A DNA stretch of 64,000 bases from assembly GCA_035605575.1 (NCBI GenBank), contig DASTCJ010000114.1, positions 1,285 through 65,284 of the forward strand. Direction: 5' to 3'. The DNA comes from Candidatus Methylomirabilota bacterium (GTDB lineage Bacteria > Methylomirabilota > Methylomirabilia > Rokubacteriales > CSP1-6). Below, piece after piece: positions 1-64,000 of the stretch. How positions within the stretch are numbered: the stretch's first letter is position 1; each line of letters starts with the position of its first letter. The notes beneath the pieces are model-generated. The model ran no database searches and was not told the DNA's origin. It was given only the letters and a program-made list of their open reading frames with translations. Position numbers and translations under genes: made by a program.

Positions 1-1809
1 GCGGACGGCGATCTCCAGTCGTCGACGCAGGGTTGTCAATGCCGCGCGCAGGCGCACCGGATCCTCGTCGCCGCCGGCCGATATCCGCACGGGCGCCACG
101 ACGCCGGCGATCTCGTGAACGAGCGCAATCTTCTCGGCCTGCTGCTCGGGGATGACGCTCAAGACGCTGACCACATCCGATACCGACGCGAGGCGCCCGA
201 ACGCATCCCGCTTCAGACGCAGGTCGTCGAGGGTGGTTGCCGACGACATCGCCGGGAAAGCGGAGCGACCCGAGGCGATGATCTTTCGCTCCCACGCCGA
301 GGATTCCGTGCCCTTTGCCTGGAGGTTCAGCCGGTTGTAGTCGAAGCGAACCATCGGCAGGGCCCACAGCGACAGGCCGGTCAGCACGACGGCGACCACG
401 ATGATCGGGCGTGAACGCGCCGTGAGCCGCTCGAGCACTCGCACGCCCGGACGCGAGGCCGGCGATGTGGCCGACGCGTTCGCGCCGCCCGGCGCGTCGC
501 TGCGGGCATCGAGGACGACGAGGACGGCCGGGAACAGCGTGACCATGGCGACGAAGGCGACGAAGATCGCCATGCCGCCGATGAAACCGAACTCGACGAT
601 GCCACGGAACTCCGTGAGGGTCAGCACCCCGAACGTTCCCGCGGCCGAGAGCGCGGAGAACAAGATGCCCGGACCGGCGCGAGCCGCGGTGATCTCGGCC
701 GCCGCCCGCGTGGCCCGGCCGAGACTTCGCTCCTCGTCGTAGCGGAACAGGAAGTAGATTCCGTAGTCGATGCCGATGCCGACAAAGAGCGAGATGAACA
801 TCACGGAGAACACGGTGAGATGCCCGACCGTCACGGTGATGATGCCCAGCGACCAGGCGAGGCTCACCAGCAGCACGAGGAACAAGACGAGCGACTTCGT
901 GAATCGCCGGAAGAGCAACAGAACTGCCGCCAGGACGAGGATGCACGACAGCGTGGTGGCCACGGCGCTGTCCTGGAACGCGGTGACCATCTCGTCGTTG
1001 GCGAGGGCCGGGGCGCCGGTGACTCCGGCCTCCAGGCCCGGAAACTCCGGGCGCAGCGCGGCGATGACCCGCCGGATGCCGGCGATGACGTGCTGGTTAT
1101 CGGTGAAGTTGCCGGCCTCCCGTCGCGGCTCGACGAGCATGAACAGCAGCTTGTTGTCGCCGGACAGGAAGTAGCCGGAGCGTTCCTCACGCTTGTCGGT
1201 GAAGAGCGAGCCCCAGGGTGACGGTCGCGGACCTTCGCGCTCGAGACGTTCATCGATGGTGGCCAGGAGTGTGTCGATGAACGTCGCGTCCAGGCGCGGG
1301 GGCTCGTCGTCCAGGCCGAGGTCGAGGAATCGGCCGGCAAACCGGCGGGTGATCTCCTTCTCGAGACCGGCGAGCAGCGCGGCCAGGGTCGGGTTCGCCG
1401 CGTATTCATCGAGGAGAGGCCGGTGCTCCCGGATCTTGTCCCGCAGCTCCGCCAGCTGCGTCGTCGACGCGTAGAGCAGCGCCCGTCCGGCGAACGCGTC
1501 CGGATCAATGCGATAGGTGACCCGGGCTCCCGACAGAGTCAGCCGGTCCGCCACACGCGCGGCGAAGGCCTTCGCCTGCTCGACGTCACTGGCCTCGACG
1601 GCGATGACGATGTCGTTCAGCTCGCCGAAGTCGCGCAGGTACTGCTTGAAGCGCTGCACGTACACGCGATCCTGCGGCAGCAGCTCGACGGCCGACGTCT
1701 GGAACGTCAGGGCGCGTGCAGTGTAGAAGATCCCGAGCCCGGCGAGCAGCACGCACAGGATGATGGTCAACACCGGACGGGCGATGGCCGCCCGGACCAC
1801 GTGGATCAT
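1..1809 (-). CDS. MMPL/RND-superfamily exporter (HpnN-like), N-terminal 603 codons; C-terminus lies beyond the left window edge
   Basis: Absent from the ORF track because the frame stays open to position 1. Reverse complement from 1809 reads MIHVVRAAIARPVLTIILCVLLAGLGIFYTARALTFQTSAVELLPQD... The later stretch ...FISLFVGIGIDYGIYFLFRYDEERSL (codons at 721-780) is the GxGxDYxI-x3-R-x2-EE membrane signature of MMPL transporters. Confidence 0.8.
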   Translation of the reverse strand, partial: MIHVVRAAIARPVLTIILCVLLAGLGIFYTARALTFQTSAVELLPQDRVYVQRFKQYLRDFGELNDIVIAVEASDVEQAKAFAARVADRLTLSGARVTYRIDPDAFAGRALLYASTTQLAELRDKIREHRPLLDEYAANPTLAALLAGLEKEITRRFAGRFLDLGLDDEPPRLDATFIDTLLATIDERLEREGPRPSPWGSLFTDKREERSGYFLSGDNKLLFMLVEPRREAGNFTDNQHVIAGIRRVIAALRPEFPGLEAGVTGAPALANDEMVTAFQDSAVATTLSCILVLAAVLLLFRRFTKSLVLFLVLLVSLAWSLGIITVTVGHLTVFSVMFISLFVGIGIDYGIYFLFRYDEERSLGRATRAAAEITAARAGPGILFSALSAAGTFGVLTLTEFRGIVEFGFIGGMAIFVAFVAMVTLFPAVLVVLDARSDAPGGANASATSPASRPGVRVLERLTARSRPIIVVAVVLTGLSLWALPMVRFDYNRLNLQAKGTESSAWERKIIASGRSAFPAMSSATTLDDLRLKRDAFGRLASVSDVVSVLSVIPEQQAEKIALVHEIAGVVAPVRISAGGDEDPVRLRAALTTLRRRLEIAVR

Positions 1810-1972
1810 CGCCGAAGGTCCGCGCCGATCACGGGCGTCTGGGTAGGAGCGGGGCCGGCGCCGTCACGAACCGATCGTCAGGTGCTGCGGCCCGCGATCC
1901 GGCACCCGGCGTGGATGCGTCTCCCCGAGCCCATGCGTTCGATGATATCGCGGGCCGCGAGACACCGTGCCC

Positions 1973-3238
1973 TCAGGCGGGCTCGGGATCGATCGCGAAG
2001 AACTCTCGATACGACCGGAAGCTCTGATCGAGCGACGGCCCGTCCAGCGCGAACCTTTTGAGATCATACGCGTGCCGCCCGTGCTTGTGCTGCGGATTGC
2101 CGGCCAGGTGTTGTCGCATCCGTAGCTCGGCCTCCGCCGTGAGCGGCAGCCCGAAGTGCGTGTAGATCTCGCGGATCGTCGCGATCGGATCGCTGACGAG
2201 ATCGTGGTAGCGGACGTCGAAGAAGCGCTCGGCCGGGATCGTGCCAGCCTGCCGGACGCGCAGGGCGCGCGCAAGGCCTTCGGTCCACGACTGCACGACT
2301 TCCCGCCCGATCTCCGGAAGGTCGAGCGGCTCCGCGAAGGCCGACTGCAGGCTCACGGTGAGGCTGGCCACGGAGCCGAGCGCAGTGCGCGGATCGCGGT
2401 GGGTCTGAACGACGAGCGCGTCCGGATAGATCGCGAAGAGCGAGTCCATGGCGTAGAAGTGCGCGGGGGCTTTCAGCACCCAGCGATTGTTGCGCGTGCG
2501 CGACTGCAAGTGCTCCAGAAATCGGCGGTGGTACACGTACGCGGGCCGCATGTCCTGCTTTTTCAGCCATGCCTGGTACGAGGGCAGGCGATACGTGGTG
2601 TGGAAACGTGAGCTGAGGAAGCTATGACTCAGGATGGCGATGCACTCGATGGCCAGACGCGCGCCGAGGGGGTGGATGGTCTTGAACTCGGGGGCGAGCC
2701 AGTCCAGCCACCGGAGCTGCCGCTCCGCGCGATCGATGCGTGGATCGGTCTCGTAGCCGGCGTCGTCGGGCGGGGGTGACGGCGCCATGACCTCCCAGGT
2801 CAGAGCGGCGCGACTGGCCGGGTCCTGCGAGATGAGATGATGGAGCAGCGTCGTGCCCGTCCGTGGCAGGCCAATGATGAACATCGGACGCTCGATGCGC
2901 TGCTCGGCGATGCCGGGATAACGCTTCCGGTCCTCGGCCAGACGCAGCCGTGTTGTGAGCAGTCCGAGCAGATCCTGGCGCGCCGCCAGGCGGCCCAGCA
3001 GCGTGAGGCGCGCTTCCGTCTGGAGGCCGTCCAGGATCAGGCGCAGCGGTTCGCGGAACTCGTCGCCGCCGAAATCGTCCAGACCGGTCGCGCGGCACGC
3101 AGCCTCCAGGAGCGAGTCCTCCTCGAGACTGACGGGTTCGATGCCGAGGCGGCGCAGGCCACGTCCGGCGGTGTTGACCAAATAGATGCCAGCCTGGAAG
3201 CTCGAAGTGCTCAGGCTCATCACGACCTCACCCTCCAT
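1973..3238 (-). CDS. sulfotransferase family protein
   Basis: 421-aa ORF. It has the PAPS-binding loop IIGLPRTGTTLLHHLI and a RWVLKAPAHF block typical of Sulfotransfer_3-type enzymes. ATG at 3238 overlaps the upstream stop (TGATG). Confidence 0.85.
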   Translation of the reverse strand: MEGEVVMSLSTSSFQAGIYLVNTAGRGLRRLGIEPVSLEEDSLLEAACRATGLDDFGGDEFREPLRLILDGLQTEARLTLLGRLAARQDLLGLLTTRLRLAEDRKRYPGIAEQRIERPMFIIGLPRTGTTLLHHLISQDPASRAALTWEVMAPSPPPDDAGYETDPRIDRAERQLRWLDWLAPEFKTIHPLGARLAIECIAILSHSFLSSRFHTTYRLPSYQAWLKKQDMRPAYVYHRRFLEHLQSRTRNNRWVLKAPAHFYAMDSLFAIYPDALVVQTHRDPRTALGSVASLTVSLQSAFAEPLDLPEIGREVVQSWTEGLARALRVRQAGTIPAERFFDVRYHDLVSDPIATIREIYTHFGLPLTAEAELRMRQHLAGNPQHKHGRHAYDLKRFALDGPSLDQSFRSYREFFAIDPEPA

Positions 3239-4884
3239 CAGTCATTGAAGATGAAATTCGCCTCTCGGTAGAAAATCAGGACGAGCGCGATCCCCACCAT
3301 CGCGAGACTGGCCGCGGCTCCGGCCCAGCGACTGGCCGGCGGTGTCAGTCGCAACTCGAGCCAGCGTGCCGCGGCCAGCAGCGCGGCCCCCGCCCCCATG
3401 GTCGAGTGCGTGACCTGGACGAGAAAGCTCGCCTTGCTCTGGAACGCGGCGTGAGAGTGCGTGAGGAGCAGCACGGCCCCCGCCCCGGCGAGCGCCGGCA
3501 GGACGTACGGCAGCGCCGGCACGCGGACCATCTGCGCCCGGGCGCGCCACTCGATGAAGCCGAGCGCCAGCACAAGCGCGGCGGCCATGCGGTGCTGCAG
3601 CCCCTCCGCGTCGATGTCCCACAAGGGCGTCGTACCGAATGGCCAGGCGCCCTCGTTTGCCGCCGCCCGTAGATAGACGAAGACGGCGAGAGCGATCAGA
3701 CCGAGCGGCCAATGCCGGTCTGCGCCTCGCCCGTGCGCGAGCGCGATCAACGCGAACAATCCGGTGCCGAGAAGGATGAGACCGGACACGTTGTGGCTGA
3801 AGTTTGACCAGAGGTACGCCTCGCGCGTCCGCTCCTTGCGCAAGGTCATCTCGCCACGGCTCCGCCGCATCGCCTCGACCGAAGGTGCCTGCAGCGACGG
3901 GACCTTGGGTCGGAAGACCTCGACGACATCGGCGATGTCGGCCGTGTCGACGGCCGGATGATCGGCCGCGGGCGGCTGGGCTGAGAGGCTGGTGGCAGCG
4001 AACAGGATGATCACGAGCAGGATCGTCTCTGCCTCGGCGAGTCGCGGAAGCCGTTCGCGGAGATCGTTGCCGTCGACGCGGCCAGCGCGCGCGATGCGGC
4101 GGGCGATGAACGCCAGACCGAGGACCGCGACGAGAAGCCCGGCCTTGGTGATCACCAGCGATCCGTAGCCCGTTCCGATCAGCGCTCGCCAGCTCTGGGT
4201 GTACGCCCAGGTCAACGGCAGCGCGCTGAGAAGCAGCACCGCCACCGCCGCCGCCGCCAGACCGGAGAACCGCCGGACGAGCGTGGGCCACGCCGCCGCG
4301 GCGTGCGCGTCGCGCCGGGTGAGCTGCCACAGGGCGCCGAGCTGCACAAGACCACCCAGCCAGGCCGCGGCCGCCACCTGATGAGCTACGGTCAGCAGCA
4401 TCAGCAGCCCGCTGTTGTCCAGGCGACCGGCTGCGTGGGTGAGCCACGCGCCGCTCGCCGCGAGGAACGCGCCCAGCACGCCGACCACGGTCCAGCCGCC
4501 GGCCGCTGCCGGTGTCGCGCGCAGTCGCCAGATCGTGACGACCAGGGCAAGGGCGACGACGATTCGCGCCAGGCCCGCACGGAAGGCGGCGGTCCCGAGC
4601 AGGTCGTCGATCGCCGGTCGAGCGAGCGTGACGGACAAGAGATAATTCTGCAGCACGAGTGCGGCCAGCTGGGCTGCCGCGAGGATGACGGCACCAACCG
4701 CGACGATATCCAGACAGCGCTTCGCGGCGCGCCACGACCCATCGCCGCCCCGAGGTGCGCGGAGCACCGCGACGCCCCACAGAACGCCGCCCGCCGCCAC
4801 CGCGAAGCCGAGCAAGACGATGGCGCGGAGGATCCCAGCGAGGAAGTCATGAAGGGTCAGGAGCATCGATGATCTCGTCGGCAC
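3238..4884 (-). CDS. CopD-family (copper resistance D-like) polytopic membrane protein with an extra C-terminal transmembrane domain
   Basis: 548-aa hydrophobic ORF. VAHQVAAAAWLGGLVQL and ...AATSLSAQPPA resemble CopD helices. The C-terminal ~230 aa form further TM helices of unknown family. Confidence 0.6.
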   Translation of the reverse strand: MPTRSSMLLTLHDFLAGILRAIVLLGFAVAAGGVLWGVAVLRAPRGGDGSWRAAKRCLDIVAVGAVILAAAQLAALVLQNYLLSVTLARPAIDDLLGTAAFRAGLARIVVALALVVTIWRLRATPAAAGGWTVVGVLGAFLAASGAWLTHAAGRLDNSGLLMLLTVAHQVAAAAWLGGLVQLGALWQLTRRDAHAAAAWPTLVRRFSGLAAAAVAVLLLSALPLTWAYTQSWRALIGTGYGSLVITKAGLLVAVLGLAFIARRIARAGRVDGNDLRERLPRLAEAETILLVIILFAATSLSAQPPAADHPAVDTADIADVVEVFRPKVPSLQAPSVEAMRRSRGEMTLRKERTREAYLWSNFSHNVSGLILLGTGLFALIALAHGRGADRHWPLGLIALAVFVYLRAAANEGAWPFGTTPLWDIDAEGLQHRMAAALVLALGFIEWRARAQMVRVPALPYVLPALAGAGAVLLLTHSHAAFQSKASFLVQVTHSTMGAGAALLAAARWLELRLTPPASRWAGAAASLAMVGIALVLIFYREANFIFND

Positions 4885-5239
4885 GCTCCGGAGCTATCCT
4901 CCGTGGTGTCCACCCGGATCTCCGCGTGTACCGGAACGTCGTACGGTGAATCATGCCGGTGAAAGGTCCGCAACGACCGCGCGCATGATGTGGAAGCTTG
5001 CTCAAGACCGAGAGGTCGAACGGCGTCGCGCTGTCGTGGTGCCGGGCAGCGAGGTCGCGCTGATCCTGCCCGCACGGCACGAGAGCGAGAAGCCGTAACC
5101 GACAACGATTGCGGTGAGAGGCCCGACGTCGAATCGCATAGGGTCGAGACTGCTCGCCAGCATCGTCATCATGGTCAGGATTCCGCTATCGGACCATGGT
5201 CGTAGGGCATTCAGTCGAGGCGACCGCCGCGTCTCTCTA

Positions 5240-5306
5240 CCTCGCGCGCCCTTTGGCACGCGCGAGGCGGACCCGAACTCCGCGGCTCTCAAACCACGAG
5301 CCGCGG
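5240..5306 (-). terminator. two GC-rich hairpins 3' of the glycine-rich gene (possible terminator lacking a U-tract)
   Basis: There are two perfect 9-bp inverted repeats. One is CCTCGCGCG/CGCGCGAGG at 5240-5248/5259-5267. The other is CCGCGGCTC/GAGCCGCGG at 5280-5288/5298-5306. Both lie just downstream of the stop at 5334. No clear U run follows. Confidence 0.35.
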
Positions 5307-5333
5307 GGCTCTCGGGTCACACGTTCCTACCGG

Positions 5334-6125
5334 CTAGCGTCCGAAATTCGTCGACTCTTCGATTGAAGCGTCGAAGGTGAATCCGTATGCCGCCATGCAA
5401 CGCATCTGCGCGCGTGCAACCGTTGCATCGATCGCGTCGAAGCTGAAGCCGCCATCGGGTTTCAGGAGGCTGATCGAGGTATCGCCGCTCTTGCAGAACG
5501 TGAAGACGTCGTACGTCCACTCCTGGTTGGGCCGGAGCAAAACCGTGCCCTGCCGCGCATAGCGCGCGAGCCGGAATCCGAGGGCGCTACGCGCATCCGT
5601 GCTTGCGACCGCGAAGTTCGAATCGCCCGGCACACCGGCGACGCTGACGCTGCTGATCCCGCCACCACCATTGCCGCCGTCACCGCCGGCCGCGCCCGCA
5701 CCACCATTGCCGCCGTCACCGCCGGCCGCGCCCGCACCACTGCCGGCGCCTGCTCCCGCCGAAGCCGCACCGCCGCCGGCGCCGCCGCTGCCCGATCCGC
5801 CAGAGCCACCACTGCCGGAGCCGCCAGTGCCGCCCCCACTGGCCGCGCCGCCTCCCGCTCCGCCCGAGCCGCCAGAGCCGGCGCCGCCATTACCGCCATT
5901 GCCGCCATTACCGCCATTACCGCCGCTGTTGCCGCCGTTGCCGCCACTGTTGCCGCCGTGGCCGCCATCACCACCGCCGACGCCGTTGCCGGCGCTCGAG
6001 CCGCCACCGTTACCGCTGTTCCCACCACCGGCGGACGAGCCGGGGCCGCTGCCGTCCTTCGCAAACGAGAACGTCGGTCCCAACGCCAATGTGAAAACGA
6101 TTCCGACAATCAACATCCTTCGCAT
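5334..6125 (-). CDS. secreted glycine-rich repeat protein with a unique C-terminal domain
   Basis: 263-aa ORF. It has a signal-peptide-like N-terminus (MRRMLIVGIVFTLALGPTFSFA), about 140 aa of GGN/GSG repeats, then a non-repetitive ~100-aa C-terminal domain. No family recognised. Confidence 0.7.
   Translation of the reverse strand: MRRMLIVGIVFTLALGPTFSFAKDGSGPGSSAGGGNSGNGGGSSAGNGVGGGDGGHGGNSGGNGGNSGGNGGNGGNGGNGGAGSGGSGGAGGGAASGGGTGGSGSGGSGGSGSGGAGGGAASAGAGAGSGAGAAGGDGGNGGAGAAGGDGGNGGGGISSVSVAGVPGDSNFAVASTDARSALGFRLARYARQGTVLLRPNQEWTYDVFTFCKSGDTSISLLKPDGGFSFDAIDATVARAQMRCMAAYGFTFDASIEESTNFGR
5640..6050 (-). repeat. coding GGN-type micro/minisatellite, including a perfect 36-nt tandem duplication (5665-5700 / 5701-5736)
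   Basis: The unit ccaccattgccgccgtcaccgccggccgcgcccgca occurs twice in tandem and encodes GAGAAGGDGGNG x2. It is flanked by 9-12-nt ccgccattaccgcc-type repeats. Confidence 0.85.
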
Positions 6126-6448
6126 AGCGACACGTTCCTCCCCCGTTGCATGCGCTGCGCTCGCAGTTCGATATCCGTGCGCGTCATCGACTGCACGTAC
6201 CGATTGCGACTGCTATTGCGGCGTTATGCGGCATGCGGCAGGGCGGGCACAATCAGCCTGAGGGCATAGACACTTCGATGCACGCAAATCTATATCGACG
6301 GTTGAGCCGACGCGGCTCGCGGATTTCGCGGTGCAACACCGGAGGAAGAAGCTGCAGTCGCGGGCAGAGACGCCGCGGCGAGGCCGCGTCAGACCGACGC
6401 TATGACGGCGGCGCTGCGCTCCGTCGTGCGTCGACTACCGTCGCGCAT

Positions 6449-6976
6449 TCAGTCGCCGAGAAACTTGAAGAAGAACGTGGTCGCGCACGAGCGTCCGTCC
6501 GGCCACAGCGCGTAGCTCGGAATCTCGCCGCAGCGCCGCCAGCCGTTTCGCGCGTACAGCCGCTCGGCGTCGTCGCTCGCCGTATCGAGCACGAGCAGGG
6601 TTTTGCCCGCCTGGCGCGCGCCGTCCTCGGCGGCCGCGAGCAGCGCCGCGCCGAGTCCGCGACGACGCGCGCGCCGGTGCACGAGCATCTTGGCGTGGTC
6701 GCCGCGATGCGGCTGGTTCTCAGGCTGCGCCAGGATGATCTGCACGGTGCCGACGATGGTGCCGGCGCCATCCTCGGCCGCGAACACCAGTCGCTCGCCG
6801 CGCGCGACGGCCGCCGCGGCGCCGCGCCAGAACCGGTCCGCCTTCGCGCGGGTCATCGGCAGCATGAAGCTCACCGACGCGCCGCCCTCGACGCAGTCGA
6901 TCAACACGTCGCTGAGACCGTCGATCTCGCGCTCACCGATCGTCTCGAGCACGCGAATGCGGATGGCGTCGGACAC
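6449..6976 (-). CDS. GNAT family N-acetyltransferase
   Basis: 175-aa ORF with the acetyl-CoA motif HRRARRRGLGAALLAAAE and a GWRRCGEIP tail. Confidence 0.9.
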   Translation of the reverse strand: MSDAIRIRVLETIGEREIDGLSDVLIDCVEGGASVSFMLPMTRAKADRFWRGAAAAVARGERLVFAAEDGAGTIVGTVQIILAQPENQPHRGDHAKMLVHRRARRRGLGAALLAAAEDGARQAGKTLLVLDTASDDAERLYARNGWRRCGEIPSYALWPDGRSCATTFFFKFLGD

Positions 6977-7399
6977 GGTTCGGCTCAGCGCGCTACGACG
7001 GCACGGCCGTCATCGACGGCCGCTGGTCGGAACGCGTCGGCGGTGATCATCTTCAACGGGTCGCGATCCGACTCGCGAAGAGCCGGGTCATGTCGAGCGC
7101 CAGCGCGATCATGCCGATCAGGTACACCGCCGCCAGCGCATTGGCGCGTGCGGTAGGTGGGTATCTGAGAAGTTCGGCGCCACATTGAGCGGATCACTGT
7201 ACCACCGGCTCGGAACGGAGAGCCATTGGTGCCGGCGGATTGTGGCAAGGCCGCAGCCGAGAAAGCGAGAACGATATCTCCCGATGGCCGCCCCGCGGAT
7301 TGTCCACGGCCGAACTTCGTCCTCGCCAAGCCCGTGACGCACCCGCGCGTTGCGGCTGGCCGTCGGACGCGGCAGCGCTGCTGCCGCGGTGACCCGGGG

Positions 7400-7588
7400 C
7401 TACGCGCGTCGTCGAACGCGCGCGGGCGGCGGAGGCGTCGGGCCCTTGCGCGCCGGTGCCGCGACGGGCGGCTTCACCTCGACCAGCGGCTTTTCCGACG
7501 CGTTCTTGAGGATGGTGCGAAAGCGCTCACGGACGCGCTCAACATCGGCCGGTGTGAACACCGACTTCGGGCGATGACGTGCGATCAC
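7400..7588 (-). CDS. small hypothetical protein (62 aa)
   Basis: This is the C-terminal part of track ORF 7400..8020. An in-frame GTG at 7588 lies 5 nt after GGGAGG. Product: VIARHRPKSVFTPADVERVRERFRTILKNASEKPLVEVKPP.... No homology recognised. Confidence 0.4.
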   Translation of the reverse strand: MIARHRPKSVFTPADVERVRERFRTILKNASEKPLVEVKPPVAAPARKGPTPPPPARVRRRA

Positions 7589-7832
7589 TCGAGCCTCCCG
7601 GATAGTACGAGCAACTCGCTGCGGCCGGCAGCAGCGGACGGTCCGAGCTCCTGACACATCGGTTGCGCCCGGCGTGCCAGACGCGAAGTTTGTGGGGCTC
7701 GCAATGAAAACGGACGGTTTCACGCGCGGCCGCGTCGTGTACGCATATCGCCTCACCAATGGGCGCTCGTTCGGTGCATGGCGACCGCGCAGGATTTGCA
7801 CCGGCGCACCCCATCCATCTACCCTGGGCGCC

Positions 7833-8972
7833 ATGACGCTCCATCGGAGCATCGTCATCCTCGTGCTCGTGCTGCTGGTCGGGCCGGCGTCCGCGCAGCA
7901 GGCGCCGCGCTCGCCGACGCCGAAGCCGGTTCCGCTTCCCGCCCGTACGACGAACGTCGTCGCCGGACTCGAACATCCATGGGCTGTGGCATTCCTGCCG
8001 GACGGTCGCATGCTGATCACCGAGCGTCCGGGCCGCCTGCGACTGGCGAGCCGCGACGGGAAAATTTCGGCGCCGCTCGTCGGCGTCCCGGCCGTGCTCG
8101 CGCGCGGGCAAGGCGGACTGCTCGACGTCTCGCTGAGCCCAGGCTTCGCACAGGATCGGCTCGTCTATCTCTCCTTCGCCGAGCCGGGCGGTGCAGGCGG
8201 CGGGACCGCGGTCGCGCGCGGGCGCCTCGGCGAGCAAGGTCTCGAGGGCACGCAGGTGATCTGGCGTCAGCAGCCGAAGCTCAGCGGCTACAACCACTGG
8301 GGCTCGCGGCTGGTCTGGCGCCCGGACGGCACCCTCTTCATCACGCTCGGGGAGCGTTTTCAGCATCCGGAGCTCGCGCAGGATCTATCCACGACGGTCG
8401 GCAAGATCGTGCGCATCAACGCCGACGGGTCGATCCCGCGGGACAATCCGTTCGTCGGACGCGCCGACGTGCGGCCCGAGGTCTGGTCGTATGGACACCG
8501 CAACGTGCAGGCCGCGGCGCTGGACGCCGCCGGTGAGCTGTGGACGGTGGAGCATGGCGCGCGTGGCGGCGATGAGCTCAACAATCCCCAGCCGGGTCGC
8601 AACTACGGCTGGCCCGTGATCACCTACGGTGTCGATTACTCCGGTGCGCGCATCGGATACGGCACCTCGGCCACCGGCATGGAGCAGCCGGTGTACTACT
8701 GGGATCCAGTGATCGCGCCATCCGGTGCCGTCTTCTACACCGGCGACGCGTTTCCCGAGTGGCGCGGCGATCTGTTCGTCGGATCGCTGCAGCCCGGCCG
8801 TCTCGTGCGCCTGCGGCTCCGGGATCACCGCGTCGTGGACGAGGAGCGCTACGTGATCGATCCGGGCGAGCGCATCCGCGACGTCCGGCAGGGTCCTGAC
8901 GGGCTGCTCTATGTCCTCACCGACAATCCGAGAGGCCGGCTCATCCGTCTCGAGCCGCTGAACCGTCGCTGA
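7833..8972 (+). CDS. PQQ-dependent sugar dehydrogenase (YliI/soluble aldose dehydrogenase family)
   Basis: Track ORF 7674..8972. The internal ATG at 7833 gives a signal peptide (MTLHRSIVILVLVLLVGPASAQQ). Motifs: GLEHPWAVAFLPDGRMLITERPGRL, WSYGHRN, NYGWP. Confidence 0.9.
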   Translation: MTLHRSIVILVLVLLVGPASAQQAPRSPTPKPVPLPARTTNVVAGLEHPWAVAFLPDGRMLITERPGRLRLASRDGKISAPLVGVPAVLARGQGGLLDVSLSPGFAQDRLVYLSFAEPGGAGGGTAVARGRLGEQGLEGTQVIWRQQPKLSGYNHWGSRLVWRPDGTLFITLGERFQHPELAQDLSTTVGKIVRINADGSIPRDNPFVGRADVRPEVWSYGHRNVQAAALDAAGELWTVEHGARGGDELNNPQPGRNYGWPVITYGVDYSGARIGYGTSATGMEQPVYYWDPVIAPSGAVFYTGDAFPEWRGDLFVGSLQPGRLVRLRLRDHRVVDEERYVIDPGERIRDVRQGPDGLLYVLTDNPRGRLIRLEPLNRR

Positions 8973-9001
8973 GACGCGGCTGTCACCGGCCTCGGCGTTG
9001 C

Positions 9002-9463
9002 ATGCACGCGGCCTGGCGCCCTGTCTCGCCGCCGCCATTCGCGGTGTGCTCTCGCTCACCGAGATCGCCTCAGGATGTCGTCCTGCTGCGGAGCCTCGCC
9101 GCCGGCGCCAAGGGCTACCTCATCAAGGACGTTGACCTCAATGAAGTGAAGCGGAGCATTCGCTCGGTCCATCGCGGACACTGCGTACTCGACCCCAAGG
9201 TGGCTTCGCGAATCATCGCGAAGGCGATGAGGCCGGGGGCGAAGGTGGTGAACGGCACAGCAGCCAGTCACGGTGTCCTCTCGGAGACGGATCTCGCCAT
9301 CCTTCGCCATCTGGCCCAGGGCATGACCAACAAGCAGATCGGTGCGCAGGTTCATCTCAGCGCCTACACGGTCAAGGATCATCTCGAGAAGATCGGGGCG
9401 GCGTTCGCCGCGCGCTCGCGCACGGAGATCGTCGCGGAGGCGCTTCGGGCCGGTCTCATCTAG
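9002..9463 (+). pseudogene. remnant of a NarL/FixJ-type response regulator: receiver domain truncated and frameshifted, LuxR HTH intact
   Basis: The ORF begins only at the alpha4-beta5 part of a receiver (LAAGAKGYLIKD) and continues into a LuxR HTH (LSETDLAILRHLAQGMTNKQIGAQVHLSAYTVKDHLEKI). The preceding beta4-like GVLSLTEI is in another frame around 9046-9066. There is no room for the N-terminal ~80 aa after the upstream stop at 8972. Confidence 0.55.
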
Positions 9464-9466
9464 ACT

Positions 9467-10315
9467 GTGCGCATGGATCGGCGACGCTTCGGCAGCGCCG
9501 CACGCGACGTCGCCGTCATCGGGCAGGGGACGTGGGAGATCGAGAAGGATCGACGCGCGGCGGCCGTGGCCGCCATCCAGCGCGGCCTCGATCTCGGCAT
9601 GACCCACATCGACACCGCCGAGATGTACGGGGCCGGCGCCGCCGAGGCGCTCGTGGCCGAGGCAATCGTGGGACGGCGCGAGGAGGCGTTTCTCGTCTCC
9701 AAGGTGCTGCCGGACAACGCCTCGCGTCGCGGAACGATCACCGCCTGCGAGGGCTCCCTGTCGCGGCTGCGAACGGATTATCTCGATTGCTATCTGCTTC
9801 ACTGGCCGGGCGAGCACCCTCTCGAGGAGACGGTGGAGGCCTTCGAGCAACTGCGACGCGAGGGCAAGATTCGCAGCTGGGGTGTGAGCAACTTCGACGT
9901 CGGGGACCTCGAGGCGGTGTGGAAGCTGGCGGGGGCGCGCGTGGCCTGCAATCAGGTCCTCTATCACCTCCAGGAGCGCGCCATCGAGCATGCCGTCATT
10001 CCGTGGTGCGAGCGCCACGGCATCGCCGTCGTCGCCTACAGTCCCTTCGGCTCCGGCGCGTTTCCGGGGCCGCGCAGCAAGGGCGGACGCCTGCTGGCGG
10101 CCATCGCGGACGCGCACGGGGCGACGCCGCGGCAGGTGGCGCTCGCCTTCATCGTCCAGAGCCGCGCGCTGTTCACCATTCCCAAGGCCGGCCGCGTGGA
10201 GCACGTCGAAGAAAACGCCGCCGCTGCCGGCGTGCGGCTCACCGCCGCCGACATCGCGCGCATCGAGCGCGCGTTCCCGCGCGGTCGCCGGCCGCGCGAG
10301 CTGCCGACGCTCTGA
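9467..10315 (+). CDS. aldo/keto reductase
   Basis: 282-aa ORF with GTWE, IDTAEMYG, CYLLHWP and SWGVSNF motifs. Confidence 0.9.
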   Translation: MRMDRRRFGSAARDVAVIGQGTWEIEKDRRAAAVAAIQRGLDLGMTHIDTAEMYGAGAAEALVAEAIVGRREEAFLVSKVLPDNASRRGTITACEGSLSRLRTDYLDCYLLHWPGEHPLEETVEAFEQLRREGKIRSWGVSNFDVGDLEAVWKLAGARVACNQVLYHLQERAIEHAVIPWCERHGIAVVAYSPFGSGAFPGPRSKGGRLLAAIADAHGATPRQVALAFIVQSRALFTIPKAGRVEHVEENAAAAGVRLTAADIARIERAFPRGRRPRELPTL

Positions 10316-10355
10316 GGCAGCCCCGATCCTGTGTCCGGTAGCCAGTAACTATGGG

Positions 10356-10361
10356 TATAAT
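10356..10361 (+). promoter_or_regulatory. candidate -10 box (TATAAT) upstream of the receiver gene
   Basis: Exact TATAAT sits in a short AT-rich island (gtaactatgggTATAATatcgg) 38 nt upstream of ATG 10399. The -35 match is weak. Confidence 0.3.
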
Positions 10362-10398
10362 ATCGGCGCTGACACGTCACACTTTGACAGCGGGGCCC

Positions 10399-10776
10399 AT
10401 GGCCGACGGCCAACTCTTGGTGGTCGACGACGAGCGTGAAATCACCGACCTGCTGGAGGAGCATTTTCGTGCGGCCGGCTACGTCGTCGACATCGCCCAC
10501 GACGGAACGCAAGCGCTCGTGATGGCCGCCGCCCGGCGGCCCGACGCCGTGCTGCTCGACATCACCATGCCGGGCCCGGACGGCGCGCAGGTCCTGGCCC
10601 GGCTGCGCGCGCTCGATCCCACCGTCTCCGTCGTGATGCTCACCGGCAGCCACGACGAGGCGCTGGCCCGGCGGCTATTGCGCGCGGGCGCCTTCGATTA
10701 CGTGGCGAAGCCCTTCCGACTGGAGGTGCTCGAGCGCGTGGTGGTGGCCGCGGTGGCCGCCGGCCGCCGCCCGTAA
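10399..10776 (+). CDS. single-domain response regulator (CheY-like receiver)
   Basis: Track ORF 10351..10776, using the internal ATG at 10399. Sequence: MADGQLLVVDDEREI...AVLLDITMPGPDG...VVMLTG...DYVAKPF. Confidence 0.85.
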   Translation: MADGQLLVVDDEREITDLLEEHFRAAGYVVDIAHDGTQALVMAAARRPDAVLLDITMPGPDGAQVLARLRALDPTVSVVMLTGSHDEALARRLLRAGAFDYVAKPFRLEVLERVVVAAVAAGRRP

Positions 10777-10794
10777 CCGCCGCCGGTTGCTTTA

Positions 10795-10823
10795 TTGACT
10801 TAACTGTTAACCGGGTCCACCAT
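10795..10823 (+). promoter_or_regulatory. candidate marR promoter with an operator-like palindrome; possibly leaderless
   Basis: TTGACT (10795-10800), a 17-nt spacer, then CACCAT (10818-10823). The spacer contains the palindrome TTAAC-T-GTTAA (10800-10810). ATG 10830 lies about 7 nt after the -10 and has no SD. Confidence 0.35.
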
Positions 10824-10829
10824 TAGCCC

Positions 10830-11309
10830 ATGCCGCCACGACGCGCGAGCGGGCGCCGTCTTCCGCGCACGGCCGCCCAGGCCCAGCGATTGCTCGATCT
10901 CCTGAACGCGCTCGGCAGCACGACGTTCCGTCAGCTGCTGTGGCAGCGCGCCTCCGAGCTCGACCTGACGTTCGCGCAGTCGCAGGTGCTGTTCTACGTC
11001 GCCGACCATCCGGCATGCGCGATGGGCGAGGTGGCCAAGGCGTTCGGCGTGACGCTGCCCGCGGTGACGCACATCGTGGACCGCCTGGAGGAGAAGCGTT
11101 TCATGGCGCGCGCGCATCATCCGGCCGATCGCCGCGTCTACGTGCTGGACCTCACCCGCGCCGGCCAGTCGCTGGTGGAGGAGCTCCACGGCATCCAGAT
11201 GCGCGCCCTCGACGGTGTCCTCACGCGGATGTCGGCGGACGACCGCGAGCGCGCCGTGCGCGGCATCGAAGCGCTCGTGGAAGCCGCGGTCGAGGCATCG
11301 ACTCGATGA
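10830..11309 (+). CDS. MarR family transcriptional regulator
   Basis: 159-aa ORF with a winged-HTH (LTFAQSQVLFYVADHPACAMGEVAKAFGVTLPAVTHIVDRLEEKRFMARAHHPADRRV). Its stop overlaps the next start (ATGA). Confidence 0.9.
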   Translation: MPPRRASGRRLPRTAAQAQRLLDLLNALGSTTFRQLLWQRASELDLTFAQSQVLFYVADHPACAMGEVAKAFGVTLPAVTHIVDRLEEKRFMARAHHPADRRVYVLDLTRAGQSLVEELHGIQMRALDGVLTRMSADDRERAVRGIEALVEAAVEASTR

Positions 11310-12583
11310 GGTGCGCCTGGGTGCTGTGGCTGTTCGCGGGAGCGGTGGCGCTGGCCGGCTGCTCCGATCGGGCCTCGGGCACGCCGGCCAAGGGCGCCGC
11401 GCCGCCCCCGGTGCCCGTGCTGGTCGCCAGCGCCACCGGCAAGCAAGTGCCGCTCGACATCGCGGCCATCGGCAACGTGCAGGCGCTCACCACCGTGGGC
11501 GTGAAATCGCAGGTGGCGGGTCAGGTGATGCAGGTTCACTTTTCCGAGGGGCGGGACGTCGAACGGGGCGACCTGCTCTTCACGATCGATCCGCGGCCGT
11601 TCGAGGCCGCCGTCCGGCAGGCGGAGGCGACCGTCGGCCGCGACCTCGCCCAGTTGCGACAAGCGGAGGCGGGATTGACGCAGCGCAAGGCCGAGATCCA
11701 GCAGGCGCTTGCGAATCTCGAGCGTGATACCGCCCAGCTCGAGAACGCGCGCACGCAGGAGCGGCGCTACCGCGAGCTCGTCGAAAAGGAGCTGATCGCG
11801 CGCGAGCAGTACGACAACTTCCGCACGCAGATGTCCGCCCTGGACGCGACGGTGGCTGCCGATCGCGCGGCCGTCGAGAACGCCAAGGCGTCGGCGCTGG
11901 CCGCCGAAGCCGGCGTCGAGAACGTGCGCGCCGTCATCAAAGCCGATCAGGCAGTGGTCGACAACGCGAAGCTTCAGCTCGCGTACACCGCCATCCGCTC
12001 GCCGATGAGCGGCCGAACCGGTAACCTGCTCGCCCAGGCCGGCAACGTGGTGAAGGCCAACGAAGGCGACCCCATGGTGATCATCGCGCAGACACATCCG
12101 ATCTACGTGTCGTTCGCGGTGCCCGAGCACTATCTCGCCGACATCACGCGCTATCAGACGAAGGCGGGACTCACCGTGCGCGCCACGCCGCCGGGCGGCG
12201 CCCCGCCGGCCACCGGACGGCTCACCTTCGTGAACAACGTCGTCGACGCCACCACGGGCACCATTCAGCTCAAGGCCACCTTCGACAACGAGGACAACTC
12301 CCTGTGGCCAGGCCAGTACGTCGACGTGATTCTCACGCTCACCACGGAGCAGGCCGTCACGGTGCCCGCCGAGGCCGTGCAGAGCGGCCAGCAAGGGCCC
12401 TTCGTCTTCGTGGTGAAGCCGGACCTGAAAGTGGAGCCGCGGACGGTGCAACCCGGCCGCCGCGTCGGCGGTGACATCATCATCGAGCGCGGGCTTGAAG
12501 CGGGCGAGCGCGTGGTGACGGACGGTCAGCTCCGGCTCGTTCCGGGCGCCAAGGTCGAGATCAAGACCGCGAAGCCGTCGTGA
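11306..12583 (+). CDS. efflux RND transporter periplasmic adaptor (membrane fusion) lipoprotein
   Basis: Internal ATG of track ORF 10940..12583. It has a lipobox (LFAGAVALAGCS), a coiled-coil hairpin and typical AcrA/MexA blocks (YTAIRSPMSGRTG). Confidence 0.9.
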   Translation: MRCAWVLWLFAGAVALAGCSDRASGTPAKGAAPPPVPVLVASATGKQVPLDIAAIGNVQALTTVGVKSQVAGQVMQVHFSEGRDVERGDLLFTIDPRPFEAAVRQAEATVGRDLAQLRQAEAGLTQRKAEIQQALANLERDTAQLENARTQERRYRELVEKELIAREQYDNFRTQMSALDATVAADRAAVENAKASALAAEAGVENVRAVIKADQAVVDNAKLQLAYTAIRSPMSGRTGNLLAQAGNVVKANEGDPMVIIAQTHPIYVSFAVPEHYLADITRYQTKAGLTVRATPPGGAPPATGRLTFVNNVVDATTGTIQLKATFDNEDNSLWPGQYVDVILTLTTEQAVTVPAEAVQSGQQGPFVFVVKPDLKVEPRTVQPGRRVGGDIIIERGLEAGERVVTDGQLRLVPGAKVEIKTAKPS

Positions 12584-15500
12584 ACCCCGAGCTCTTCATC
12601 CGTCGTCCGGTCCTCACCACGCTGTTGATGGCGGGCATCGTCATCTTCGGCCTCATGGCCTATCAGCTGTTGCCGGTGAGCGACCTGCCGAACGTCGACT
12701 TCCCGACCATCCAGGTGCAGGCCACGCTGCCCGGTGCGAGCCCGGAGACGATGGCGTCGGCGGTGGCCACGCCGCTCGAGAAGCAGTTCACCACGATCGC
12801 CGGCATCGATTCCATGACGTCGACGAGCGCGCTGGGCCTCAGCAACATCACCATCCAGTTCGCGCTCAGCCGGAACATCGATGCCGCCGCGCAGGACGTG
12901 CAGGCGGCCATCACGAAGGCGGCGCCGCTGCTGCCACCGGGCATGCCGACGCCGCCGACGTACCAGAAGGTGAACCCGGCCGACCAGCCGGTGATCTATC
13001 TCTCGGTCAGCTCGCCCACGCTGCCGCTCTATACCGTCGACGAGTACGCGCAGACGAACATCGCCCAGCGCATCTCGACCATCAACGGCGTCGCGCAGGT
13101 GCAGGTGTTCGGCTCGCAGAAGTACGCCGTGCGCGTCCAGGTCGATCCCCGCGCGCTCGCCTCGCGCGGCATCGGCATCGACGAGGTACAGCAGGCCATC
13201 GCGCGCTCCAACGTGAACAAGCCGACGGGGACGCTCTACGGGCCGCACCAGGCGTTCAACGTGCAGGCCACCGGCCAGCTGCTCGATGCCGCCGCCTACC
13301 GCTCCATGGTCGTCACCTATCGCAACGGCTCGCCGGTGCGGCTGGAGGAGATCGGTCGCGTCATCGACGGTGTGCAGACGGACAAGGTGGCGAGCTGGTA
13401 CAACAAGGAGCGCGCGGTCGTGCTGGCCATCCAGAAGCAGCCCGGCACGAACAGCGTCCAGGTCGTGGACTCCATCCGCGCGCTGCTGCCGACCTTTCGC
13501 ATGCAGATCCCCGCGTCGGTCAGCATCAACGTGCTCTACGATCGCTCGGCGGCGATCCGCGAGTCGGTGCACGACGTGCAGTTCACCCTCGGCCTCACCA
13601 TCGCGCTGGTGGTGATGGTGATCTTCATCTTCCTGCGCAACGTCTCGGCGACCATCATCCCGAGCCTGGCGGTGCCGCTGTCGATCGTGGGGACGTTCGG
13701 CGTCATGTACCTGCTCAACTACACGATCGACATCATCTCGCTCATGGCGCTCACGCTCTGCGTCGGCTTCGTGGTCGACGATGCGGTGGTGATGCTCGAG
13801 AACATCGTTCGCCACATGGAGCAGGGGAAGGGCCGGATGGAGGCCGCCCTCATCGGCTCGCGCGAGATCGGGTTCACGATCCTGTCGATGACGGTGTCGC
13901 TGGCCGCCGTGTTCATTCCGGTTCTCTTCATGGGCGGCGTGGTCGGCCGACTGCTCCACGAGTTCGCGGTCGTCATCGGGGTGGCCGTCGTCGTGTCCGG
14001 CATCGTCTCGCTCTCGTTGACGCCGATGCTCTGCAGCCGCTTCTTGAAGGAGCCGTCCCGCTCGCACGGCGCTCTCTATCGTGCCTCCGAGCGCTTCTTC
14101 GACGGCATGCTGCGCACCTACGACGTGAGCCTGCGCTGGGTGCTGCGCCATCGCGTCTTTACGCTGCTGGTGCTCGTCCTGACGTTCGTGCTCACCGCCG
14201 TGCTGGCGATGCGGATTCCGAAGGGGTTCATCCCCAATGAGGACACCGGCCAGATCTTCGCGTTCACTGAGGCCGCGCAGGACGTGTCCTTCGACGCGAT
14301 GGTGGCCCGCCAGCGGGCCGCGGCCGAGATCGTGAGCCAGCAGCCGTACGTGGAGCAGTTCATGTCCGCCGTCGGGGCGGGTGGCTCCGGCGTGGTGCCC
14401 AACACGGGCCGGCTCTTCATCCGACTCAAGCCGCACGCCCAGCGGCCGCACGTCGAACAGGTCATCGAGGACCTGCGACCAAAGCTGGCCGCGGTGCCGG
14501 GCCTGCGCGTGTATCCGCAGAACCTGCCGACCATCCGAATCGGCGGAAACCTCACCAAGGCCGTCTATCAGTTCACGCTGCAGGACACCGACCTGAAGTC
14601 GTTGTACCACTGGGCCCCGGTGATTTTCGAGCGGATCCGACAGCTCCCGGCCCTTCAGGACGTGAACACCGATCTGCAGATCGCCAGCCCGCAGGTGATC
14701 GTGGACATCGATCGCGCCAAGGCGGCGTCGCTCGGCGTGACGGCCGAGCAGATCGAGAGCGCGCTCGGCAACGCGTATGGCGCGCAGCAGGTCTCGACGA
14801 TCTACACGCCTTCGAACCAGTACTGGGTCATTCTCGAGGTCGACCCGAAGTATCAGCGCGATCCGGCGGCCCTCTCACTGCTGTACGTGCGCGCGTCCAC
14901 GGGCAAGCTCGTGCCGCTCAACACGGTGGCCACACTCCGCGAATCGCTGGGTCCGCTGACGGTGAATCACCTCGGGCAGCTGCCGTCGGTGACGATCTCG
15001 TTCAACACGCGGCCCGGCGTGTCGCTGAGCGACGCCGTCGGCCAGGTCGAGAGCGTCATGCGCGAGCTGAGGCCGCCCGCCACGCTGGCGACGTCGTTCC
15101 AGGGCGCCGCGCAGGCGTTCCAGGATTCGCTCCGCGGCCAGGGGATGCTGCTGCTGGCGACGGTGGTGGTGATCTATCTCATCCTCGGCATCCTGTACGA
15201 GAGCTTCGTCCACCCGCTCACGATCCTGTCCGGCCTCTTGCCGGCGGGTGTCGGCGCCCTGGCCGCGCTGACCCTGTTCGGCATGGAGCTGAACATCTAC
15301 GGCTTCGTCGGCATGATCATGCTGGTCGGCATCGTGAAGAAGAACGCGATCATGATGATCGACTTCGCGATCGACGCCGAGCGTGCCGGCGCCAAGCCCG
15401 CGGATGCCATCTATCAAGGATGTCTGCTGCGCTTCCGGCCGATCATGATGACCACCATGGCCGCGCTGTTCGGGACGCTACCCATCGCGCTCGGGATCGG

Positions 15501-15687
15501 CGCCGGCGCCGACGCGCGCCGGCCGCTCGGCATCGCGGTGGTGGGGGGGCTGCTCGTCTCGCAGCTGCTGACGCTCTACATCACGCCGGTGCTCTACATC
15601 GCGCTCGAATCCGCGCAGCGCTTCCTCGCCCGGCATGCGGTGTCGCGCGTCTTCTTCTGGCGGCGCACCGTCCCCGCGCACAGCTGA
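12580..15687 (+). CDS. efflux RND transporter permease (AcrB/MexB/MdtB-type)
   Basis: 1035-aa ORF with a typical N-terminus (FIRRPVLTTLLMAGIVIFG) and 12-TM organisation. GTGA overlap with the adaptor gene. Confidence 0.95.
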   Translation: MNPELFIRRPVLTTLLMAGIVIFGLMAYQLLPVSDLPNVDFPTIQVQATLPGASPETMASAVATPLEKQFTTIAGIDSMTSTSALGLSNITIQFALSRNIDAAAQDVQAAITKAAPLLPPGMPTPPTYQKVNPADQPVIYLSVSSPTLPLYTVDEYAQTNIAQRISTINGVAQVQVFGSQKYAVRVQVDPRALASRGIGIDEVQQAIARSNVNKPTGTLYGPHQAFNVQATGQLLDAAAYRSMVVTYRNGSPVRLEEIGRVIDGVQTDKVASWYNKERAVVLAIQKQPGTNSVQVVDSIRALLPTFRMQIPASVSINVLYDRSAAIRESVHDVQFTLGLTIALVVMVIFIFLRNVSATIIPSLAVPLSIVGTFGVMYLLNYTIDIISLMALTLCVGFVVDDAVVMLENIVRHMEQGKGRMEAALIGSREIGFTILSMTVSLAAVFIPVLFMGGVVGRLLHEFAVVIGVAVVVSGIVSLSLTPMLCSRFLKEPSRSHGALYRASERFFDGMLRTYDVSLRWVLRHRVFTLLVLVLTFVLTAVLAMRIPKGFIPNEDTGQIFAFTEAAQDVSFDAMVARQRAAAEIVSQQPYVEQFMSAVGAGGSGVVPNTGRLFIRLKPHAQRPHVEQVIEDLRPKLAAVPGLRVYPQNLPTIRIGGNLTKAVYQFTLQDTDLKSLYHWAPVIFERIRQLPALQDVNTDLQIASPQVIVDIDRAKAASLGVTAEQIESALGNAYGAQQVSTIYTPSNQYWVILEVDPKYQRDPAALSLLYVRASTGKLVPLNTVATLRESLGPLTVNHLGQLPSVTISFNTRPGVSLSDAVGQVESVMRELRPPATLATSFQGAAQAFQDSLRGQGMLLLATVVVIYLILGILYESFVHPLTILSGLLPAGVGALAALTLFGMELNIYGFVGMIMLVGIVKKNAIMMIDFAIDAERAGAKPADAIYQGCLLRFRPIMMTTMAALFGTLPIALGIGAGADARRPLGIAVVGGLLVSQLLTLYITPVLYIALESAQRFLARHAVSRVFFWRRTVPAHS

Positions 15688-15871
15688 CCGCCGCCGCCAC
15701 CGGCCATGCCGCCGTCCTACGGCGGTCCGGGTCGCGACCCTTCACCGCGGTGCACGAGCGAAGCCGCGGCGGTAAGAATTCCGGCGAGTCCGCCTCGAAC
15801 ACGATCAGATTGTGCGTCAGCCGCCAGTGACCGCTCGTATCGCCTCTTGATCCTCTGACGAAGCAAGGGGT

Positions 15872-15898
15872 GTGCCGCGCGGCTCACCTGCGCGGCAC
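15872..15898 (+). terminator. GC hairpin downstream of the RND operon
   Basis: GTGCCGCGC (15872-15880) pairs with GCGCGGCAC (15890-15898) across a 9-nt loop. No U-tract. Confidence 0.3.
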
Positions 15899-15980
15899 AG
15901 AGAGGAAGTGAGCGGCATGTCCGTTGCTGGCGCCAGACCCTTTGTTTCGCGGCGATTGAACTCAGGGTGAGGAGGGCGGC

Positions 15981-16937
15981 ATGGCGATGCAGGGCGTGAC
16001 GATACGAGACTCCGCAACGAGCATGGAGCGCCGCGGCAACGGGCGCGACGGCAGCGAGCGGCTGGCCATCGGACTCGGGTGGTTCAGCATCGGCCTCGGC
16101 GTCGCCGAGCTCGTGGCGCCGCGCGCGGTCGCGCGCGGCATCGGCCTCCGGGAGCACGCGACGAGCCGGAGCCTCACGCGCTTCTGCGGGCTGCGCGAGC
16201 TAGCCGCCGGCGTCGGGATCCTCAGGGAGCGGCGGCCGGCGGCCTGGGTCTGGTCGCGCGTCCTCGGCGACGTCATGGATCTCGCGCTGCTCGGCGCGGG
16301 CTTCGCGGGGCGCCGGACGAACCGCACGCGGCTGGCCGCGGCGACCGCCGCGGTGGCCGGCGTGACCATCGTCGATGCGCTGTGCGCTCAGCGATTGACC
16401 GCGTTGAGTCGCCTGTCGATGCAGATCACGGCCGGGGGGACCTTGCGCGTACGTCGCCGGATCACCGTGAACCGTCCTGCCGATGCGCTCTACCGGTTCT
16501 GGCGCGATTTCTCGAACGCTCCGCGCTTCATGCAGCGCGTGGATTCGGTCCAGACTACCGGCGAGCGGCGCACGCACTGGCGCGCGCGTGGACCGGCTGG
16601 CATCAATCTCGAATGGGACGCGGACGTCACCGAGGAGCGTCCGAACGAGCTGATCGCGTGGCGCTCGCTCGATACCGTGCCGTTCCAGCATTCCGGCGTG
16701 GTGCGCTTCGAGCCGGCGCCGGCGGGCCGCGGGACCGTCGTCACCGTCGAGATGGAATATGCGCCGCCAGGCGGCGGCCTCACCGCGACCGCGGCAACGC
16801 TGCTCGGCTACGCGCCCGAGCAGCAGGCTCAGGAGGACCTCCGGCGCTTCAAGCAGCTGATGGAGACGGGCCTCGTGGTTCTGGCGCAGCCGACCGAAGC
16901 GTCGCGGCGCTCGCTCGCCGCCGGAGGTGCGCGATGA
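15981..16937 (+). CDS. SRPBCC (cyclase/dehydrase) family protein with an N-terminal membrane segment
   Basis: 318-aa ORF with GAGGAGG 6 nt upstream. The C-terminal half ([29 protein letters not shown]...[11 protein letters not shown]) is SRPBCC-like. Confidence 0.8.
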
Positions 16938-18106
16938 AAGCGACGTGCTGGATGAGCAAGACCGACGTCCAGGTCCGGCAGGTTCCGGATCCGCAGATGC
17001 TCAATGAGCGGGACGCCATCCTTCGTGTCACGTCGACGGCCATCTGCGGATCCGATCTGCACCTCTACAATGGATTCGTTCCGACGATGAAGTCCGGCGA
17101 CATCCTCGGCCACGAGTTCATGGGCGAGATCGTGGAGACCGGTCCGGCCGTGAGCGATCTCAAGACCGGCGACCGCGTGGTGGTGCCGTTCCCGATCTCC
17201 TGCGGGGCCTGCGCGCAATGCCGCCGCGGATTGTTCTCGCTGTGCGAGAACACGAACCCGAACGCCTGGATGGCCGAGAAGCTCTGGGGCTACTCGCCCG
17301 CCGGCATCTATGGCTACTCGCACATGACCGGCGGCTATGCGGGCGGTCAGGCGGAGTACGTCCGGGTGCCGTTCGCCGACGTCAACCCGCTGAAGATCCC
17401 GGCGGGTGTTCCCGACGAGCAGGTGCTCTTCCTCTCCGACATCCTGCCGACGGGGTACATGGGCGCCGAGATGTGCAACATCCAGCCCGGCGACATCATC
17501 GCGGTGTGGGGGTGCGGGCCGGTCGGTCAGTTCGCCATCAAGAGCGCGAAGGTGCTCGGCGCCGAGCGCGTCATTGCCATCGATCGGTTCCCGTACCGCC
17601 TGCGTATCGCGCGTGAGCGCGCGGGCGCGACGGAGACGATCAACTACGAGGAGATCGATCTTTACGACGCGCTCAAGGACCTCACGGGCGGCCGTGGGCC
17701 GGACGCCTGTATCGACGCCGTCGGTCTCGAGGCGCATCTGCCCGGCGCTCTCGGAGCGTACGATCGCTTGAAGCAAGCCACCGGCCTGGAAAGCGATCGT
17801 CCACACGCGCTGCGCGAGGCCATCATGGCATGCCGCAGCGGCGGCACCGTGTCCGTGATCGGCGTCTACGGCGGGTTCATCGACAAGTTCCCCATCGGCT
17901 CACTGATGAACCGCTCGATCACGATCAGAACCGGACAATGCCATGTGCAGCGCTACATGAAGCCGCTGCTCGAGCGCATCCAGAAGGGCGAGATCGATCC
18001 GACGTTCATCATCACGCATCGCCTGCCACTCGACGACGCCCCGCGCGGCTACGAGATGTTCGTGAACAAGGAGGACGACTGCCTGAAAGTCGTGCTGACG
18101 CCGTAG
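16934..18106 (+). CDS. zinc-dependent alcohol dehydrogenase family protein (formaldehyde dehydrogenase-like)
   Basis: Internal ATG of track ORF 16079..18106 (ATGA overlap). Motifs: [28 protein letters not shown]. Confidence 0.9.
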
Positions 18107-18131
18107 GGAGAGACGCGCGAGGGCTGGCCAT

Positions 18132-18731
18132 CTATTGAATCGGCATGCCTGCGATGAACCGCGCGAGCTCGGTGATGGCGTCGTCGGTCAGGGGCTGCGC
18201 GACCGTGGTCATGGCCCCGTCCAGATCGCCGCGCGTGCCGGCCTTGAAGCGACGGAGCTGACTCGTGAGGTAGTCGGGCTGCAGCGTCGAGAGCCTCGGC
18301 GCATACTCGCGGCCTTCGAGCGCGGCGCCGTGGCAGGCGAAGCAGAAGTGGCGCTCAGCGAGCGCGCGGCCCGCCTCCGCTTGTGCCGGCGTGAGTGGTA
18401 CGCGAGCCGGAGTCACCGGCTTCTGCGACGCGTAGAAGGCCGCCAGCTCCGCCATGTCGGTATCGCTCAGCGCCGCCGCCAGCGGCGTCATCTGCGCATC
18501 CTTCCGGCGTCCGTCGCGGAACAGCACGAGCTGCCAGTGGAGATAGGCGGTCGGCTGTCCGGCCAGCGACGGCACCGTCGGGATCGAGGAGTTGCCGGTG
18601 GCGCCGTGACAGGCGCCGCAGGGCTCCGCTTTGCGGCGGCCGGCGTCGTCGGCGGCGCGCGGTCGCGGCGCGCCCGCCGCCACGCTGGCGGCGACGAGCG
18701 CGCCGATGAAGACGCGGCGAGCGGGGCTCAG
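18132..18731 (-). CDS. di-haem c-type cytochrome (c4-like)
   Basis: Two CxxCH sites (CGACH, CFACH). The track starts at GTG 18683, which lacks a signal peptide. An in-frame CTG at 18731 overlaps the upstream stop (CTGA) and adds SPARRVFIGALVAASVAAGA, a good signal peptide. The start is therefore uncertain. Confidence 0.75.
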   Translation of the reverse strand: MSPARRVFIGALVAASVAAGAPRPRAADDAGRRKAEPCGACHGATGNSSIPTVPSLAGQPTAYLHWQLVLFRDGRRKDAQMTPLAAALSDTDMAELAAFYASQKPVTPARVPLTPAQAEAGRALAERHFCFACHGAALEGREYAPRLSTLQPDYLTSQLRRFKAGTRGDLDGAMTTVAQPLTDDAITELARFIAGMPIQ

Positions 18732-19957
18732 CGCTGGTAGGTCACCCGGAAGATGGCCCCCGCGTAGTCGTCGGAGATCAGCAGCGAGCCGTCCTTCATC
18801 TGCTGCGTGTAGACGGGACGGCCCCAGAACTTGTCACCGTCGATCCAGCCCTCGGCGAATGTCTCGTACTTCGGTGCGTCGCCCGGGCGCATCGTGACCA
18901 TCATCACCTTGAAGCCGCTCTTCTGAGTGCGGTTCCACGAGCCGCGCTGGGCCAGGAACATGCGGTTTTTGTACTCCGCCGGAAACATCGAGCCCGTGTA
19001 GAACTGCAGACCGTTGCCGGCCACGTGCGGTCCCGTCTTCAGCAGCGGCGCCGCGAACTCCGCGCACGAGTGCCCCATGCCGAACTCGGGATCGAGGATG
19101 TCGCCCTGATGGCAGTAGGGAAAGCCGAAGTGCAGGCCCTTCTTGGGCGCATGATCCAGCCGATCGCTCGGCACGTCCTCGCCGAGCCAGTCCCGCCCGT
19201 GGGTCGTGAAGTACAGCTCCTTGGTCACCGGATGCCAGTCGAATCCCACGCTGTTGCGCACGCCGTGCGCGAAGTACTCGAAGCCTGTCCCGTCGGGATT
19301 CACGCGCGAGATGTTGGCGTGCGTGTCGGGAGGAATGCAGATGTTGCACGGCGCGCCGATGTTGAAGTACAGCTTGCCGTCGGGGCCGAACGCCAGATAT
19401 TTCCAACCGTGCGGCGCGTCCTTGGGCAGCGTGTCGTAGACGACCGTCATCGCCGGCGGAGTGTCGAGCTTGTCCTCGATCCCCTCCATTTTGGTGATCC
19501 GATGGATCTCCGCGATGTAGAGCGCGCCATCCTTGAAGGCGATGCCGTTCGGCAGATTGAGACCCTTGGCGATGGTCTTGACCTCGCGGCTGCTGCCCTT
19601 GTCGAGCACGGCATAGACGTTGCCAGCCACACGGCTGGAGACGAACAGCGTGCCCTTGTCCCCCCAGGTCATCACGCGCGCGTTGTTGATCCCCGTGGCC
19701 CACAGGCTGACCTTGAAGCCGCTCGGGACCTTCAGCTTGTCGACCGGGATCTCGCCGGCCGCCTTCGGCGCCGGCGGTTGCGCATGCGGGGACAGTGGCG
19801 AATTCGCGAGCCCGCTCGGCTGGCCCTGCTTCCACGACGGCGGCGGGGCCGACTGCTGCGCCTGCGCGAGCGGCAATCCCAGCGACGCTGCCCCGAGCGC
19901 GAGAAGGGTGACGAGCAGCACGACGACGTGTGCCATGGCGCGGCCTCCAGTTCGCAC
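18728..19957 (-). CDS. PQQ-dependent sugar (sorbosone-type) dehydrogenase
   Basis: 409-aa ORF with a signal peptide and a beta-propeller dehydrogenase pattern (GLNLPNGIAF, HGVRNSVGFDWHP, FGFPYCH). Confidence 0.85.
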   Translation of the reverse strand: MRTGGRAMAHVVVLLVTLLALGAASLGLPLAQAQQSAPPPSWKQGQPSGLANSPLSPHAQPPAPKAAGEIPVDKLKVPSGFKVSLWATGINNARVMTWGDKGTLFVSSRVAGNVYAVLDKGSSREVKTIAKGLNLPNGIAFKDGALYIAEIHRITKMEGIEDKLDTPPAMTVVYDTLPKDAPHGWKYLAFGPDGKLYFNIGAPCNICIPPDTHANISRVNPDGTGFEYFAHGVRNSVGFDWHPVTKELYFTTHGRDWLGEDVPSDRLDHAPKKGLHFGFPYCHQGDILDPEFGMGHSCAEFAAPLLKTGPHVAGNGLQFYTGSMFPAEYKNRMFLAQRGSWNRTQKSGFKVMMVTMRPGDAPKYETFAEGWIDGDKFWGRPVYTQQMKDGSLLISDDYAGAIFRVTYQR

Positions 19958-19996
19958 GAGAGTGGCGCAGTAAGTACTACCCGCTGACGGTGATTG

Positions 19997-21073
19997 TCAA
20001 CGGGCGCTCACGTCGACCCACGTGCGCCGGACGATGGAGTCCAGCACCGCATCGAGGACGAGCTGCGCGGCGAGGCCGTCGGCGAGGGACGGCGTGGCCG
20101 CCCCGCCCTCGCGGATTGCGCGCAGCATCTGGCCGGCGAGTGGCGCGATGGTGGCCTTGCCGAGCACGTCCATCTGGTCGCCGCCGTCGACGGTCGGCGC
20201 CGGCACCGCCACCGGTTGAAAGCCGCCGCCCGCGGATGCGGCGGTGAGCTCGCCGGCATACCAGTGCGGTTGCTCGCGGCTGAGGCGATACGCGAGCGCG
20301 CCGCGAGTGCCGTAGATCTCGAGCATGTGGTCGTTGCGACCGTGCGCGGCGCGACTCACGGCGAGCGTGGCCTCCGCCCCCGAGGCGAGCTCGACGAGGA
20401 CAGCGGCGTAATCCTCGGCGTCGGCCGTCTTCGACGTGCCGGGGACGGCCCGGGGATAGGCAATGCCGCCGTGGGCCACGACACGTCGGACATCACCGCA
20501 CATCCAGCGCACGAGGTCGACGAGGTGCACGCCCATGTCGCCCATGGCGCCGTGACCCGCCTGCGCGCGGTCCATCCGCCACGTCGCTGCGCTCGCCTCG
20601 TCGGCCCAGCGCGCACCGAACCAGCGCCCGCTCACGTGCAGAACGCGGCCGACGAAGCCCTGCGCCATCATCGCGTGCATCCGCTGCATCGCCGCCGGGA
20701 ACCGCCAGTTGAAGCCCGTCATGGCCACCCGGCGGGCGCGCGCGGCCGCATCGACCATCGCGCGCGCTTCCACCTGCGTCATCGCCACCGGTTTCTCGAC
20801 CAGCACGTGGACGCCGGCATCGAGCGCGGCGAGCGTGATGTCGTGATGCAGGTGCGGAGGCGTGGCGATGACGACGATGTCGGGCCGCGCGCGCTCGAGC
20901 AGGTCCTGCCACCGCGCGAATACCTCCGGCACGCCGTAGGCGTCGGCGATCTTCTTCGCCGTGGCCTGATCGCGCTGGCACACCGCGACGACGCGACAGC
21001 CCTGTGACTGGAAGGCCGGGATGTGGGCGCGGCCGAAGCCGAGCCCGATGACGGCAACGGTTGGGGCGGACAT
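19997..21073 (-). CDS. Gfo/Idh/MocA family oxidoreductase
   Basis: 358-aa ORF with a Rossmann N-terminus (VAVIGLGFGRAH) and the VLVEKPVAMT motif. Confidence 0.9.
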   Translation of the reverse strand: MSAPTVAVIGLGFGRAHIPAFQSQGCRVVAVCQRDQATAKKIADAYGVPEVFARWQDLLERARPDIVVIATPPHLHHDITLAALDAGVHVLVEKPVAMTQVEARAMVDAAARARRVAMTGFNWRFPAAMQRMHAMMAQGFVGRVLHVSGRWFGARWADEASAATWRMDRAQAGHGAMGDMGVHLVDLVRWMCGDVRRVVAHGGIAYPRAVPGTSKTADAEDYAAVLVELASGAEATLAVSRAAHGRNDHMLEIYGTRGALAYRLSREQPHWYAGELTAASAGGGFQPVAVPAPTVDGGDQMDVLGKATIAPLAGQMLRAIREGGAATPSLADGLAAQLVLDAVLDSIVRRTWVDVSAR

Positions 21074-21104
21074 GAAAACGGTCTCCTTTCAGGCTGCCAG
21101 CAGC

Positions 21105-21626
21105 TCAGGCTCCGAGCAGCCAGCCGGCTACTCCGGCCACGATGATGACGAGCATGGGCGGCAGCCAGCGCAGGGTCAGCGCTGCCGCCGTGCCGAGCGC
21201 GAGCGCCACCGTCAGCGCGTCGTGGAGCGCGGACTGCGCCAGGGTATACACGCCGGCCGCCATCAAGCCCATGCCCACGGGCGCCAGCGCGTGCTCGATC
21301 GCCTCCGCCCATCGGTGCGCGCGCCAGCGCTGCCAGCGGTCCGCGACGAACATGGCCAGGGCGGACGTCGGCAGGAACATGGCGACCGTCGCCACCAGCG
21401 CGCCGGGCACGCCGTGCGCTCGATAGCCGACGAAGGCGGCGATCAACATGTTGGGGCCCGGCGTCAGCTGCGCCAGCGTGTAGCCGTCGACGAACTCGCG
21501 CGAGGTGACCCAGTGATGGTGCGCGACGACCTGGCGGTGCATCTCGGGGATCACGCCCACACCGCCGCCGACGCAGAGCAGGCTCAGCCAGAGGAACGTC
21601 CACGCCATCACCAGCACGTCGGTCAT
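21105..21626 (-). CDS. chromate transporter family protein (short-chain CHR, second half-size paralogue)
   Basis: In-frame ATG at 21626 within track ORF 21105..22169. Sequence: MTDVLVMAWTFLWLSLLCVGGGVGVIPEM...FVDGYTLAQLTPGPN. ATGA overlap with the upstream paralogue. Confidence 0.85.
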   Translation of the reverse strand: MTDVLVMAWTFLWLSLLCVGGGVGVIPEMHRQVVAHHHWVTSREFVDGYTLAQLTPGPNMLIAAFVGYRAHGVPGALVATVAMFLPTSALAMFVADRWQRWRAHRWAEAIEHALAPVGMGLMAAGVYTLAQSALHDALTVALALGTAAALTLRWLPPMLVIIVAGVAGWLLGA

Positions 21627-22129
21627 CTGCGCGGAGCCGGACGGTACAGCCATACGCTCAGCGCCGCGCTGACGACGAGCACGAGCGCGGTGTTGAGACG
21701 CAGCGGGCCAACGGCGGCAAACGTGCCAAACGTGATCACCACCGCCCGCGCGGTCACCAGCACCGGACGCATCAGGCGGATGCTCGTCACCAGCAGCAGA
21801 CCGACCACGGCGGCCGACATGCCGTGCAGCAGTGACACGGCGGTCGGCGCCAGGCCGTGGCCGAAGTAGAGCGTGGCGAGCGTGAGCAGGACGGCGAGAC
21901 CCGGCACGATCACGGCCAGCAGCGCCCAGCCTGCGCCGGGAAATCCGGCGAGGCGATGACCGAGGGTGATGGCGAGATTCGAGACGTTCGGGCCGGGCAA
22001 GAGCTGCGCCAGCGTGTAGTCCTGCACGAACTCCTCGGTGCGAAGCCAGCGCCGCCGGACCACCAGCGCTTCGTAGAAGAAGGCGGCACGCCCGCCGCCG
22101 ATGCTGAGAATTCCAGTCCACGTGAACAC
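21623..22129 (-). CDS. chromate transporter family protein (short-chain CHR, first half-size paralogue)
   Basis: 168-aa ORF: ...LSIGGGRAAFFYEALVVRRRWLRTEEFVQDYTLAQLLPGPN. The N-terminus is probably longer. GGGGAGG (22169-22175) sits 6 nt before an in-frame ATC at 22162. Confidence 0.8.
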   Translation of the reverse strand: MFTWTGILSIGGGRAAFFYEALVVRRRWLRTEEFVQDYTLAQLLPGPNVSNLAITLGHRLAGFPGAGWALLAVIVPGLAVLLTLATLYFGHGLAPTAVSLLHGMSAAVVGLLLVTSIRLMRPVLVTARAVVITFGTFAAVGPLRLNTALVLVVSAALSVWLYRPAPRR

Positions 22130-22196
22130 ACGCGTCAGCAGCGCGAGCGGGATCGGACGGATCGTGCACCTCCCCGGGCGTCGCCCGCGCGCTATC

Positions 22197-23543
22197 TTAC
22201 GCGAGCCACGACAGCAGCGCGGTGGCGAGCATCAGGAAGATGGCCACGCCGACCACATCCTGCAGCGCCGTCTCGAACGGCCCGGCGGTGAGCGCGGGGT
22301 CGAAGCCGAGGCGCTTGGACAGCATCGGGATGAGCGTGCCGGCGATGCCCGAGAGGTTCACCGACACGAACATGGAGCTCGCCACCACCACGCCGAACAT
22401 CAGCGTGCCGTGCCACACGGCGCCGATGATGCCGACCACCACCCCGCACACGGCTCCGATGATCGAGGACGTCTGGATCTGCCGCAGCAACGGCTGCCAC
22501 CAGCGGGCGAGCTGCACGTGGCCGGTGGCGAGGCCGCGGACGACCATCGTGACCGACTGCAGCCCGGTGTTGCCGGAGATGGCCTGGATGACCGGCATGA
22601 ACGACGCGAGCAAGATCACGCGTGCGAGGGTCTGATCGTAGTAGTGGATGATCGCGCCGGCGGCGAGCTCGATGAGGAGCGTGGCCATGACCCACGGCAG
22701 TCGCAGCAGGGCGATGCGGGGCGGTGAGCGCCGCTCCAGCTCCGCGGCATCCGAGCCCGCCAGGCGAAAGATATCTTCGGAGGCCTCTTCGCCGAGCACG
22801 TCGATGACGTCCTCGACGCTGATGGTGCCCAGCAGGCGACGATCCGCGTCCACCACCGGCACGGCCACGAGATCGTACTTCGCCACCACCCGCGCCACGT
22901 CTTCCTGGTCCGTCTCGGCGCTGACACTGACGACGCTCGGCTCGCGGATGGCCCAGACCGGCGTCGTCGGTGCCGCCGTCAACAGCCGGCGCAGCGGCAC
23001 GACGCCGACGAGATGGCCGTGCTGATCCACCACGTAGAGCTCGAAGCCGCGCCCTTCCGGCGCCGACTTGCGGATGCGCTCGATCGCCTCCGCGACGGTC
23101 GCCGACTCCTTCACGGCGACGGCGTTCGGGGACATGAGCCGGCCGGCCGTGTCCTCGGGATATTCGAGCAGCTCCTGCACGTCCTCGGAGTGCTCGTCCT
23201 TCATCAGCTCGAGCAGATTCTCGGCCTGCGCGCTCGGCAGCTCCTCCACGACCTCCGCCGCGTGGTCGGGCGGCATCTGCTCGAGGATGCGCGACACCTC
23301 GACCTGGTCGAGAGCCTGCACGAGATCGAGCAGCGTCTGGTCGTCGAGCTCGGAAAGGACCTCGCCCGCGCGTTGCGGGGTCAGGAGCCGAAAGACGGTC
23401 ACCTGACGCTCGAGCCGTAGATCGCGGAGGATGTGTGCGACGTCGGCGGGGTGGGCGGCGTTCAGGAGATCGATCAGCTTGTGACGATCGCCCTGCTCGA
23501 TGAGCGCGTGGACCGTCTCGAGTCGCCGCGCGCTGTCCTCCAT
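22197..23543 (-). CDS. mgtE: magnesium transporter MgtE
   Basis: 448-aa ORF with an MgtE N-domain, a CBS pair and a TM domain ending ...GFDPALTAGPFETALQDVVGVAIFL. Confidence 0.95.
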   Translation of the reverse strand: MEDSARRLETVHALIEQGDRHKLIDLLNAAHPADVAHILRDLRLERQVTVFRLLTPQRAGEVLSELDDQTLLDLVQALDQVEVSRILEQMPPDHAAEVVEELPSAQAENLLELMKDEHSEDVQELLEYPEDTAGRLMSPNAVAVKESATVAEAIERIRKSAPEGRGFELYVVDQHGHLVGVVPLRRLLTAAPTTPVWAIREPSVVSVSAETDQEDVARVVAKYDLVAVPVVDADRRLLGTISVEDVIDVLGEEASEDIFRLAGSDAAELERRSPPRIALLRLPWVMATLLIELAAGAIIHYYDQTLARVILLASFMPVIQAISGNTGLQSVTMVVRGLATGHVQLARWWQPLLRQIQTSSIIGAVCGVVVGIIGAVWHGTLMFGVVVASSMFVSVNLSGIAGTLIPMLSKRLGFDPALTAGPFETALQDVVGVAIFLMLATALLSWLA

Positions 23544-23579
23544 GCCCTCAGTGTGACGGGGCGGGCAAGCGGCGGGACG

Positions 23580-24269
23580 TCAGCGCCGGGCGATCTCCGC
23601 GAGCACGCGTCGCCAGTAGGCGCCGTCCGGCGAGTGCGGGCCGTAGAAGTTGGCGACGGCGCGCGCGCGGCTCTCCGCGTCGGCGCGACCGTATTCGTGC
23701 ACCATCCAGGACGCCGTCGCGCGCTCCGGCGACGACGGCGCCGCCGCTTCGCGCTCGGGGCCGGCGCGCGTCGCCGCGGGCACGCGCGCCTGCTCGCCTC
23801 CCCGCGTCCGCGGCGGACGCTCGGGCGGCGCCGACGGCGGGACCTCGGCAGCGCGAGCGGGCGCCGCCATCGGCTCGTGAGCCGCGGACGACGCGGCGGG
23901 CGACGTGATCGATGCCGCTGCATCGTCCGTCACGGACGGCTCGCCGCTCGGCGTACGTTCGGACGTCGGCGCCGACACGACGGCGGGACGCTCGGCACCT
24001 GCGGCCGACGTGGCGCTCTCGATGTCGGCGGTCGGTGCCGTGGCCGGACGCGCGGCCATCGTGGCGGACGACGTCGTCGCGCGCGCCGCGACCAGTGCGC
24101 GTCGTAACTCCGTGACCCGCACGGCGAGGAGCACGTTGGAGACGGCGAGCGCCAGGCATCCGACGCTCAGAACGATGATGAGCAGGCGCCGACCACCACG
24201 GGCGGGCTCGGGACCTTCCTCGACGTGCTCCTCCAAGGTGTCCTCATAGGCCATGAATGCCATGGGCAT
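23580..24269 (-). CDS. hypothetical single-pass membrane protein with an Ala/Pro/Ser-rich linker
   Basis: 229-aa ORF with a TM helix (RLLIIVLSVGCLALAVSNVLLAV), a low-complexity middle and a short conserved-looking tail (WMVHEYGRADAESRARAVANFYGPHSPDGAYWRRVLAEI). Confidence 0.5.
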   Translation of the reverse strand: MPMAFMAYEDTLEEHVEEGPEPARGGRRLLIIVLSVGCLALAVSNVLLAVRVTELRRALVAARATTSSATMAARPATAPTADIESATSAAGAERPAVVSAPTSERTPSGEPSVTDDAAASITSPAASSAAHEPMAAPARAAEVPPSAPPERPPRTRGGEQARVPAATRAGPEREAAAPSSPERATASWMVHEYGRADAESRARAVANFYGPHSPDGAYWRRVLAEIARR

Positions 24270-24428
24270 GCAACGGACGTGCTAGCGACTTCGATGCGCT
24301 GCAAGTCCGTGATTAGCCCCCGGTCCGCCGATGTCTCCCGGGAGCCGACTGTGCGGGCCCTTGCATGGGTTGTGTCCTCGCGGTCACAATCGACGAGGTC
24401 TCGGCGGTCCGAACGAAGGAGGCCTCGG

Positions 24429-25844
24429 ATGCGTATCGCTCGCTGGCTGCCAGCCCTGCTCGTCGGCCTCGTGCTCGCCGCTCCCGGCGTCGCGCTGTCG
24501 CCGCGGAGCGAAGCGCAGAACATGCGCCTGCTCGGCCATCACGACCTGCAGGCGCGCTCGGCATACCAGCCGGTGATTCATCGCCAGGGCGAGCGGTTCA
24601 TCGCGTACGTCGGCCATCACGGCGGCACGAGGCCGAATCCGCTGACGGGTCGTGACGAGCTGAACGGCACGTCCATCCTGGATGTCAGCGAGCCGCGCGC
24701 GCCGAAATACCTCGCGCACATTCCCGGCGCGCCCGGCGACGCCGAAGCGGGCGGTGCCTCGATGGTACGCGTGTGCGACGGCCGCACGCTGCCGCGCGCC
24801 GACCGCACGAAGACGTATCTCTTGCGAACGCTCGGACCGCTCGCGCACGAGGTGTGGGACGTGACGGAGCCGACACGGCCCACGCATCTCACCACGGTTG
24901 TCTCCGGCCTCGGTCACACGCACAAGAACTGGTGGGAGTGCGACTCGGGCATTGCCTATCTGGTTTCGGACGGGCGCCCGGCCGGATGGCGGACCAATCG
25001 CATGACGAAGATCTACGATCTCGGCGATCCCGCGCGCCCGCGCTTCGTTCGCGACTTCGGTCTCGCCGGGCAGGAGCCGGGCTCGACCGGCACGGCGCCG
25101 GAGGGCGTGCACGGCCCGATCGCGCTGAAGAACCGCGTCTACTTCGCGTACGGCACCGGCGCGCGCGGTGTGCTGCAGATCGTCGACCGCGCGCGGCTGC
25201 TCGCCGGCGATCCAGGGTCGCCGGCGCCGTTGGCGCCGACCGCGGCGAACTTGCGCTATCCCGAGGTGGGACGCCTCGACATGGCGCCCGACTGGGGCGG
25301 CCACACGAGCTTTCCGATCCTCGGCCTGACCGTCACCGAATTCATGGCGAGCAGCAAGGGTGTGGTGCGTGACTTCGTCCTGCTCGTCTCCGAGTCGCTG
25401 CGGAACGAGTGCCAGGAGACCCGGCAGCTGAGCTTCCTCGTCGACATCACCACCGAGTCGAAGCCGTTTCCCGTGAGCACGTTCCAGGTGCCGGCCGGCG
25501 ACTTCTGTGAGCGCGGTGGTCGCTTCGGCCCCCACTCGTCCAACGAGTCGTTTGCGCCCGTGTATTACGGTAAGGTCGTGTTCATCGCGTACTTCAACGC
25601 CGGCGTGCGGGCGGTCGACATCCGCGATCCGTTCCGCCCGCGTGAGGTCGGCTACTTCATTCCGGCCGTGACGCCGAACACCGATCGCCGGTGCGTGGAG
25701 GTCTTCGGCGCGTCGCGGTGCAAGATCGCAATCCAGACGAACAACGTCGAGATCGACGAGCGCGGATACGTCTATCTCGCGGATCGCGCCAGCACTGGAC
25801 TGCACATCGTCGAGCCCACGGGGCCGGCGCGGGGAGGATCGTGA
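24429..25844 (+). CDS. secreted beta-propeller protein, LVIVD-repeat-like
   Basis: Internal ATG of track ORF 24225..25844, with AAGGAGG 6 nt upstream. It has a signal peptide (MRIARWLPALLVGLVLAAPGVA) and repeats such as GYVYLADRASTGLHIVE. Confidence 0.7.
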   Translation: MRIARWLPALLVGLVLAAPGVALSPRSEAQNMRLLGHHDLQARSAYQPVIHRQGERFIAYVGHHGGTRPNPLTGRDELNGTSILDVSEPRAPKYLAHIPGAPGDAEAGGASMVRVCDGRTLPRADRTKTYLLRTLGPLAHEVWDVTEPTRPTHLTTVVSGLGHTHKNWWECDSGIAYLVSDGRPAGWRTNRMTKIYDLGDPARPRFVRDFGLAGQEPGSTGTAPEGVHGPIALKNRVYFAYGTGARGVLQIVDRARLLAGDPGSPAPLAPTAANLRYPEVGRLDMAPDWGGHTSFPILGLTVTEFMASSKGVVRDFVLLVSESLRNECQETRQLSFLVDITTESKPFPVSTFQVPAGDFCERGGRFGPHSSNESFAPVYYGKVVFIAYFNAGVRAVDIRDPFRPREVGYFIPAVTPNTDRRCVEVFGASRCKIAIQTNNVEIDERGYVYLADRASTGLHIVEPTGPARGGS

Positions 25845-26176
25845 TGGCGGGCGTCAAGGACTCGAGCGGACTGTACGAGGTGGAGCGGCGCGCGCGCCAC
25901 GCCGAGCGGCCTGGCTTTCGGATCACCGAGCTGCAGATCTCGCCGACACAGCAAGTGCCCTGGCATTTCCACACGAACATCCAGGACACCTTCTACGTGC
26001 TGGACGGCGAGCTGCGCCTGTTCCTGCGCGATCCCAAGGAGGATGTCCGTCTGCGGCCGGGAGAGACGTACGCCGTCCGGCCCGGTCGCGCGCATCTCGT
26101 GACGAACCCCGGACCGCGCTCGGCGACCTTCCTGGTGCTGCAGGGCATCGGCGACTACGATTACGTGAGCGTCTAA
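25844..26176 (+). CDS. cupin domain protein
   Basis: Internal ATG (TGATG overlap). It has the cupin motifs PWHFHTNIQDTFYVLDGEL and PGRAHLVTN. Confidence 0.8.
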   Translation: MAGVKDSSGLYEVERRARHAERPGFRITELQISPTQQVPWHFHTNIQDTFYVLDGELRLFLRDPKEDVRLRPGETYAVRPGRAHLVTNPGPRSATFLVLQGIGDYDYVSV

Positions 26177-27321
26177 CGCAGCGAGCGGAAGAACGCGCGG
26201 ATGTCTTCCGCGAGCGCCTGCGGCTCTTCGAGCGCGGCGAAGTGGCCGCCGCGCTTCATCGATGTCCACCGCCGCAGGTCGGTGTAGATCCGGCTGGCCC
26301 ACGTGCGGGGCGGATGGAGGATCTCGCGGGGGAACTCGGCATAGGCACACGGCGCCGTCACCGGACGTTTGTCGCTGATCGGCCACGGCGCGTGGCGCCG
26401 GGCGAAGTACGGCCAGAAGGATGAGTTGATGGCGCCGGTCACCCAGTAGAGCGTCACGTTGTCGAGGACGACGTCCCAGCCGAATCGCTTCTCGACGTCG
26501 CCGTCGCAGTCGCTCCACGTGCGAAACTTCTCGAGAATCCACGCAGCGAGTCCGGTGGGCGAATCCGTGAGGCCATAGGCCAGCGTCTGTGGCTTCGTGC
26601 CCTGGATCCACTGATAGGCGGTCTCGTCGCGCGACCACCGCGCGAGCTCGTCGAGATAGCGACGCTCGTCCGGACTCGGCGAGGACGAGGCCACGGGATC
26701 GCGCGGCACTGCGAGCAGGTTGACGTGCACGCCGAGCAAATGGTCGGCGTGCGCGGCCCCCAGATACGAGGTGATGAAGGCGCCCCAATCGCCGCCCTGC
26801 GCGGCGAACCGGCGGTAGCCGAGCACGTCGGTCATCAGCGTCGCGAAGAGATCGGCCATCTCGGTCACGCCCAGGCGGCGCTGATTCGGCCGGAACGAGA
26901 ACGTATAGCCGGGAAGCGACGGCGCCACCACCGTGAAGGCGTCGGCGGGGTCACCGCCGAAGCGACCGGGGTCGGTGAGCAGCGGAATGATCTCCTGGAA
27001 CTCCACGATCGAGCCGGGCCAGCCGTGCGACAGCAGGAGTGGCGTCGGTGCCGGCCCCACCCCCGGCTCGTGGATGAAGTGAAGCGGGATGCCGTCGAGC
27101 TCGACGGTGAACTGTCGCAGACGATTGAGCGCGGCCTCGCGCGTGCGCCAGTCGTACCGGTCGCGCCAGTGCGCGACGAGGCACTGCATGGTCGCGAGAT
27201 CGGTGCCGTACCGCCACGGCTCGCCCGGAATCTCGTCGGGCCAGCGCACGCGCGCGAGCCGCTCGCGCAGATCGGAGAGCACCTCATCGGCGACGTGGAT
27301 CGTGAACGGCTGCGGCTTCAC
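26173..27321 (-). CDS. epoxide hydrolase (alpha/beta hydrolase with an EHN N-terminal domain)
   Basis: 382-aa ORF with HGWPGS, GGDWGA and an N-terminal FTIHVADEVLSDLRERL block. Confidence 0.9.
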   Translation of the reverse strand: MKPQPFTIHVADEVLSDLRERLARVRWPDEIPGEPWRYGTDLATMQCLVAHWRDRYDWRTREAALNRLRQFTVELDGIPLHFIHEPGVGPAPTPLLLSHGWPGSIVEFQEIIPLLTDPGRFGGDPADAFTVVAPSLPGYTFSFRPNQRRLGVTEMADLFATLMTDVLGYRRFAAQGGDWGAFITSYLGAAHADHLLGVHVNLLAVPRDPVASSSPSPDERRYLDELARWSRDETAYQWIQGTKPQTLAYGLTDSPTGLAAWILEKFRTWSDCDGDVEKRFGWDVVLDNVTLYWVTGAINSSFWPYFARRHAPWPISDKRPVTAPCAYAEFPREILHPPRTWASRIYTDLRRWTSMKRGGHFAALEEPQALAEDIRAFFRSLR

Positions 27322-27385
27322 GCGCCGATTATAGACGAGCCTCGGTGGGGGCGCGTCGGCGCCCCCACCGGATCGAGAACGGTGC

Positions 27386-28021
27386 TTACTTCACGACGGG
27401 GGCGCAGGTGCCGAAGTTCGTCCCGCCGACGGGCGCATACGCGCCGCCGCACCACGGGACGGCGACGAGGGCGGCGGGGATGGCCGCCGGCACCGGCGCC
27501 GGGCCGAGCACGATCTGCGAATTGATGTCTCGCGCGAGGGCGAGGTGCTCGCGGAGCGTCGGAAGCGTCCTAGCCGCCCACGTGCGAACATCCATGTCAC
27601 GCGCCGTCTGAGACGCCTTCTCGAACTCTGCAACGTCTTGCGTGTGATCCTTGACCATCTCCTGCATGTAGGCGCGATCGAAATCGGGGCCCTGCAGCGC
27701 CATCAGCCGATCGCGGACGGCCTGATGCTCGGCATCGAGGGCGGTCGGCACCTGGATGCCCTTCGACCTCGCGAGCGTCGCCAGCTCCGCGTTCGCGGCG
27801 CCGTGATCTCTCACCATCTTGGCGCCGAAGTCCTTGACGGCGGGACGAGAGGCGCGCTGGGTCGCCAGCGTCCCGAGCTGCACCTCGGCAGCGCCGCCGA
27901 CGGCGGCTGTCTCGATGAACTCGCGATCCGCGTCGCTGAGGCTCTGGGCGCCCGCCAGACCGGCGAGGCCGAGCAGCGTCGCGGCGATGAAGCTGACAGC
28001 AGTAACGGCTTTCATGGCCAC
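27386..28021 (-). CDS. DUF4142 domain-containing periplasmic protein
   Basis: 211-aa ORF with a signal peptide and the repeated pattern DREFIETAAVGGAAEVQLGTLA / FDRAYMQEMVKDHTQDV. Confidence 0.85.
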   Translation of the reverse strand: MAMKAVTAVSFIAATLLGLAGLAGAQSLSDADREFIETAAVGGAAEVQLGTLATQRASRPAVKDFGAKMVRDHGAANAELATLARSKGIQVPTALDAEHQAVRDRLMALQGPDFDRAYMQEMVKDHTQDVAEFEKASQTARDMDVRTWAARTLPTLREHLALARDINSQIVLGPAPVPAAIPAALVAVPWCGGAYAPVGGTNFGTCAPVVK

Positions 28022-28122
28022 TCCTCCTCGGGGGGTAATCCTGTCGGTTCGCGCGTCGCAAGACGAGTGCCACCGAGGTGCGGTACAGTGACCCGGGCCC
28101 TACGCCCGAAGGGAGAGCGGAT

Positions 28123-28911
28123 GTGCGAGAGAACAAAGTGAAAGCGATGTGGTCGCGCGGTGAGACGGTCGTGAATGGGTGGCTGGCCATCCCCGCGGGA
28201 TTCTCCGCGGAAGTGGTGGCCCATCAGGGTTTCGACTCGCTGACGATCGACATGCAGCACGGGATCGTCGACTACCAGACGGCCGTCTCGATGCTGCAGG
28301 GCATCTCGACCACGCCGGTCACGCCGCTCGCCCGCGTGCCGTGGAACGATCCCGGCACGATCATGAAGATCCTCGACGCCGGCGCCTATGGCGTCATCTG
28401 TCCGATGATCAACAGCCGTGCGCAGGCGGAGGCGCTCGTCGCCGCGTGCAAGTATCCGCCGCGCGGCTACCGCTCCTACGGCCCGGCGCGGGCGTCGGTG
28501 TACGCCGGCGCCGATTACGCCGAGCGCGCCAACGAGGAGATCATCGTGATGCCGATGATCGAGACGGCCGAGGCGCTCAAGAATCTCGACGCCATTCTGA
28601 GCACGCCCGGCGTCGATGCCATCTACGTCGGTCCGGCGGACCTGAGCCTCGCGCTCGGCTGCAAGCCGCGCCTCGATCAGACCGACGAGCCGGTCGTCGA
28701 AGCGCAGCAGCAGATCGTCGAGGCGTGCAAGCGCCACAACGTCGTGGCCGGCATTCACAACTCCACCGCCGCCTACTCGCTCAAGATGATCGAGATCGGC
28801 TATCGCTTCGTGACGCTCGCCAGCGACACGCGGCACCTTGCCGCCAAGGCAGCGGAAGAGGTCGGGCTCGTGCGCAAGGGCACCGGCGGCGCCAAGCTGC
28901 CCGCCTATTAG
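28123..28911 (+). CDS. HpcH/HpaI family aldolase
   Basis: Track ORF 28078..28911. GTG at 28123 follows GGGAGAG. Blocks: DSLTIDMQHG, PLARVPWNDP, VMPMIETAEAL, YVGPADLS. Confidence 0.9.
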   Translation: MRENKVKAMWSRGETVVNGWLAIPAGFSAEVVAHQGFDSLTIDMQHGIVDYQTAVSMLQGISTTPVTPLARVPWNDPGTIMKILDAGAYGVICPMINSRAQAEALVAACKYPPRGYRSYGPARASVYAGADYAERANEEIIVMPMIETAEALKNLDAILSTPGVDAIYVGPADLSLALGCKPRLDQTDEPVVEAQQQIVEACKRHNVVAGIHNSTAAYSLKMIEIGYRFVTLASDTRHLAAKAAEEVGLVRKGTGGAKLPAY

Positions 28912-28912
28912 C

Positions 28913-29530
28913 GTGCGCCTGGACGAGGCGCTTCGAGCCCGCGCGCGCCAGCATCTCGAGCGCTTTGCCCGTCGTGCGTGTGCCGCCGATGGGCGCCGAG
29001 CGGCAGCCGTGGCGCTCGTGCTCCTCGCCGACGAGACCGGCGAAGCCGGGCTGCTCATCACGCGGCGCGCGGCCAGCCTGCGGCGGCACGCGCGGCAGTG
29101 GGCGCTGCCGGGCGGTCGCGTGGATCCGGGCGAATCCCCGGAGCACGCCGCGCTGCGCGAGCTCGCGGAGGAAGTCGATCTGCGACTGCCGCCGGACGCG
29201 GTGCTCGGACTGTTGGACGACTATCCGACGCGCTCGGGATTCGTGATCACGCCGGTCGTGGTGTGGGGAGGCGCCGGCGCCACGCTCACGCCGAATCCGG
29301 CCGAGGTCGCCTCCGTGCACCATGTGCCGTTGCGTGAGCTCGAGCATCCCGGCATCCCGACGCTCGTGTCGATTCCCGAGAGCGAACGACCAGTGATCCA
29401 GCTCCCGATTCTGTCGACGCTGGTGCACGCGCCGACGGCCGCCGTCGTCTATCAGCTCCGTGAGGTCGTCGTGCACGGCCGCCCGACGCGCGTCGACCAC
29501 TTCGAGCAGCCCGTGTGGGCGTGGGCCTGA
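28913..29530 (+). CDS. NUDIX hydrolase (CoA pyrophosphatase-like)
   Basis: In-frame GTG 2 nt after the upstream stop. NUDIX box: GGRVDPGESPEHAALRELAEEVDL. Confidence 0.85.
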   Translation: MRLDEALRARARQHLERFARRACAADGRRAAAVALVLLADETGEAGLLITRRAASLRRHARQWALPGGRVDPGESPEHAALRELAEEVDLRLPPDAVLGLLDDYPTRSGFVITPVVVWGGAGATLTPNPAEVASVHHVPLRELEHPGIPTLVSIPESERPVIQLPILSTLVHAPTAAVVYQLREVVVHGRPTRVDHFEQPVWAWA

Positions 29531-29609
29531 TAGAACGGAGCCGGCGCCCGCCTCTCTCAGGCCACCGGCGGAGAATGCGGACACAGCGCTCCGATACAGG
29601 AGGAACGCG

Positions 29610-30650
29610 ATGCTGACGATCATCGACGCCGGACGTGCGGTCGACGTGGACGCGCGCGTGGAAGGTGAGCGCCTGCTGCTGTCTCCGGACGCCGTCCGCG
29701 ACGCGCTCGGCTGGGAGCTTCACGAAGGGACGCTCTGCAACGACGCGATGTGCGTGCCGCTGCCGGCCGGGTCCTCGCTCGCGTCGGGCGGGGCGCTCGA
29801 CCTGAGCGAGCTCGCGCGCGTGCTCGATCGGCCGCTCGCCCTCGACGTCGGTGAGGGTGCCGCCTATCTCGGCGCCTCCGCGCGCGAGCGCGCCGACGCG
29901 CTGTCGAGCCTGATCGCACCGGACTTCACGCTGCCCGATCTCGCGGGCCGTCGGCACTCCCTCGCCGAGCAGCGGGGCCAAAAGGTCTTGCTCGTCGTCT
30001 GGGCCTCCTGGTGAGGGTGCCGCGTCGACCTGCCCGTGTGGCAGGCGCTCTACACGGAGCTGAAGGACCAGCGGTTCACCGTCATCACCGTCGCGCTCGA
30101 CAAGAGCATCGATGATGCCCGTCCGTGGATCGAGAAGGCGGCTCCACGTCATCCCGCGCTGATCGACACCAACCACGTGGTGGCCGACCTCTACAACGTC
30201 GTGAACGTGCCGACCGTGCTCTGGATCGACGAGCGCGGCCGCATCGTGCGTCCGAACGACGTCGTCTTCGGGACCGACACGTTCAAGCACATCACCGGCC
30301 TCGAGTCCGCCAAGCCGCTCGCCGCCATCCGCGCCTGGGTCGGTGGCGCGACGGCCGGCTACCCGCCTGCCGAGGCCCGCGCGCTCCAGGCGCTCCCGAC
30401 GCCGGCCGATCAGCAGGCGCGTGCGGAGTTCGGACTCGCCGAATGGCTCGCGCGCGGCGGCCGCCTGGCTGCCGCCGAGCGCCACTTCGTGCGGGCCGGG
30501 GAGCTTGCGCCGCACGACTTCACCATCCGCCGCGGCTCCATGCCGATCCGCGGTCTGGACCCGATGGGCCCGAAGTTCCATGAGATGCGCGACGCCTGGG
30601 TCGGCGCCGGCCATCCTTATTACAAGCCCCTGCCCGACAGTCGTGGCTAA
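29610..30650 (+). CDS. TlpA/ResA-like thioredoxin-fold protein with in-frame UGA (30012-30014) read as probable selenocysteine (W-A-S-W-U-G-C)
   Basis: Track ORFs 29460..30014 and 30036..30650 share one frame, and a single TGA sits at the catalytic Cys position. AGGAGG lies 5 nt before ATG 29610. The sequence downstream continues the thioredoxin fold (CRVDLP..., NVPTVLWIDERGRIV). A SECIS-like hairpin follows. Confidence 0.7.
30026..30047 (+). promoter_or_regulatory. SECIS-like stem-loop 11 nt downstream of the UGA
   Basis: Structure: CG-A(bulge)-CCUGCC, loop CGUGU, GGCAGG-CG. That is 8 bp with a bulged A and G-U in the apical loop. Confidence 0.5.
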
Positions 30651-31125
30651 GACCGTGCTGCTCGTCTGCCACGGCAACACGTGTCGCAGCGTGATGGCGC
30701 AGGCGCTGCTCGAAAAGATGCTGGCGGAGCGCGGCCTCTCGGACGCCGTGCGGGTGCGCTCGGGCGGTGTTGGCCGCAATGCGCGCGACGGCATGATCCC
30801 GTCGCTCGATGCCCGGATCGTCCTGCGGGAGGACGGCATCGATCTCCGCGAGGACGCGATCACGTCCACCGACCTGCGCCGGCATCGCGAGCTCGTCAGC
30901 GGCGCCGACGTCATCCTGACGATGACGGCCGAGCAGAAGCAGCTGCTCGGCACACTGGCCGACACAGCGCCGCGGCCGGTCTTCACGCTCGCCGAGTTCG
31001 CGGGCGGCGGCGGCGACATCCGCGATCCGATGGGGCAGGACGAGGATCGCTACCGCACGACGCGCGACGAGATCCGCGACTACCTCGAGCGCTCGATCGA
31101 CCGCCTGCTCGCGCTGCTGCGCTGA
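30643..31125 (+). CDS. low-molecular-weight protein-tyrosine phosphatase / ArsC-fold protein
   Basis: In-frame GTG within track ORF 30343..31125. It has a CX5R(S/T) P-loop (VLLVCHGNTCRSVMA) and a later IRDPMG. It overlaps the previous gene by 8 nt. Confidence 0.85.
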   Translation: MAKTVLLVCHGNTCRSVMAQALLEKMLAERGLSDAVRVRSGGVGRNARDGMIPSLDARIVLREDGIDLREDAITSTDLRRHRELVSGADVILTMTAEQKQLLGTLADTAPRPVFTLAEFAGGGGDIRDPMGQDEDRYRTTRDEIRDYLERSIDRLLALLR

Positions 31126-31132
31126 GGCCGCT

Positions 31133-32092
31133 TCAGCGGCGGGCCTGCCGACCGTCGAGGCTCAGCTCGGCGAGCACGCCGTAGTGATCGGACGGCCACA
31201 GGGGCGTTCCGTCGGCTAGCTGCCCGGGCGTCGACAGGACCACGCGGCTTCCGCGTACGTGGGCGCTGGCCTCGCGACCGCGCCCCACGAAGATGAAATC
31301 GACGCGCCGCGTGGCCGTGCGGTCCGGCGTGTCGGGGCGCTGCCAGACGGTCGGGCCGGAGGCCGACGGGTTGGCGGCACGGAAGGCGTCGACGAGGCCC
31401 GCGTCACGGACGAGCGCCTGCATCCACTCCGTCGAGTCGGCTGCGTTGAAGTCGCCCACCAGGAGAGGCGGGAGCGGACCGGGGTGCGCGCGCACGATCT
31501 CGCCGAGCCGCTTGACCTGACAGGGGTCGTGCGACGTGTGGGTGGAGAAGACCTGCAGCCTGCCGCGTGGCGTCTCGACGGCGGCCCGGAGCACCACCCG
31601 GGGGTCGTAGAACTTCACGCATCGGGGCAGATCGACGACCTCCGTCTCGACGATCGGCCAGCGGCTCAGGATGGCCGGGCCCTCCTCGAAGTTCATTGCC
31701 CACACCAGCAGCCGATCGACCCATCCAACACCGGAGAGGCGGCGAGTGGCCGACGCGTGCGCCCAGTGGAGGCCGAGCTCCTTGGCCAGACGCTCGGCGA
31801 CGTTCCGGTGCCCACTGATGGACGACTCCTGCAGACCGAGGATGTCGGGATCGAGGCTGCGCAGCTCGCGGACGACGAGGCCGAGACGCGCGTCGAGACG
31901 ATGGTCGTCACCCCAGAGACCGGAGGACGGCCCGCCGTGCAGCAAGTTGAAGGTGACGACGCGCAGAGCGCTCGGAACCTCGGCCGATGCTACCGCCGGT
32001 GTCAGGCCGACGAGCACGGCGATGGCCCAGGTCCAGAGCGCCCGGCGCAAGCCGGGCCGCTCGTCTACGCCGGGTACCGGAAGGGCGCCCAT
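31133..32092 (-). CDS. endonuclease/exonuclease/phosphatase (EEP) family protein, secreted
   Basis: 319-aa ORF with a signal peptide. Motifs: LRVVTFNLLHG, ILGLQES, VGDFNA, SDHYGV. Confidence 0.85.
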   Translation of the reverse strand: MGALPVPGVDERPGLRRALWTWAIAVLVGLTPAVASAEVPSALRVVTFNLLHGGPSSGLWGDDHRLDARLGLVVRELRSLDPDILGLQESSISGHRNVAERLAKELGLHWAHASATRRLSGVGWVDRLLVWAMNFEEGPAILSRWPIVETEVVDLPRCVKFYDPRVVLRAAVETPRGRLQVFSTHTSHDPCQVKRLGEIVRAHPGPLPPLLVGDFNAADSTEWMQALVRDAGLVDAFRAANPSASGPTVWQRPDTPDRTATRRVDFIFVGRGREASAHVRGSRVVLSTPGQLADGTPLWPSDHYGVLAELSLDGRQARR

Positions 32093-32250
32093 CCGATGCC
32101 CTGGATGGGTGTGGGCGTGTACGTGGCCCGCGCCGCTCGCTCTTCCGTGCGCACCGGTTTCGATGCCGCCGACGCCTTCGTCGCCTTCGTCGTTTTCTTC
32201 GGCGCGCTCTTGCGCGCAGCCGGCTTCTTTGCCGCAGGTCGTTTCTTCAT
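32065..32250 (-). CDS. small basic Lys/Ala-rich protein (61 aa)
   Basis: In-frame ATG at 32250 in track ORF 32065..33141. Product: MKKRPAAKKPAARKSAPKKTTKATKASAASKPVRTEERAARATYTPTPIQGIGWAPFRYPA. The N-terminus is histone-H1-like. Family unknown. Confidence 0.45.
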   Translation of the reverse strand: MKKRPAAKKPAARKSAPKKTTKATKASAASKPVRTEERAARATYTPTPIQGIGWAPFRYPA

Positions 32251-32282
32251 GCCGCGCACTCTACAGCCGGCTCGCGCGTCGG

Positions 32283-32780
32283 TCAACGCGCGAGACGGCG
32301 CAGCGGGGCGCCAGTGAGCCGCGTGAGGATCCATTCCTTGCGCAGGCCGGCGCCGAGTCGCCGGTAGAAGCGGATGGATGGCGCATTCCAGTCGAGCACC
32401 GCCCATTCCATCCGGCCACAGCCGCGGCGCAGCGCGATCCGCGCCAGCGCGCGCAGCAAGGCGCGACCGGCGCCGCGTCCGCGCTCCTCCGGGATCACGA
32501 ACAGATCCTCCAGATAGAGCGTCGGGCGGCCGAGGAAGGTCGAGTACGTGAAGAAGTAGAGGGCGAAGCCGATCGGTCGGCGTCCGCGTCGGCAGATCAG
32601 GGTCTCGAAGTACCGCCGGCCGCGGCCGAAGCCGTGGCGGCGCACGGCCGCGGGCTCGATCACGCACTGGCGCTCGAGCCGCTCGTAGCGGGCGAGCCCG
32701 CGGATGAGGTCGCAGATGATGCCGATGTCGCCGGCGCGGCCGCGACGCACGGTGAGGCCCCCGCGGCGGCGAGCGGCCAC
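32283..32780 (-). CDS. GNAT family N-acetyltransferase
   Basis: In-frame GTG at 32780, 2 nt after the upstream stop. Motifs: LYLEDLFVIPEERGRGAGRALLRALA and NAPSIRFYRRLGA. Confidence 0.85.
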   Translation of the reverse strand: MAARRRGGLTVRRGRAGDIGIICDLIRGLARYERLERQCVIEPAAVRRHGFGRGRRYFETLICRRGRRPIGFALYFFTYSTFLGRPTLYLEDLFVIPEERGRGAGRALLRALARIALRRGCGRMEWAVLDWNAPSIRFYRRLGAGLRKEWILTRLTGAPLRRLAR

Positions 32781-32782
32781 GG

Positions 32783-34111
32783 TCAGGCGCCGGCCACGCC
32801 GAGGAGCAGCTCGGTGTAGGCGCGCGCGCCCTGCTCGATGTTCTCGAGTGAGATCCGCTCGTCGTTGCCGTGCAGGCGCCGCCACTCCTCCTCGTCGAGA
32901 ATGAAGGGGCTCCAGCCGTAACCCTGCAGGCCCATGCGGCGAAACACCCAGTTGTCGGTGAAGGCGACGAGAATCTGCGGCGCCACGACCACGCCCGGGG
33001 CCCGTCGTCCGAGCGCTGCCGCCAGGGCCTTGTAGAGCTCCGTGTCGGGCGGCGAAAGGTTCGGAATCTTCGGCTCGCGGCCAAATGCCACCTCCACATG
33101 CTCGTCGTCGACGGCGCGGGTGACCCACTGTCGGATCTCATCCGGATCGTCGCCGGCCAGCATGCGGCAGTCGAGCTCGGCCACCGCCTCGGGCGGAATG
33201 ACGTTCAGCTTCTCGCTCGCGCGCAGGATGTTCACCGCGAACGTCGTCCGCACCATGGCCGCCCACTCGCGCCGCGCGAGGAAGCGCGCGCGGAAACCGG
33301 GATCGCGCAGCGACGTCGCGAGCGTCTCGAGGCCGCGCGCCTCGTCGACCGGCAGCACGCGCGCGAGCGCGCGGAAATACTCCTGGACCTCCGGCAGCAC
33401 GCGGAGCGGGCGCTCGGCGCGAAGCAGGCGCTCGAGGCCGCGGATCAAGCGGTGCGGCGCCGTGTCCGGCCATGGCATCGAGCCGTGGCCGGGGGCGCCG
33501 CGCGCGACCAGCCGTAGCGGCAGCCCGGTCTTCTCCGAGATCACGATCTGCGCGAACGGCGCGCGGTGGCTCGGATGGACGACGATGCCGCCGAGCTCGG
33601 AGATCGCATACTCCGCGCCGGCCAGCCACTCGGGATGGTGCGCGGCCACGAAGGCGGCGCCGTACGCGCTGCCCGCTTCCTCGTCCGCGGTGGCCAGGAA
33701 AATCAGATCACGTTTGAGGCGTGTCCCCGCGCGGCGGAGGGCGAGCACGGCCGCCATCTGGAGGATGCCCGTCGACTTCATGTCGATGGCGCCGCGACCA
33801 TAGAGGAACCCGTCACGGATCTCGCCCCCGAATGGATCGACCGTCCAGTACCGGCGATCGGCGTAGACGACGTCGACGTGATGATGGAGCACGATGCCGC
33901 CGAGCCCGCCGTCTCCGGACAGTCGCGCGACCAGGTTGGCGCGGCCGGGCGCGGATTCGACGGTCTCGCTTGCGATGCCGTCGCGCGCGAGCACCTCGGT
34001 GAGGAACCGCGTCCCGGCGATTTCGTTGCCCGGCGGATTCGTGGTGTCGATCCGCAGATAGGCTTGCAGGAGCTCGACGGCCTCGCGGCCGAGCGCGGTC
34101 CAGTCGATCAC
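32783..34111 (-). CDS. M20/M25/M40 family metallo-hydrolase (peptidase)
   Basis: In-frame GTG at 34111 (GTGA overlap). Blocks: LRIDTTNPPGNE, HHHVDVV, GRGAIDMKS, ADEEAGS. The 180-aa N-terminal extension in the track is Arg/Gly junk. Confidence 0.9.
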   Translation of the reverse strand: MIDWTALGREAVELLQAYLRIDTTNPPGNEIAGTRFLTEVLARDGIASETVESAPGRANLVARLSGDGGLGGIVLHHHVDVVYADRRYWTVDPFGGEIRDGFLYGRGAIDMKSTGILQMAAVLALRRAGTRLKRDLIFLATADEEAGSAYGAAFVAAHHPEWLAGAEYAISELGGIVVHPSHRAPFAQIVISEKTGLPLRLVARGAPGHGSMPWPDTAPHRLIRGLERLLRAERPLRVLPEVQEYFRALARVLPVDEARGLETLATSLRDPGFRARFLARREWAAMVRTTFAVNILRASEKLNVIPPEAVAELDCRMLAGDDPDEIRQWVTRAVDDEHVEVAFGREPKIPNLSPPDTELYKALAAALGRRAPGVVVAPQILVAFTDNWVFRRMGLQGYGWSPFILDEEEWRRLHGNDERISLENIEQGARAYTELLLGVAGA

Positions 34112-34839
34112 GCGTGCGGGCCGGCGCGGCGCCGCGATGGCTCGCCAACGTGGACGTGCGCACCCGTAGCTTCGCCGCTCACCGGACCACGAAACGCGAG
34201 AAACGACACGCCCTCGCGCTCGAGCCAGGCGATCAGCGCGCGGCCCTCGGGACTGTCCGGATGGACGGCCACATCGAGCGCGTTGCGGTGATCGAAGCCG
34301 AGACGATCGTGCACTCGGGTCTGGCCCAGCGCGCTGATCGGTAGGGGACGGCCGAAGCGCTCGGCGAAGAACCGCTTCACGACGTCCACGCGTGCAAGCG
34401 ACCAGACGCTCCGGCCGCGATGCTGAACCACCGTCGCGGTGCTCGCCGTCACGCCGGGCGCAAGCGGCGGCAGCGCGGCCGCCGCGATCGCCTCGGCCAG
34501 GAGCTGTTCGGCGTCCCGGATATCGCCGCGCGTGGCCGCGGCCGTCGCCTGCGCTGCCTGCAGATCGCGCTCGGTTGCCTCGACGTCGGCGCGCGAAATC
34601 CCGCCCATCGCGAGCAGCCGGCGTCGGGTTTCCAGCGTGGCCACTGCCCACTGCACCGCATCTTCCCGGTACACGAGCAGACGCTCGAGGGTCGCGAGGT
34701 AGGTGCGCGTGGCCGCCACGGCGTCGGTACGCGCTCGATCGAGCGCGCTCTGCGTGTCGTTTTCCGGCGTGCCTCGCGCGGCGAGGGGGGCGGCGAGTGT
34801 GAGCGCGACCAGGATGCCGGCGAGGTGACGGCGGCTCAT
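34108..34839 (-). CDS. secreted hypothetical protein (coiled-coil N-terminal half plus conserved-looking C-terminal domain)
   Basis: The ATG at 34839 gives the signal peptide MSRRHLAGILVALTLAAPLAARG. The C-terminal HDRLGFDHRNALDVAVH...GAHVHVG weakly recalls His/Asp zinc sites of LAS-type peptidases. Confidence 0.55.
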   Translation of the reverse strand: MSRRHLAGILVALTLAAPLAARGTPENDTQSALDRARTDAVAATRTYLATLERLLVYREDAVQWAVATLETRRRLLAMGGISRADVEATERDLQAAQATAAATRGDIRDAEQLLAEAIAAAALPPLAPGVTASTATVVQHRGRSVWSLARVDVVKRFFAERFGRPLPISALGQTRVHDRLGFDHRNALDVAVHPDSPEGRALIAWLEREGVSFLAFRGPVSGEATGAHVHVGEPSRRRAGPHA

Positions 34840-35110
34840 ATCGCCATGGTACTCACACGCCGCCAGCACGGCGCGTGCGGGCGGCTCTCACGTATATCAA
34901 TGTCGGCACGTTGACGTCGTTTGCGCGACGGAGCCATGCTCGAGGCTCGGACGGGCCGGTGCACGCGCCGCGCCTCGCTAACTCGCCGAAATCACAGGCG
35001 CGTGTCAACTCGGCCAAAAAGCTTGGTCCCGATGCCGCCGTCACCGTACGCTCGAATTCGTCCATTGATGTCGCGCGCATGCGCGGACCAGGCCGCCCAG
35101 AGGAGTGGCC

Positions 35111-36190
35111 ATGGCACGGCTCGACGCCTTCTTCAAGCTGATGTTCGATTCCGGTGCGTCCGACCTGCACATCACTTCGGGTCAGCCGCCGATCCTGCGC
35201 GTGCACGGAGAGCTGGAGCGCGTGAAGTACGACCCCATGGACGACGAGACGCTCCGCGCGATGCTCTACGAGATCGCCCCGGAGCAGAAGATCAAGCAGT
35301 TCGAGGAAACGGGCGATGTCGACTTCGGCTACGAGATCCCCGGCGTCGCGCGCTTCCGCGCCAACTACTTCATGCAGAAGTACGGTTGCGGCGCCGTCTT
35401 CCGCCAGATCCCGACCAAGATCCTGACGGCCGACGAGCTGGGGTTGCCGCCGATCCTGAAGAAGAGCGCGATGCTGCACAAGGGCCTCGTGCTCGTCACC
35501 GGTCCGACGGGCTCCGGCAAGTCGACGACGCTGGCCGCGGTCCTCGATCACGCCAACAAGCACCGCAAGGACCACATCATCACCATCGAGGACCCGATCG
35601 AGTTCGTGCACCAGAGTCAGGGCTGCCTCATCAATCAGCGCGAGGTCCACATGCACACCAAGTCCTTCGCGGCTGCGCTTCGCGGCGCGCTGCGTGAGGA
35701 CCCGGACATCATCCTCGTCGGTGAAATGCGCGACCTCGAGACGATCCGCCTCGCGCTCGAGGCGTCGAACACCGGTCACCTCGTCTTCGGCACCCTGCAC
35801 ACGACGAGCGCGGCCAAGACCATCGACCGTGTGATCGAGGTGTTTCCGGCCGAGGAGCAGGCGCAGGTGCGCAACAGCCTGTCGACCGGTCTCAAGGTCG
35901 TGGTCGCGCAAAACCTGTTCAAGCGCGTCGACAAGCGCGGACGGTGCGCGGCCCTCGAGCTGCTCGTGTGCACGGCCGCCGTGGGCAACCTGATCCGCGA
36001 GGGCAAGACCGTCCAGATCCCCTCCGCCATCCAGACCGGCAAGCAGTACGGCATGCAGACGCTCGACGACGCGATCATGGCCGTGCTCCAGAAGGGCTGG
36101 ATCAGCGCCGACGAGGCGTACGACAAGTGCATCGACAAGAACAAGTTCCGGCCGTTGCTGAAGACGGCGCCGGACGAGCTGAACTCCTAA
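35111..36190 (+). CDS. pilT: type IV pilus twitching-motility ATPase PilT
   Basis: AGGAG lies 5 nt before ATG 35111 (the track starts at GTG 35105). Motifs: Walker A GPTGSGKSTT, Walker B DPDIILVGEMRD, His box TGHLVFGTLHT, and the PilT motif AVGNLIREGK. Confidence 0.95.
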   Translation: MARLDAFFKLMFDSGASDLHITSGQPPILRVHGELERVKYDPMDDETLRAMLYEIAPEQKIKQFEETGDVDFGYEIPGVARFRANYFMQKYGCGAVFRQIPTKILTADELGLPPILKKSAMLHKGLVLVTGPTGSGKSTTLAAVLDHANKHRKDHIITIEDPIEFVHQSQGCLINQREVHMHTKSFAAALRGALREDPDIILVGEMRDLETIRLALEASNTGHLVFGTLHTTSAAKTIDRVIEVFPAEEQAQVRNSLSTGLKVVVAQNLFKRVDKRGRCAALELLVCTAAVGNLIREGKTVQIPSAIQTGKQYGMQTLDDAIMAVLQKGWISADEAYDKCIDKNKFRPLLKTAPDELNS

Positions 36191-36200
36191 GGAGCGGGCG

Positions 36201-37379
36201 ATGCGCAAATCAGAGATCGACGACCTGCTCACCACGATGCTCGAATCGCACGACAACGTCTCCGATCTCAACATCACCGTCGAACGGCCACTCCAGGTCG
36301 AGACGGCCGGTGAGCTGGTGGCGGTGCCGATCGATCCGGCCGTCGACAGCCTGACGCCGTTCCAGACGGAGATCTTCGCGCTCAACCTCATGAACAACGA
36401 CCGCCGTCTCGCCGAGCACCTCCTCCGGCAGGGCTCGTGCGACTCGTCGTATGCGCTCGCGGGCAAGGCGCGCTTTCGCGTGAACATCTTCTCGCAGCGG
36501 GGCGCCTTCTCGATCGTCCTGCGAAAGCTGGAGACGCAGATTCCGAGCATCGAGGAGTTGAAGCTGCCCGAGGCGTTCAAGAAGATGCCGGCCGAGAAGA
36601 ACGGCCTGATTCTCATCACCGGCGCCACCGGCTCGGGCAAGACGACGTCGCTGGCCGCGCTGCTCAACGAGATCAACAACACCAAGTCGGTGCACGTGGT
36701 GACGCTGGAGGATCCCGTCGAGTACGTGCACCCGCCGCGCAAGGCCACCTTCAACCAGCGCGAGCTGGGTCTCGACTACGACTCGTTCTCGAGCGGCCTG
36801 CGCGCGGCGCTGCGCCAGGCGCCCAAGATCATCCTGGTCGGTGAGATGCGCGATCGTGAGACGGCCGAGCTCGCGCTCAAGGCGTCAGAGACGGGTCACC
36901 TCGTGCTGTCCACGCTCCACACGGTGAACGCGGGCCAGGCCATCGACCGCATCATCGGTATGTTCGACCAGGAAGAGGAGAAGCAGATCCGCCAGCGGCT
37001 CTCGGAAACCGTGCGCTGGATCGTTGGCCAGCGCCTCGTCCCCAAGGTCGGCGGCGGCCGTTGGGCCGTGCACGACATCCTCTGCAACACCATCCGAACC
37101 AACGAGCTGATCCTCACCGGCGAGCACGAGGGCAAGACCTTCTATGAGATCCAGGAAGTCGGCGATCCCTACCACATGATGACCTTCGACCAGGCGCTGC
37201 TGCGCTCGTTCGAGCAGGGCATCATCACCGAGGAGACGGCCGTCGCCTACGCGAGCCGCAAGGCCATCGTGCAGCGCGGCCTCGATCAGACCAAGCAGAA
37301 GCGCGGCGAGAAGACGACGGAGATCGAGGGCCTCCGCCTCGATCCCGACTACAACCGTCGCGTCGGGGTCAAGCGCTAG
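36201..37379 (+). CDS. PilT/PilU-family retraction-type ATPase paralogue
   Basis: 392-aa ORF with GATGSGKTTS, PKIILVGEMRD and TGHLVLSTLHT. It lacks the AIRNLIRE motif and has a C-terminal extension. Confidence 0.9.
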   Translation: MRKSEIDDLLTTMLESHDNVSDLNITVERPLQVETAGELVAVPIDPAVDSLTPFQTEIFALNLMNNDRRLAEHLLRQGSCDSSYALAGKARFRVNIFSQRGAFSIVLRKLETQIPSIEELKLPEAFKKMPAEKNGLILITGATGSGKTTSLAALLNEINNTKSVHVVTLEDPVEYVHPPRKATFNQRELGLDYDSFSSGLRAALRQAPKIILVGEMRDRETAELALKASETGHLVLSTLHTVNAGQAIDRIIGMFDQEEEKQIRQRLSETVRWIVGQRLVPKVGGGRWAVHDILCNTIRTNELILTGEHEGKTFYEIQEVGDPYHMMTFDQALLRSFEQGIITEETAVAYASRKAIVQRGLDQTKQKRGEKTTEIEGLRLDPDYNRRVGVKR

Positions 37380-37381
37380 CC

Positions 37382-37846
37382 ATGGCCGACGCGATCTCGG
37401 CCCAGGAGTTCAACACCCCGCGGCTCGTGCTCGTCTGCGTGGATGACGTCTCCCGACAGAGCGTCATCAAGGCCGCGCTCGAGCAGCTCGGCTTCACGAT
37501 GTACGCCGCCAAGAGCACGGAAGAGGCGGTCGACCGGCTACGGCGCGACACCTTCGAGATCGCCATCATCGACGAGCAGTTCCAGGGCAGCAGCGCGCTC
37601 GACAACGACGTGTTGCAGGCGCTGGTCAGCATGCCGATGTCGATCCGACGCTACATGTACGTGGCGCTGCTCGGCCGGGCGTACAAGAGCTTCGACAACA
37701 TGGCGGCCTTCGCCCGGTCGGTCAACGTGGTGGTGAACCTGAACGACCTGCCGCATCTGCCCGCGATCCTGCGCAAGGGCATCACGGAGAACAACGAGTT
37801 CTATCGCGTCTTCCGCGAGATGCTCGCCGAGGTCGGCAAGCGTTAG
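37382..37846 (+). CDS. degenerate receiver-like (pseudo-receiver) protein
   Basis: 154-aa ORF starting 2 nt after the upstream stop. LVLVCVDD...FEIAIIDEQF keeps the acidic pocket and an Asp at the phospho-acceptor position. The conserved Thr/Ser and Lys-Pro of receivers are not evident. Confidence 0.55.
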   Translation: MADAISAQEFNTPRLVLVCVDDVSRQSVIKAALEQLGFTMYAAKSTEEAVDRLRRDTFEIAIIDEQFQGSSALDNDVLQALVSMPMSIRRYMYVALLGRAYKSFDNMAAFARSVNVVVNLNDLPHLPAILRKGITENNEFYRVFREMLAEVGKR

Positions 37847-37864
37847 CTCATCGGTGGCGGCGGG

Positions 37865-39850
37865 TCAGCGTCTGGGGGCGAAGGGGCTTTGCCTGGCGGT
37901 TTTGCCGGGCTCGGGCTTGCCAGGGTCGCTGGATTTACGCTTGAGGGTGATGCCGAGCTCGTAGCGTTTGTCGGTATTGGGATCGGAGTTGAAGATCGCG
38001 ATGTAGACCGCCCGGGTGTCCTTGCCGAGAGACTCGACGGTGCTGCCGCCGGCGCGGTGACGCTTCGCCACCTCGAGTTTGCCATCGGCGGGACGCACGA
38101 TCAGCCACGCCTTGTCGGAGGCGTTGCCGTTTTCCTTCAGCTTGATTTCGACATCGACGGGCAGCTTGAGCTTGTCGGCCTCCACGAGGAAGATGCGCGC
38201 CGTCAGCGGCCCGGTTGTCCCGCTGAACGTCTGCTCGCCTCCGCGCTCGCCCACCGCGCTGAGCCGACGTGAGCCGGTCGCCGAGCTGCCCGGCGTCGTG
38301 TCGTTGGTGATGATGTTCGTCGTGTCGTCCTCGTCGGTCACGCTGGCCTGCAGCCAGACGCCGGGGTCTGGCAGGACGTGGGCGAGCACGTCCCTCAAGA
38401 ACTCCGGATACGTCTTGTAGAGGCGGCCCTGGGCGACGACATACAGGTAGAGCTCCTGTCCGAGCGGGTAGGCGTCGGTGTTGCCACCGGTGGTGAACTG
38501 CGGATTGAGTCGCGTGAGCGCGGTGGCGACGAACTCCGGCTCCTCCTTGTCGATGCGCTGTAGAAGGATCGCGTATCCCTCGGCGAGCCGGCCGCCGGCG
38601 AAGTTCACGCTCTGCTGCAGCGGGACCGACAACAGGTACGGAAACTTGCCGAGCACCTCGCGCGCCGCGTTGGCCGGTGAGACGCCGCGGGTGACCAGCT
38701 CCTTGTAGCCCTTGCGCGCGCGAATCCACCACTGGGCGTTCTTCGCGGCGAGGCGCTCCAGCAAAGCCTCGCGCTCGCGCCGCTCTTCCGGCGTTTCGAC
38801 GTGAACCTGATCCGTATTCAACCGGATCTCCACCTCGAGCGGAATCTCCGCGGCCGGCTGCACCCACGGGTCGTTGGTTGGCCGCTTCGCCGGCATGACG
38901 CGCTCGAGCGGCGTGCCTCGCGCGGGATCCACAACTGGTGCCGGAGCCGCCGGTGGCGCTGCCGTCGGCGGACGCTGAGCAGCGATCAGCGGAGATAGCG
39001 GCGGCGCGATCACCGGCGGCGGCACGACGACAGGCGGCGGCACGACGACAGGCGGCGGTGCGACGACAGGCGGCGGTGCGACCACAGGCGGTGCTGCGCC
39101 GACCGGGGGTGGCGGCGCGGCGGCGCCGGCTGAGCTCGCGGCGCTGAAGAGCCCCGCGGCCCGCTCCTCACGCTCCGCCGTCGGTGCCGCTCGCGGCGCT
39201 GGCGGCGGCTCGCCCTCACGGCCGAGCTTGCCGCGCAGCGCGGCAAGCCCGAGCGGCCGCCCGAACGTCTGCGCGATCACGTCCTGGAGCGCCGCGCAGC
39301 GCTCGTCATCGAGCCGATCCCAGCCGTCGACCAGCGTGACGAGCGCCGTGAACGGTCGCAGCCGGTTCTCCAGCGTGGCCGTCTGCTCCGGGACATCGGC
39401 GGGGGCCGGGCCGCCGAGCTGTGACTGTAGCTCGCGCGCTTTCGCCTGGCACTCGACGAGACCTCCGAACTCCTTGTCCTCGCGGTGTATGAGCGCGCGC
39501 ACGCGGTCCAGCACGCCCGCGGCGTTCTCACACGCGACGTCCCACGCGGCCTGCCGCTCCCGCTCGTCCTCGGCGGCGATGACGGCGGTCGTGACGGACT
39601 CGAGATCCCGGAGCCGCATGACGGACGACGTTGCCGGGGGGTGGGGCAGCGAGGCGGCGTGCTCCAGGACGGATGCGCGGAGTACCGCGAACTCGGCGTT
39701 GACGGCGCTCAGCTCCGTCAGGAGCGATTCGGGCGGCGGCGCGGTGGCGACGAGGGCGCGGGAGGCGGCGGCCGCACGCGCGCCGACGTCGGAGAAACGG
39801 ACTCGGAGCGCGGCGATGCGCCGCTGGAGGTCTTCGTGCGCCTGCTTCAC
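37865..39850 (-). CDS. large hypothetical protein (661 aa) with a central proline/valine hexapeptide repeat
   Basis: Long ORF of non-junk composition. It has a helical N-terminal third, a PPPVV(A/V) repeat linker and a mixed C-terminal ~330 aa. No signal peptide and no recognised domain. Confidence 0.7.
   Translation of the reverse strand: MKQAHEDLQRRIAALRVRFSDVGARAAAASRALVATAPPPESLLTELSAVNAEFAVLRASVLEHAASLPHPPATSSVMRLRDLESVTTAVIAAEDERERQAAWDVACENAAGVLDRVRALIHREDKEFGGLVECQAKARELQSQLGGPAPADVPEQTATLENRLRPFTALVTLVDGWDRLDDERCAALQDVIAQTFGRPLGLAALRGKLGREGEPPPAPRAAPTAEREERAAGLFSAASSAGAAAPPPPVGAAPPVVAPPPVVAPPPVVVPPPVVVPPPVIAPPLSPLIAAQRPPTAAPPAAPAPVVDPARGTPLERVMPAKRPTNDPWVQPAAEIPLEVEIRLNTDQVHVETPEERREREALLERLAAKNAQWWIRARKGYKELVTRGVSPANAAREVLGKFPYLLSVPLQQSVNFAGGRLAEGYAILLQRIDKEEPEFVATALTRLNPQFTTGGNTDAYPLGQELYLYVVAQGRLYKTYPEFLRDVLAHVLPDPGVWLQASVTDEDDTTNIITNDTTPGSSATGSRRLSAVGERGGEQTFSGTTGPLTARIFLVEADKLKLPVDVEIKLKENGNASDKAWLIVRPADGKLEVAKRHRAGGSTVESLGKDTRAVYIAIFNSDPNTDKRYELGITLKRKSSDPGKPEPGKTARQSPFAPRR
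39015..39104 (-). repeat. five tandem 18-nt coding repeats (PPPVVA/PPPVVV/PPPVIA)
   Basis: The units ggcggcggcacgacgaca x2, ggcggcggtgcgacgaca, ggcggcggtgcgaccaca and one degenerate unit are contiguous and in frame. Confidence 0.85.
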
Positions 39851-39999
39851 GTGACGATGGCGTCCATGGCCGGCAGCGCAACTAGTATATCGGACGGGCT
39901 GCCCAACCCCCGCGCGATAGGAAGCTCAGTCGTGACAAGGCCTTGGCGCTTCGCATAGACTTGAGACACCGTCGGCGAAACCCCCCTGGGAGGGCGCGC

Positions 40000-40656
40000 A
40001 TGGTCTTACGAAGAGTGTGCGGACTCGTCGCAGCGGTGCTGACGCTCGGGGCGCTGGTCACGGCTCGACCGGCCTGGGCGGGACCGCCCACCGAGCAACT
40101 GCGGGCGCAGATGGACCGCGTCATCAAGGTGCTCGAAGATCCGGAGCTGAAGCGCGACGGGCGTCAGGCCGAGCGGCGGGCGGCCATCCGTCGCCTGGCC
40201 AACGACATCTTCGACTTTCCGGAGTCGAGCCGGCGCTCGCTCGGGCCGCACTGGAACGCCCGGACGCCGGCCGAGCGTGAGCAATTCGTCAAGCTGTACG
40301 CGGATCTCCTCGAGCGCTCGTATATCGACAAGATCGAGATGTACAGCGGCGAGCGCATCCAGTTCGTCGGCGAGACCATCGAGCGGAATCACGCCACCGT
40401 GCGTACGCGCCTGGTGACGAAGGCGGGGACCGAGACGCCGGTGGACTACCGGATGCACCGTGTCGGTGACCGATGGCTGACCTACGACGTCAACATCGAA
40501 GGCGTCAGCATGGTGGCCAACTACCGCGCGCAGTTCAACAAGATCATCCAGGCCTCGGGCTATGCATCGCTCGTGAGCAAGCTCACCGAGAAGCAGGAGC
40601 AGGGGATCGAGGCCGACCGCGACGGGTCGATCCGCAAGGCGTCGCAGACGAAGTGA
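40000..40656 (+). CDS. mlaC: MlaC/Ttg2D-family periplasmic lipid-binding protein
   Basis: Internal ATG after GGGAGGG, with a signal peptide. Sequence: FDFPESSRRSLGPHWNARTPAEREQFVKLYADLLERSY...WLTYDVNIEGVSMVANYRAQF. Confidence 0.85.
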   Translation: MVLRRVCGLVAAVLTLGALVTARPAWAGPPTEQLRAQMDRVIKVLEDPELKRDGRQAERRAAIRRLANDIFDFPESSRRSLGPHWNARTPAEREQFVKLYADLLERSYIDKIEMYSGERIQFVGETIERNHATVRTRLVTKAGTETPVDYRMHRVGDRWLTYDVNIEGVSMVANYRAQFNKIIQASGYASLVSKLTEKQEQGIEADRDGSIRKASQTK

Positions 40657-41594
40657 CGTCGGCGGTTCCGCGCGACATCGCGAGAGGCATCGCCGTCAAT
40701 CTCGCGACCGTCATGCGGGGCCAGGACGTGGCCATCCGGCGGCTGCTGGCCGCGTTTGCCAGCGGCGGGCACGTTCTGCTCGAGGATTATCCCGGCACGG
40801 GAAAGACCACGCTGGCCAAGGCGCTCGCCCGGTCGATCGGCGCCTCGTTCAAGCGCATCCAGTTCACGCCCGATCTCTTGCCCTCGGATATTCTCGGCGT
40901 CTCGATCTACGACCAGCGCGAGCATACCTTTCGCTTCTTCGAGGGCCCCATCTTCACCCACGTGCTGCTCGCCGACGAGATCAACCGCGCGTCACCGCGC
41001 ACGCAGTCGGCGCTGCTGGAGGCGATGGGCGAGGGCCAGGTCACCGTCGACGGCACCTCGTATCGATTGCCCGATCTCTTCTTCGTGATCGCGACCCAGA
41101 ACCCGGTGGAGTTTCGCGGCACCTATCCGCTGCCCGAGGCGCAGATGGATCGCTTCGCCGTCCAGTTCGGCCTCGGCTACGTCGACCCGGACGAGGAAGT
41201 CGCGATCATCGCGGCCCAGGAGCAACGCCATCCGATCGAGGACCTCGGCGCCTGCGCCACGCTCGACGACGTGCTGGCCCTGCGGCGGGCCGCGCGCGAG
41301 GTGCGCGTGAGCGACGAGCTGCGGCGTTACGTGGTCGACCTCGCCCGCGCGACCCGCCTCACCCCCGGCGTCGTCCTCGGCGCCAGCCCGCGCGCCTCGC
41401 TCGCCCTCATGGCGGCGGCGCAGGCGCTCGCCCTGCTCGACGGTCAGGCGTTCGTCGCGCCCGAGCACGTACAAGAGATGGCGGGTCCCGTGCTCGCGCA
41501 TCGGCTCGCCCTCGACCCGCAGGCCCGATTCGCCGGTCGCACGACGGACGTCGTCGTCGAGGAGATCCTCAAGACCGTTCCCGTTCCTGCCTGA
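40653..41594 (+). CDS. MoxR-family AAA+ ATPase
   Basis: In-frame GTG (GTGA overlap). Motifs: LLEDYPGTGKTTLAKALA, LLADEINRASPRTQSALLEAM, QNPVEFRGTYPLPEAQMDRF. Confidence 0.95.
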   Translation: MTSAVPRDIARGIAVNLATVMRGQDVAIRRLLAAFASGGHVLLEDYPGTGKTTLAKALARSIGASFKRIQFTPDLLPSDILGVSIYDQREHTFRFFEGPIFTHVLLADEINRASPRTQSALLEAMGEGQVTVDGTSYRLPDLFFVIATQNPVEFRGTYPLPEAQMDRFAVQFGLGYVDPDEEVAIIAAQEQRHPIEDLGACATLDDVLALRRAAREVRVSDELRRYVVDLARATRLTPGVVLGASPRASLALMAAAQALALLDGQAFVAPEHVQEMAGPVLAHRLALDPQARFAGRTTDVVVEEILKTVPVPA

Positions 41595-41597
41595 GCC

Positions 41598-42938
41598 ATG
41601 CTGCGGCGGTTCTTCTACCGCCAGTTCCGGATCGCCTCCCGCGTCTCCTGGGCGCTCGCGCGTCAGCTGACGCCGGCCGGGCGTCTCGTCGTCGGCGCCC
41701 TGCTCACCGCGCTGGTCTTCGGGCCGAACACGCGCCTCACCGTCGGCTACCAGGCGTTCACGTTGCTCGGCGCATTGCTCGCTCTCTCCACCGTCTGGGC
41801 GCTCGTGCCCCCGCCGCGGCTCGACGTCCGGCGCCGGCTACCCCGCTATGCCACGGCCGGTGAGACGGTGATCTACGACGTGGTGCTTCGGAATCGGCGC
41901 GCGCGCGCCGTGGTCGGTCTGTCGATTCTCGAGGACCTCGAGGATCCGCGCCCGACGCTCGCGGATTTTACGCTCGCGTCGGAGCCTCACGAGTCGGAGC
42001 GCAACTGGTTCGATCGCAAGCTCGCGTGGCACCGCTGGGTGTGGCTGCTGGCGCGGAACCGTCGCCTCGACGTCCGAGAGCATACCGTGAGCGAGGTGCC
42101 TTCGGCCGGCGAGGCACGGGTCCGCGTCGAGGCGCTGGCGCGCCGGCGGGGACGCGTCCGCTTTCGCGGACTCACGCTGGCGCGCACCGATCCGCTGGGT
42201 CTCGTCCGCGCGCTCCGCCGCCTCCGCGCACCGGACACGCTGCTCGTGCTGCCGCGCCGTTATCCGGTTCCGGATCTCACGCTGCCGGGAGCTCGGCGCT
42301 ATCAGCCCGGCGGCATCGCGCTCGCGTCTTCCGTCGGCGACTCCGAGGAGTTCGTGTCGCTGCGCGAATATCGTCCCGGCGACCCCCTGAAGCGCATCCA
42401 CTGGCGGTCTTCCGCGCGCCGTGGGCGCGCCGTCGTCCGCGAGCACCAGGATGAGTTCTTCGTCCGCCATGGCCTCGTGCTCGACACGTTCATGCCGCGC
42501 GGGGGCGAGCCGCGGTTCGAGGACGCGGTGGCGGTGGCCGCCTCGTTCGCCGCTGGCGTGCGCGGTCAGGAGGCGCTGCTCGACCTGATGTTCGTCGGAC
42601 CGCAGGCATACGTCTTCACGGCCGGCCGCGGCGTCGGTCAGCTCGAGCGGATGCTCGAGGTACTGGCCGACGTGATGCCGTGTGCCGACGGCTCGTTCGC
42701 GGTGCTGCATCGTCTCGTGGCCGAACGCCATCAGGCGCTCAGCGGTGTCGTGTGCGTGCTGCTCGCCTGGGACGACCAGCGCCGCGGGCTGCTGCAGCAT
42801 CTCCGCGCGCTCGGCGTGCCGGCCCTCGCGCTGCTGGTGACCGGCGCCGATCAGGCGGTCGACGCAGATGAGCTCGCGAGCGAGGGCGTGCGGCGTCTCG
42901 TGCACGACCATATCGCGGAGGGACTGGCCGGCTTGTGA
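41598..42938 (+). CDS. DUF58 domain-containing protein
   Basis: 446-aa ORF with two N-terminal TM helices and the DUF58 signature GDSEEFVSLREYRPGDPLKRIHWRSSAR. Confidence 0.9.
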   Translation: MLRRFFYRQFRIASRVSWALARQLTPAGRLVVGALLTALVFGPNTRLTVGYQAFTLLGALLALSTVWALVPPPRLDVRRRLPRYATAGETVIYDVVLRNRRARAVVGLSILEDLEDPRPTLADFTLASEPHESERNWFDRKLAWHRWVWLLARNRRLDVREHTVSEVPSAGEARVRVEALARRRGRVRFRGLTLARTDPLGLVRALRRLRAPDTLLVLPRRYPVPDLTLPGARRYQPGGIALASSVGDSEEFVSLREYRPGDPLKRIHWRSSARRGRAVVREHQDEFFVRHGLVLDTFMPRGGEPRFEDAVAVAASFAAGVRGQEALLDLMFVGPQAYVFTAGRGVGQLERMLEVLADVMPCADGSFAVLHRLVAERHQALSGVVCVLLAWDDQRRGLLQHLRALGVPALALLVTGADQAVDADELASEGVRRLVHDHIAEGLAGL

Positions 42939-44917
42939 GACCGCCACGCGGGATGATGGGCGCCGCCCTGCTCTTCTGGGGTTGGCAGACCGGCTTTCTC
43001 GTGGCCGCCGTCGCCATGGCGGCCGTCATCGAGGCGCGCTCGCTCATCGACGTGCGCTGGGATCTCTCGCGCAGCGACTTCAATCGCATCTCGGACGTGA
43101 GCGCCGTCCTGCTGGCGCTCATCGCCGTCTACCACGTGCTGGGCAACGACTCCGCGCGCGCCGTGCTGGCGATTCTCCAGTGGCTGCCGCTGATCGTCTT
43201 TCCGCTGGTCGCCTGCCAGCTCTACGGCGCGGCCGGCGTGCTCGACGCCTCCATCTTTCTCTGGAGCTTGCGGCGTCGCGCCAACGCGGAGCCCGACTAC
43301 GCCGGCATGCCGGTCGATCTCGCGTATCCCTTCGTCGCGCTGACCCTGCTCTCCGCCAGCGCCGCCAACGTGCGCTCGGGCTTGTTCTTCGTCGGCTTCG
43401 CCGCCATCACCGTGTGGGCCCTGTGGGGCGTCCGCGCCCGGCGCTATTCCACGCCGGTGTGGCTCGGGATGGTCGCCGCTGCCCTCGCCCTCGGCTGGGC
43501 GGGACAGCTCGGTCTGGCGGCCGGGCAGCGCGCGCTCGAGCGGATGGCGACGGCGTGGTTCGTCGACTATCTCGGACGTGAGGCCGATCCCTACCGAGCG
43601 ACGACGGCGCTCGGCCAGGTTGGCGAGCTGAAGCTCTCGTCGCGGATCCTGCTTCGCGTCGAGACGCCGACGGCGCCGCCGCCCGCCCTCCTGCGCGAGG
43701 CCAGCTACAACATCTACAACGCGCCCACGTGGTACGCGGTCGACGCCCCGTTTCGGCACGTCACGCCCGAGAGCGACGGCGCCACGTGGCGGCTCGCGTC
43801 GCGGACTGCGGAGGCGGGCCCGGTGACGATCGCCGCCTATCTGCGTCGCGGCAAGGGCATGCTGCCCGCGCCGAACGGGACGGTGGAGCTCGCGAACCTG
43901 CTCGTCGTGGAGCTCGCGAGCAATCGGATGGGCGCCATTCGTGTCGAGGAGGGTCTGGGCCTCGTGCGCTATGGCGCTCGCTACGCCGGCGCCGCCGCCG
44001 ATGATCCGCCGACCCGCATGGACGTCGCGGTGCCCCGCAGCGAGGCGCACGCCGTCGGCCGCATCGCCGAGGACCTGCGCCTCTCCCGGCTGGCGCGCCA
44101 CGACGCCGTCGTCGCGGTCCGCGCGTACTTCCGCGACGGGTTTCGATACTCACGGTTCGTGGCCGACAGCGCCGTCGGCACGACCGCGCTCGCCGACTTC
44201 CTCGAGCGAACGCGGCGCGGGCATTGCGAGTACTTCGCCACGGCGACCGTGCTGCTCCTGCGCGCCGCCGGCATTCCGGCCCGCTACGCCGTCGGCTACG
44301 CCGTCCACGAATGGAGCGCGCTCGAGCGGCGTTTCGTCGTCCGCGCCAACGACGCGCACGCGTGGGCGCTCGTCTGGCTCGACGGCGCCTGGCGGGAGCT
44401 GGACACGACGCCGCCCGACTGGGTGGAGGCCGAGCGCGAGGCGGTGAGCCGCTTCACCGTCGGGGACCTGTGGTCGTGGGGCGGTTACCTCTTCGCCCGC
44501 TGGCGCTGGAGCGAGCGCGAGGATCGTCTGACGGGGTCGGTGGGCTGGCTGCTCGTTCCGCTCTTCCTGCTGCTCGGCTGGCGGCTCTACTCGCGGCGAC
44601 GGATTGCGCGTCGCGCCGCGCGCGGGCCGACCGCCGCGCGCGCGATCGCGCGCGGCGCCGACTCGGCGTTCTACGACGTCGAGCGCGCGCTGGCACGGCT
44701 CGCCTTTCCCCGTGCGGCCGCCGAGCCGCTTTCGGTCTGGCTTCGACGTATCACGAGCGCCGGCCTGCCGGACGTCAATACCGCGCGGCTGCCGGCGCTG
44801 CTGGCGCTGCATTACCGGTATCGCTTCGACCCTCTCGGACTGGCTGACGAGGAGCGCGCCCGGCTCGCCGCCGAGGCGGGCTCGTGGCTCACCGAGCATT
44901 CGCGCGAGCCACGCTGA
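42935..44917 (+). CDS. transglutaminase-like membrane protein (TgpA-like, DUF3488 plus transglutaminase core)
   Basis: 660-aa ORF (GTGA overlap) with a polytopic N-terminus. Cys-His-Asp core: RGHCEYFATA, DAHAWALVW, ELDTTP. Confidence 0.9.
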   Translation: MRPPRGMMGAALLFWGWQTGFLVAAVAMAAVIEARSLIDVRWDLSRSDFNRISDVSAVLLALIAVYHVLGNDSARAVLAILQWLPLIVFPLVACQLYGAAGVLDASIFLWSLRRRANAEPDYAGMPVDLAYPFVALTLLSASAANVRSGLFFVGFAAITVWALWGVRARRYSTPVWLGMVAAALALGWAGQLGLAAGQRALERMATAWFVDYLGREADPYRATTALGQVGELKLSSRILLRVETPTAPPPALLREASYNIYNAPTWYAVDAPFRHVTPESDGATWRLASRTAEAGPVTIAAYLRRGKGMLPAPNGTVELANLLVVELASNRMGAIRVEEGLGLVRYGARYAGAAADDPPTRMDVAVPRSEAHAVGRIAEDLRLSRLARHDAVVAVRAYFRDGFRYSRFVADSAVGTTALADFLERTRRGHCEYFATATVLLLRAAGIPARYAVGYAVHEWSALERRFVVRANDAHAWALVWLDGAWRELDTTPPDWVEAEREAVSRFTVGDLWSWGGYLFARWRWSEREDRLTGSVGWLLVPLFLLLGWRLYSRRRIARRAARGPTAARAIARGADSAFYDVERALARLAFPRAAAEPLSVWLRRITSAGLPDVNTARLPALLALHYRYRFDPLGLADEERARLAAEAGSWLTEHSREPR

Positions 44918-45178
44918 CGGCCGCCGCGCCAGCTTCTCCTTGTCACCGCGCCGAAGACGCTTGAGCACCGCCTCTCGACGCGACGCGGCCGCGCGATCGC
45001 GCGCCGGCTCGGCCCACACGAGCCGCACGGGTCGGCGCGCGCGCGTATACTTCGACGCCGTGCCGGCGTTGTGCCGGGCGACGCGCCGGGCGAGCGCGTT
45101 GGTGATACCGGCGTAGAGGGTGCCGTCCGCGCAGTGCAGGAGGTAGCAGAACCATCGAGGTCGCGAGCGTCGGGCCAT
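44150..45178 (-). CDS. GIY-YIG nuclease family protein; only the first ~85 codons are homologous, and the frame then runs without a stop antisense to the transglutaminase gene
   Basis: ATG at 45178. Sequence: MARRSRPRWFCYLLHCADGTLYAGITNALARRVARHNAGTASKYTRARRPVRLVWAE...REAVLKRLRRGDKEKL. The first in-frame stop is at 44150. Confidence 0.6.
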   Translation of the reverse strand: MARRSRPRWFCYLLHCADGTLYAGITNALARRVARHNAGTASKYTRARRPVRLVWAEPARDRAAASRREAVLKRLRRGDKEKLARRPSAWLARMLGEPRARLGGEPGALLVSQSERVEAIPVMQRQQRRQPRGIDVRQAGARDTSKPDRKRLGGRTGKGEPCQRALDVVERRVGAARDRARGGRPARGATRNPSPRVEPPAEQQEERNEQPAHRPRQTILALAPAPAGEEVTAPRPQVPDGEAAHRLALGLHPVGRRRVQLPPGAVEPDERPRVRVVGADDETPLERAPFVDGVADGVAGRNAGGAQEQHGRRGEVLAMPAPRSLEEVGERGRADGAVGHEP

Positions 45179-46067
45179 GCGCCGTCGACATGCTAGCAGA
45201 CCGCGGCTGACGGCCCGCGATCTCGCCGACGCGCGCGACCGGGCATTCCGGCGGCGCCCCGCTCTGCGCGTGCGCACCGCTCGCGCGGCCGAGCGCTTTG
45301 TCGAGGCGGTCGGGTTCTGCTCGACCTTCCACTGCTTCTCCGAAGGCCTGCCGTGCCTGTGGGAAGCGGTGGTGGGACGCGCGCGTCCGCGCTGGCCGAA
45401 GCGCTCGCATCACGACGACGGCATCGGCCTCACGTGGCGGCTGAAGGACGACTTGCCGGCGGCGCGGCGTGTCTACTACGGCAAGATACTGAAGGGCCGC
45501 CCGCTGCTGGTCGCCCTCGACCTTTTTCCGGCTTTCTACGCGCTCGTCCGCGGACGCCAGCGTGCGCGTCACTATGTTGCCGAGTACGAGGCCGGGCGCC
45601 TCTCGCATACCGCGCGGCGGCTCATGGATGCGCTGGTGCGCGACCATCCGCAGTACACGCGCGAGCTTCGCGCGAATGCCTTCATGCTCGAGTCCGCAAA
45701 GACCCGCGAATTCGAGCGCGCGATGGCGGAGCTCCAGCAGGGACTGTGGGTGGTGAAGACCGAGGAGCGCTACGAGCCGACGTTTTCGTACCGCTGGGAT
45801 CTGCTCGAGTCGTGGCTCCCCGACGCGGTTCGCGCCGGCCAGCGGCTGTCGCGAAAGACGGCGCTGGATGAGGTGGTGAGTCGCTACGTGCGCGCCGCCG
45901 TGTACACCCGCCCCCGGGTGCTGGCGCGCCTCTTCGGTGTGCCGCTGAAGGAGATCGAGGCCGCCGGCTCACGACTGCTCCGCCGTGGAACGCTGATCGA
46001 CGCTCACGTCGACGGCTGGCCGGGACGGTGGCTCGTCGACGCCGATCTGGCAGCGCGCTTGCTGTAA
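45177..46067 (+). CDS. hypothetical protein, possibly a YcaQ/AlkZ-like winged-helix protein
   Basis: 296-aa ORF of reasonable composition. The family assignment is a weak recollection only. An alternative GTG start is at 45270. Confidence 0.5.
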   Translation: MRRRHASRPRLTARDLADARDRAFRRRPALRVRTARAAERFVEAVGFCSTFHCFSEGLPCLWEAVVGRARPRWPKRSHHDDGIGLTWRLKDDLPAARRVYYGKILKGRPLLVALDLFPAFYALVRGRQRARHYVAEYEAGRLSHTARRLMDALVRDHPQYTRELRANAFMLESAKTREFERAMAELQQGLWVVKTEERYEPTFSYRWDLLESWLPDAVRAGQRLSRKTALDEVVSRYVRAAVYTRPRVLARLFGVPLKEIEAAGSRLLRRGTLIDAHVDGWPGRWLVDADLAARLL

Positions 46068-46102
46068 TTCCGGACGGCCCAGCCGGGGCCCCGGAGGCGT
46101 CG

Positions 46103-46384
46103 ATGAGGAAACGCTTGGTGATCTTGCTCGCGCCGCTCCTTCTGGCAGGACCAATCGATCCACGCACGCCGACACCGCCGCCGCCGAGTGACGTGCACGT
46201 CGACCGCCACGTCGACGCCCACGTTCCCGCCCGCGTCGGCGAGCCGGCGACCAGCGGGTCGGAGACACGGTCGAACGACGTCGCTCCGGATCCCGCGCCG
46301 GGAACGGGTGTCTTTCAATCGACGCCGCCGCCGCCGGCGATCCAGGATCCGCGCGATCGGCTGTACCGCGATCGCCGCTACTGA
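46103..46384 (+). CDS. small secreted hypothetical protein
   Basis: Internal ATG with GGAGG 6 nt upstream. It has a signal-like MRKRLVILLAPLLLAG and is otherwise Pro-rich. Confidence 0.4.
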   Translation: MRKRLVILLAPLLLAGPIDPRTPTPPPPSDVHVDRHVDAHVPARVGEPATSGSETRSNDVAPDPAPGTGVFQSTPPPPAIQDPRDRLYRDRRY

Positions 46385-46456
46385 CGCGCGTTCCAGAAAT
46401 TACATTCACCGCCGTGACAGCGGGCTGCTGGCACGCGATTCGCTCGTTCCGGCGGT

Positions 46457-46882
46457 ATGAAACGGAAAAAAACTGCCCGGGACCAACGCGCCCGTAAGCC
46501 CGTCGACCCGACCGAAGGTCAGCGCATCGCCGAGCGCTCCGCTCGGCGGGGCGTGCCGGAAGAGCAGTTGGAGGGGCCACCGGCGGCGGAGACCGTCTTG
46601 ATGCGCTCCGACGCGGAGATCCGCGAGGAAGCCGAGGCGCCGGATCGCGCGCGACTCACCGGCGGCGACGTCGATGCCGACTGGCAGCGCGCCGGCGATG
46701 TCGGCGAGGAAGCCGTCGGTGGCTCCGTCGCGACGCCCGATCAGGATCGCGTCGATGACCTCGGTCGCGCGCTCGGTGTCCCGCGTGCGCCGGACGAGGA
46801 GGTCCGCACGTCGACCGAGATTCTCGAGGGACGGGACCGCAATCGCTGGGAGCAGGAACAGTCTCCAGGGGGTGAGCAATGA
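46457..46882 (+). CDS. conserved hypothetical acidic protein
   Basis: 141-aa ORF containing LTGGDVDADWQRAGDVGEEAVGGSVATPDQDRVDDLGRALG. I weakly recall this as a DUF family. ATGA overlap with the next gene. Confidence 0.55.
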   Translation: MKRKKTARDQRARKPVDPTEGQRIAERSARRGVPEEQLEGPPAAETVLMRSDAEIREEAEAPDRARLTGGDVDADWQRAGDVGEEAVGGSVATPDQDRVDDLGRALGVPRAPDEEVRTSTEILEGRDRNRWEQEQSPGGEQ

Positions 46883-47748
46883 GAGGGACGATGGCGCTGG
46901 TCGGTGGCGCCGGCCTCGGGGCCGGCCTCATGTACTTGCTGGACCCGGATCGCGGCGAGCGTCGCCGCGCCCGCCTCGGCGAGACGATGAGTGAGGCGGC
47001 GGAGCGCCTCGCGAGCCAGGACATGATGTCGACCGTCCGCAGCGCCGGGGCGCGTCTGGCGGGCTCGGACGTGGTTTCCGGCGTGCGGCGCGCGGGCGGG
47101 CGGATGGAAACACCGCGGCTCGTTTCGAAGCTGGCCTCCGCCGCACGTGACCCGCGCTCGCTGCGGCCGACATGGCGGCATGGTCGCCTGACCTTCCGCC
47201 GCCGCGAGTCGGGCCTGCTCGACCGTTACGGCTGGTCGTTCCTGGGTGTCGCCGCCGGTCTGCTCGCGGCCGGAGTCTGGGGTCTGTGGCGTCGCGAGCC
47301 CGACGAGGTCCGGGAATCGGTCACGGTGAGCGCTCCGCGCGAGCGCGTGTACGAAGAATGGACGCGCTTCGAGAACTTCCCACGCTTCATGCCCGCTGTG
47401 CGGGAGGTTCGCTCCAGCGGCGCCGATCGGACCCACTGGGTCATCAATGGTCCCGCCGGCACGCCGGTCGAGTTCGAATCCGTCGTCACCCGGCGGCAGC
47501 CGCCCAGCGCGGTGGCCTGGCGAACGGTCGAGGGCGCGCTCGTCTCACACGGCGGGACGGCACGCTTCCGGCCCGCCGGGCCTGGCGCCACGCGCGTCGA
47601 CGTCACCATGTGGTGGCGGCCGGCCGGCGGCGGCATCGGCGAAGGCGTGGCCACGCTGTCGGGGATCGACCCCGCGCGCGTGCTGCGCGAAGGCCTCGAG
47701 CGGTTCAAGGGCGAGCTCGAGCAGGGAACGCATGCCGCCAGACGGTAG
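46879..47748 (+). CDS. SRPBCC family protein with an N-terminal Gly-rich membrane-associated segment
   Basis: 289-aa ORF. The sequence APRERVYEEWTRFENFPRFMPAVREVRSSGADRTHWVINGPAG parallels the SRPBCC protein at 15981. Confidence 0.8.
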   Translation: MRGTMALVGGAGLGAGLMYLLDPDRGERRRARLGETMSEAAERLASQDMMSTVRSAGARLAGSDVVSGVRRAGGRMETPRLVSKLASAARDPRSLRPTWRHGRLTFRRRESGLLDRYGWSFLGVAAGLLAAGVWGLWRREPDEVRESVTVSAPRERVYEEWTRFENFPRFMPAVREVRSSGADRTHWVINGPAGTPVEFESVVTRRQPPSAVAWRTVEGALVSHGGTARFRPAGPGATRVDVTMWWRPAGGGIGEGVATLSGIDPARVLREGLERFKGELEQGTHAARR

Positions 47749-48541
47749 CCCGGTCCGTGTCGCGGCCGTGGCCGATCTGCACTGTGCGAAGGCCATGGCC
47801 GCCGGCACCTTCCAGCCGCTGTTCGCGCAGGTCGCCGAGCGAGCGCACGTCCTGGCGCTCGCTGGCGATTTGACCGACTACGGATCACCGGAAGAGGCGC
47901 GCCTGCTCGCTCGCGAGCTGGCGACGGCCAAGGTCCCGGTGGTCGCAGTCTTCGGCAACCACGACTACGAGTCCGAGCGCCAGGACGAGGTGAAGCAGAT
48001 CCTCACCGAGGCCGGCGTCACCGTCCTCGACGGCGACTCCGTGGAGATCCACGGCGTCGGCTTCGCCGGCGTCAAGGGCTTCGCGGGCGGCTTCGGGGAG
48101 CGTGCCCTCCAGTCGTGGGGCGAGCCGATCCTGAAGCGCTTCGTCCGCGAGGCGGTCGACGAGGCGCTGAAGCTCGAGAGCGCGCTGGCGCGGCTGCGCA
48201 CGCCGCACCGGATCGCGCTCCTGCACTACTCGCCGATTCGCAGCACCGTGGAGTGCGAGTCGCCGGAGATTGCGCCGTTTCTCGGCTCGAGCCGGCTCGA
48301 GGATCCGATCAACCGGTATCCGGTGTTTGCTGTCGTGCACGGTCACGCGCATCGCGGGACGCCCGAAGGGCGCACGGCGACCGGCGTGCCGGTTTACAAC
48401 GTCGCGCTGCCGTTGCTGCGACGGCACTACCCCGATCAGCCACCATTTCGAATCATCGAAGTGCCTGCGCCGCGCGCCGACGCCGCCACGGCGCCGGTGG
48501 GCGTCCACAGCGGGGTCGGCGTCGGAGCGACCGTGCCATGA
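47732..48541 (+). CDS. metallophosphoesterase
   Basis: Internal ATG. Motifs: AAVADLH, LAGDLTD, FGNHD, VVHGHAH. Confidence 0.9.
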   Translation: MPPDGSPVRVAAVADLHCAKAMAAGTFQPLFAQVAERAHVLALAGDLTDYGSPEEARLLARELATAKVPVVAVFGNHDYESERQDEVKQILTEAGVTVLDGDSVEIHGVGFAGVKGFAGGFGERALQSWGEPILKRFVREAVDEALKLESALARLRTPHRIALLHYSPIRSTVECESPEIAPFLGSSRLEDPINRYPVFAVVHGHAHRGTPEGRTATGVPVYNVALPLLRRHYPDQPPFRIIEVPAPRADAATAPVGVHSGVGVGATVP

Positions 48542-49353
48542 GCGAGCAGCTCTGCCCCGAGACCCGTGACTTCTACCGTCGCGCCATGGCCGCCCTCGAC
48601 GCGGAGGGCGTCCCGTTCCTCGTCGGCGGCGCCTACGCGTTCGAGCGGTACACGGGAATCGCGCGTCATACGAAGGACTTCGACATCTTCGTGCATCCGC
48701 GCGACGTGCAGCGCGTGCTCGACACGCTGGCCACCATCGGCTGCGAGACGGAGCTGCCGTTTTCGCACTGGCTCGGCAAGGCGCGGTGGGGGGACGACTT
48801 CGTCGACGTGATCTTCAGCTCCGGCAACGGCGTGGCCGCCGTGGACGACGACTGGTTCCGGCACAGCGTGGAGGCCACCGTCCTCGACCACGAGGTCCGG
48901 CTCATTCCGGCCGAGGAGATGATCTGGTCCAAGGCCTTCATCATGGAGCGCGAGCGGTTCGACGGCGGCGACGTGGCGCACATCCTCCGCGCCTCTGCCG
49001 AGCACATCGACTGGCCGCGCCTGGTGGCGCGCTTCGGCGACTACTGGCGCGTGCTCATGGCCCATCTCGTCATCTTCGGGTTCGTCTATCCATGCGAGCG
49101 GCACCGCATTCCACCCGGCGTCATGAGCGAGCTGTCGACACGGCTCCAGCGCGAGCTGCGCACGCCGGAGAGCGGCGAGCGCGTCTGCCGGGGCACGATC
49201 CTGTCGCGCGCGCAGTATCTCGTCGACGTCGAGCGGTGGGGCTATCTGGATCCGCGTGTGGCGCCCCACGGCAACCTCACCGAGCGGGAGGCGGAGACGT
49301 GGACGGCCGGCATCGCCGACGACGGACCGCCGGAGGCGCTGCGCGCCGCCTGA
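48538..49353 (+). CDS. nucleotidyltransferase-fold family protein
   Basis: Internal ATG (ATGA overlap). FLVGGAYAFERYTGIARHTKDFDIFV fits the GG...DxD pattern of pol-beta-like nucleotidyltransferases. Confidence 0.7.
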   Translation: MSEQLCPETRDFYRRAMAALDAEGVPFLVGGAYAFERYTGIARHTKDFDIFVHPRDVQRVLDTLATIGCETELPFSHWLGKARWGDDFVDVIFSSGNGVAAVDDDWFRHSVEATVLDHEVRLIPAEEMIWSKAFIMERERFDGGDVAHILRASAEHIDWPRLVARFGDYWRVLMAHLVIFGFVYPCERHRIPPGVMSELSTRLQRELRTPESGERVCRGTILSRAQYLVDVERWGYLDPRVAPHGNLTEREAETWTAGIADDGPPEALRAA

Positions 49354-49393
49354 TCGCGTAGAATCCCGGCCATCCACTCCGGGAGGTGCTGGG

Positions 49394-49786
49394 ATGCCGA
49401 AGATCGAGAAGTTTTCCGCGGTCGGGATGTTCGATCCGCCGACGTACAGCCAGGGCATCAAGGTCAGCGAGGCGGGCACGGTGCTCTTCCTCGCCGGGCA
49501 AGTCGCTTACGACAAGGACGGCTCGGTGAAGCACGCGGGCGACTTCAAGGGCCAGGCCCGCGAGGTGTTCCGCTGCATCAAGTCGCTCGTGGAGACAGCG
49601 GGCGGCCGCATGGACAACATCGTGAAGCTCAACACCTACCTCACAGACATCCGGTATCGCGCCGACCTCGTGCCCATCCGCGAGGAGTTTCTCGGCAAGA
49701 AAGGACCGGCTTCGACGCTCGTGCAGGTGTCGGCGCTGGCCCACCCCGACTGGCTCATCGAGGTCGAAGCCATCGCCGTGCTGTAG
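49394..49786 (+). CDS. RidA/YjgF family protein
   Basis: Internal ATG with GGGAGG 7 nt upstream. Typical sequence: LFLAGQVA...NIVKLNTYLTD...ASTLVQVSALAHPDWLIEVEAIAV. Confidence 0.9.
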   Translation: MPKIEKFSAVGMFDPPTYSQGIKVSEAGTVLFLAGQVAYDKDGSVKHAGDFKGQAREVFRCIKSLVETAGGRMDNIVKLNTYLTDIRYRADLVPIREEFLGKKGPASTLVQVSALAHPDWLIEVEAIAVL

Positions 49787-49789
49787 GCT

Positions 49790-50797
49790 CTAGCCGGCGA
49801 GCTTCGCCAGATCGAAGCGCCCGCGCGCGGCGCGGGCGGTGACGGGTGCCCAGAGATCGCCAAGCTTGCGAACGCGGGCGGGCACGTTGTCCATGCGGAA
49901 GTCTTCGATGGTGGCGCCGCCGGCGAGCTCCTCCCAGCTCACCGGCGTCGACACCGTCGCGCGCGGCCGCGGCCGCACCGAGTAGACGGAGGCGAGCGTG
50001 TGCCCCCACGCGTTCTGGTTGAAGTCGACGTGGACGCGATCGCGCGGACGCGCGTCCTTGCGATAGATGGCGGTGGCCAGGCGCGGATGGCGCCGCGCGA
50101 TGTCGACGGCGATCGTCTTGGCCACCGTCCACACCGCCTTCTGCGTCGGACCCCGCACGATCGGCACGTAGATGTGCACGCCGCGGCTGCCGGTCGTCTT
50201 CACGTAGGTCGGCATGCCGAGCTCGCGCAGGGTCGCGTTCACCACGCGCGCCGTCTCCACCACCTGCGGCCAGCGCACCTCCTCGCCCGGATCGAGATCG
50301 AAGTGCAGATAGTCCGGGCGGTCGACGTCGTCGCAGCGGGCGTACCACTCGTTGAGGTCGATGCAGCCCAGGTTGATGACCCACAGCAGGGAGGCGAGGT
50401 CGTTGATCACCGGAAAGTCGATGATGTTGCCCGACGAGTGCTCGATCGCGCACGTCTCGATCCACGCGGGGCGCGGCGCGGGCGCGCGCTTCATGAAGAA
50501 GAACTCGCCGGTGGCGCCGTTCGGATAGCGCTTCATCACCATGGCGCGATCGCGGATGTGCGGCAGGAGCGCCGGCGCCAGCTCGGCGTAGTAGCGCACG
50601 AGGTCGCCCTTGGTGAGGCCCTCCTCGAGCCAGAACACCTTCTTCAGATTGGTGAGCTTCACGATGCGGTCACCGACCGCCACCTCGACGTCGTTCACCT
50701 CGCGGGGAATTTCGACGCGCCGGCCGGAGCGGCCGCCACCGGCCGCGCGCGTGCGCGTGGCGGGGTGGTAGTCGCGGGTCGGCTGGGCGCGCGCCAT
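49790..50797 (-). CDS. stand-alone LigD-type polymerase/primase domain (NHEJ PolDom)
   Basis: 335-aa ORF. Blocks: KLTNLKKVFW, MKRYPNG, HFDLDP, YVKTTGSRGVHIYVP, RVHVDFNQN. Confidence 0.9.
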   Translation of the reverse strand: MARAQPTRDYHPATRTRAAGGGRSGRRVEIPREVNDVEVAVGDRIVKLTNLKKVFWLEEGLTKGDLVRYYAELAPALLPHIRDRAMVMKRYPNGATGEFFFMKRAPAPRPAWIETCAIEHSSGNIIDFPVINDLASLLWVINLGCIDLNEWYARCDDVDRPDYLHFDLDPGEEVRWPQVVETARVVNATLRELGMPTYVKTTGSRGVHIYVPIVRGPTQKAVWTVAKTIAVDIARRHPRLATAIYRKDARPRDRVHVDFNQNAWGHTLASVYSVRPRPRATVSTPVSWEELAGGATIEDFRMDNVPARVRKLGDLWAPVTARAARGRFDLAKLAG

Positions 50798-51387
50798 CAG
50801 CGGATCCGCTCGAGCCGCGGCGGGCGCACGCCATGGCGGATGGCGCCCGCCACCGGCACGTAGTCGAGCTCGCGGCCGGCGCGGACGCAGCGCAGCAGCA
50901 GGCCGCCGCGGCTCATGTCGCCGCGGCCGACGAAGTCGATCGGAAAGCTCAACCGCTCGCCGAAGATGCCGAGCAGCACGCCGACGTACTTGTCGGAGGC
51001 AATGGAGCCGAGCAGGGTGATCGTGTCGTCCGGCTTGAGCAGTGACGCCACCGCGCGCGCCGACTGCTCGAGCGGCCGGCGGTAGCGCGGGTTGGCCGCG
51101 TCGATGTCGACACGTGCGCTCGCGCGCAGCATGCCGAGCGTCACCGGCGCCTCGGCAGGGCGCAGCCCGGCGTCCGGCGTGATGACGAGCGGAACGCCGA
51201 ATGCCTCGGCGTAGGCGAGCTTGCCGCGGAAGTAGAGACCGGACACGAAGCTCATCACCTCGCCGAGGGAAGCCCCGCCCGCCGCGCGCAGTCGACGGGC
51301 GAGGGGGAACGCCGCCCGCGAGGAGAGGAGCAGCTGCGCGCGCTCGCCGCCGCAGTTCGCGGGCGAGAGGAGGAACACGCGGGCCAT
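50797..51387 (-). CDS. hypothetical protein (196 aa), translationally coupled to PolDom
   Basis: Clean ORF: MARVFLLSPANCGGERAQLLL...LLGSIASDKYVGVL...FVGRGDMSRGGLLLR. Its stop shares a base with the PolDom ATG (TGATG). No family recognised. Confidence 0.65.
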   Translation of the reverse strand: MARVFLLSPANCGGERAQLLLSSRAAFPLARRLRAAGGASLGEVMSFVSGLYFRGKLAYAEAFGVPLVITPDAGLRPAEAPVTLGMLRASARVDIDAANPRYRRPLEQSARAVASLLKPDDTITLLGSIASDKYVGVLLGIFGERLSFPIDFVGRGDMSRGGLLLRCVRAGRELDYVPVAGAIRHGVRPPRLERIR

Positions 51388-51427
51388 CGCTCAGCGTGCG
51401 CGCGTGGTCGTCACCGGCGTCGCGCGG

Positions 51428-51568
51428 TCACGGATCGCTGCAGTCGTGGTAGAAGCCGCAATTCGCGCAGACGATCTTGCACTGGCGCTCTTGCATCTCC
51501 GCGCCGCAGCGCGCGCAGGTGCGCGGGGCCGGCGTCCGCAGGGAGCGTGTCGCACGCGGAGCATCCAT
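51428..51568 (-). CDS. small zinc-ribbon protein (46 aa, two CxxC pairs)
   Basis: Hand translation: MDAPRATRSLRTPAPRTCARCGAEMQERQCKIVCANCGFYHDCSDP, then stop. It is below the track length cut-off and sits upstream of the 196-aa gene on the same strand. Confidence 0.45.
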   Translation of the reverse strand: MDAPRATRSLRTPAPRTCARCGAEMQERQCKIVCANCGFYHDCSDP

Positions 51569-52097
51569 GCCGTTACGATACACTTCTTTCATGCCCGAGT
51601 GGTCGGATCAACGCTTCCTGCAGACGGTCTTCGATGAGACGCGCGTGCTGCGCAAGCCGCTGCGCGGCATCATCAGCGGCTACCACGTGCTGCCGTACGT
51701 GCTGGTGGGCCCCTCGGCGTACGACCAGGCGTCCAAAGCCGTGGAGGTCCGCGGGCGCATCCGCGTGTCGCCGCGGCTGGTCATCGGGGGCGGCGCCCCG
51801 ACCTACGGCGAGCTGTTCGGCGAGCACGAGCTGATGGACGGCCGGATCGTCGCGCGCATGTTCAGCTTCCGCTACGCCTCGCGTGTCAATCTGGAGTCCG
51901 AGGAGCTGAAGATCCGTCGCTACGAGCGGGAGCCACCGGCCCAGCTCGACCGGGTGCTCGAGGAGCTGGCGCAGCGGGAGATCATCGACACGGCCGTGAT
52001 CTCGTCGCCCGACGCGCGGTTTTACCCGGTCTCGCTCGACCGGTTCATCCGCGAGATCCTGGACCAGGAGCTCCCAGACGAGTCAGGAGGCGGGTGA
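51567..52097 (+). CDS. hypothetical protein
   Basis: Internal ATG of track ORF 51477..52097, with an alternative ATG at 51591. Non-repetitive composition (…LRKPLRGIISGYHVLPYVLVGPSAYDQ…). No family recognised. Confidence 0.55.
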   Translation: MPLRYTSFMPEWSDQRFLQTVFDETRVLRKPLRGIISGYHVLPYVLVGPSAYDQASKAVEVRGRIRVSPRLVIGGGAPTYGELFGEHELMDGRIVARMFSFRYASRVNLESEELKIRRYEREPPAQLDRVLEELAQREIIDTAVISSPDARFYPVSLDRFIREILDQELPDESGGG

Positions 52098-52437
52098 GCT
52101 CCTCCGGGTCCACCGGCTTCACGACGTGCGCGTCGAAGCCGGCCTCCTCCGCGCGTCGCCGATCGTCCGGGTCGCTGTAGCCCGTGAGCGCCACGAGATA
52201 CGCGCGCGGCCCCGCCATCGCGCGCAGGCGGCGTGCCACCTCGTAGCCGTCCATGCCGGGCAAACCGATGTCGATGAGCGCGACCGCGGGTGTCTTGGCG
52301 CGGGCGATCTCGAGGCCCTGCGCGCCGTCGCCCGCGGCTTCGACGTCGTAACCATCCAGCTCGAGCAGCACGCGCAACGCATCGCGTGCGTCGGCGTTGT
52401 CCTCGATGAGCAATACGAGCGGCATGTGGACATTCAC
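52045..52437 (-). CDS. single-domain response regulator (CheY-like)
   Basis: 130-aa ORF: LVLLIEDNADARDAL...ALIDIGLPGMDGYEV...VALTGY...HVVKPVD. Confidence 0.85.
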   Translation of the reverse strand: MNVHMPLVLLIEDNADARDALRVLLELDGYDVEAAGDGAQGLEIARAKTPAVALIDIGLPGMDGYEVARRLRAMAGPRAYLVALTGYSDPDDRRRAEEAGFDAHVVKPVDPEELTRLLTRLGAPGPGSRG

Positions 52438-52468
52438 CGTACCACGCGCGCCAAGGCGGCGCCGCGCC

Positions 52469-52497
52469 TTGACACGTGAAATCGCCGGATGTTAAAC
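52469..52497 (+). promoter_or_regulatory. candidate promoter of the liv-type operon
   Basis: Exact TTGACA (52469-52474), a 17-nt spacer, then TTAAAC (52492-52497), about 36 nt before ATG 52533. A 7-bp hairpin CAAGGCG/CGCCTTG (52452-52471) overlaps the -35. Confidence 0.4.
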
Positions 52498-52532
52498 ATC
52501 ATGCGCAGTTACCCGCTCACGGAGGCTCCCTC

Positions 52533-53714
52533 ATGACACCACAAGCGCTCGGCGCGCTCGTCATCGCGCTTGCGCTGATCGTCGGCAGCCTGCCGGCGAC
52601 CGCGCAGGGCCCCATCAAGATCGGCGCGTCGCTGTCACTGACCGGCACCTATGCCAAGCTCGGCAAGAATCAGCACGAAGGGTATCAGCTCTGCCAGAAG
52701 GAGCTCAACGCGCGCGGGGGTCTGCTCGGTCGGAAGATCGAGTTCGTCGTGTACGACGACCAGTCGATGCCGGCCACCGCCGTTCGCCTCTACGAAAAGC
52801 TCATCACCGAGGACAAGGTCGACGGCGTGATGGGCCCGTACTCGTCGCCGGTGACGGAGGCGGTCGCCAACGTCACCGAGAAGTACAAGAAGGTCATGGT
52901 GTCGCCGCTCGCCGCGACCACGTCGATCTTCAAGAAGACCCCCCGCCGCCAGTACATCTTCATGGTGATCTCGCCGGCCGAGGTGTACCTCGAGGGCCTC
53001 GTCGACATGGCCGCCAAGCGCGGGCTCAAGACGGTGGCCGTCGTGAACGAGGACACGCTGTTCTCCAAGGCCGCCGCCGCCGGCGCCATGGAGCTGGCCA
53101 AGAAGAAGGGGCTCCAGGTCGTCTACCAGGAGGCCTATCCGAAGGGCAACACGGACTTTTCCGCGCTGCTGACCAAGGTGAAGGCGGCGAATCCCGACGT
53201 CATCGCGGCCGCGACGTACTTCGACGACGCGGTGGCGCTGACGCGGCAGATGCGCGAGCTCGGCGTCAATCCCAAGATGTACGGCGTGACCGTGGGCGGC
53301 GACCTGCCGGAGTTCTACGACACGCTGAAGCAGAACGCCGAGTACATCTACGGCGCCACCCAGTGGGAGCCGACGCTGCCCTATCCCGGGAACCCGGAGT
53401 TCTTCGACACGTACAAGAAGGAGTTCGGTCACGAGCCGTCCTATCACTCGGCGGCGGGCTACGCCGGCTGCCTCATCTACGCCGAGGGCGTGAAGCGGGC
53501 CGGCTCGCTCGATGCCGACAAGGTGCGGCAGCAGCTGTTGAAGCTCGAGACCAAGACGGCGTTCGGCGACTACAAGGTCGACGCCGACGGCTTTCAGCTC
53601 GCGCACAAGATGGTGACGTTCCAGTGGCAGGGCGAGAAGAAGGTCACCGTGTGGCCGGACGATCTCGCCAAGGACAAGCCGAAGTTCCCGACGCCGCCCT
53701 GGAACGCGCGCTGA
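52533..53714 (+). CDS. branched-chain amino acid-type ABC transporter substrate-binding protein (LivJ/K family)
   Basis: Internal ATG with GGAGG 7 nt upstream, plus a signal peptide. Sequence: IKIGASLSLTGTYAKLG...GVMGPYSS. Confidence 0.9.
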   Translation: MTPQALGALVIALALIVGSLPATAQGPIKIGASLSLTGTYAKLGKNQHEGYQLCQKELNARGGLLGRKIEFVVYDDQSMPATAVRLYEKLITEDKVDGVMGPYSSPVTEAVANVTEKYKKVMVSPLAATTSIFKKTPRRQYIFMVISPAEVYLEGLVDMAAKRGLKTVAVVNEDTLFSKAAAAGAMELAKKKGLQVVYQEAYPKGNTDFSALLTKVKAANPDVIAAATYFDDAVALTRQMRELGVNPKMYGVTVGGDLPEFYDTLKQNAEYIYGATQWEPTLPYPGNPEFFDTYKKEFGHEPSYHSAAGYAGCLIYAEGVKRAGSLDADKVRQQLLKLETKTAFGDYKVDADGFQLAHKMVTFQWQGEKKVTVWPDDLAKDKPKFPTPPWNAR

Positions 53715-53739
53715 GACGCTCGCGAGAGCCGGCGCTCGC

Positions 53740-54609
53740 GTGATCACCGCCGGCATGCTCGGGCAGGTGGTCGTCTCCGGAATCCTGTCCGGCGGTCTCT
53801 ACGCCATGGTCGCGCTCGGACTGGCGCTGATCTTCGGCGTGATGCGCGTCATCAACATCGCGCACGGCCCCCTGCTGATGCTGGGGGCCTACGCGACGTT
53901 CTTTCTCTACGACCGCTTCGGCGTGAACCCGTTCCTCACGGTGCCATTCGCGATGGCGGCGCTGTTCCTGGTCGGCATGTTGCTGCAGCGCTCGCTGATC
54001 TTCCGGGTCGTCGACGCACCGGAGCTGTCCTCGCTGCTGCTGACCTTCGGCATCTCGATCGCCCTGGTGAACCTGGCGCAGCTCGCGTTCACCTCGGACC
54101 TCCGAGCCGTGGAGTACATCACGGGCGCCTGGCTCGTGGGCGGCCTCGCCTTCTCGAAGCCGCGCGTGATCGCGTTTGCGTTCGCGGCCGGCGTCACCGC
54201 GCTCGCCTTCGTGTTCTTGCAGCGCACGCGGCTCGGCAAGGCCATTCGCGCGACGTCGCAGAGCCGCGAGGTGGCCATGGTGTGCGGCGTCGACGTCGCG
54301 CGCATCCACATGATCACGTTCGGGCTGGCGTCGGCCCTCGCCGCCGCCGGCGGCTCGCTGCTGGCCGTGATCGTGGCCATCCAGCCGGAGATGGGACAGG
54401 TGTGGACGTTCAAGTCCTTTCTCGTCATCGTGCTGGGCGGCGCCGGCAACTACCCCGGCGCGCTGCTTGGCGGCATGCTGCTCGGCCTCGTCGAGCAGCT
54501 CGCCTCCCTCTTTCTGACGACCCAGCTCTCCGAGGTCGTCGCCTACGTGCTGCTCGTGCTGGTGCTGCTCGTGCGCCCGACCGGGCTGCTCGGCGGTCGC
54601 CAGACGTGA
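53740..54609 (+). CDS. livH: branched-chain amino acid ABC transporter permease (LivH-type)
   Basis: 289-aa polytopic ORF with a typical LGLALIFGVMRVINIAHG block. Confidence 0.9.
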   Translation: MITAGMLGQVVVSGILSGGLYAMVALGLALIFGVMRVINIAHGPLLMLGAYATFFLYDRFGVNPFLTVPFAMAALFLVGMLLQRSLIFRVVDAPELSSLLLTFGISIALVNLAQLAFTSDLRAVEYITGAWLVGGLAFSKPRVIAFAFAAGVTALAFVFLQRTRLGKAIRATSQSREVAMVCGVDVARIHMITFGLASALAAAGGSLLAVIVAIQPEMGQVWTFKSFLVIVLGGAGNYPGALLGGMLLGLVEQLASLFLTTQLSEVVAYVLLVLVLLVRPTGLLGGRQT

Positions 54610-55526
54610 GATTCATCGCGCTCCCAGCGCTCGCGGTCGTGCTGCTGGCCGCCGTCGTCTACCCGTTCTTCGGCACCGGCTATGGCGTGCGCTCCGTGCT
54701 GCAGATCTTCATGTGGATCGCGCTCGCCGGCTCCTGGAATCTGATCTCCGGCCTCACCGGCTACGTCTCGTTCGGTCACGTCGCGTTCTTCGGCGCCGGT
54801 GCCTACACGGGCGCGATCCTCATCGCCAGCGTCGGCTGGCCCTGGCCGCTGGCCGCGCTGGCGGGCGGGCTCGGCGCCGTCGTGCTGGCCCTGCTGATCG
54901 GCTACCCGTGCCTGCGACTGAAGGGCCCATATTTCGCCATTGCCATGCTCGGTCTGAACGAGGTGCTCCGCGCGCTTGTCTCGTACTTCGAGGGGCTCAC
55001 CGGCGGCGGCAGCGGCCTGTCGCTGCCGACGCTCGACGCCACGCGGCCGATCTACTACGTGATGGGCGCGCTGGCCGCTCTCGTCACCGCTGGCGCGTAC
55101 CTCATCGTCACGTCGCGGTTCGGGCTGCGGCTGATGACGATCCGTGAGGACGAGGTGGCGGCGGAGGCGATGGGCGTCGACACGTTCCATCACAAGCTGC
55201 TCGCCTTCGTGCTGTCGGCGATCGGACCCGGCGTCGCCGGCGCGCTCACCGCGCGGGACCAGGGTTACATCGAGCCGATCAGCGTCTTCCCGCTCGCCAT
55301 CACGGTGACCATGATCGTGATGGCCCTCTTCGGCGGCAAGGGCACGGTGTGGGGACCGGTGCTCGGCGCCGTCGTGCTCTTCGTCGTGCAGGAGATCGTC
55401 TGGGCGCGCTATCCGTACGTCCATCCGCTGCTGTTCGGCGCCATCATCGTGGCCGTGGTGCTGCTCATGCCGCGCGGCGTGCTCGGACTGCTCCAGGTGC
55501 GCTACCGCCTGCCGCGGACGATCTGA
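54606..55526 (+). CDS. livM: branched-chain amino acid ABC transporter permease (LivM-type)
   Basis: In-frame GTG (GTGA overlap). Sequence: ALAGSWNLISGLTGYVSFGHVAFFGAGAY. Confidence 0.9.
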   Translation: MRFIALPALAVVLLAAVVYPFFGTGYGVRSVLQIFMWIALAGSWNLISGLTGYVSFGHVAFFGAGAYTGAILIASVGWPWPLAALAGGLGAVVLALLIGYPCLRLKGPYFAIAMLGLNEVLRALVSYFEGLTGGGSGLSLPTLDATRPIYYVMGALAALVTAGAYLIVTSRFGLRLMTIREDEVAAEAMGVDTFHHKLLAFVLSAIGPGVAGALTARDQGYIEPISVFPLAITVTMIVMALFGGKGTVWGPVLGAVVLFVVQEIVWARYPYVHPLLFGAIIVAVVLLMPRGVLGLLQVRYRLPRTI

Positions 55527-56227
55527 TGGCCGTGCTCGAGGTGCGCGGCGTGCGCAAGAGCTTCGGCGGCGTCACCGCCGTCAGCGGCGTCTCGCTGACG
55601 CTCGAGCGCGGACGCATCTATGGACTCATCGGCCCCAACGGCTCGGGAAAGACCACGCTCTTCAACTGCATCACCGGTCTCGAGCGGCCGGAGGCGGGCG
55701 CCATCCTGCTCGACGGCACGCGGATCGACGGCTGGAAGCCGCACCGGATCGCGCGCGGGGGCGTTGGCCGGACGTTCCAGGTCATCCGCGTCTTCCCCGA
55801 GCTGACGGCGCTCGAGAACTTGATGGTGGTCACGCGCGGTCCGCGCGCGGCGGCCGAGCAGCGCGCGCTCGAGCTGTTGCGCTTCGTGAAGCTCGAGCGC
55901 CTGGGCGGTGAGTACGCGGGCAATCTCTCGTACGGCCAGCAAAAGCTCGTGGAGTTCGTGCGCGTCCTGATGACGGATCCCGCGCTGATCCTGCTCGACG
56001 AGCCGGCGGCCGGCGTGAACCGCACGCTGCTCAACGATCTGCTGGAGGCCGTCGGGCGCCTGCGCGACGGCGGCAAGACGGTGCTGCTCGTCGAGCACGA
56101 CATGAAGGTGGTCATGGGGCTGTGCGAGACGGTGTTCGTGCTCGACCACGGCGAGAAGATCGCCGAAGGCCCGCCCGGCGTCATCCAGGCCGACGAGCGC
56201 GTCATTGAAGCGTACTTCGGCCGCTAG
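55526..56227 (+). CDS. livG: ABC transporter ATP-binding protein (LivG-type)
   Basis: Internal ATG (TGATG overlap). Walker A GPNGSGKTT, signature LSYGQQK, Walker B LILLDEP. Confidence 0.9.
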   Translation: MAVLEVRGVRKSFGGVTAVSGVSLTLERGRIYGLIGPNGSGKTTLFNCITGLERPEAGAILLDGTRIDGWKPHRIARGGVGRTFQVIRVFPELTALENLMVVTRGPRAAAEQRALELLRFVKLERLGGEYAGNLSYGQQKLVEFVRVLMTDPALILLDEPAAGVNRTLLNDLLEAVGRLRDGGKTVLLVEHDMKVVMGLCETVFVLDHGEKIAEGPPGVIQADERVIEAYFGR

Positions 56228-56231
56228 CACG

Positions 56232-57674
56232 GTGCTCGTGAGCGGCTTCGCCGCGCTGGTCCTGGCGCTCGCGTGGCGTTCGCGCGCGTGGCCGCTCGTG
56301 CACGACGCACCGATCCTGCACTACATCGCCTGGCGCATCGCCGACGGCGCGGCACCCTACCGCGATGTCTTCGACATGAACCAGCCGGGCGTCTACGCGC
56401 TGCACGTGGCGCTGCTGCAGACGCTCGGGCCTGGCGACACCGCGTGGCGCGCGTTCGATCTCACGTGGCTGGCGGTGAGCGCGGTCGCCATCGCCGCCCT
56501 CGCGGCGCCGTGGGGCGCGGCGGCGGCGTTCGGCGGCGCGCTGACGTTCGCGGCCGTGCATCTCGCGGGCGGCGCCTGGCAGGCCGGGCAGCGCGATTTT
56601 CTGCTGTGCCCGTTCCTCCTCGTCGGCGTGCTCGGCGTCACCCGCTGGCTCGAAGGCCGTGGCCGGCTGAGCCTGGCGTGCTCCGGCGCCGCGATGGGCG
56701 CGGCCGTGACCGTGAAGCCACACGCCGGCATCCTCGCCGCCGCGCTCGGCCTCGTCGTGATCGTCGTTGCCGCGCGGGTCGGGGGCGTCGGCACGGCGGC
56801 GCCGGCGACGCTGACGTATGCGGCGGCGGCGATGGCGGCCCCGCTCGCAATGGTCGTGTGGCTTGCGCTCGCCGGTGGCCTGGGTGCGTGGCGCCAGACG
56901 GTGTTCGAGTATCTCGTGCCGCTCTACTCCCGGCTCGGTCGTGACGCGGCGTGGGCCTTTCATCACGGTGAGGTGTGGCTCGGTCTGGCGCTCGGCGCCG
57001 CGCTGTCGACGGCGCGCGTGGTGTGGGGGCGGCGCTTCACCGCGCGGCATGCCCTCGTGCTCGGTGGCATTGCGTACGGCGTCGTCCACTATGTCGCGCA
57101 GGGCAAGTTCTGGGAGTATCACCTCCACCCGCTCGGCGCATTCATCGCCGTGTTGCTCTTCGCGGGCTTCGATCCGCGGCTCGCGGCACCGCGCTGGACG
57201 GCGGCGGCGCTCTCGCTCGTGCTCATGGTCACGCTCGTGGTGCTTTCGCTCAAAGGCGTCGAGGCCGCGCCGGCCGGCTGGGAGCGCGCGAAGGCCGCCC
57301 AGGTCGACGAGCTCGAGCGAGAGCTCGCGCGACGACTGGGACCGGGCGATACCGTGCAGGTGCTCGACACCAGCGACGGGGGCGCCCACGCGCTGCTGCG
57401 GCTGCGCGTGCGCGAGCCCACGCGCTTCATCTACGATTTTCACTTCTTTCACGACGTCGAGACGCCGTTCGTTCGCGCGCTGCGTGCCGAGCTCGTGCGC
57501 GGGCTCGACGCGCGGCCGCCACGCCTCATCGTGCTGTTCGAGCGGGGATGGCCGGCTGGCGGCTACGAGCGAATCGACGCCTTTCCGGAGCTGGCCGACC
57601 GCCTGGCGGGCCGCTACGAGATCGTGAGTGTCTCGCCATCCTACCGGATCTATGCGAAGCGACACGATCCGTAG
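56232..57674 (+). CDS. polytopic membrane protein, GT-C-fold glycosyltransferase-like (ArnT/DUF2029-like)
   Basis: In-frame GTG 4 nt after the livG stop. It has about 10 TM helices, a first-loop PYRDVFDMNQPG, and a soluble ~130-aa C-terminal domain. The family call is tentative. Confidence 0.55.
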   Translation: MLVSGFAALVLALAWRSRAWPLVHDAPILHYIAWRIADGAAPYRDVFDMNQPGVYALHVALLQTLGPGDTAWRAFDLTWLAVSAVAIAALAAPWGAAAAFGGALTFAAVHLAGGAWQAGQRDFLLCPFLLVGVLGVTRWLEGRGRLSLACSGAAMGAAVTVKPHAGILAAALGLVVIVVAARVGGVGTAAPATLTYAAAAMAAPLAMVVWLALAGGLGAWRQTVFEYLVPLYSRLGRDAAWAFHHGEVWLGLALGAALSTARVVWGRRFTARHALVLGGIAYGVVHYVAQGKFWEYHLHPLGAFIAVLLFAGFDPRLAAPRWTAAALSLVLMVTLVVLSLKGVEAAPAGWERAKAAQVDELERELARRLGPGDTVQVLDTSDGGAHALLRLRVREPTRFIYDFHFFHDVETPFVRALRAELVRGLDARPPRLIVLFERGWPAGGYERIDAFPELADRLAGRYEIVSVSPSYRIYAKRHDP

Positions 57675-58299
57675 GATCATCTGCGCCTACGACGACCCGA
57701 TCGTCCGCGCCTACTGCTGGGTGCGCTTCTGGATCCTGCGCCAGCGTTTTCTCGACGAGATCGGTCAATATCTGCCGCCCACCGGCGTCGTGCTCGACAT
57801 CGGCTGCGGCTTCGGGCTGTTCTCGCTCTACTACGCCGCCACCGCGCCCGGTCGGTTCGTGCGCGGTCTCGACCTGAACGAGCGACGGATCGGTCTCGCG
57901 CGGCGCGCGGCCGCCCGCCTCGGCCTCGACAATGTCGTGTACGAGCACGGTGACGCGCGGGACTTCAAGAGCGACGGCGAGGTGGCGGCCGCCTACATGC
58001 TCGACATCGTGCACCACGTGCCGCCGGCGGCGGTGCCGCCGCTGCTGGCCCGGCTCCGGCGCTCGCTACCGGCCGGTGGCGTGCTCCTGGTCAAGGACGT
58101 CGACACGCGGCCAGTCGCCAAGCGCTGGTTCACGTGGCTGCTGGATCGCGTGATGACGCCGGGGACGCCGGTGCGGTACTGGAGCGCCGAGGAGCTGACG
58201 CAGGCGCTGGCCGTCGCGGGGTTCGTCGTGCGGCGCCACCTGATGGTCGACGTCCTGCCGTATCCGCACATCCTTTATATCTGTGAGGCGAGGGGATGA
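57652..58299 (+). CDS. class I SAM-dependent methyltransferase
   Basis: Internal ATG of track ORF 57628..58299. Motif I is VLDIGCGFGLF, and motif II-like is ...AAYMLDIVHH. Confidence 0.8.
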   Translation: MRSDTIRRIICAYDDPIVRAYCWVRFWILRQRFLDEIGQYLPPTGVVLDIGCGFGLFSLYYAATAPGRFVRGLDLNERRIGLARRAAARLGLDNVVYEHGDARDFKSDGEVAAAYMLDIVHHVPPAAVPPLLARLRRSLPAGGVLLVKDVDTRPVAKRWFTWLLDRVMTPGTPVRYWSAEELTQALAVAGFVVRRHLMVDVLPYPHILYICEARG

Positions 58300-59021
58300 C
58301 GGCGGCGCCGGCCCCCCTCCTCATCGCCCACGGCCTGACCGCCGGGTATGGAAAGCTCGACATCCTCCACGACGTCTCGCTCACCGTGAACGTCGGGGAG
58401 ATCGTCAGCATCATCGGCCCCAACGGCGCCGGCAAGTCCACCGCGTTCAAGACCATCGTTGGCTTTCTGCGCCCGCGCCAGGGGACCGTCATCTTCAACG
58501 GCTCGGACATCACCGGTCTCCGACCGGATCTGGTGCTCCGGCGCGGTCTCGCCTACGTCCCGCAAGGACGCATCGTCTTTCCGCAGATGAGCGTGCTCGA
58601 GAATCTCGAGATGGGCGCGTACATCGAGAGGGATAGCGTCCGTGTGGCGGCGGCGCTCGAGCGTGTCTACGCGCTGTTTCCCATCCTCCACGAGCGGCGG
58701 GCGCAGCGCGCGGGCACGATGTCCGGTGGCGAGCAGCAGATGGTCGCCATCGCCCGGGCGCTGATGACGTCGCCCCAGGTCATCCTGCTCGACGAGCCGT
58801 CGCTCGGGCTCTCGCCGAAGTTCGTGACGCTGATCTTCGACAAGCTGGTGGAGATGAAACGCGCGGGTTTCACCCTCACGGTGGTGGAGCAGAACGCCAC
58901 GCGCGCGCTCGGCATCGCGGATCGCGCCTACGTGCTCGAGCTCGGGCGCAATCGTTTCGAAGGCCCAGGGCCGCGTCTGCTCGCCGACCCCGAGGTCAAA
59001 CGACTCTACCTCGGCGGATAG
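58296..59021 (+). CDS. livF: ABC transporter ATP-binding protein (LivF-type)
   Basis: 241-aa ORF (ATGA overlap). Walker A GPNGAGKST, signature MSGGEQQ, Walker B ILLDEP. Confidence 0.9.
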   Translation: MTAAPAPLLIAHGLTAGYGKLDILHDVSLTVNVGEIVSIIGPNGAGKSTAFKTIVGFLRPRQGTVIFNGSDITGLRPDLVLRRGLAYVPQGRIVFPQMSVLENLEMGAYIERDSVRVAAALERVYALFPILHERRAQRAGTMSGGEQQMVAIARALMTSPQVILLDEPSLGLSPKFVTLIFDKLVEMKRAGFTLTVVEQNATRALGIADRAYVLELGRNRFEGPGPRLLADPEVKRLYLGG

Positions 59022-59035
59022 TGTAGGCTGTCGCC

Positions 59036-59647
59036 GTGATCGACACATCGGGCCCGACGCAGGCCCCTCTCTGTGGGGTCGCCATAGGCGCCTCGGCGGG
59101 AGGCTTGCGCGCGGTGAGGACGATTGTCAGCGCCTTGCCGGCCGACCTCGCCGCCGCGGTGTTCGTCGTCGTCCATCTCGACCCGCACGGGCGCAGTCTT
59201 CTCCCGAGGCTCCTGGCGGCGGCGACGACGTTGCGTGCTGGGGACGTCCGCGAGGAAGGCCTCGTCGAGACCGGAACGATCTACGTCGCCGTACCGGACC
59301 GACATCTCGTCGTCATCGATCGCCGCGTGCGGCTCGTCGTCTCGGACCCGGTGCATTACGTGCGGCCCGCCATTGACCGCCTGTTCGAGTCCGTCGCCAT
59401 CGGCTGGCAGACCGCGGCGGTCGGCGTCGTGCTGAGTGGCAATGGCATCGACGGTACAGCCGGCATCGCCGCCATCAAGCGCGCCGGTGGGGTGACCATC
59501 GCCCAGGATCCGACCGATGCCGAGTTTCCCCGCATGCCGTGCGCCGCCATCGCGAGCGGCTTCGTCGATTCCGTGCTGCCGCTCGCGCGGATCGCTTCGG
59601 CCATCACGGGTGCCGTCGCCGTTGCGTCGGCCGGACGAGCCGCGTGA
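59036..59647 (+). CDS. CheB-type protein-glutamate methylesterase catalytic domain (no receiver)
   Basis: 203-aa ORF: VAIGASAGGLRAV...VVVHLD...LSGNGIDGTAG...TIAQDP. Confidence 0.85.
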   Translation: MIDTSGPTQAPLCGVAIGASAGGLRAVRTIVSALPADLAAAVFVVVHLDPHGRSLLPRLLAAATTLRAGDVREEGLVETGTIYVAVPDRHLVVIDRRVRLVVSDPVHYVRPAIDRLFESVAIGWQTAAVGVVLSGNGIDGTAGIAAIKRAGGVTIAQDPTDAEFPRMPCAAIASGFVDSVLPLARIASAITGAVAVASAGRAA

Positions 59648-59649
59648 GC

Positions 59650-61533
59650 ATGGACGAGCACAAGCCCGACGCCGACGTCAATCTGAACGACACGGAGCGG
59701 GCCGCGTTCCAGCGGCTGCTCGACATGCTGCACACGGACTATCAGTTCGACTTTCGCGAGTACAAGACGGTCTCTCTCCTTCGCCGGGTTCGCGCACGGA
59801 TGTCCCAGGTGCGCGTCGAGGGCTTCGACACCTACATCGACTATCTCCGACTTCACGCGAACGAGGCGGCCGCGCTCTTCAACACCCTCTTGCTGAACGT
59901 CACCGGCTTTTTTCGCGATCCCGAAGCCTGGGAGGTGCTGCGCCGGGAGGCGCTTCCGCCGCTTCTGACGGCGGCGGTGACGGCAGGACGACTACGCGTA
60001 TGGTCCGCCGGGTGCTCCACGGGCGAGGAGACGTATTCCGCGGCCATCCTGATCGCCGACGCGCTGGGTGCCCGGGCCGCCGAGCTCGACGTGAAGATCT
60101 ACGCCACCGACATCGACGACGATGCACTGAGCGCGGCTCGCCGCGCCGTCTTCCGCGTGGACCAGCTCAAGGACGTGCCCGCCGACGCCCTCGAGCGTTA
60201 TTTCTCCGCCGACGGTCACGCGTACCGCGTGCGCCGGGAGCTGCGGCGGTGGTGCATCTTCGGCCGCCACAACCTCACACAGGATCCGCCGCTGCCGCAG
60301 ATCAACCTGCTCATCTGCCGCAACTTGCTCATTTACTTCAAGAGCGCCCTTCAAGAACGGCTCCTCACACGATTCCAGTACGCGTTGCGCGAGGGCGGTG
60401 TCCTGTTTCTGGGGCGCTCGGAGTCGATGATGGCGCGCTCGCGCGGCTTCGTGCCGATCAGCCAGAAGTGGCGCCTCTTCCGGCGGACGGCGGACGCCTT
60501 GCCGATGCCCGACACCCCGACACGCCGGACGGACGGGGGCGCAGCGGGCGAGCAGCAGAAGTCCACGGTGGCGGCGGTGCCCGATCCACCGCGGCTCACC
60601 GCCAGCGGTATCGTGCGCTCGCTCCCGTACCCCGTGATGGTCATCGCGCTCGACGATTCCGTGCGCGAGTGGAACGAGGCGGCCACCGTGCTCTACGAGA
60701 TCCCCGCCGAGCATGCGATCGGACGGCAGTTCCGCGATCTCGACATCAGCTATCGGGCCGAAGGCCTGCGTGCGCGCATCGAGGACGTGAACCGCGCCGT
60801 CGTCAGCGTGCGCCTCGAAAACGTCATGTTTGGACGCCGTTCCGGCGAAAACGTGCACGTCGACTTCTGGATCGCTCGCGTCTTCGACGAGCGGAGCCGG
60901 TCCGCGGCGATCCTGGTGGCAGCCATCGACAACACCGCGGTGGCCCGCTTTCGTGACGAGATCGTCCGCCTCGGCGAGCAGCACGCCACCGCCTCCGAGG
61001 AGCTGCAGTCGACGAACGAGGAGCTGGAGACCACGAACGAGGAGCTGCAGTCGACCAACGAGGAGCTCGAGACCACCAACGAGGAGCTCCAGGCGACGAA
61101 CGAGGAGCTGGTGACGACGGTCGACGAGCTTCAGGCCGTGAACGCCGAGCTGGCCGCCCGTTCGGCCGAAGTCAGCGGGCTTCTCGTCGTGCACGCGGCG
61201 GTCCTGGCCGCGGTCGACGAGGCGCTGATCGTTCTGAACTCGAATCTCAGCGTCACCACCTGGAGTCCCGCCGCCGAGCGGTTGTTCGGCGTGCGGGCGC
61301 ACGACGCCATCGGTCGTGACCTGTTCGCGCTGCCGCTCGGTGGACGCCGGGAGGCCGCCCGGACGGCGCTGAGCCGATTGACCGCAAACGATGCGCCGGG
61401 CGAGGCCGAAGAGCTTGACTTCGACGTCCCGCGCTCCGACGGTCGGACAGAGCGCGCGCGCCTGCGCTTCCTCCGCCTCGCCGACGAGCAGGGCGCGGTC
61501 CAGGGCCTGCTCGGTCTTGCGCGGCCGAGATAG
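59650..61533 (+). CDS. CheR-type methyltransferase fused to PAS-like domains and a heptad coiled coil
   Basis: Internal ATG 2 nt after the CheB stop. Sequence: FDFREYKTVSLLRRVRARM, TGFFRDPEAW, RVWSAGCSTGEETYS, then ELQSTNEELETTNEELQSTNEEL.... Confidence 0.85.
   Translation: MDEHKPDADVNLNDTERAAFQRLLDMLHTDYQFDFREYKTVSLLRRVRARMSQVRVEGFDTYIDYLRLHANEAAALFNTLLLNVTGFFRDPEAWEVLRREALPPLLTAAVTAGRLRVWSAGCSTGEETYSAAILIADALGARAAELDVKIYATDIDDDALSAARRAVFRVDQLKDVPADALERYFSADGHAYRVRRELRRWCIFGRHNLTQDPPLPQINLLICRNLLIYFKSALQERLLTRFQYALREGGVLFLGRSESMMARSRGFVPISQKWRLFRRTADALPMPDTPTRRTDGGAAGEQQKSTVAAVPDPPRLTASGIVRSLPYPVMVIALDDSVREWNEAATVLYEIPAEHAIGRQFRDLDISYRAEGLRARIEDVNRAVVSVRLENVMFGRRSGENVHVDFWIARVFDERSRSAAILVAAIDNTAVARFRDEIVRLGEQHATASEELQSTNEELETTNEELQSTNEELETTNEELQATNEELVTTVDELQAVNAELAARSAEVSGLLVVHAAVLAAVDEALIVLNSNLSVTTWSPAAERLFGVRAHDAIGRDLFALPLGGRREAARTALSRLTANDAPGEAEELDFDVPRSDGRTERARLRFLRLADEQGAVQGLLGLARPR
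60997..61143 (+). repeat. seven tandem 21-nt coding repeats (heptads EELQSTN/EELETTN...)
   Basis: The units gaggagctgcagtcgacgaac, gaggagctggagaccacgaac and so on are contiguous and in frame. Confidence 0.85.
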
Positions 61534-61542
61534 CGGCGCGCG

Positions 61543-63138
61543 CTACGCCGCGGTTCCAAATCCCGTCGCGAGCGCGCGGCTCAACACGTCCGGATCCACC
61601 GGCTTCACCAGGTGGGCGTCGAATCCTGCTTCGCTCGTGCGCCGCCGATCCTCGGTCTGCCCGTACCCGGTGAGAGCGACCAGCGTTACGCGGTGCCCGA
61701 GCGCCGCGCGCAGCCGCCGCGCCACCGCGTAACCGTCGAGGCCCGGCAAGCCGATATCGACGAGGACCAGGTCCGGTGTGCTGCGAAGCGCGACCTCCAC
61801 GCCGGCGGTGCCGTCCGCGGCCGTCTCCACGCGATGCCCGTCGAGCTCGAGGGCCAGGCGCAGCATCTCGCGCGCATCGGCGTTGTCCTCGATCACGAGG
61901 ACGTGCCGCGCCGCCGGCGCGCTGGCCGTCTCGGTGCCCGCGCCACTCTCGGCTTTGCCGGCCGGCAGGCGAATGGTGAACTCGCTGCCACGGCCCGGGC
62001 CCTCGCTGGTCACTTCGACGGTTCCCCTGTGCATCTGCGTGAGACTCCGAACGAGGCTCAGCCCGAGGCCGAGACCGCCGAGCGGACGCGCGATCGGCAC
62101 GTCGCCCTGTGTGAACAGCTCGAAGATGCGCGTCTGCATGTCGAGGGGAATGCCGATGCCCGTGTCGCGCACGCGGATGACCACGTGCTCGCCTCCGTGC
62201 TGCGCCGAGAGCTCGATGTGCCCCCCCGGGTTGGTGTACTTCGCGGCATTGTCCAGCAGGTTCGTGACCATCTGCGTGAGCCGCGTGGGGTCGGCCTCGA
62301 GCCGCAGCGGCGTGTCGGGCAGCACCACGGCGAGCGTATGCGTGCGCGCGTCGATCACCGGCCGGGTCGCCTCGATGGCCGCCGCGATGGCGGAGCGTGC
62401 GTCGATGGCGCTCTTGCGGAGCTTGATGAGCCCGCGCGTGATGCGCGAGACGTCGAGGAGGTCGTCGAGGAGCTGCGCCTGATGACGCACCTGACGCTCC
62501 ACGATCTCCCGCGCGCGCTGCACCACGTCGGAGTTGTCGGGGTGCCGGCGAATGACCTGCATGGCGCTGAGGATCGGCGCGAGCGGATTGCGCAGCTCGT
62601 GTGCGAGCATGGCCAGGAAGTCGTCCTTGTGCCGGCTCGCCTCGACGGCGTCGCGCAGCTCGCCGAGCCGCGCCTGCAGCTCGTGGTTGGCGACGTTCAG
62701 CTCTTCGTTGGCCGCCGTGAGCTCGGCGTTCGCGCTGTCCATGTCGGTCCGCTGCGCGCGAAGGTGCTCTTCGAGCAGCTCCACCTGCACGCGTAGCGCC
62801 TCGACCTCTCCGCGGTCTTCGGCGACCACGAGCAGCGCGTCGACATCGGCCACGCAAAGCGCGCTGATGCGGATCGTGACGGCGCTGCCGCGCGCATCGA
62901 CCGAGTCGATGCATGCCGGCCACGCGCCACGATGGCGACCTTCGGCGACGGCCGCCTCGACTGCACGCAGCGCGTCACTGAGCGGCGCATCCCCGGGCGG
63001 GGAATCCTGGCCCTGCGCGGTGCCGAAGACCAGCTCGGCGGCAGCGTTCGCGGCCAGGATTGGGCCATTGCGCGAGATGGCCATGGCGGCCAGCGGCAAG
63101 GCGGCCACGATGGCGGTCAAAAACTGCGATTGGCCCAT
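61543..63138 (-). CDS. hybrid sensor histidine kinase / response regulator (PAS-like, coiled coil, HisKA, HATPase, receiver)
   Basis: In-frame ATG at 63138 within track ORF 61543..63333. It has the H-box DFLAMLAHELRNPLAPI, N/G boxes (DNAAKYT, DTGIGI, GGLGLGL) and a C-terminal receiver (VLVIEDNADA...LVDIGLPGLDG...HLVKPV). Confidence 0.85.
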   Translation of the reverse strand: MGQSQFLTAIVAALPLAAMAISRNGPILAANAAAELVFGTAQGQDSPPGDAPLSDALRAVEAAVAEGRHRGAWPACIDSVDARGSAVTIRISALCVADVDALLVVAEDRGEVEALRVQVELLEEHLRAQRTDMDSANAELTAANEELNVANHELQARLGELRDAVEASRHKDDFLAMLAHELRNPLAPILSAMQVIRRHPDNSDVVQRAREIVERQVRHQAQLLDDLLDVSRITRGLIKLRKSAIDARSAIAAAIEATRPVIDARTHTLAVVLPDTPLRLEADPTRLTQMVTNLLDNAAKYTNPGGHIELSAQHGGEHVVIRVRDTGIGIPLDMQTRIFELFTQGDVPIARPLGGLGLGLSLVRSLTQMHRGTVEVTSEGPGRGSEFTIRLPAGKAESGAGTETASAPAARHVLVIEDNADAREMLRLALELDGHRVETAADGTAGVEVALRSTPDLVLVDIGLPGLDGYAVARRLRAALGHRVTLVALTGYGQTEDRRRTSEAGFDAHLVKPVDPDVLSRALATGFGTAA

Positions 63139-63201
63139 GTAAGAAGGAGGTGGCGTGCAAACCGCGGGCCCGCTGGCGTGAGAAATGCTGTCCACCTCCG
63201 T

Positions 63202-63606
63202 ATGCGACTGCCGTGGGATCTCGGGAAATCTCCACAGCCGGCGTCGCTGGTGTGCCCCGAGTGCGGCGGGGCCCTGTCGGTGAAGGCCGAGGGCGACGCC
63301 GAGTACCTTCTCTTCGTCTGCCAGGTCGGTCATTCCTACTCCGCGACGACGCTCCTTCCGGAAAAGGAGGAGCGGGTAGAGCAGGTTCTCTGGTCCGCCG
63401 TGTATCTCGTCGAAGAGCTCGCCGACCTCCTGACGGACCTGGCCGCTCGTGGCAGCGGCGACCAGGCGCCGCAGCGCGAGTGGCCCGCCGCGCGCCGCCG
63501 TATCCAGCGGCTCCGCGACCAGGCCCGGCGCCTGCGAGAGTTGCTGAATGACAACGAGCCGATCGACCTCAGCGACGCATCCCCGCCGGAACGGGACGCC
63601 GCATGA
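63202..63606 (+). CDS. zinc-ribbon plus helical protein of the kind seen at the C-terminus of non-chemotaxis CheB-like proteins
   Basis: In-frame ATG of track ORF 62932..63606. Sequence: LVCPECGGALSVKAEGDAEYLLFVCQVGHSYSATTLL...EQVLWSAVYLVEEL. The start is uncertain (GTG at 63178 is possible). Confidence 0.55.
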   Translation: MRLPWDLGKSPQPASLVCPECGGALSVKAEGDAEYLLFVCQVGHSYSATTLLPEKEERVEQVLWSAVYLVEELADLLTDLAARGSGDQAPQREWPAARRRIQRLRDQARRLRELLNDNEPIDLSDASPPERDAA

Positions 63607-64000
63607 ACACTGTCATCAATGCGGAGCGCACGCGGCGCGACATTGTGGTGATCGGCGCCTCCGCCGGGGGCGTCCCCGCGCTGCGTGAGCTGTTCGCCAA
63701 GCTGCCAAGTGACCTCGAGGCCGCCATCGCCGTCGTCCTGCACCGAAGCCCCGTGGCCGAGACGAGGCTCGCGTCCGTGCTCGGCTGGCGATCGGCCCTT
63801 CCGGTGAGCGAAGCAGTCGACGCCATGCCATTTCAGCGTGGAAACGTTTATGTTGCTCCGCGCGACCAGCCCCTGGCCGTCGACGCCGCTACGCTGCGCC
63901 TGTCGCGCGGTCCGAAGGAGCACCACACCCGACCGGCCATCGATCCGCTGTTCCGGTCGGCGGCGACATCGAATGGCAAGCGGGTAGTCGGCATCCTGCT
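63603..64000 (+). CDS. second CheB-type methylesterase domain protein, 5' part (runs off the right window edge)
   Basis: Not in the track because there is no stop before the window end. ATG 63603 overlaps the upstream stop (ATGA). Sequence: [50 protein letters not shown]...[12 protein letters not shown]. Confidence 0.8.
   Translation, partial: [132 protein letters not shown]

Follow-up and report, generated by a model that had tools for sequence, protein, structure and literature searches.

Thioredoxin-fold selenoproteins whose active site reads U-G-C have appeared in catalogues as "UGC-containing" Prx/TlpA-like proteins since 2008 (Zhang & Gladyshev 2008 and a 2026 review; PMC2398784, PMC13188914). 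As described, these proteins have a pfam00578 domain, a single selenocysteine (Sec) in U-G-C and many Cys homologues; the published exemplar is MDE0950781.1, and likeness to the family is judged here from those descriptions. NCBI curates an equivalog model, NF041054 (WAxxUGC_long, 'ResA-like WAxxUGC motif-containing protein'); we found no paper under the name "WAxxUGC". In bacterial SECIS elements, the mRNA hairpins of Sec-decoding UGA codons, the stem measures 6-8 bp and the loop carries a conserved G some 20 nt past the UGA (PMC4605307). Neither family paper mentions Rokubacteria for the UGC-containing proteins, and our literature search returned no relevant paper linking Rokubacteria with selenocysteine. 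Here, we analysed a 64,000-nt stretch of DNA (the window, whose numbering is used throughout) from Candidatus Rokuibacteriota/Methylomirabilota. Sequence comparison leads us to consider 29610-30650 a single gene of 346 residues whose UGA is decoded as selenocysteine, with a probability of about 0.9. Coordinates are given in Table 1.

Table 1. Features of the predicted selenoprotein locus and its neighbours (window coordinates).
Feature	Position	Strand	Details
NUDIX hydrolase gene, upstream	28838..29530	+	Pfam NUDIX 69.7 bits
Ribosome-binding site AGGAGGA	29598..29604	+	5 nt before ATG 29610; read off sequence
Predicted selenoprotein gene, complete	29610..30650	+	Read-through translation: 346 codons including Sec135; stop TAA 30648-30650
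N-terminal beta-rich domain, residues 1-99	29610..29906	+	Invariant L-G-W; Cys C43 (29736-29738) and C48 (29751-29753) invariant
Thioredoxin-fold (ResA/TlpA-like redoxin) domain, residues ~100-225	29907..30284	+	W-A-S-W-U135-G-C137
UGA, predicted selenocysteine codon, residue 135	30012..30014	+	TGA in 67/67 clade sequences; TGC in Cys forms
Cys137, predicted resolving partner of Sec135 in U-G-C	30018..30020	+	Invariant (TGC 63, TGT 4); aligns with ResA second Cys
Extended hairpin, as originally drawn	30026..30047	+	Adds C30026-G30047, G30027-C30046 and bulged A30028
Core putative SECIS hairpin	30029..30045	+	Arms CCUGCC 30029-34 / GGCAGG 30040-45, loop CGUGU 30035-39; six pairs identical in 67/67
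C-terminal helical domain, residues ~226-346	30285..30647	+	Motifs Q-x-A-R-A-E-F, A-E-R-H-F, E-L-A-P-x-D-x-T-I-R-R and P-x-R-G conserved
Low-molecular-weight phosphotyrosine phosphatase gene, downstream	30655..31125	+	Pfam LMWPc 76.4 bits; C-H-G-N-T-C-R-S P-loop

In public annotations, gene callers cut this locus into two ORFs at the UGA. The original prediction placed the two pieces found in the window (29460..30014 and 30036..30650) in one frame, separated by the TGA and 21 nt. A re-check of the frame agreed, with TGA 30012-30014 in frame with both the ATG at 29610 and the TAA stop at 30648-30650, and translation through it returned the predicted peptide (...VLLVVWASW-U-GCRVDLPVWQ...). Elsewhere in the window UGA is a normal stop, most ORFs terminating with TGA. 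Only two TGAs in 64 kb were flanked on either side by 60 stop-free codons with coding-type GC3, one of them being 30012-30014. The other, TGA 41592, was an ordinary stop with the ATG of the next gene one codon on, which leaves 30012-30014 as the one TGA of its kind in the window.

The locus was compared with those of 66 species-level (species-representative) genomes, labelled as Rokubacteria/Methylomirabilota (~60), Acidimicrobiales (three) or otherwise (three). TGA occupied the residue-135 column in all 67 sequences of this clade, including the three Acidimicrobiales forms at 48% amino-acid identity. The same column held TGC (Cys) in more distant homologues (L064, L066, L069, L073-L080), the Cys-form lineages being Rhodospirillales, Aquihabitans, Nocardioides and Planctomycetota, and a rough tree placed the Sec forms in at least two clades. 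Homologues ending at the UGA would have spoken against read-through; instead, 66 genomes kept the TGA and full-length Cys forms of 340-350 aa aligned end to end, with an invariant S-W-C-G-C whose Cys fell exactly at the UGA column. In a single sequence, an in-frame stop within a conserved domain resembles a fresh nonsense mutation, but the same TGA recurred in the window, the 66 species-level genomes and three metagenome contigs at 48-93% amino-acid identity, with no other stops or frameshifts and with a protein-coding substitution pattern on both sides. On these comparative data a nonsense-mutated pseudogene can be taken as already refuted, its probability being negligible.

Conservation was continuous across the UGA: synonymous codon variation was seen in 83 of 90 conserved amino-acid columns. 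The varying columns lie to either side of the UGA and take in the codons for G, C and R that follow the TGA ahead of the annotated GTG start. The seven codons of that interval (G-C-R-x-D-L-P) were conserved in amino acids while varying synonymously, and are therefore translated in this frame. This bears on whether the UGA might instead end a 134-residue protein, with a separate 204-residue protein made from GTG 30036. Gene callers give exactly these two ORFs, hundreds of ~204 aa fragments exist in public databases, and some termination product is expected because Sec insertion is usually inefficient. Such a split would, however, leave the seven intervening codons unaccounted for and sever the thioredoxin fold right at the active site, so that the downstream piece would lack both redox residues; GTG 30036 lacks a ribosome-binding site, the stretch before it being the SECIS stem, and the Cys homologues are single polypeptides. 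We regard two separate proteins as very unlikely indeed, in agreement with the original view that the downstream ORF is not an independent gene.

A hairpin at 30026-30047, with a bulged A and the loop CGUGU, had been drawn beginning 11 nt past the UGA, and it is present as drawn. Its conservation in orthologues held for the six-pair upper stem, which formed the RNAalifold consensus, and for the loop, but not for the lower pairs, which could be formed in only 47/67 and 52/67 sequences; on the alignment, the two pairs below the bulged A are an optional extension rather than a conserved part. Across the 67 sequences the loop followed the pattern N-G-U-N-U, with G30036 and U30037 invariant. The majority loop in the clade was GGUCU closed by C-G, which we take to match the apex of the Moorella thermoacetica and E. 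coli SECIS elements. The E. coli fdhF and M. thermoacetica fdhA elements likewise lie within the coding sequence just after the UGA and carry G-U in a small apical loop, which in fdhF numbering is presumably 2 nt closer to the UGA. Here, the stem has 6 bp, G30036 falls 22 nt after the UGA and U30037 at 23 nt, in line with the rule of PMC4605307. Where canonical SECIS elements have a bulged U under the stem, this one has an A, which lies outside any conserved pairing, and no Rfam model covers the element: no match reached gathering score across the whole window, and a search of 29950-30150 at E <= 10 returned only noise (nhaA-I at 10.5 bits).

Codon usage within the stem points to selection on the RNA. 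Three of the seven monomorphic codon columns among the 90 were the stem codons GAC, CTG and CAG, the other conserved Leu (13), Asp (8) and Gln (1) columns all being polymorphic. The loop codons CCN and GTN had about 1 bit of entropy while synonymous sites in the stem stayed frozen, and G30045, which opens a codon encoding A, E, G or V depending on the sequence, was always G. Cys-form relatives encoding the same D-L-P-V-W-Q peptide varied at the stem synonymous sites in 7/9 cases, a control of nine sequences only, compared to 3/70 Sec forms (p = 1.4e-6). All three Sec-form changes (L081, L083 and L084) were C-to-U, giving GAU and keeping the pair as G.U, whereas pair-breaking changes occurred in 4/9 Cys forms and 0/70 Sec forms (p = 8e-5). 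Judged by this contrast between orthologues and Cys-form relatives, the hairpin is under RNA-level selection. There was no compensatory covariation in the RNAalifold alignment, since the stem never varied among the 67 sequences, and the synonymous-site test and Cys-form control were used in its place. Thermodynamic stability of the 71-nt local fold was no better than that of shuffled sequence (z = -0.22, a score that is uninformative in 69% GC sequence), so the significance of the hairpin rests on comparative data and not on thermodynamics. RNAalifold also returned a 4-bp stem around the UGA (30009-12 / 30019-22), which was set aside as uninformative because the codons forming it (Trp/Sec/Cys/Arg) are invariant.

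By analogy with what is established for Sec decoding in bacteria, SelB with bound Sec-tRNASec would dock on the mRNA hairpin at 30029-30045, whose 5-nt loop on a 6-bp stem would present G30036 and U30037, 22-23 nt past the UGA. With the UGA in the ribosomal A site, SelB would then deliver Sec. As originally noted, the window itself holds no selA, selB, selD or tRNA-Sec: no tRNA was found, and Pfam searches of its ~50 ORFs returned no SelA, SelB or SelD. The flanks of 60 related loci likewise yielded none of the three genes and, with ARAGORN, no tRNA-Sec; a few 90-93 nt "tRNA-Ala/Glu" calls lay in or beside coding sequence and appear to be false positives. A scan of ~1.3 Mb of related loci for in-frame TGA flanked by coding signal turned up no second selenoprotein gene, all 43 extra candidates looking like adjacent genes that share a frame by chance. 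For one Methylomirabilota MAG, 63 selenoprotein genes have been predicted, and Sec-containing hydrogenases have been reported from the phylum; it is from this literature that we assume Sec machinery in the present genome.

Given a SECIS element, UGA can also be decoded as Cys, by a SelC-like tRNA that carries Cys (tRNA-ReC, or selC*), and one survey detected such tRNAs in roughly 2-17% of genomes (PMC13582414). This raises the alternative that the protein contains C-G-C. Nothing in the window separates Sec from Cys insertion, and the protein clearly works in its Cys forms. Nevertheless, a costly UGA and SECIS would then have been kept in the window and 66 species with no obvious gain over TGC. 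Genomes that use Sec have canonical tRNA-Sec as a rule, the phylum is reportedly rich in selenoproteins, and tRNA-ReC, like tRNA-Sec, was not found in the window or flanks. We therefore consider insertion of Cys very unlikely and retain selenocysteine as the residue encoded by the UGA.

Homology and modelling show a predicted three-domain architecture: a beta-rich N-terminal domain, a ResA/TlpA-type thioredoxin fold and a helical C-terminal domain of ~120 residues. Residues 103-219 matched Pfam AhpC-TSA (63.3 bits, cutoff 26) and Redoxin (43 bits), ResA 1st9 was the top sequence match by phmmer (E = 2e-13), and Foldseek on the model of the Cys homologue P0020 also ranked ResA first (target-normalised TM 0.78-0.85, rmsd 1.3-2.0 A, ~25% identity). 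Sec135 aligned to the first Cys of ResA C-E-P-C and Cys137, after a one-residue gap, to the second, bearing out the placement of the UGA at the first-Cys position of ResA/TlpA and the shortening of U-G-C by one residue relative to CxxC. The motif W-A-S-W-U-G-C spans residues 131-137, some orthologues having Y or H at its first position and G at its second. Sec135 would stand in for the N-terminal, attacking Cys of CxxC in ResA/TlpA, with Cys137, one position closer, as the resolving residue. The enzyme would then be a thiol/selenol-disulfide oxidoreductase cycling between a selenolate/thiol pair and a Sec135-Cys137 selenenylsulfide.

The N-terminal extension, originally put at ~130 aa, is shorter at ~100 aa, the thioredoxin fold beginning near residue 100. 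Its AlphaFold model was confident (pLDDT 92), no PDB fold matched it significantly (the best, an usher N-domain, had E = 0.11 and TM < 0.5), and the domain was missing from a subset of Rokubacteria copies. An AbrB/MazE-like swapped hairpin, an idea that came from the motif G-x-R-L-L-L-S-P-x-A-V-R-x-A-L-G-W, was rejected because the confident model gave no AbrB-like match. The C-terminal domain was all-helical in the P0020 model; a relative, P0015, has precomputed TPR Pfam matches. No hydrophobic segment was found in the N-terminus (MLTIIDAGRAVDVDARVEGE...) and, with neither a membrane anchor nor a signal peptide, the protein probably resides in the cytoplasm, as judged from its sequence.

This sets it apart from the extracytoplasmic ResA/TlpA/StoA/DsbE proteins (B. 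subtilis ResA, PDB 1st9/1su9), with which it shares the fold, the site of the redox residues and the cis-Pro V-P-T, but from which it also differs in having U-x-C in place of C-x-x-C and extra N- and C-terminal domains. Scores fell far short of the cutoffs for ResA (70.8/170 bits), StoA (47.7/210) and TlpA (46.4/230). A peroxiredoxin (AhpC/TSA, BCP) was rejected because the P-x-x-x-T/S-x-x-C motif is absent, the context L-L-V-V-W-A-S-W-U-G-C having no Pro or Thr at the needed spacing; the BCP model NF006960 scored 25.1/140 bits and the Pfam AhpC-TSA match is domain-level only. With a thioredoxin fold and a single predicted Sec in U-G-C, the protein corresponds to the UGC-containing Prx/TlpA-like family as described. 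Its kind, a selenoprotein with a U-G-C active site, is already known and the gene adds a member. The family is reportedly commoner in non-marine samples, which fits the soil and groundwater habitat of Rokubacteria.

The original prediction had named this NCBI family as one that the gene matches. NF041054 does exist and was the best match, with the W-A-x-x-U-G-C motif in common, but its score (238.5 bits, E = 1.2e-70) was under the curated cutoff of 300 bits, making the gene a relative and not a member by NCBI's rule. The profile has 354 positions, compared to 346 aa in the protein. Positions 9-203 aligned with the N-terminal domain and thioredoxin fold, whereas positions ~205-354 had no match. 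Nine relatives from five lineages, in Sec or Cys form, scored 198-264 bits with the C-terminal half likewise unmatched; it is this failure to match that leaves the clade under the cutoff, and its C-terminal domain is accordingly different or highly diverged. It is possible, though we hold the idea only tentatively, that the Rokubacteria/Acidimicrobiales proteins are a distinct three-domain subfamily missed by current curated models and annotations. Such a subfamily may join a U-G-C redoxin to a two-Cys N-terminal domain for which no solved fold is recognisable and to a helical C-terminal domain distinct from the one in NF041054. This tentative reading comes with two more ideas. One is that the SECIS stem may be written in the conserved L-P...W-Q peptide (CUGCC / GGCAG), in which case Cys-form genes would carry a near-hairpin and the switch from Cys to Sec would be easier; the other concerns the gene downstream.

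The gene lies between a NUDIX hydrolase, found upstream of the redoxin in 52/70 loci, all of them Rokubacteria-type, and a low-molecular-weight phosphotyrosine phosphatase that begins 4 nt past the selenoprotein stop and is probably co-transcribed with it. The phosphatase was downstream in 56/70 loci, often with an intervening SDR-like gene, and was absent from the Acidimicrobiales Sec-form loci, so that the link is one of synteny within one lineage. Low-molecular-weight phosphotyrosine phosphatases are inactivated by a P-loop disulfide. As the second idea, the enzyme may in Rokubacteria be a dedicated reductant of its co-transcribed phosphatase, and the product of 30655..31125 is the best lead, if a weak one, as a candidate substrate.

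The gene leaves knowledge of Sec decoding unchanged, its kind of selenoprotein having been catalogued already, and its consequences lie in annotation and in the lineage. The Rokubacteria-type orthologues in the public data searched were fragments annotated as 'hypothetical protein' or 'AhpC/TSA family protein', no full-length Sec-containing orthologue being among the matches listed, and their splitting would be a systematic annotation error. As the clade falls under its cutoff, the NF041054 model would not rescue these annotations; a lower cutoff or a sister model would repair dozens of genomes. The natural Sec/Cys pair in the one-residue-shorter U-x-C would help in comparing the chemistry of selenenylsulfides with that of disulfides. 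Rokubacteria, an abundant and uncultured lineage of soil and groundwater, would gain a well-supported, near-universal selenoprotein.

A single TGA at positions 30012-30014 (codon 135) is the sole interruption of the frame that opens at the ATG of the candidate selenoprotein gene, and the read-through peptide includes LLVVWASW-U-GCRVDLPVWQ. As the original prediction had described, a mechanical ORF list cuts the locus into two pieces (29460..30014 and 30036..30650) that share one frame. A scan of the whole window (GC content 69%) for TGA codons flanked on each side by 60 stop-free codons of coding-type base composition returned only two sites. The second, at 41592, was rejected as an ordinary stop, with the ATG of the next gene one codon further on. 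It falls in a row of genes for a MoxR-type AAA_3 ATPase, a DUF58 protein and a transglutaminase-like protein (40470-44917, forward strand), the first two of which are in the same frame with TGA 41592-41594 plus one codon between them, an arrangement that resembles read-through. The in-frame TGA at codon 135 is real and unique within the 64 kb, and since TGA is the commonest ordinary stop in the window, its reading here points to site-specific recoding, not codon reassignment.

Features of the selenoprotein gene and its product
Feature	Position	Strand	Basis
Selenoprotein ORF	ATG 29610 to TAA 30648-30650	+	sequence reading
Ribosome-binding site AGGAGGA	29598-29604	+	precedes ATG 29610
Core SECIS stem-loop	30029-34 / 30040-45	+	alignment of 67 genes, RNAalifold
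AhpC-TSA/Redoxin domain	residues 103-219		Pfam

A search with the read-through protein through GTDB species, each represented by one genome, identified 75 loci, most of them in metagenome-assembled genomes (MAGs) labelled Candidatus Rokuibacteriota, Rokubacteria or Methylomirabilota (60-86% amino acid identity). TGA occupied the active-site column (Sec form) in the window and in 66 of these loci (67 sequences), including three from Acidimicrobiales (~48% identity) and three with other taxon labels yet Rokubacteria-type synteny. Loci L028 (DASRWT010000029.1, labelled Candidatus Nitrosocosmicus sp.), L035 (Verrucomicrobiia) and L036 (Binatia), from MAGs of which one is archaeal, carried a Rokubacteria-type gene copy (65-69% identity) in the same NUDIX, selenoprotein and phosphatase order as Rokubacteria loci; these contigs are probably mis-binned. 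More distant homologues in Rhodospirillales, Aquihabitans, Nocardioides and Planctomycetota had TGC in this column (Cys form). Searching 5.8 billion protein sequences revealed two populations of relatives. The first consisted of ~204 aa fragments (73-93% identity) starting just after the TGA, which are the same gene cut in two by gene callers in many metagenomes. The second consisted of full-length proteins of ~345 aa (50-60% identity). At the UGA column, which the original prediction had singled out for comparison among homologues, the evidence fell in its favour: all aligned full-length proteins had Cys, within an invariant S-W-C-G-C, and their conservation was continuous across the UGA site up to the C terminus. 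By comparative standards, a TGA retained in the window and 66 species and matched by Cys in homologues is the usual signature of a selenoprotein, and it excludes a pseudogene, the TGA being conserved across 67 sequences. Insertion of Cys at the UGA by a tRNA-ReC-type tRNA has a low prior probability.

When the 67 UGA-bearing genes were aligned by codon, 90 degenerate columns had at least 95% amino acid conservation; 83 of these varied synonymously, and they lay on both sides of the UGA. Among them were the codons for Gly, Cys and Arg located after the TGA and before the GTG that annotators take as start, and their conservation with synonymous variation indicates that this stretch is translated in the selenoprotein frame. 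A genuinely split gene encoding two separate proteins is contradicted by the conservation of these inter-ORF codons and by the fold, which would be cut at its active site. A separate downstream protein started at the GTG would contain neither of the redox residues, and the SECIS stem would sit where its ribosome-binding site is expected.

The 90 nt around the UGA aligned without gaps in all 67 genes, and the segment GACCUGCC-NGUNU-GGCAGG was identical in them apart from the two N positions. The RNAalifold consensus was exactly a 6-bp stem with a 5-nt loop. The larger hairpin originally proposed at 30026-30047 can form in the window, including two extra pairs below a bulged A, but these lower pairs form in only 47 and 52 of the 67 orthologues. 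As the stem never varies among the 67 sequences, there is no compensatory covariation within it, and codon-level tests were used. Seven of the 90 conserved columns had a single codon across all genomes, three of them being the stem codons GAC (30027), CTG (30030) and CAG (30042); the other conserved columns for these amino acids were all polymorphic (13/13 Leu, 8/8 Asp, 1/1 Gln). The loop codons CCN and GTN had an entropy of ~1 bit each. The stem is closed by G30045, the first position of a codon that specifies Ala, Glu, Gly or Val depending on the gene but always begins with G. Fetched Cys-form genes encoding the identical D-L-P-V-W-Q peptide served as a control set, of nine genes only: seven had GAT, TTG, CTA or CAA at stem sites, compared with 3 of 70 Sec forms that differed there (Fisher p = 1.4e-6), and changes that break a pair were present in four of the nine Cys forms and in none of the 70 Sec forms (p = 8e-5). 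The three Sec-form exceptions (L081, L083 and L084) had GAU only, with the pair kept as G.U. These loci, on JGI metagenome contigs Ga0310122, Ga0310120 and Ga0256847, carry U-G-C-R-E-D-L-P and are nearer the Cys-form clade. With its closing C-G pair, the majority loop GGUCU presumably forms the same apex as in the SECIS elements of E. coli fdhF and Moorella thermoacetica. The 6-bp stem, with its invariant loop G lying 22 nt beyond the UGA, fits the bacterial SECIS rule of a 6-8 bp stem with a conserved loop G ~20 nt downstream of the UGA (PMC4605307). Thermodynamic stability of the hairpin region was ordinary (z = -0.22), and no Rfam family matched the hairpin.

ResA was the closest solved relative by sequence (E = 2e-13) and by structure (Foldseek TM 0.78-0.85 normalised to target, rmsd 1.3-2.0 Å), the structural query being a confident AlphaFold model (pLDDT 86.7) of the Cys-form homologue P0020. 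Sec135 aligns to the attacking, N-terminal Cys of the C-E-P-C in ResA and Cys137 to the second, with a one-residue gap before it, which makes the motif U-x-C, shorter than CxxC by one residue; the redox cycle would run through a Sec135-Cys137 selenenylsulfide. The N terminus has no hydrophobic segment, and the protein is probably cytoplasmic, unlike ResA or TlpA. Its first 99 residues form a confidently modelled beta-rich domain (pLDDT 92), in which L-G-W and two Cys (C43 and C48) are invariant. Searching the PDB with this domain gave nothing significant (best E = 0.11), which leaves an AbrB-like assignment unsupported by structure search. The Cys-bearing segment is absent from some Rokubacteria copies (e.g., L038 and L045), and copies without L-G-W...C-x4-C (compare window 29610-29906) retain the UGA, SECIS and C-terminal domain. 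A regular-expression tally gave 27 short and 41 long forms, with short forms overcounted: L031 has T-G-W in place of L-G-W and is really a long form. The C-terminal ~120 residues are helical with strongly conserved motifs, and one relative had precomputed TPR matches.

The top family match of the protein was NF041054, "ResA-like WAxxUGC motif-containing protein", a name that the original prediction had given correctly. At 238.5 bits the match fell short of the 300-bit cutoff, and it covered profile positions 9-203 of 354 only. Nine relatives from five lineages, with both Sec and Cys forms, likewise scored under the cutoff (198-264 bits) and showed the same partial coverage of the profile, which by NCBI's criterion puts the clade outside NF041054. 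The N-terminal and redoxin halves are common to both, whereas the C-terminal half differs in this clade. Zhang and Gladyshev (2008) described a "Prx-like (UGC-containing)" selenoprotein family (pfam00578) with 46 Sec sequences and 855 Cys homologues, found more often in non-marine samples (PMC2398784). The clade found here is a sister clade within this already known UGC selenoprotein kind.

As originally stated, SelA, SelB, SelD and tRNA-Sec are not encoded in the 64-kb window; none adjoined the gene in 60 loci, and no second selenoprotein gene was found among the fetched loci. ARAGORN made unusually long (90-93 nt) tRNA-Ala/tRNA-Glu calls at L001:174-263, L003:8783-8872 and L025:6519-6611 (all minus strand) and at L034:9360-9449, the first two inside an HpcH-aldolase match and the others ≤1.7 kb upstream of the selenoprotein gene. 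None was a tRNA-Sec, and the calls are probably spurious, the sequence being GC-rich. Support for Sec machinery in the Rokubacteria lineage is indirect and comes only from a Methylomirabilota MAG predicted to carry 63 selenoprotein genes (PMC13188914) and from Sec-containing hydrogenases reported in the phylum (PMC13582414).

The gene order conserved among Rokubacteria-type loci is HpcH-type aldolase, NUDIX hydrolase (52/70 loci), selenoprotein, sometimes a short-chain dehydrogenase (SDR)-like gene, and low-molecular-weight phosphotyrosine phosphatase (56/70 loci), which in the window begins 4 nt past the selenoprotein stop. The SDR-like gene (~330 aa, M-L-D-G-K-T-A-L-V-T-G-A-G-R-G-I-G) lies between selenoprotein and phosphatase at L015:11051-12046, L038:10717-11832 and many other loci, but not in the window. 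Phosphatases of this class are inactivated by a P-loop disulfide, making a dedicated reductant next door plausible. However, the phosphatase synteny is absent from Acidimicrobiales and Cys-form loci and may be mere inherited gene order; that the selenoprotein is the dedicated reductant of its neighbor seems rather unlikely. Elsewhere in the window are two tandem PilT/T2SSE-type secretion ATPase genes with a few-base overlap (35069-37379, forward strand). Genes for a LigD primase-polymerase domain protein (49793-51427, reverse), an AcrB-type RND pump (12499-15687, forward) with an HlyD-type adaptor upstream, a CopD-like protein (3238-4893, reverse) and a chromate transporter (21623-22231, reverse) have no evident link to the selenoprotein.

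In a rough neighbor-joining tree (no support values), the 67 Rokubacteria and Acidimicrobiales Sec forms made up one clade, and the metagenomic Sec forms L081 and L083 stood apart, with a Cys form as neighbor; this hints at two or more Cys/Sec switches. Because both stem arms fall in codons for the conserved Leu-Pro and Trp-Gln, Cys-form genes with the preferred codons already hold most of the hairpin, and this may ease a switch between Cys and Sec. Overall, the original prediction of a genuine but misannotated selenoprotein gene is well supported. Its main value is that it fixes a systematic annotation error and provides a natural U-x-C/C-x-C pair for redox biochemistry.

Follow-up and report, generated by a model that had tools for sequence, protein, structure and literature searches.

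The locus described here lies within a 64,000-nucleotide stretch of a Candidatus Methylomirabilota contig (the window) and contains three closely packed genes on the minus strand and a divergent neighbor. A stand-alone LigD-type polymerase domain (PolDom) of 335 aa is encoded at 49790..50797 (minus strand), and p196, the gene for an uncharacterized basic alpha/beta protein of 196 aa, lies at 50797..51387 (minus strand). Upstream of these is a gene for a six-cysteine zinc ribbon (51428..51592, minus strand; 54 aa, or 46 aa if read from 51568) with a conserved core at 51431-51517, and the divergent gene p176 occupies 51591..52097 on the plus strand (168 aa; 176 aa if it starts at 51567). The presence and positions of these four open reading frames (ORFs), as originally predicted, were confirmed in the sequence, as was the one-base overlap TGATG (50795..50799, minus strand) between the p196 stop codon and the PolDom ATG, an arrangement suggestive of translational coupling. 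Gene calls for three relatives, L013, L016, and L018, show the same 1-nt overlap. The locus recurs near-identically in the soil metagenomes of nine or more studies, which excludes an assembly chimera. Within p196, perfect-match metatranscriptome contigs span 51100-51325 and 51136-51294; a promoter and terminator scan over 49300-52500 was uninformative.

Assignment of the 335-aa protein to the LigD-type primase-polymerases proved solid. It matches PF21686 over all of the model (positions 1-254 of 254; E = 4e-86, 289 bits against a cut-off of 27.4) and TIGR02778 with 241 bits (cut-off, 214.7). Inspection of the translation by eye against known AEP motifs revealed HFDLDP, SRGVHIYV, and HVDFNQN, which supply the acidic residues of AEP catalysis (DxD and a further Asp) together with the conserved His motif. 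The protein is an intact LigD-type primase-polymerase. Its best sequence matches in the PDB are to Mycobacterium smegmatis Prim-PolC (5op0/6sa0, 177 bits), compared with 151 bits for Mycobacterium tuberculosis LigD-Pol (2iru); as judged by these scores, the nearest solved structures are those of Prim-PolC, which in mycobacteria belongs to the LigC excision-repair complex. Prim-PolC modules are characterized by a preference for short gaps, insertion of ribonucleotides, and a Prim-PolC-specific C-terminal element. In a phylogeny, the PolDom and the p196-linked PolDoms of other phyla formed one clade with support of 97/98, outside which fell the five other PolDom paralogs of the same genome. Identity to the PolDom is 60-85% for the p196-linked proteins and 31-42% for those five paralogs. 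The p196-linked PolDoms are a dedicated clade.

The absence of Ku and ligase near the PolDom, noted in the original prediction, extends to the whole contig. The genome encodes two Ku proteins, four ATP ligases, and six PolDoms in total, with Ku on contigs C109 and C95 and the ATP ligases on C40, C49, C126, and C36; Ku-PolDom and fused LigD loci are present elsewhere in the same genome. When the fetched flanks of 110 p196 loci were searched, Ku was found within 6 kb of p196 at one, and a LigD PE domain near p196 at none. The earlier label of NHEJ-type needs adjusting: Ku is not a neighbor, and among solved structures the polymerase is closest to the Prim-PolCs. LigD is composed of PE, Lig, and Pol domains. 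Canonical NHEJ, built on Ku and PE-Lig-Pol LigD, uses the same polymerase family and the same ligase superfamily as that found in p196 relatives; it differs in that p196 is unlinked to Ku and has no PE domain nearby, in that the domains are separate genes at p196 loci, and in that LigD has no counterpart of p196.

To define the neighborhood of p196, a cross-phylum census was made of 80 loci, 78 of them assessable, from Methylomirabilota, Acidobacteriota (Vicinamibacteria and Thermoanaerobaculia), Verrucomicrobiota, Gemmatimonadota, and others. At 57 of the 78 loci, p196 is followed directly by a co-directional gene for a PolDom and/or a LigC-type ligase, the downstream neighbor being a PolDom alone (32 loci), a PolDom followed by a LigC-type ligase (10 loci), or a ligase alone (15 loci), and the linkage extends over at least four phyla. 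Within its own phylum, p196 is adjoined by a PolDom or LigD at 27 of 30 loci, of which 24 have the co-directional p196-to-PolDom order and 3 have a LigD-type gene in other arrangements. A LigC-type ligase follows the PolDom at 10 of 42 PolDom-linked loci across phyla and at about 9 of 24 in Methylomirabilota. Spacing is tight: 21 of 55 linked loci offer a start codon that overlaps the p196 stop by 1 or 4 nt, and a further 10 of the 55 have gaps of at most 15 nt. The wider flanks vary by phylum, with ruvCA-fabH-fabH in Acidobacteria and RR/p176 here. An in-frame p196-PolDom fusion was considered for loci with long open frames and rejected, the two genes lying in different frames by blast coordinates (for L104 only, by hand). 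In a sample of 121 genomes of the phylum, a PolDom was present in 47 of 47 p196-positive and 28 of 74 p196-negative genomes (Fisher's P = 4e-14, not corrected for phylogeny, which confounds it). Neither polymerase nor ligase adjoins p196 at 21 of the 78 loci, whose neighbors (sulfatase, peptidases, methyltransferase, and others) include no recurrent partner, and more distant family members have other settings, such as convergence on rnhB, coupling with cinA, or neighborhoods that are uninformative. The contexts of these distant subfamilies include PolX, XthA, RNase HII, CinA, DUF763, and PNK kinase. The proposal that the 196-aa protein is a PolDom partner was thus strengthened by recurrent, tight linkage to stand-alone PolDom and LigC genes across phyla and by the dedicated PolDom clade.

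The other two proposed partners fared differently. The zinc-ribbon ORF, which carries two CxxC pairs, is a real, conserved small gene: its core, CxRCGxxMxERxCKIxCxxCGxxxDC[SA]DP-stop, recurs at about 25 loci, on one strand or the other, some of them without p196 and PolDom, so that the small-ORF conservation named beforehand as a test was found. Its similarity to the HVO_2523 zinc-finger family (NF041914) is weak and subthreshold (29.8 bits; cut-off, 60; E = 4e-7). The ORF flips strand while staying co-directional with the divergent 168-aa gene and is missing from 70 of 80 cross-phylum p196 loci; because it accompanies the divergent gene also at loci devoid of p196 and PolDom, it is not a PolDom partner. 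The divergent gene has about 975 homologs, most of those listed being 163-168 aa long, which makes a start at 51591 likelier than one at 51567, although some gene calls give 169-176 aa. It matched no Pfam or NCBIfam family, and its AF2 model, built on a shallow alignment, reached a pLDDT of only 35. Nor does it belong to the module, occurring without the p196-PolDom pair in a synteny of AlkZ-related, RidA, and ABC transporter genes; loci L136-L139 exclude both the zinc ribbon and p176 as PolDom partners.

We then turned to p196 itself. That it carries no recognized motif held against Pfam, NCBIfam, PADLOC, and PHROGs, none of which gave a family match, and against PDB sequences, where single-sequence and profile searches returned nothing significant. 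The family is large (1,552 clusters at 50% identity) and basic (median pI, 10.3; 10.7 for the protein here, with 25 Arg but 3 Lys, the genome being 70% GC). Its invariant residues are S49, Y52, R54, K56, Y59, S128, K133, Y134, and R160, and no Asp, Glu, His, or Cys is invariant in the family. A single match was found in 45 of 47 positive genomes, compared with up to six PolDom copies, making p196 an essentially single-copy chromosomal gene amid conserved housekeeping neighborhoods. This setting, together with the lack of a PADLOC match for either p196 or PolDom, ruled out a defense system. Homology to the LigD PE domain (PF13298) was likewise rejected, given no Pfam match and no invariant His, Asp, or Glu.

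The AF2 model of p196 has high confidence (pLDDT, 96). Foldseek found no PDB match with an E value of 0.001 or less, and YaaA was absent from the top 50. Against BFVD, p196 matched phage models named DUF6884/YaaA with E values of 4e-4 to 4e-3 and, for the four best, probabilities of 0.99-1.0, with TM scores of only 0.46-0.52. The modeled fold may therefore bear a weak structural similarity to DUF6884/YaaA-like phage proteins. Alignment of the p196 profile by hhalign was not significant (E = 0.13 for DUF6884; E = 0.07 for YaaA, using an alignment of Acidobacteriota ORFs and Escherichia coli YaaA), with motifs nonetheless in register. Proteins of the YaaA (DUF328, PF03883)/DUF6884 (PF21818) "cantaloupe" fold resemble p196 in being small alpha/beta proteins with the same order of elements, in basic charge, and in a connection to DNA damage; the N-terminal strand motif LLSPA of p196 recalls L(L/I)SPAK of YaaA, and its ITPxxGL aligns with ILSAxYGL. 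The signature motifs of DUF6884/YaaA proteins are CxxxK and LSAxxG (PMC11701544), neither of which is conserved in p196, where SPAxxxGxR and ITPxxGL are found instead. These proteins bind DNA, and pull-downs with abasic and ribonucleotide lesions recovered YfjM (PMC11701544, PMC10220248). The differences are that p196 falls under every sequence threshold, with a TM score of about 0.5 and no YaaA PDB entry among the top Foldseek matches, and that its genomic partners are PolDom, LigC, and a PNK kinase. Pfam PF21818 matched 2 of 31 family members at only E = 0.12 and did not match p196 here; since DUF6884 occurs in only 1 of 121 genomes of the phylum sample, p196 is not simply a mis-scored DUF6884.

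Some family members are N- or C-terminal fusions of the p196 domain with a P-loop kinase, which best matches the kinase domains of mammalian PNKP (3u7g, E = 3e-12) and Clostridium Pnkp, as well as TIGR01663. One such fusion recurs on four contigs, and no separate PNK-type kinase gene adjoins p196 at any of 110 loci. To our knowledge, all characterized polynucleotide kinases of the T4 Pnkp, mammalian PNKP, or Clostridium Pnkp type are fused to a 3'-phosphatase. The p196 fusions share with those enzymes a similar 5'-kinase domain and the theme of end healing and sealing but pair the kinase with p196, where those enzymes have a HAD or metallophosphoesterase phosphatase; the p196 described here has no kinase fusion.

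Among the closest known systems is that of mycobacterial LigC and Prim-PolC, which shares with p196 relatives a stand-alone LigD-like AEP polymerase and an operon link to a minimal ATP-dependent ligase (PMC5663958, PMC7442782). It is also Ku-free, as p196 loci appear to be on genomic context only. Prim-PolC and LigC act together in excision repair, and a base excision repair glycosylase is sometimes encoded in the Prim-PolC operon (PMC5663958); accessory repair genes such as fpg join the operon on occasion. A p196-like protein has not been described there, and the phyla are different; moreover, the constant partner in our loci is p196, while the operon ligase is optional. Many relatives have a ligase in the p196 operon, whereas here none is encoded on the contig and the nearest homolog is on contig C49.

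Because p196 is encoded directly before dedicated PolDoms and/or small ATP ligases in several soil phyla, it is probably a third component of a repair system. Our best reading makes it a new subunit of a Prim-PolC/LigC-like pathway, one that binds DNA breaks or lesions and possibly processes ends, and we consider it fairly probable that p196 is an undescribed third component of a Ku-independent module of this kind for repair of DNA strand breaks and gaps. The p196 and PolDom genes form a cassette of two that is conserved as such and has been inserted here between ridA and the zinc-ribbon/p176 genes. In the mechanism we propose, p196 would bind a damaged site, which may be a nick, a short gap, an unligatable end, or a position that is abasic or holds a ribonucleotide. 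It would then recruit or position the dedicated PolDom, presumably through physical interaction with PolDom or LigC, for filling of the gap, and a LigC-type ATP ligase would seal the nick.

An alternative explanation gives p196 a catalytic instead of a binding role: it would be a new domain for end healing, for example a 3'-phosphatase or a cleaner of 3' ends, that replaces LigD PE in operons with polymerase and ligase and replaces the PNKP-type phosphatase domain in the kinase fusions. The p196-PolDom-LigC operons do carry polymerase and ligase and never PE, the third element of LigD; the kinases to which p196 is fused in both orders have characterized kin that all carry a 3'-phosphatase; and conserved Ser/Tyr/Lys/Arg clusters follow beta strands in the manner of phosphate-binding loops. 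However, because no Asp, Glu, His, or Cys is invariant, no known phosphatase or phosphoesterase chemistry (HAD, metallophosphoesterase, PE, 2H, or PTP) is recognizable, and the model has no structural match to any hydrolase in the Foldseek search of the PDB, so we regard this explanation as unlikely. Gap repair by PolDom and LigC would otherwise lack an AP/5'-dRP lyase, an activity that in other systems comes from Pol beta or Ku, and p196 might supply it through a lysine. K56 and K133 are kept in 99% and 94% of the family although p196 otherwise uses Arg, the context of relatives is excision repair (PMC5663958), and abasic DNA enriches for YfjM, a DUF6884 protein. This argument is purely inferential, phosphate contacts explain the conserved lysines equally well, and p196 has no similarity to known lyase folds such as HhH, H2TH, and the 8-kDa domain; we hold a lyase to be quite improbable. 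A bolder and, to our minds, doubtful version would make p196 a catalytic end-processing domain with an unprecedented Ser/Tyr/Lys/Arg active site free of metal-binding residues, performing the 3'-end cleaning or lyase step of a three-part p196, PolDom, and LigC machine for single-strand-break repair, with PNK-kinase fusions in other lineages. Such a machine would be a prokaryotic functional counterpart of eukaryotic PNKP/Pol beta/Lig3/XRCC1.

Another explanation for the linkage could be inherited synteny or hitch-hiking devoid of functional significance, the role of p196 lying elsewhere, for instance in nucleotide or RNA metabolism. The evidence for p196 is wholly by association, partners are missing at 21 of 78 loci, and distant members have unrelated neighbors. 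Yet the pair is retained while both flanks differ between phyla, the partner switches among polymerase, polymerase plus ligase, and ligase, stop and start codons overlap, a PolDom clade is dedicated to p196, and independent fusions join p196 to a nucleic-acid end kinase. Taken against these observations, hitch-hiking is very improbable.

The p196 family is large, unannotated, and abundant in soil Acidobacteriota, Methylomirabilota, and Verrucomicrobiota. Its gene order is as tight as the Ku-LigD link and is accompanied by a co-evolving, dedicated polymerase clade and by polynucleotide kinase fusions; linkage of the Ku and LigD genes was the original clue to bacterial NHEJ. On the current view, Ku, a ligase, a polymerase, and sometimes a phosphoesterase are all that bacterial NHEJ and LigC/Prim-PolC repair require. 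If p196 is a break sensor, a scaffold, or an end-healing enzyme, it would add a missing player to Ku-independent repair of strand breaks and gaps in slow-growing, desiccation-exposed soil bacteria and would assign a function to a fold without a solved relative.

All of the open reading frames (ORFs) that the original prediction placed in the window are present at the predicted positions, and its identification of a LigD-type polymerase was borne out. The full-length minus-strand gene at 49790-50797 encodes a LigD-type primase-polymerase (PolDom) that matches PF21686 (E 4e-86), exceeds the TIGR02778 score cutoff, and has intact AEP motifs. Its ATG has one base in common (TGATG) with the TGA of the 196-aa ORF (p196; 50797-51387, minus strand). 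A small Cys-rich ORF, the zinc ribbon, lies upstream of p196 on the same strand (end 51428, start 51568 or 51592), and the divergent plus-strand ORF p176 runs to 52097, with homolog lengths favoring a start at 51591. As predicted, Ku and ligase are missing, with neither Ku nor an ATP-dependent ligase found anywhere on the window's contig. The window (GC content, 68 to 72%) is part of contig C7 of a Methylomirabilota/Rokubacteria-type metagenome-assembled genome (MAG) that is 88.9% complete, and near-identical copies of the locus occur in soil metagenomes from at least nine studies. Perfect-match contigs within the p196 gene in two metatranscriptomes suggest that the gene is transcribed, DNA carry-over being the other possible source of these contigs.

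The proposal that p196 belongs to a PolDom partner family was supported by gene neighborhoods in other genomes. We assembled 80 p196 loci from several phyla, one genome per species and most of them MAGs, and scored adjacency from tblastn coordinates because gene calls are crude in these GC-rich loci. PolDom and/or a minimal ATP-dependent (LigC-type) ligase was linked to p196 in 57 of the 78 assessable loci, a frequency (73%) that holds for the subfamily closest to the window's p196 rather than for all 1,552 clusters of the family. PolDom follows p196 in 32 loci, PolDom and then the ligase in 10, and the ligase directly in 15, the last in Verrucomicrobiota/Chthoniobacterales; no polymerase or ligase adjoins p196 in 21 loci, and 2 lack downstream sequence. 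The linked ligase has a KxDG motif. Of 55 loci, 21 offer a start codon that overlaps the p196 stop by 1 or 4 nt, and 10 more offer one within 15 nt. The 21 unlinked loci have unrelated neighbors, and 20 of them come from genomes with a PolDom elsewhere; they are scattered among linked loci in the p196 tree and so look like orthologs that have lost adjacency, not a separate paralog. Among 121 genomes sampled from the window's phylum, 47 carry p196, essentially in single copy, and 75 carry PolDom, including all 47 with p196 (Fisher P = 4e-14, uncorrected for phylogeny). PolDom or LigD adjoins p196 in 27 of 30 loci fetched from this phylum (24 codirectional p196-to-PolDom pairs and 3 loci where a LigD-type gene is arranged differently). 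Distant p196 homologs (loci L132 to L134 and L157) lie either between rplS and a convergent, 3'-overlapping rnhB (RNase HII) gene or 4-nt coupled downstream of the competence/damage-inducible gene cinA.

The window's PolDom is 60 to 85% identical to p196-linked PolDoms of other phyla and 31 to 42% identical to the five other PolDoms of its own genome. In a maximum likelihood tree, 52 p196-linked PolDoms form one clade (support, 97/98), with all five paralogs outside. The best solved relative of the window's PolDom is Mycobacterium smegmatis Prim-PolC (5op0/6sa0; 177 bits), the stand-alone polymerase of the LigC excision-repair complex, ahead of Mtb LigD-Pol (2iru; 151 bits). The genome, with six PolDoms in all and, outside the window's contig, two Ku, four ATP-dependent ligases (one a fused LigD), and one LigD phosphoesterase (PE) domain, is unusually well stocked with genes for end joining and gap repair. 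The contexts, over contigs C49, C95, C36, C126, C154, and C220, are Ku-PolDom (C95), a LigC-like ligase beside PolDom (C49), fused LigD (C36), PE-ligase (C126), and two others. The PolDom tree and the p196 tree each split the Methylomirabilota pairs (L101 to L130), compared with L019 to L098, into two groups, one in the zinc-ribbon/p176/response regulator context and the other with LigC downstream and nested among Acidobacteriota sequences, a pattern suggesting that the whole p196-PolDom cassette may have been horizontally transferred.

Ku was found within the fetched flanks of 1 of 110 p196 loci, and no LigD PE domain lies beside p196 in the fetched loci. The sole Ku (L093, 8041-8871, plus strand) is ∼1.4 kb downstream of p196 in a Chthoniobacterales genome in which the ligase that usually follows p196 is missing. 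In four representative clusters, the p196 domain is fused to a P-loop kinase, which precedes it in P0131 and P0138 and follows it in P0150 and P0151; one fusion recurs on four independent contigs. This kinase best matches the corresponding domains of mammalian PNKP (E 3e-12) and Clostridium Pnkp, together with TIGR01663 and TIGR04075. On the P0131 contig (JGI 3300048101), the fusion gene (139-1257) overlaps a DUF763 (PF05559) gene (1254-2522) by 4 nt, making DUF763 a possible further partner family.

The p196 family comprises more than 8,000 clusters at 90% identity, every one labeled hypothetical, and 1,552 at 50% identity (E ≤ 1e-3). The initial failure to recognize a motif was confirmed: single-sequence or profile searches of Pfam, NCBIfam, PADLOC, and PDB sequences gave no match, and PHROGs gave one insignificant match (E 0.024). 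A 31-sequence alignment has the conserved blocks hhLLSPAxxxGxRA, SGLYFRGKxxYA, VITPxxGL, VLLGSIAxxKY, and FPxxFVGRGDMSRGGLLLR. Nine polar residues are invariant across 81 members (S49, Y52, R54, K56, Y59, S128, K133, Y134, and R160); Asp, Glu, His, and Cys are absent from the invariant positions, and the median pI of the family is 10.3. AlphaFold2 gave a very confident alpha/beta model (pLDDT 96, pTM 0.91). Foldseek found no PDB match at E ≤ 0.001 (best E 0.09, TM ∼0.25); its top BFVD matches were phage proteins named YaaA or DUF6884 (E 4e-4 to 4e-3, probability 0.99 to 1.0, TM 0.46 to 0.52). The Pfam paper presents DUF6884 as a YaaA-like, "cantaloupe"-fold DNA-binding family, and abasic or ribonucleotide lesions were found to enrich for its member YfjM (PMC11701544, PMC10220248). 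Profile-profile comparison fell short of significance with a DUF6884 alignment (E 0.13) and with YaaA (E 0.07), although motifs fall in register in these alignments (LYFRGK/LYxSxRIK, ITPxxGL/ILSAxYGL, and LLGSIAxxKY/FFKGGARKxY), and the N-terminal LLSPA resembles L(L/I)SPAK of YaaA. Remote homology to YaaA/DUF6884, short of family membership, is plausible. A same-class genome (L099) provides a further DNA repair context of this superfamily: a bona fide DUF6884 gene (1474-1899, plus strand; motifs ACGAKK and ILSSEYGL) is followed after 2 nt by a 426-aa ORF (1901-3178, plus strand) whose C terminus resembles the Fe-S cluster loop of EndoIII/MutY-type HhH glycosylases.

The proposal that the zinc ribbon is also a PolDom partner was not supported: it and p176, noted as an uncharacterized divergent neighbor, form a separate unit. 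The zinc ribbon is a real gene, because its 30-residue core (CxRCGxxMxERxCKIxCxxCGxxxDC[SA]DP-stop) is kept in ∼25 loci whatever its orientation. Its partner or neighbor is p176: it lies just upstream of, and codirectional with, a p176 homolog in L028, L107, L128, L138, and L139 and adjoins p176 in loci lacking any p196 or PolDom (L136 to L139). Of the 80 cross-phylum p196 loci, 70 lack both genes. The ∼975 p176 homologs, typically called at 163 to 168 aa, include members in AlkZ-related/RidA/ABC transporter synteny lacking p196-PolDom. In the window, a conserved plus-strand gene run upstream of the cassette (45177-46067 and 46457-49786) encodes an AlkZ-related protein (PF24741, a DNA-glycosylase-like family), DUF6335, an SRPBCC protein, a metallophosphoesterase (PADLOC PDC-S10, E 1e-11), an NTP_transf_5 nucleotidyltransferase, and RidA. 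Portions of this run also occur in synteny with p176 where p196-PolDom is absent. In the simplest history, the zinc-ribbon/p176 pair would have been separated from ridA by insertion of the two-gene p196-PolDom cassette. The zinc ribbon may be cotranscribed with p196 in the window (40-nt gap, same strand) as a local circumstance. If it starts at 51592, it and the 168-aa p176 gene (start 51591) begin head to head on a common CATG palindrome (51590-51593), so that the upstream region of each lies inside the other. The pair is conserved while the small gene varies in orientation, which suggests a putative functional two-gene unit.

What p196 contributes was judged from comparative genomics and predicted structure, on which all readings rest. 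A trivial explanation, that its adjacency to PolDom is synteny without meaning, is very improbable: flanking genes vary by phylum (yebC-ruvC-ruvA-fabH-fabH upstream in Acidobacteria; a response regulator, p176, and the zinc ribbon in the window's lineage), and the pair is thus more than frozen synteny. p196 could itself be an end-healing enzyme that takes the PE slot in Pol-Lig-X operons and the phosphatase slot in PNK fusions, but it has no recognizable catalytic residues, and we regard this as unlikely. Doubtful to a greater degree is a Lys-dependent AP/dRP lyase, at which only two invariant lysines in an Arg-rich protein hint.

We favor, as the probable role of p196, a DNA recognition or recruitment subunit of a Ku-independent, Prim-PolC/LigC-like module for strand break and gap repair. 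The observations behind this role are linkage, translational coupling, the dedicated PolDom clade, the fusions to kinases, the lack of neighboring Ku and PE, the basic charge of p196, and its confidently predicted fold, which weakly resembles YaaA/DUF6884. p196 would bind DNA and interact with PolDom/LigC, and breaks and gaps would be the presumed substrate class. No description of the family or its PolDom/LigC link was found in the searchable literature or in 2025-2026 family libraries. The module is best classed as LigC/Prim-PolC-type repair with a previously undescribed constant partner.
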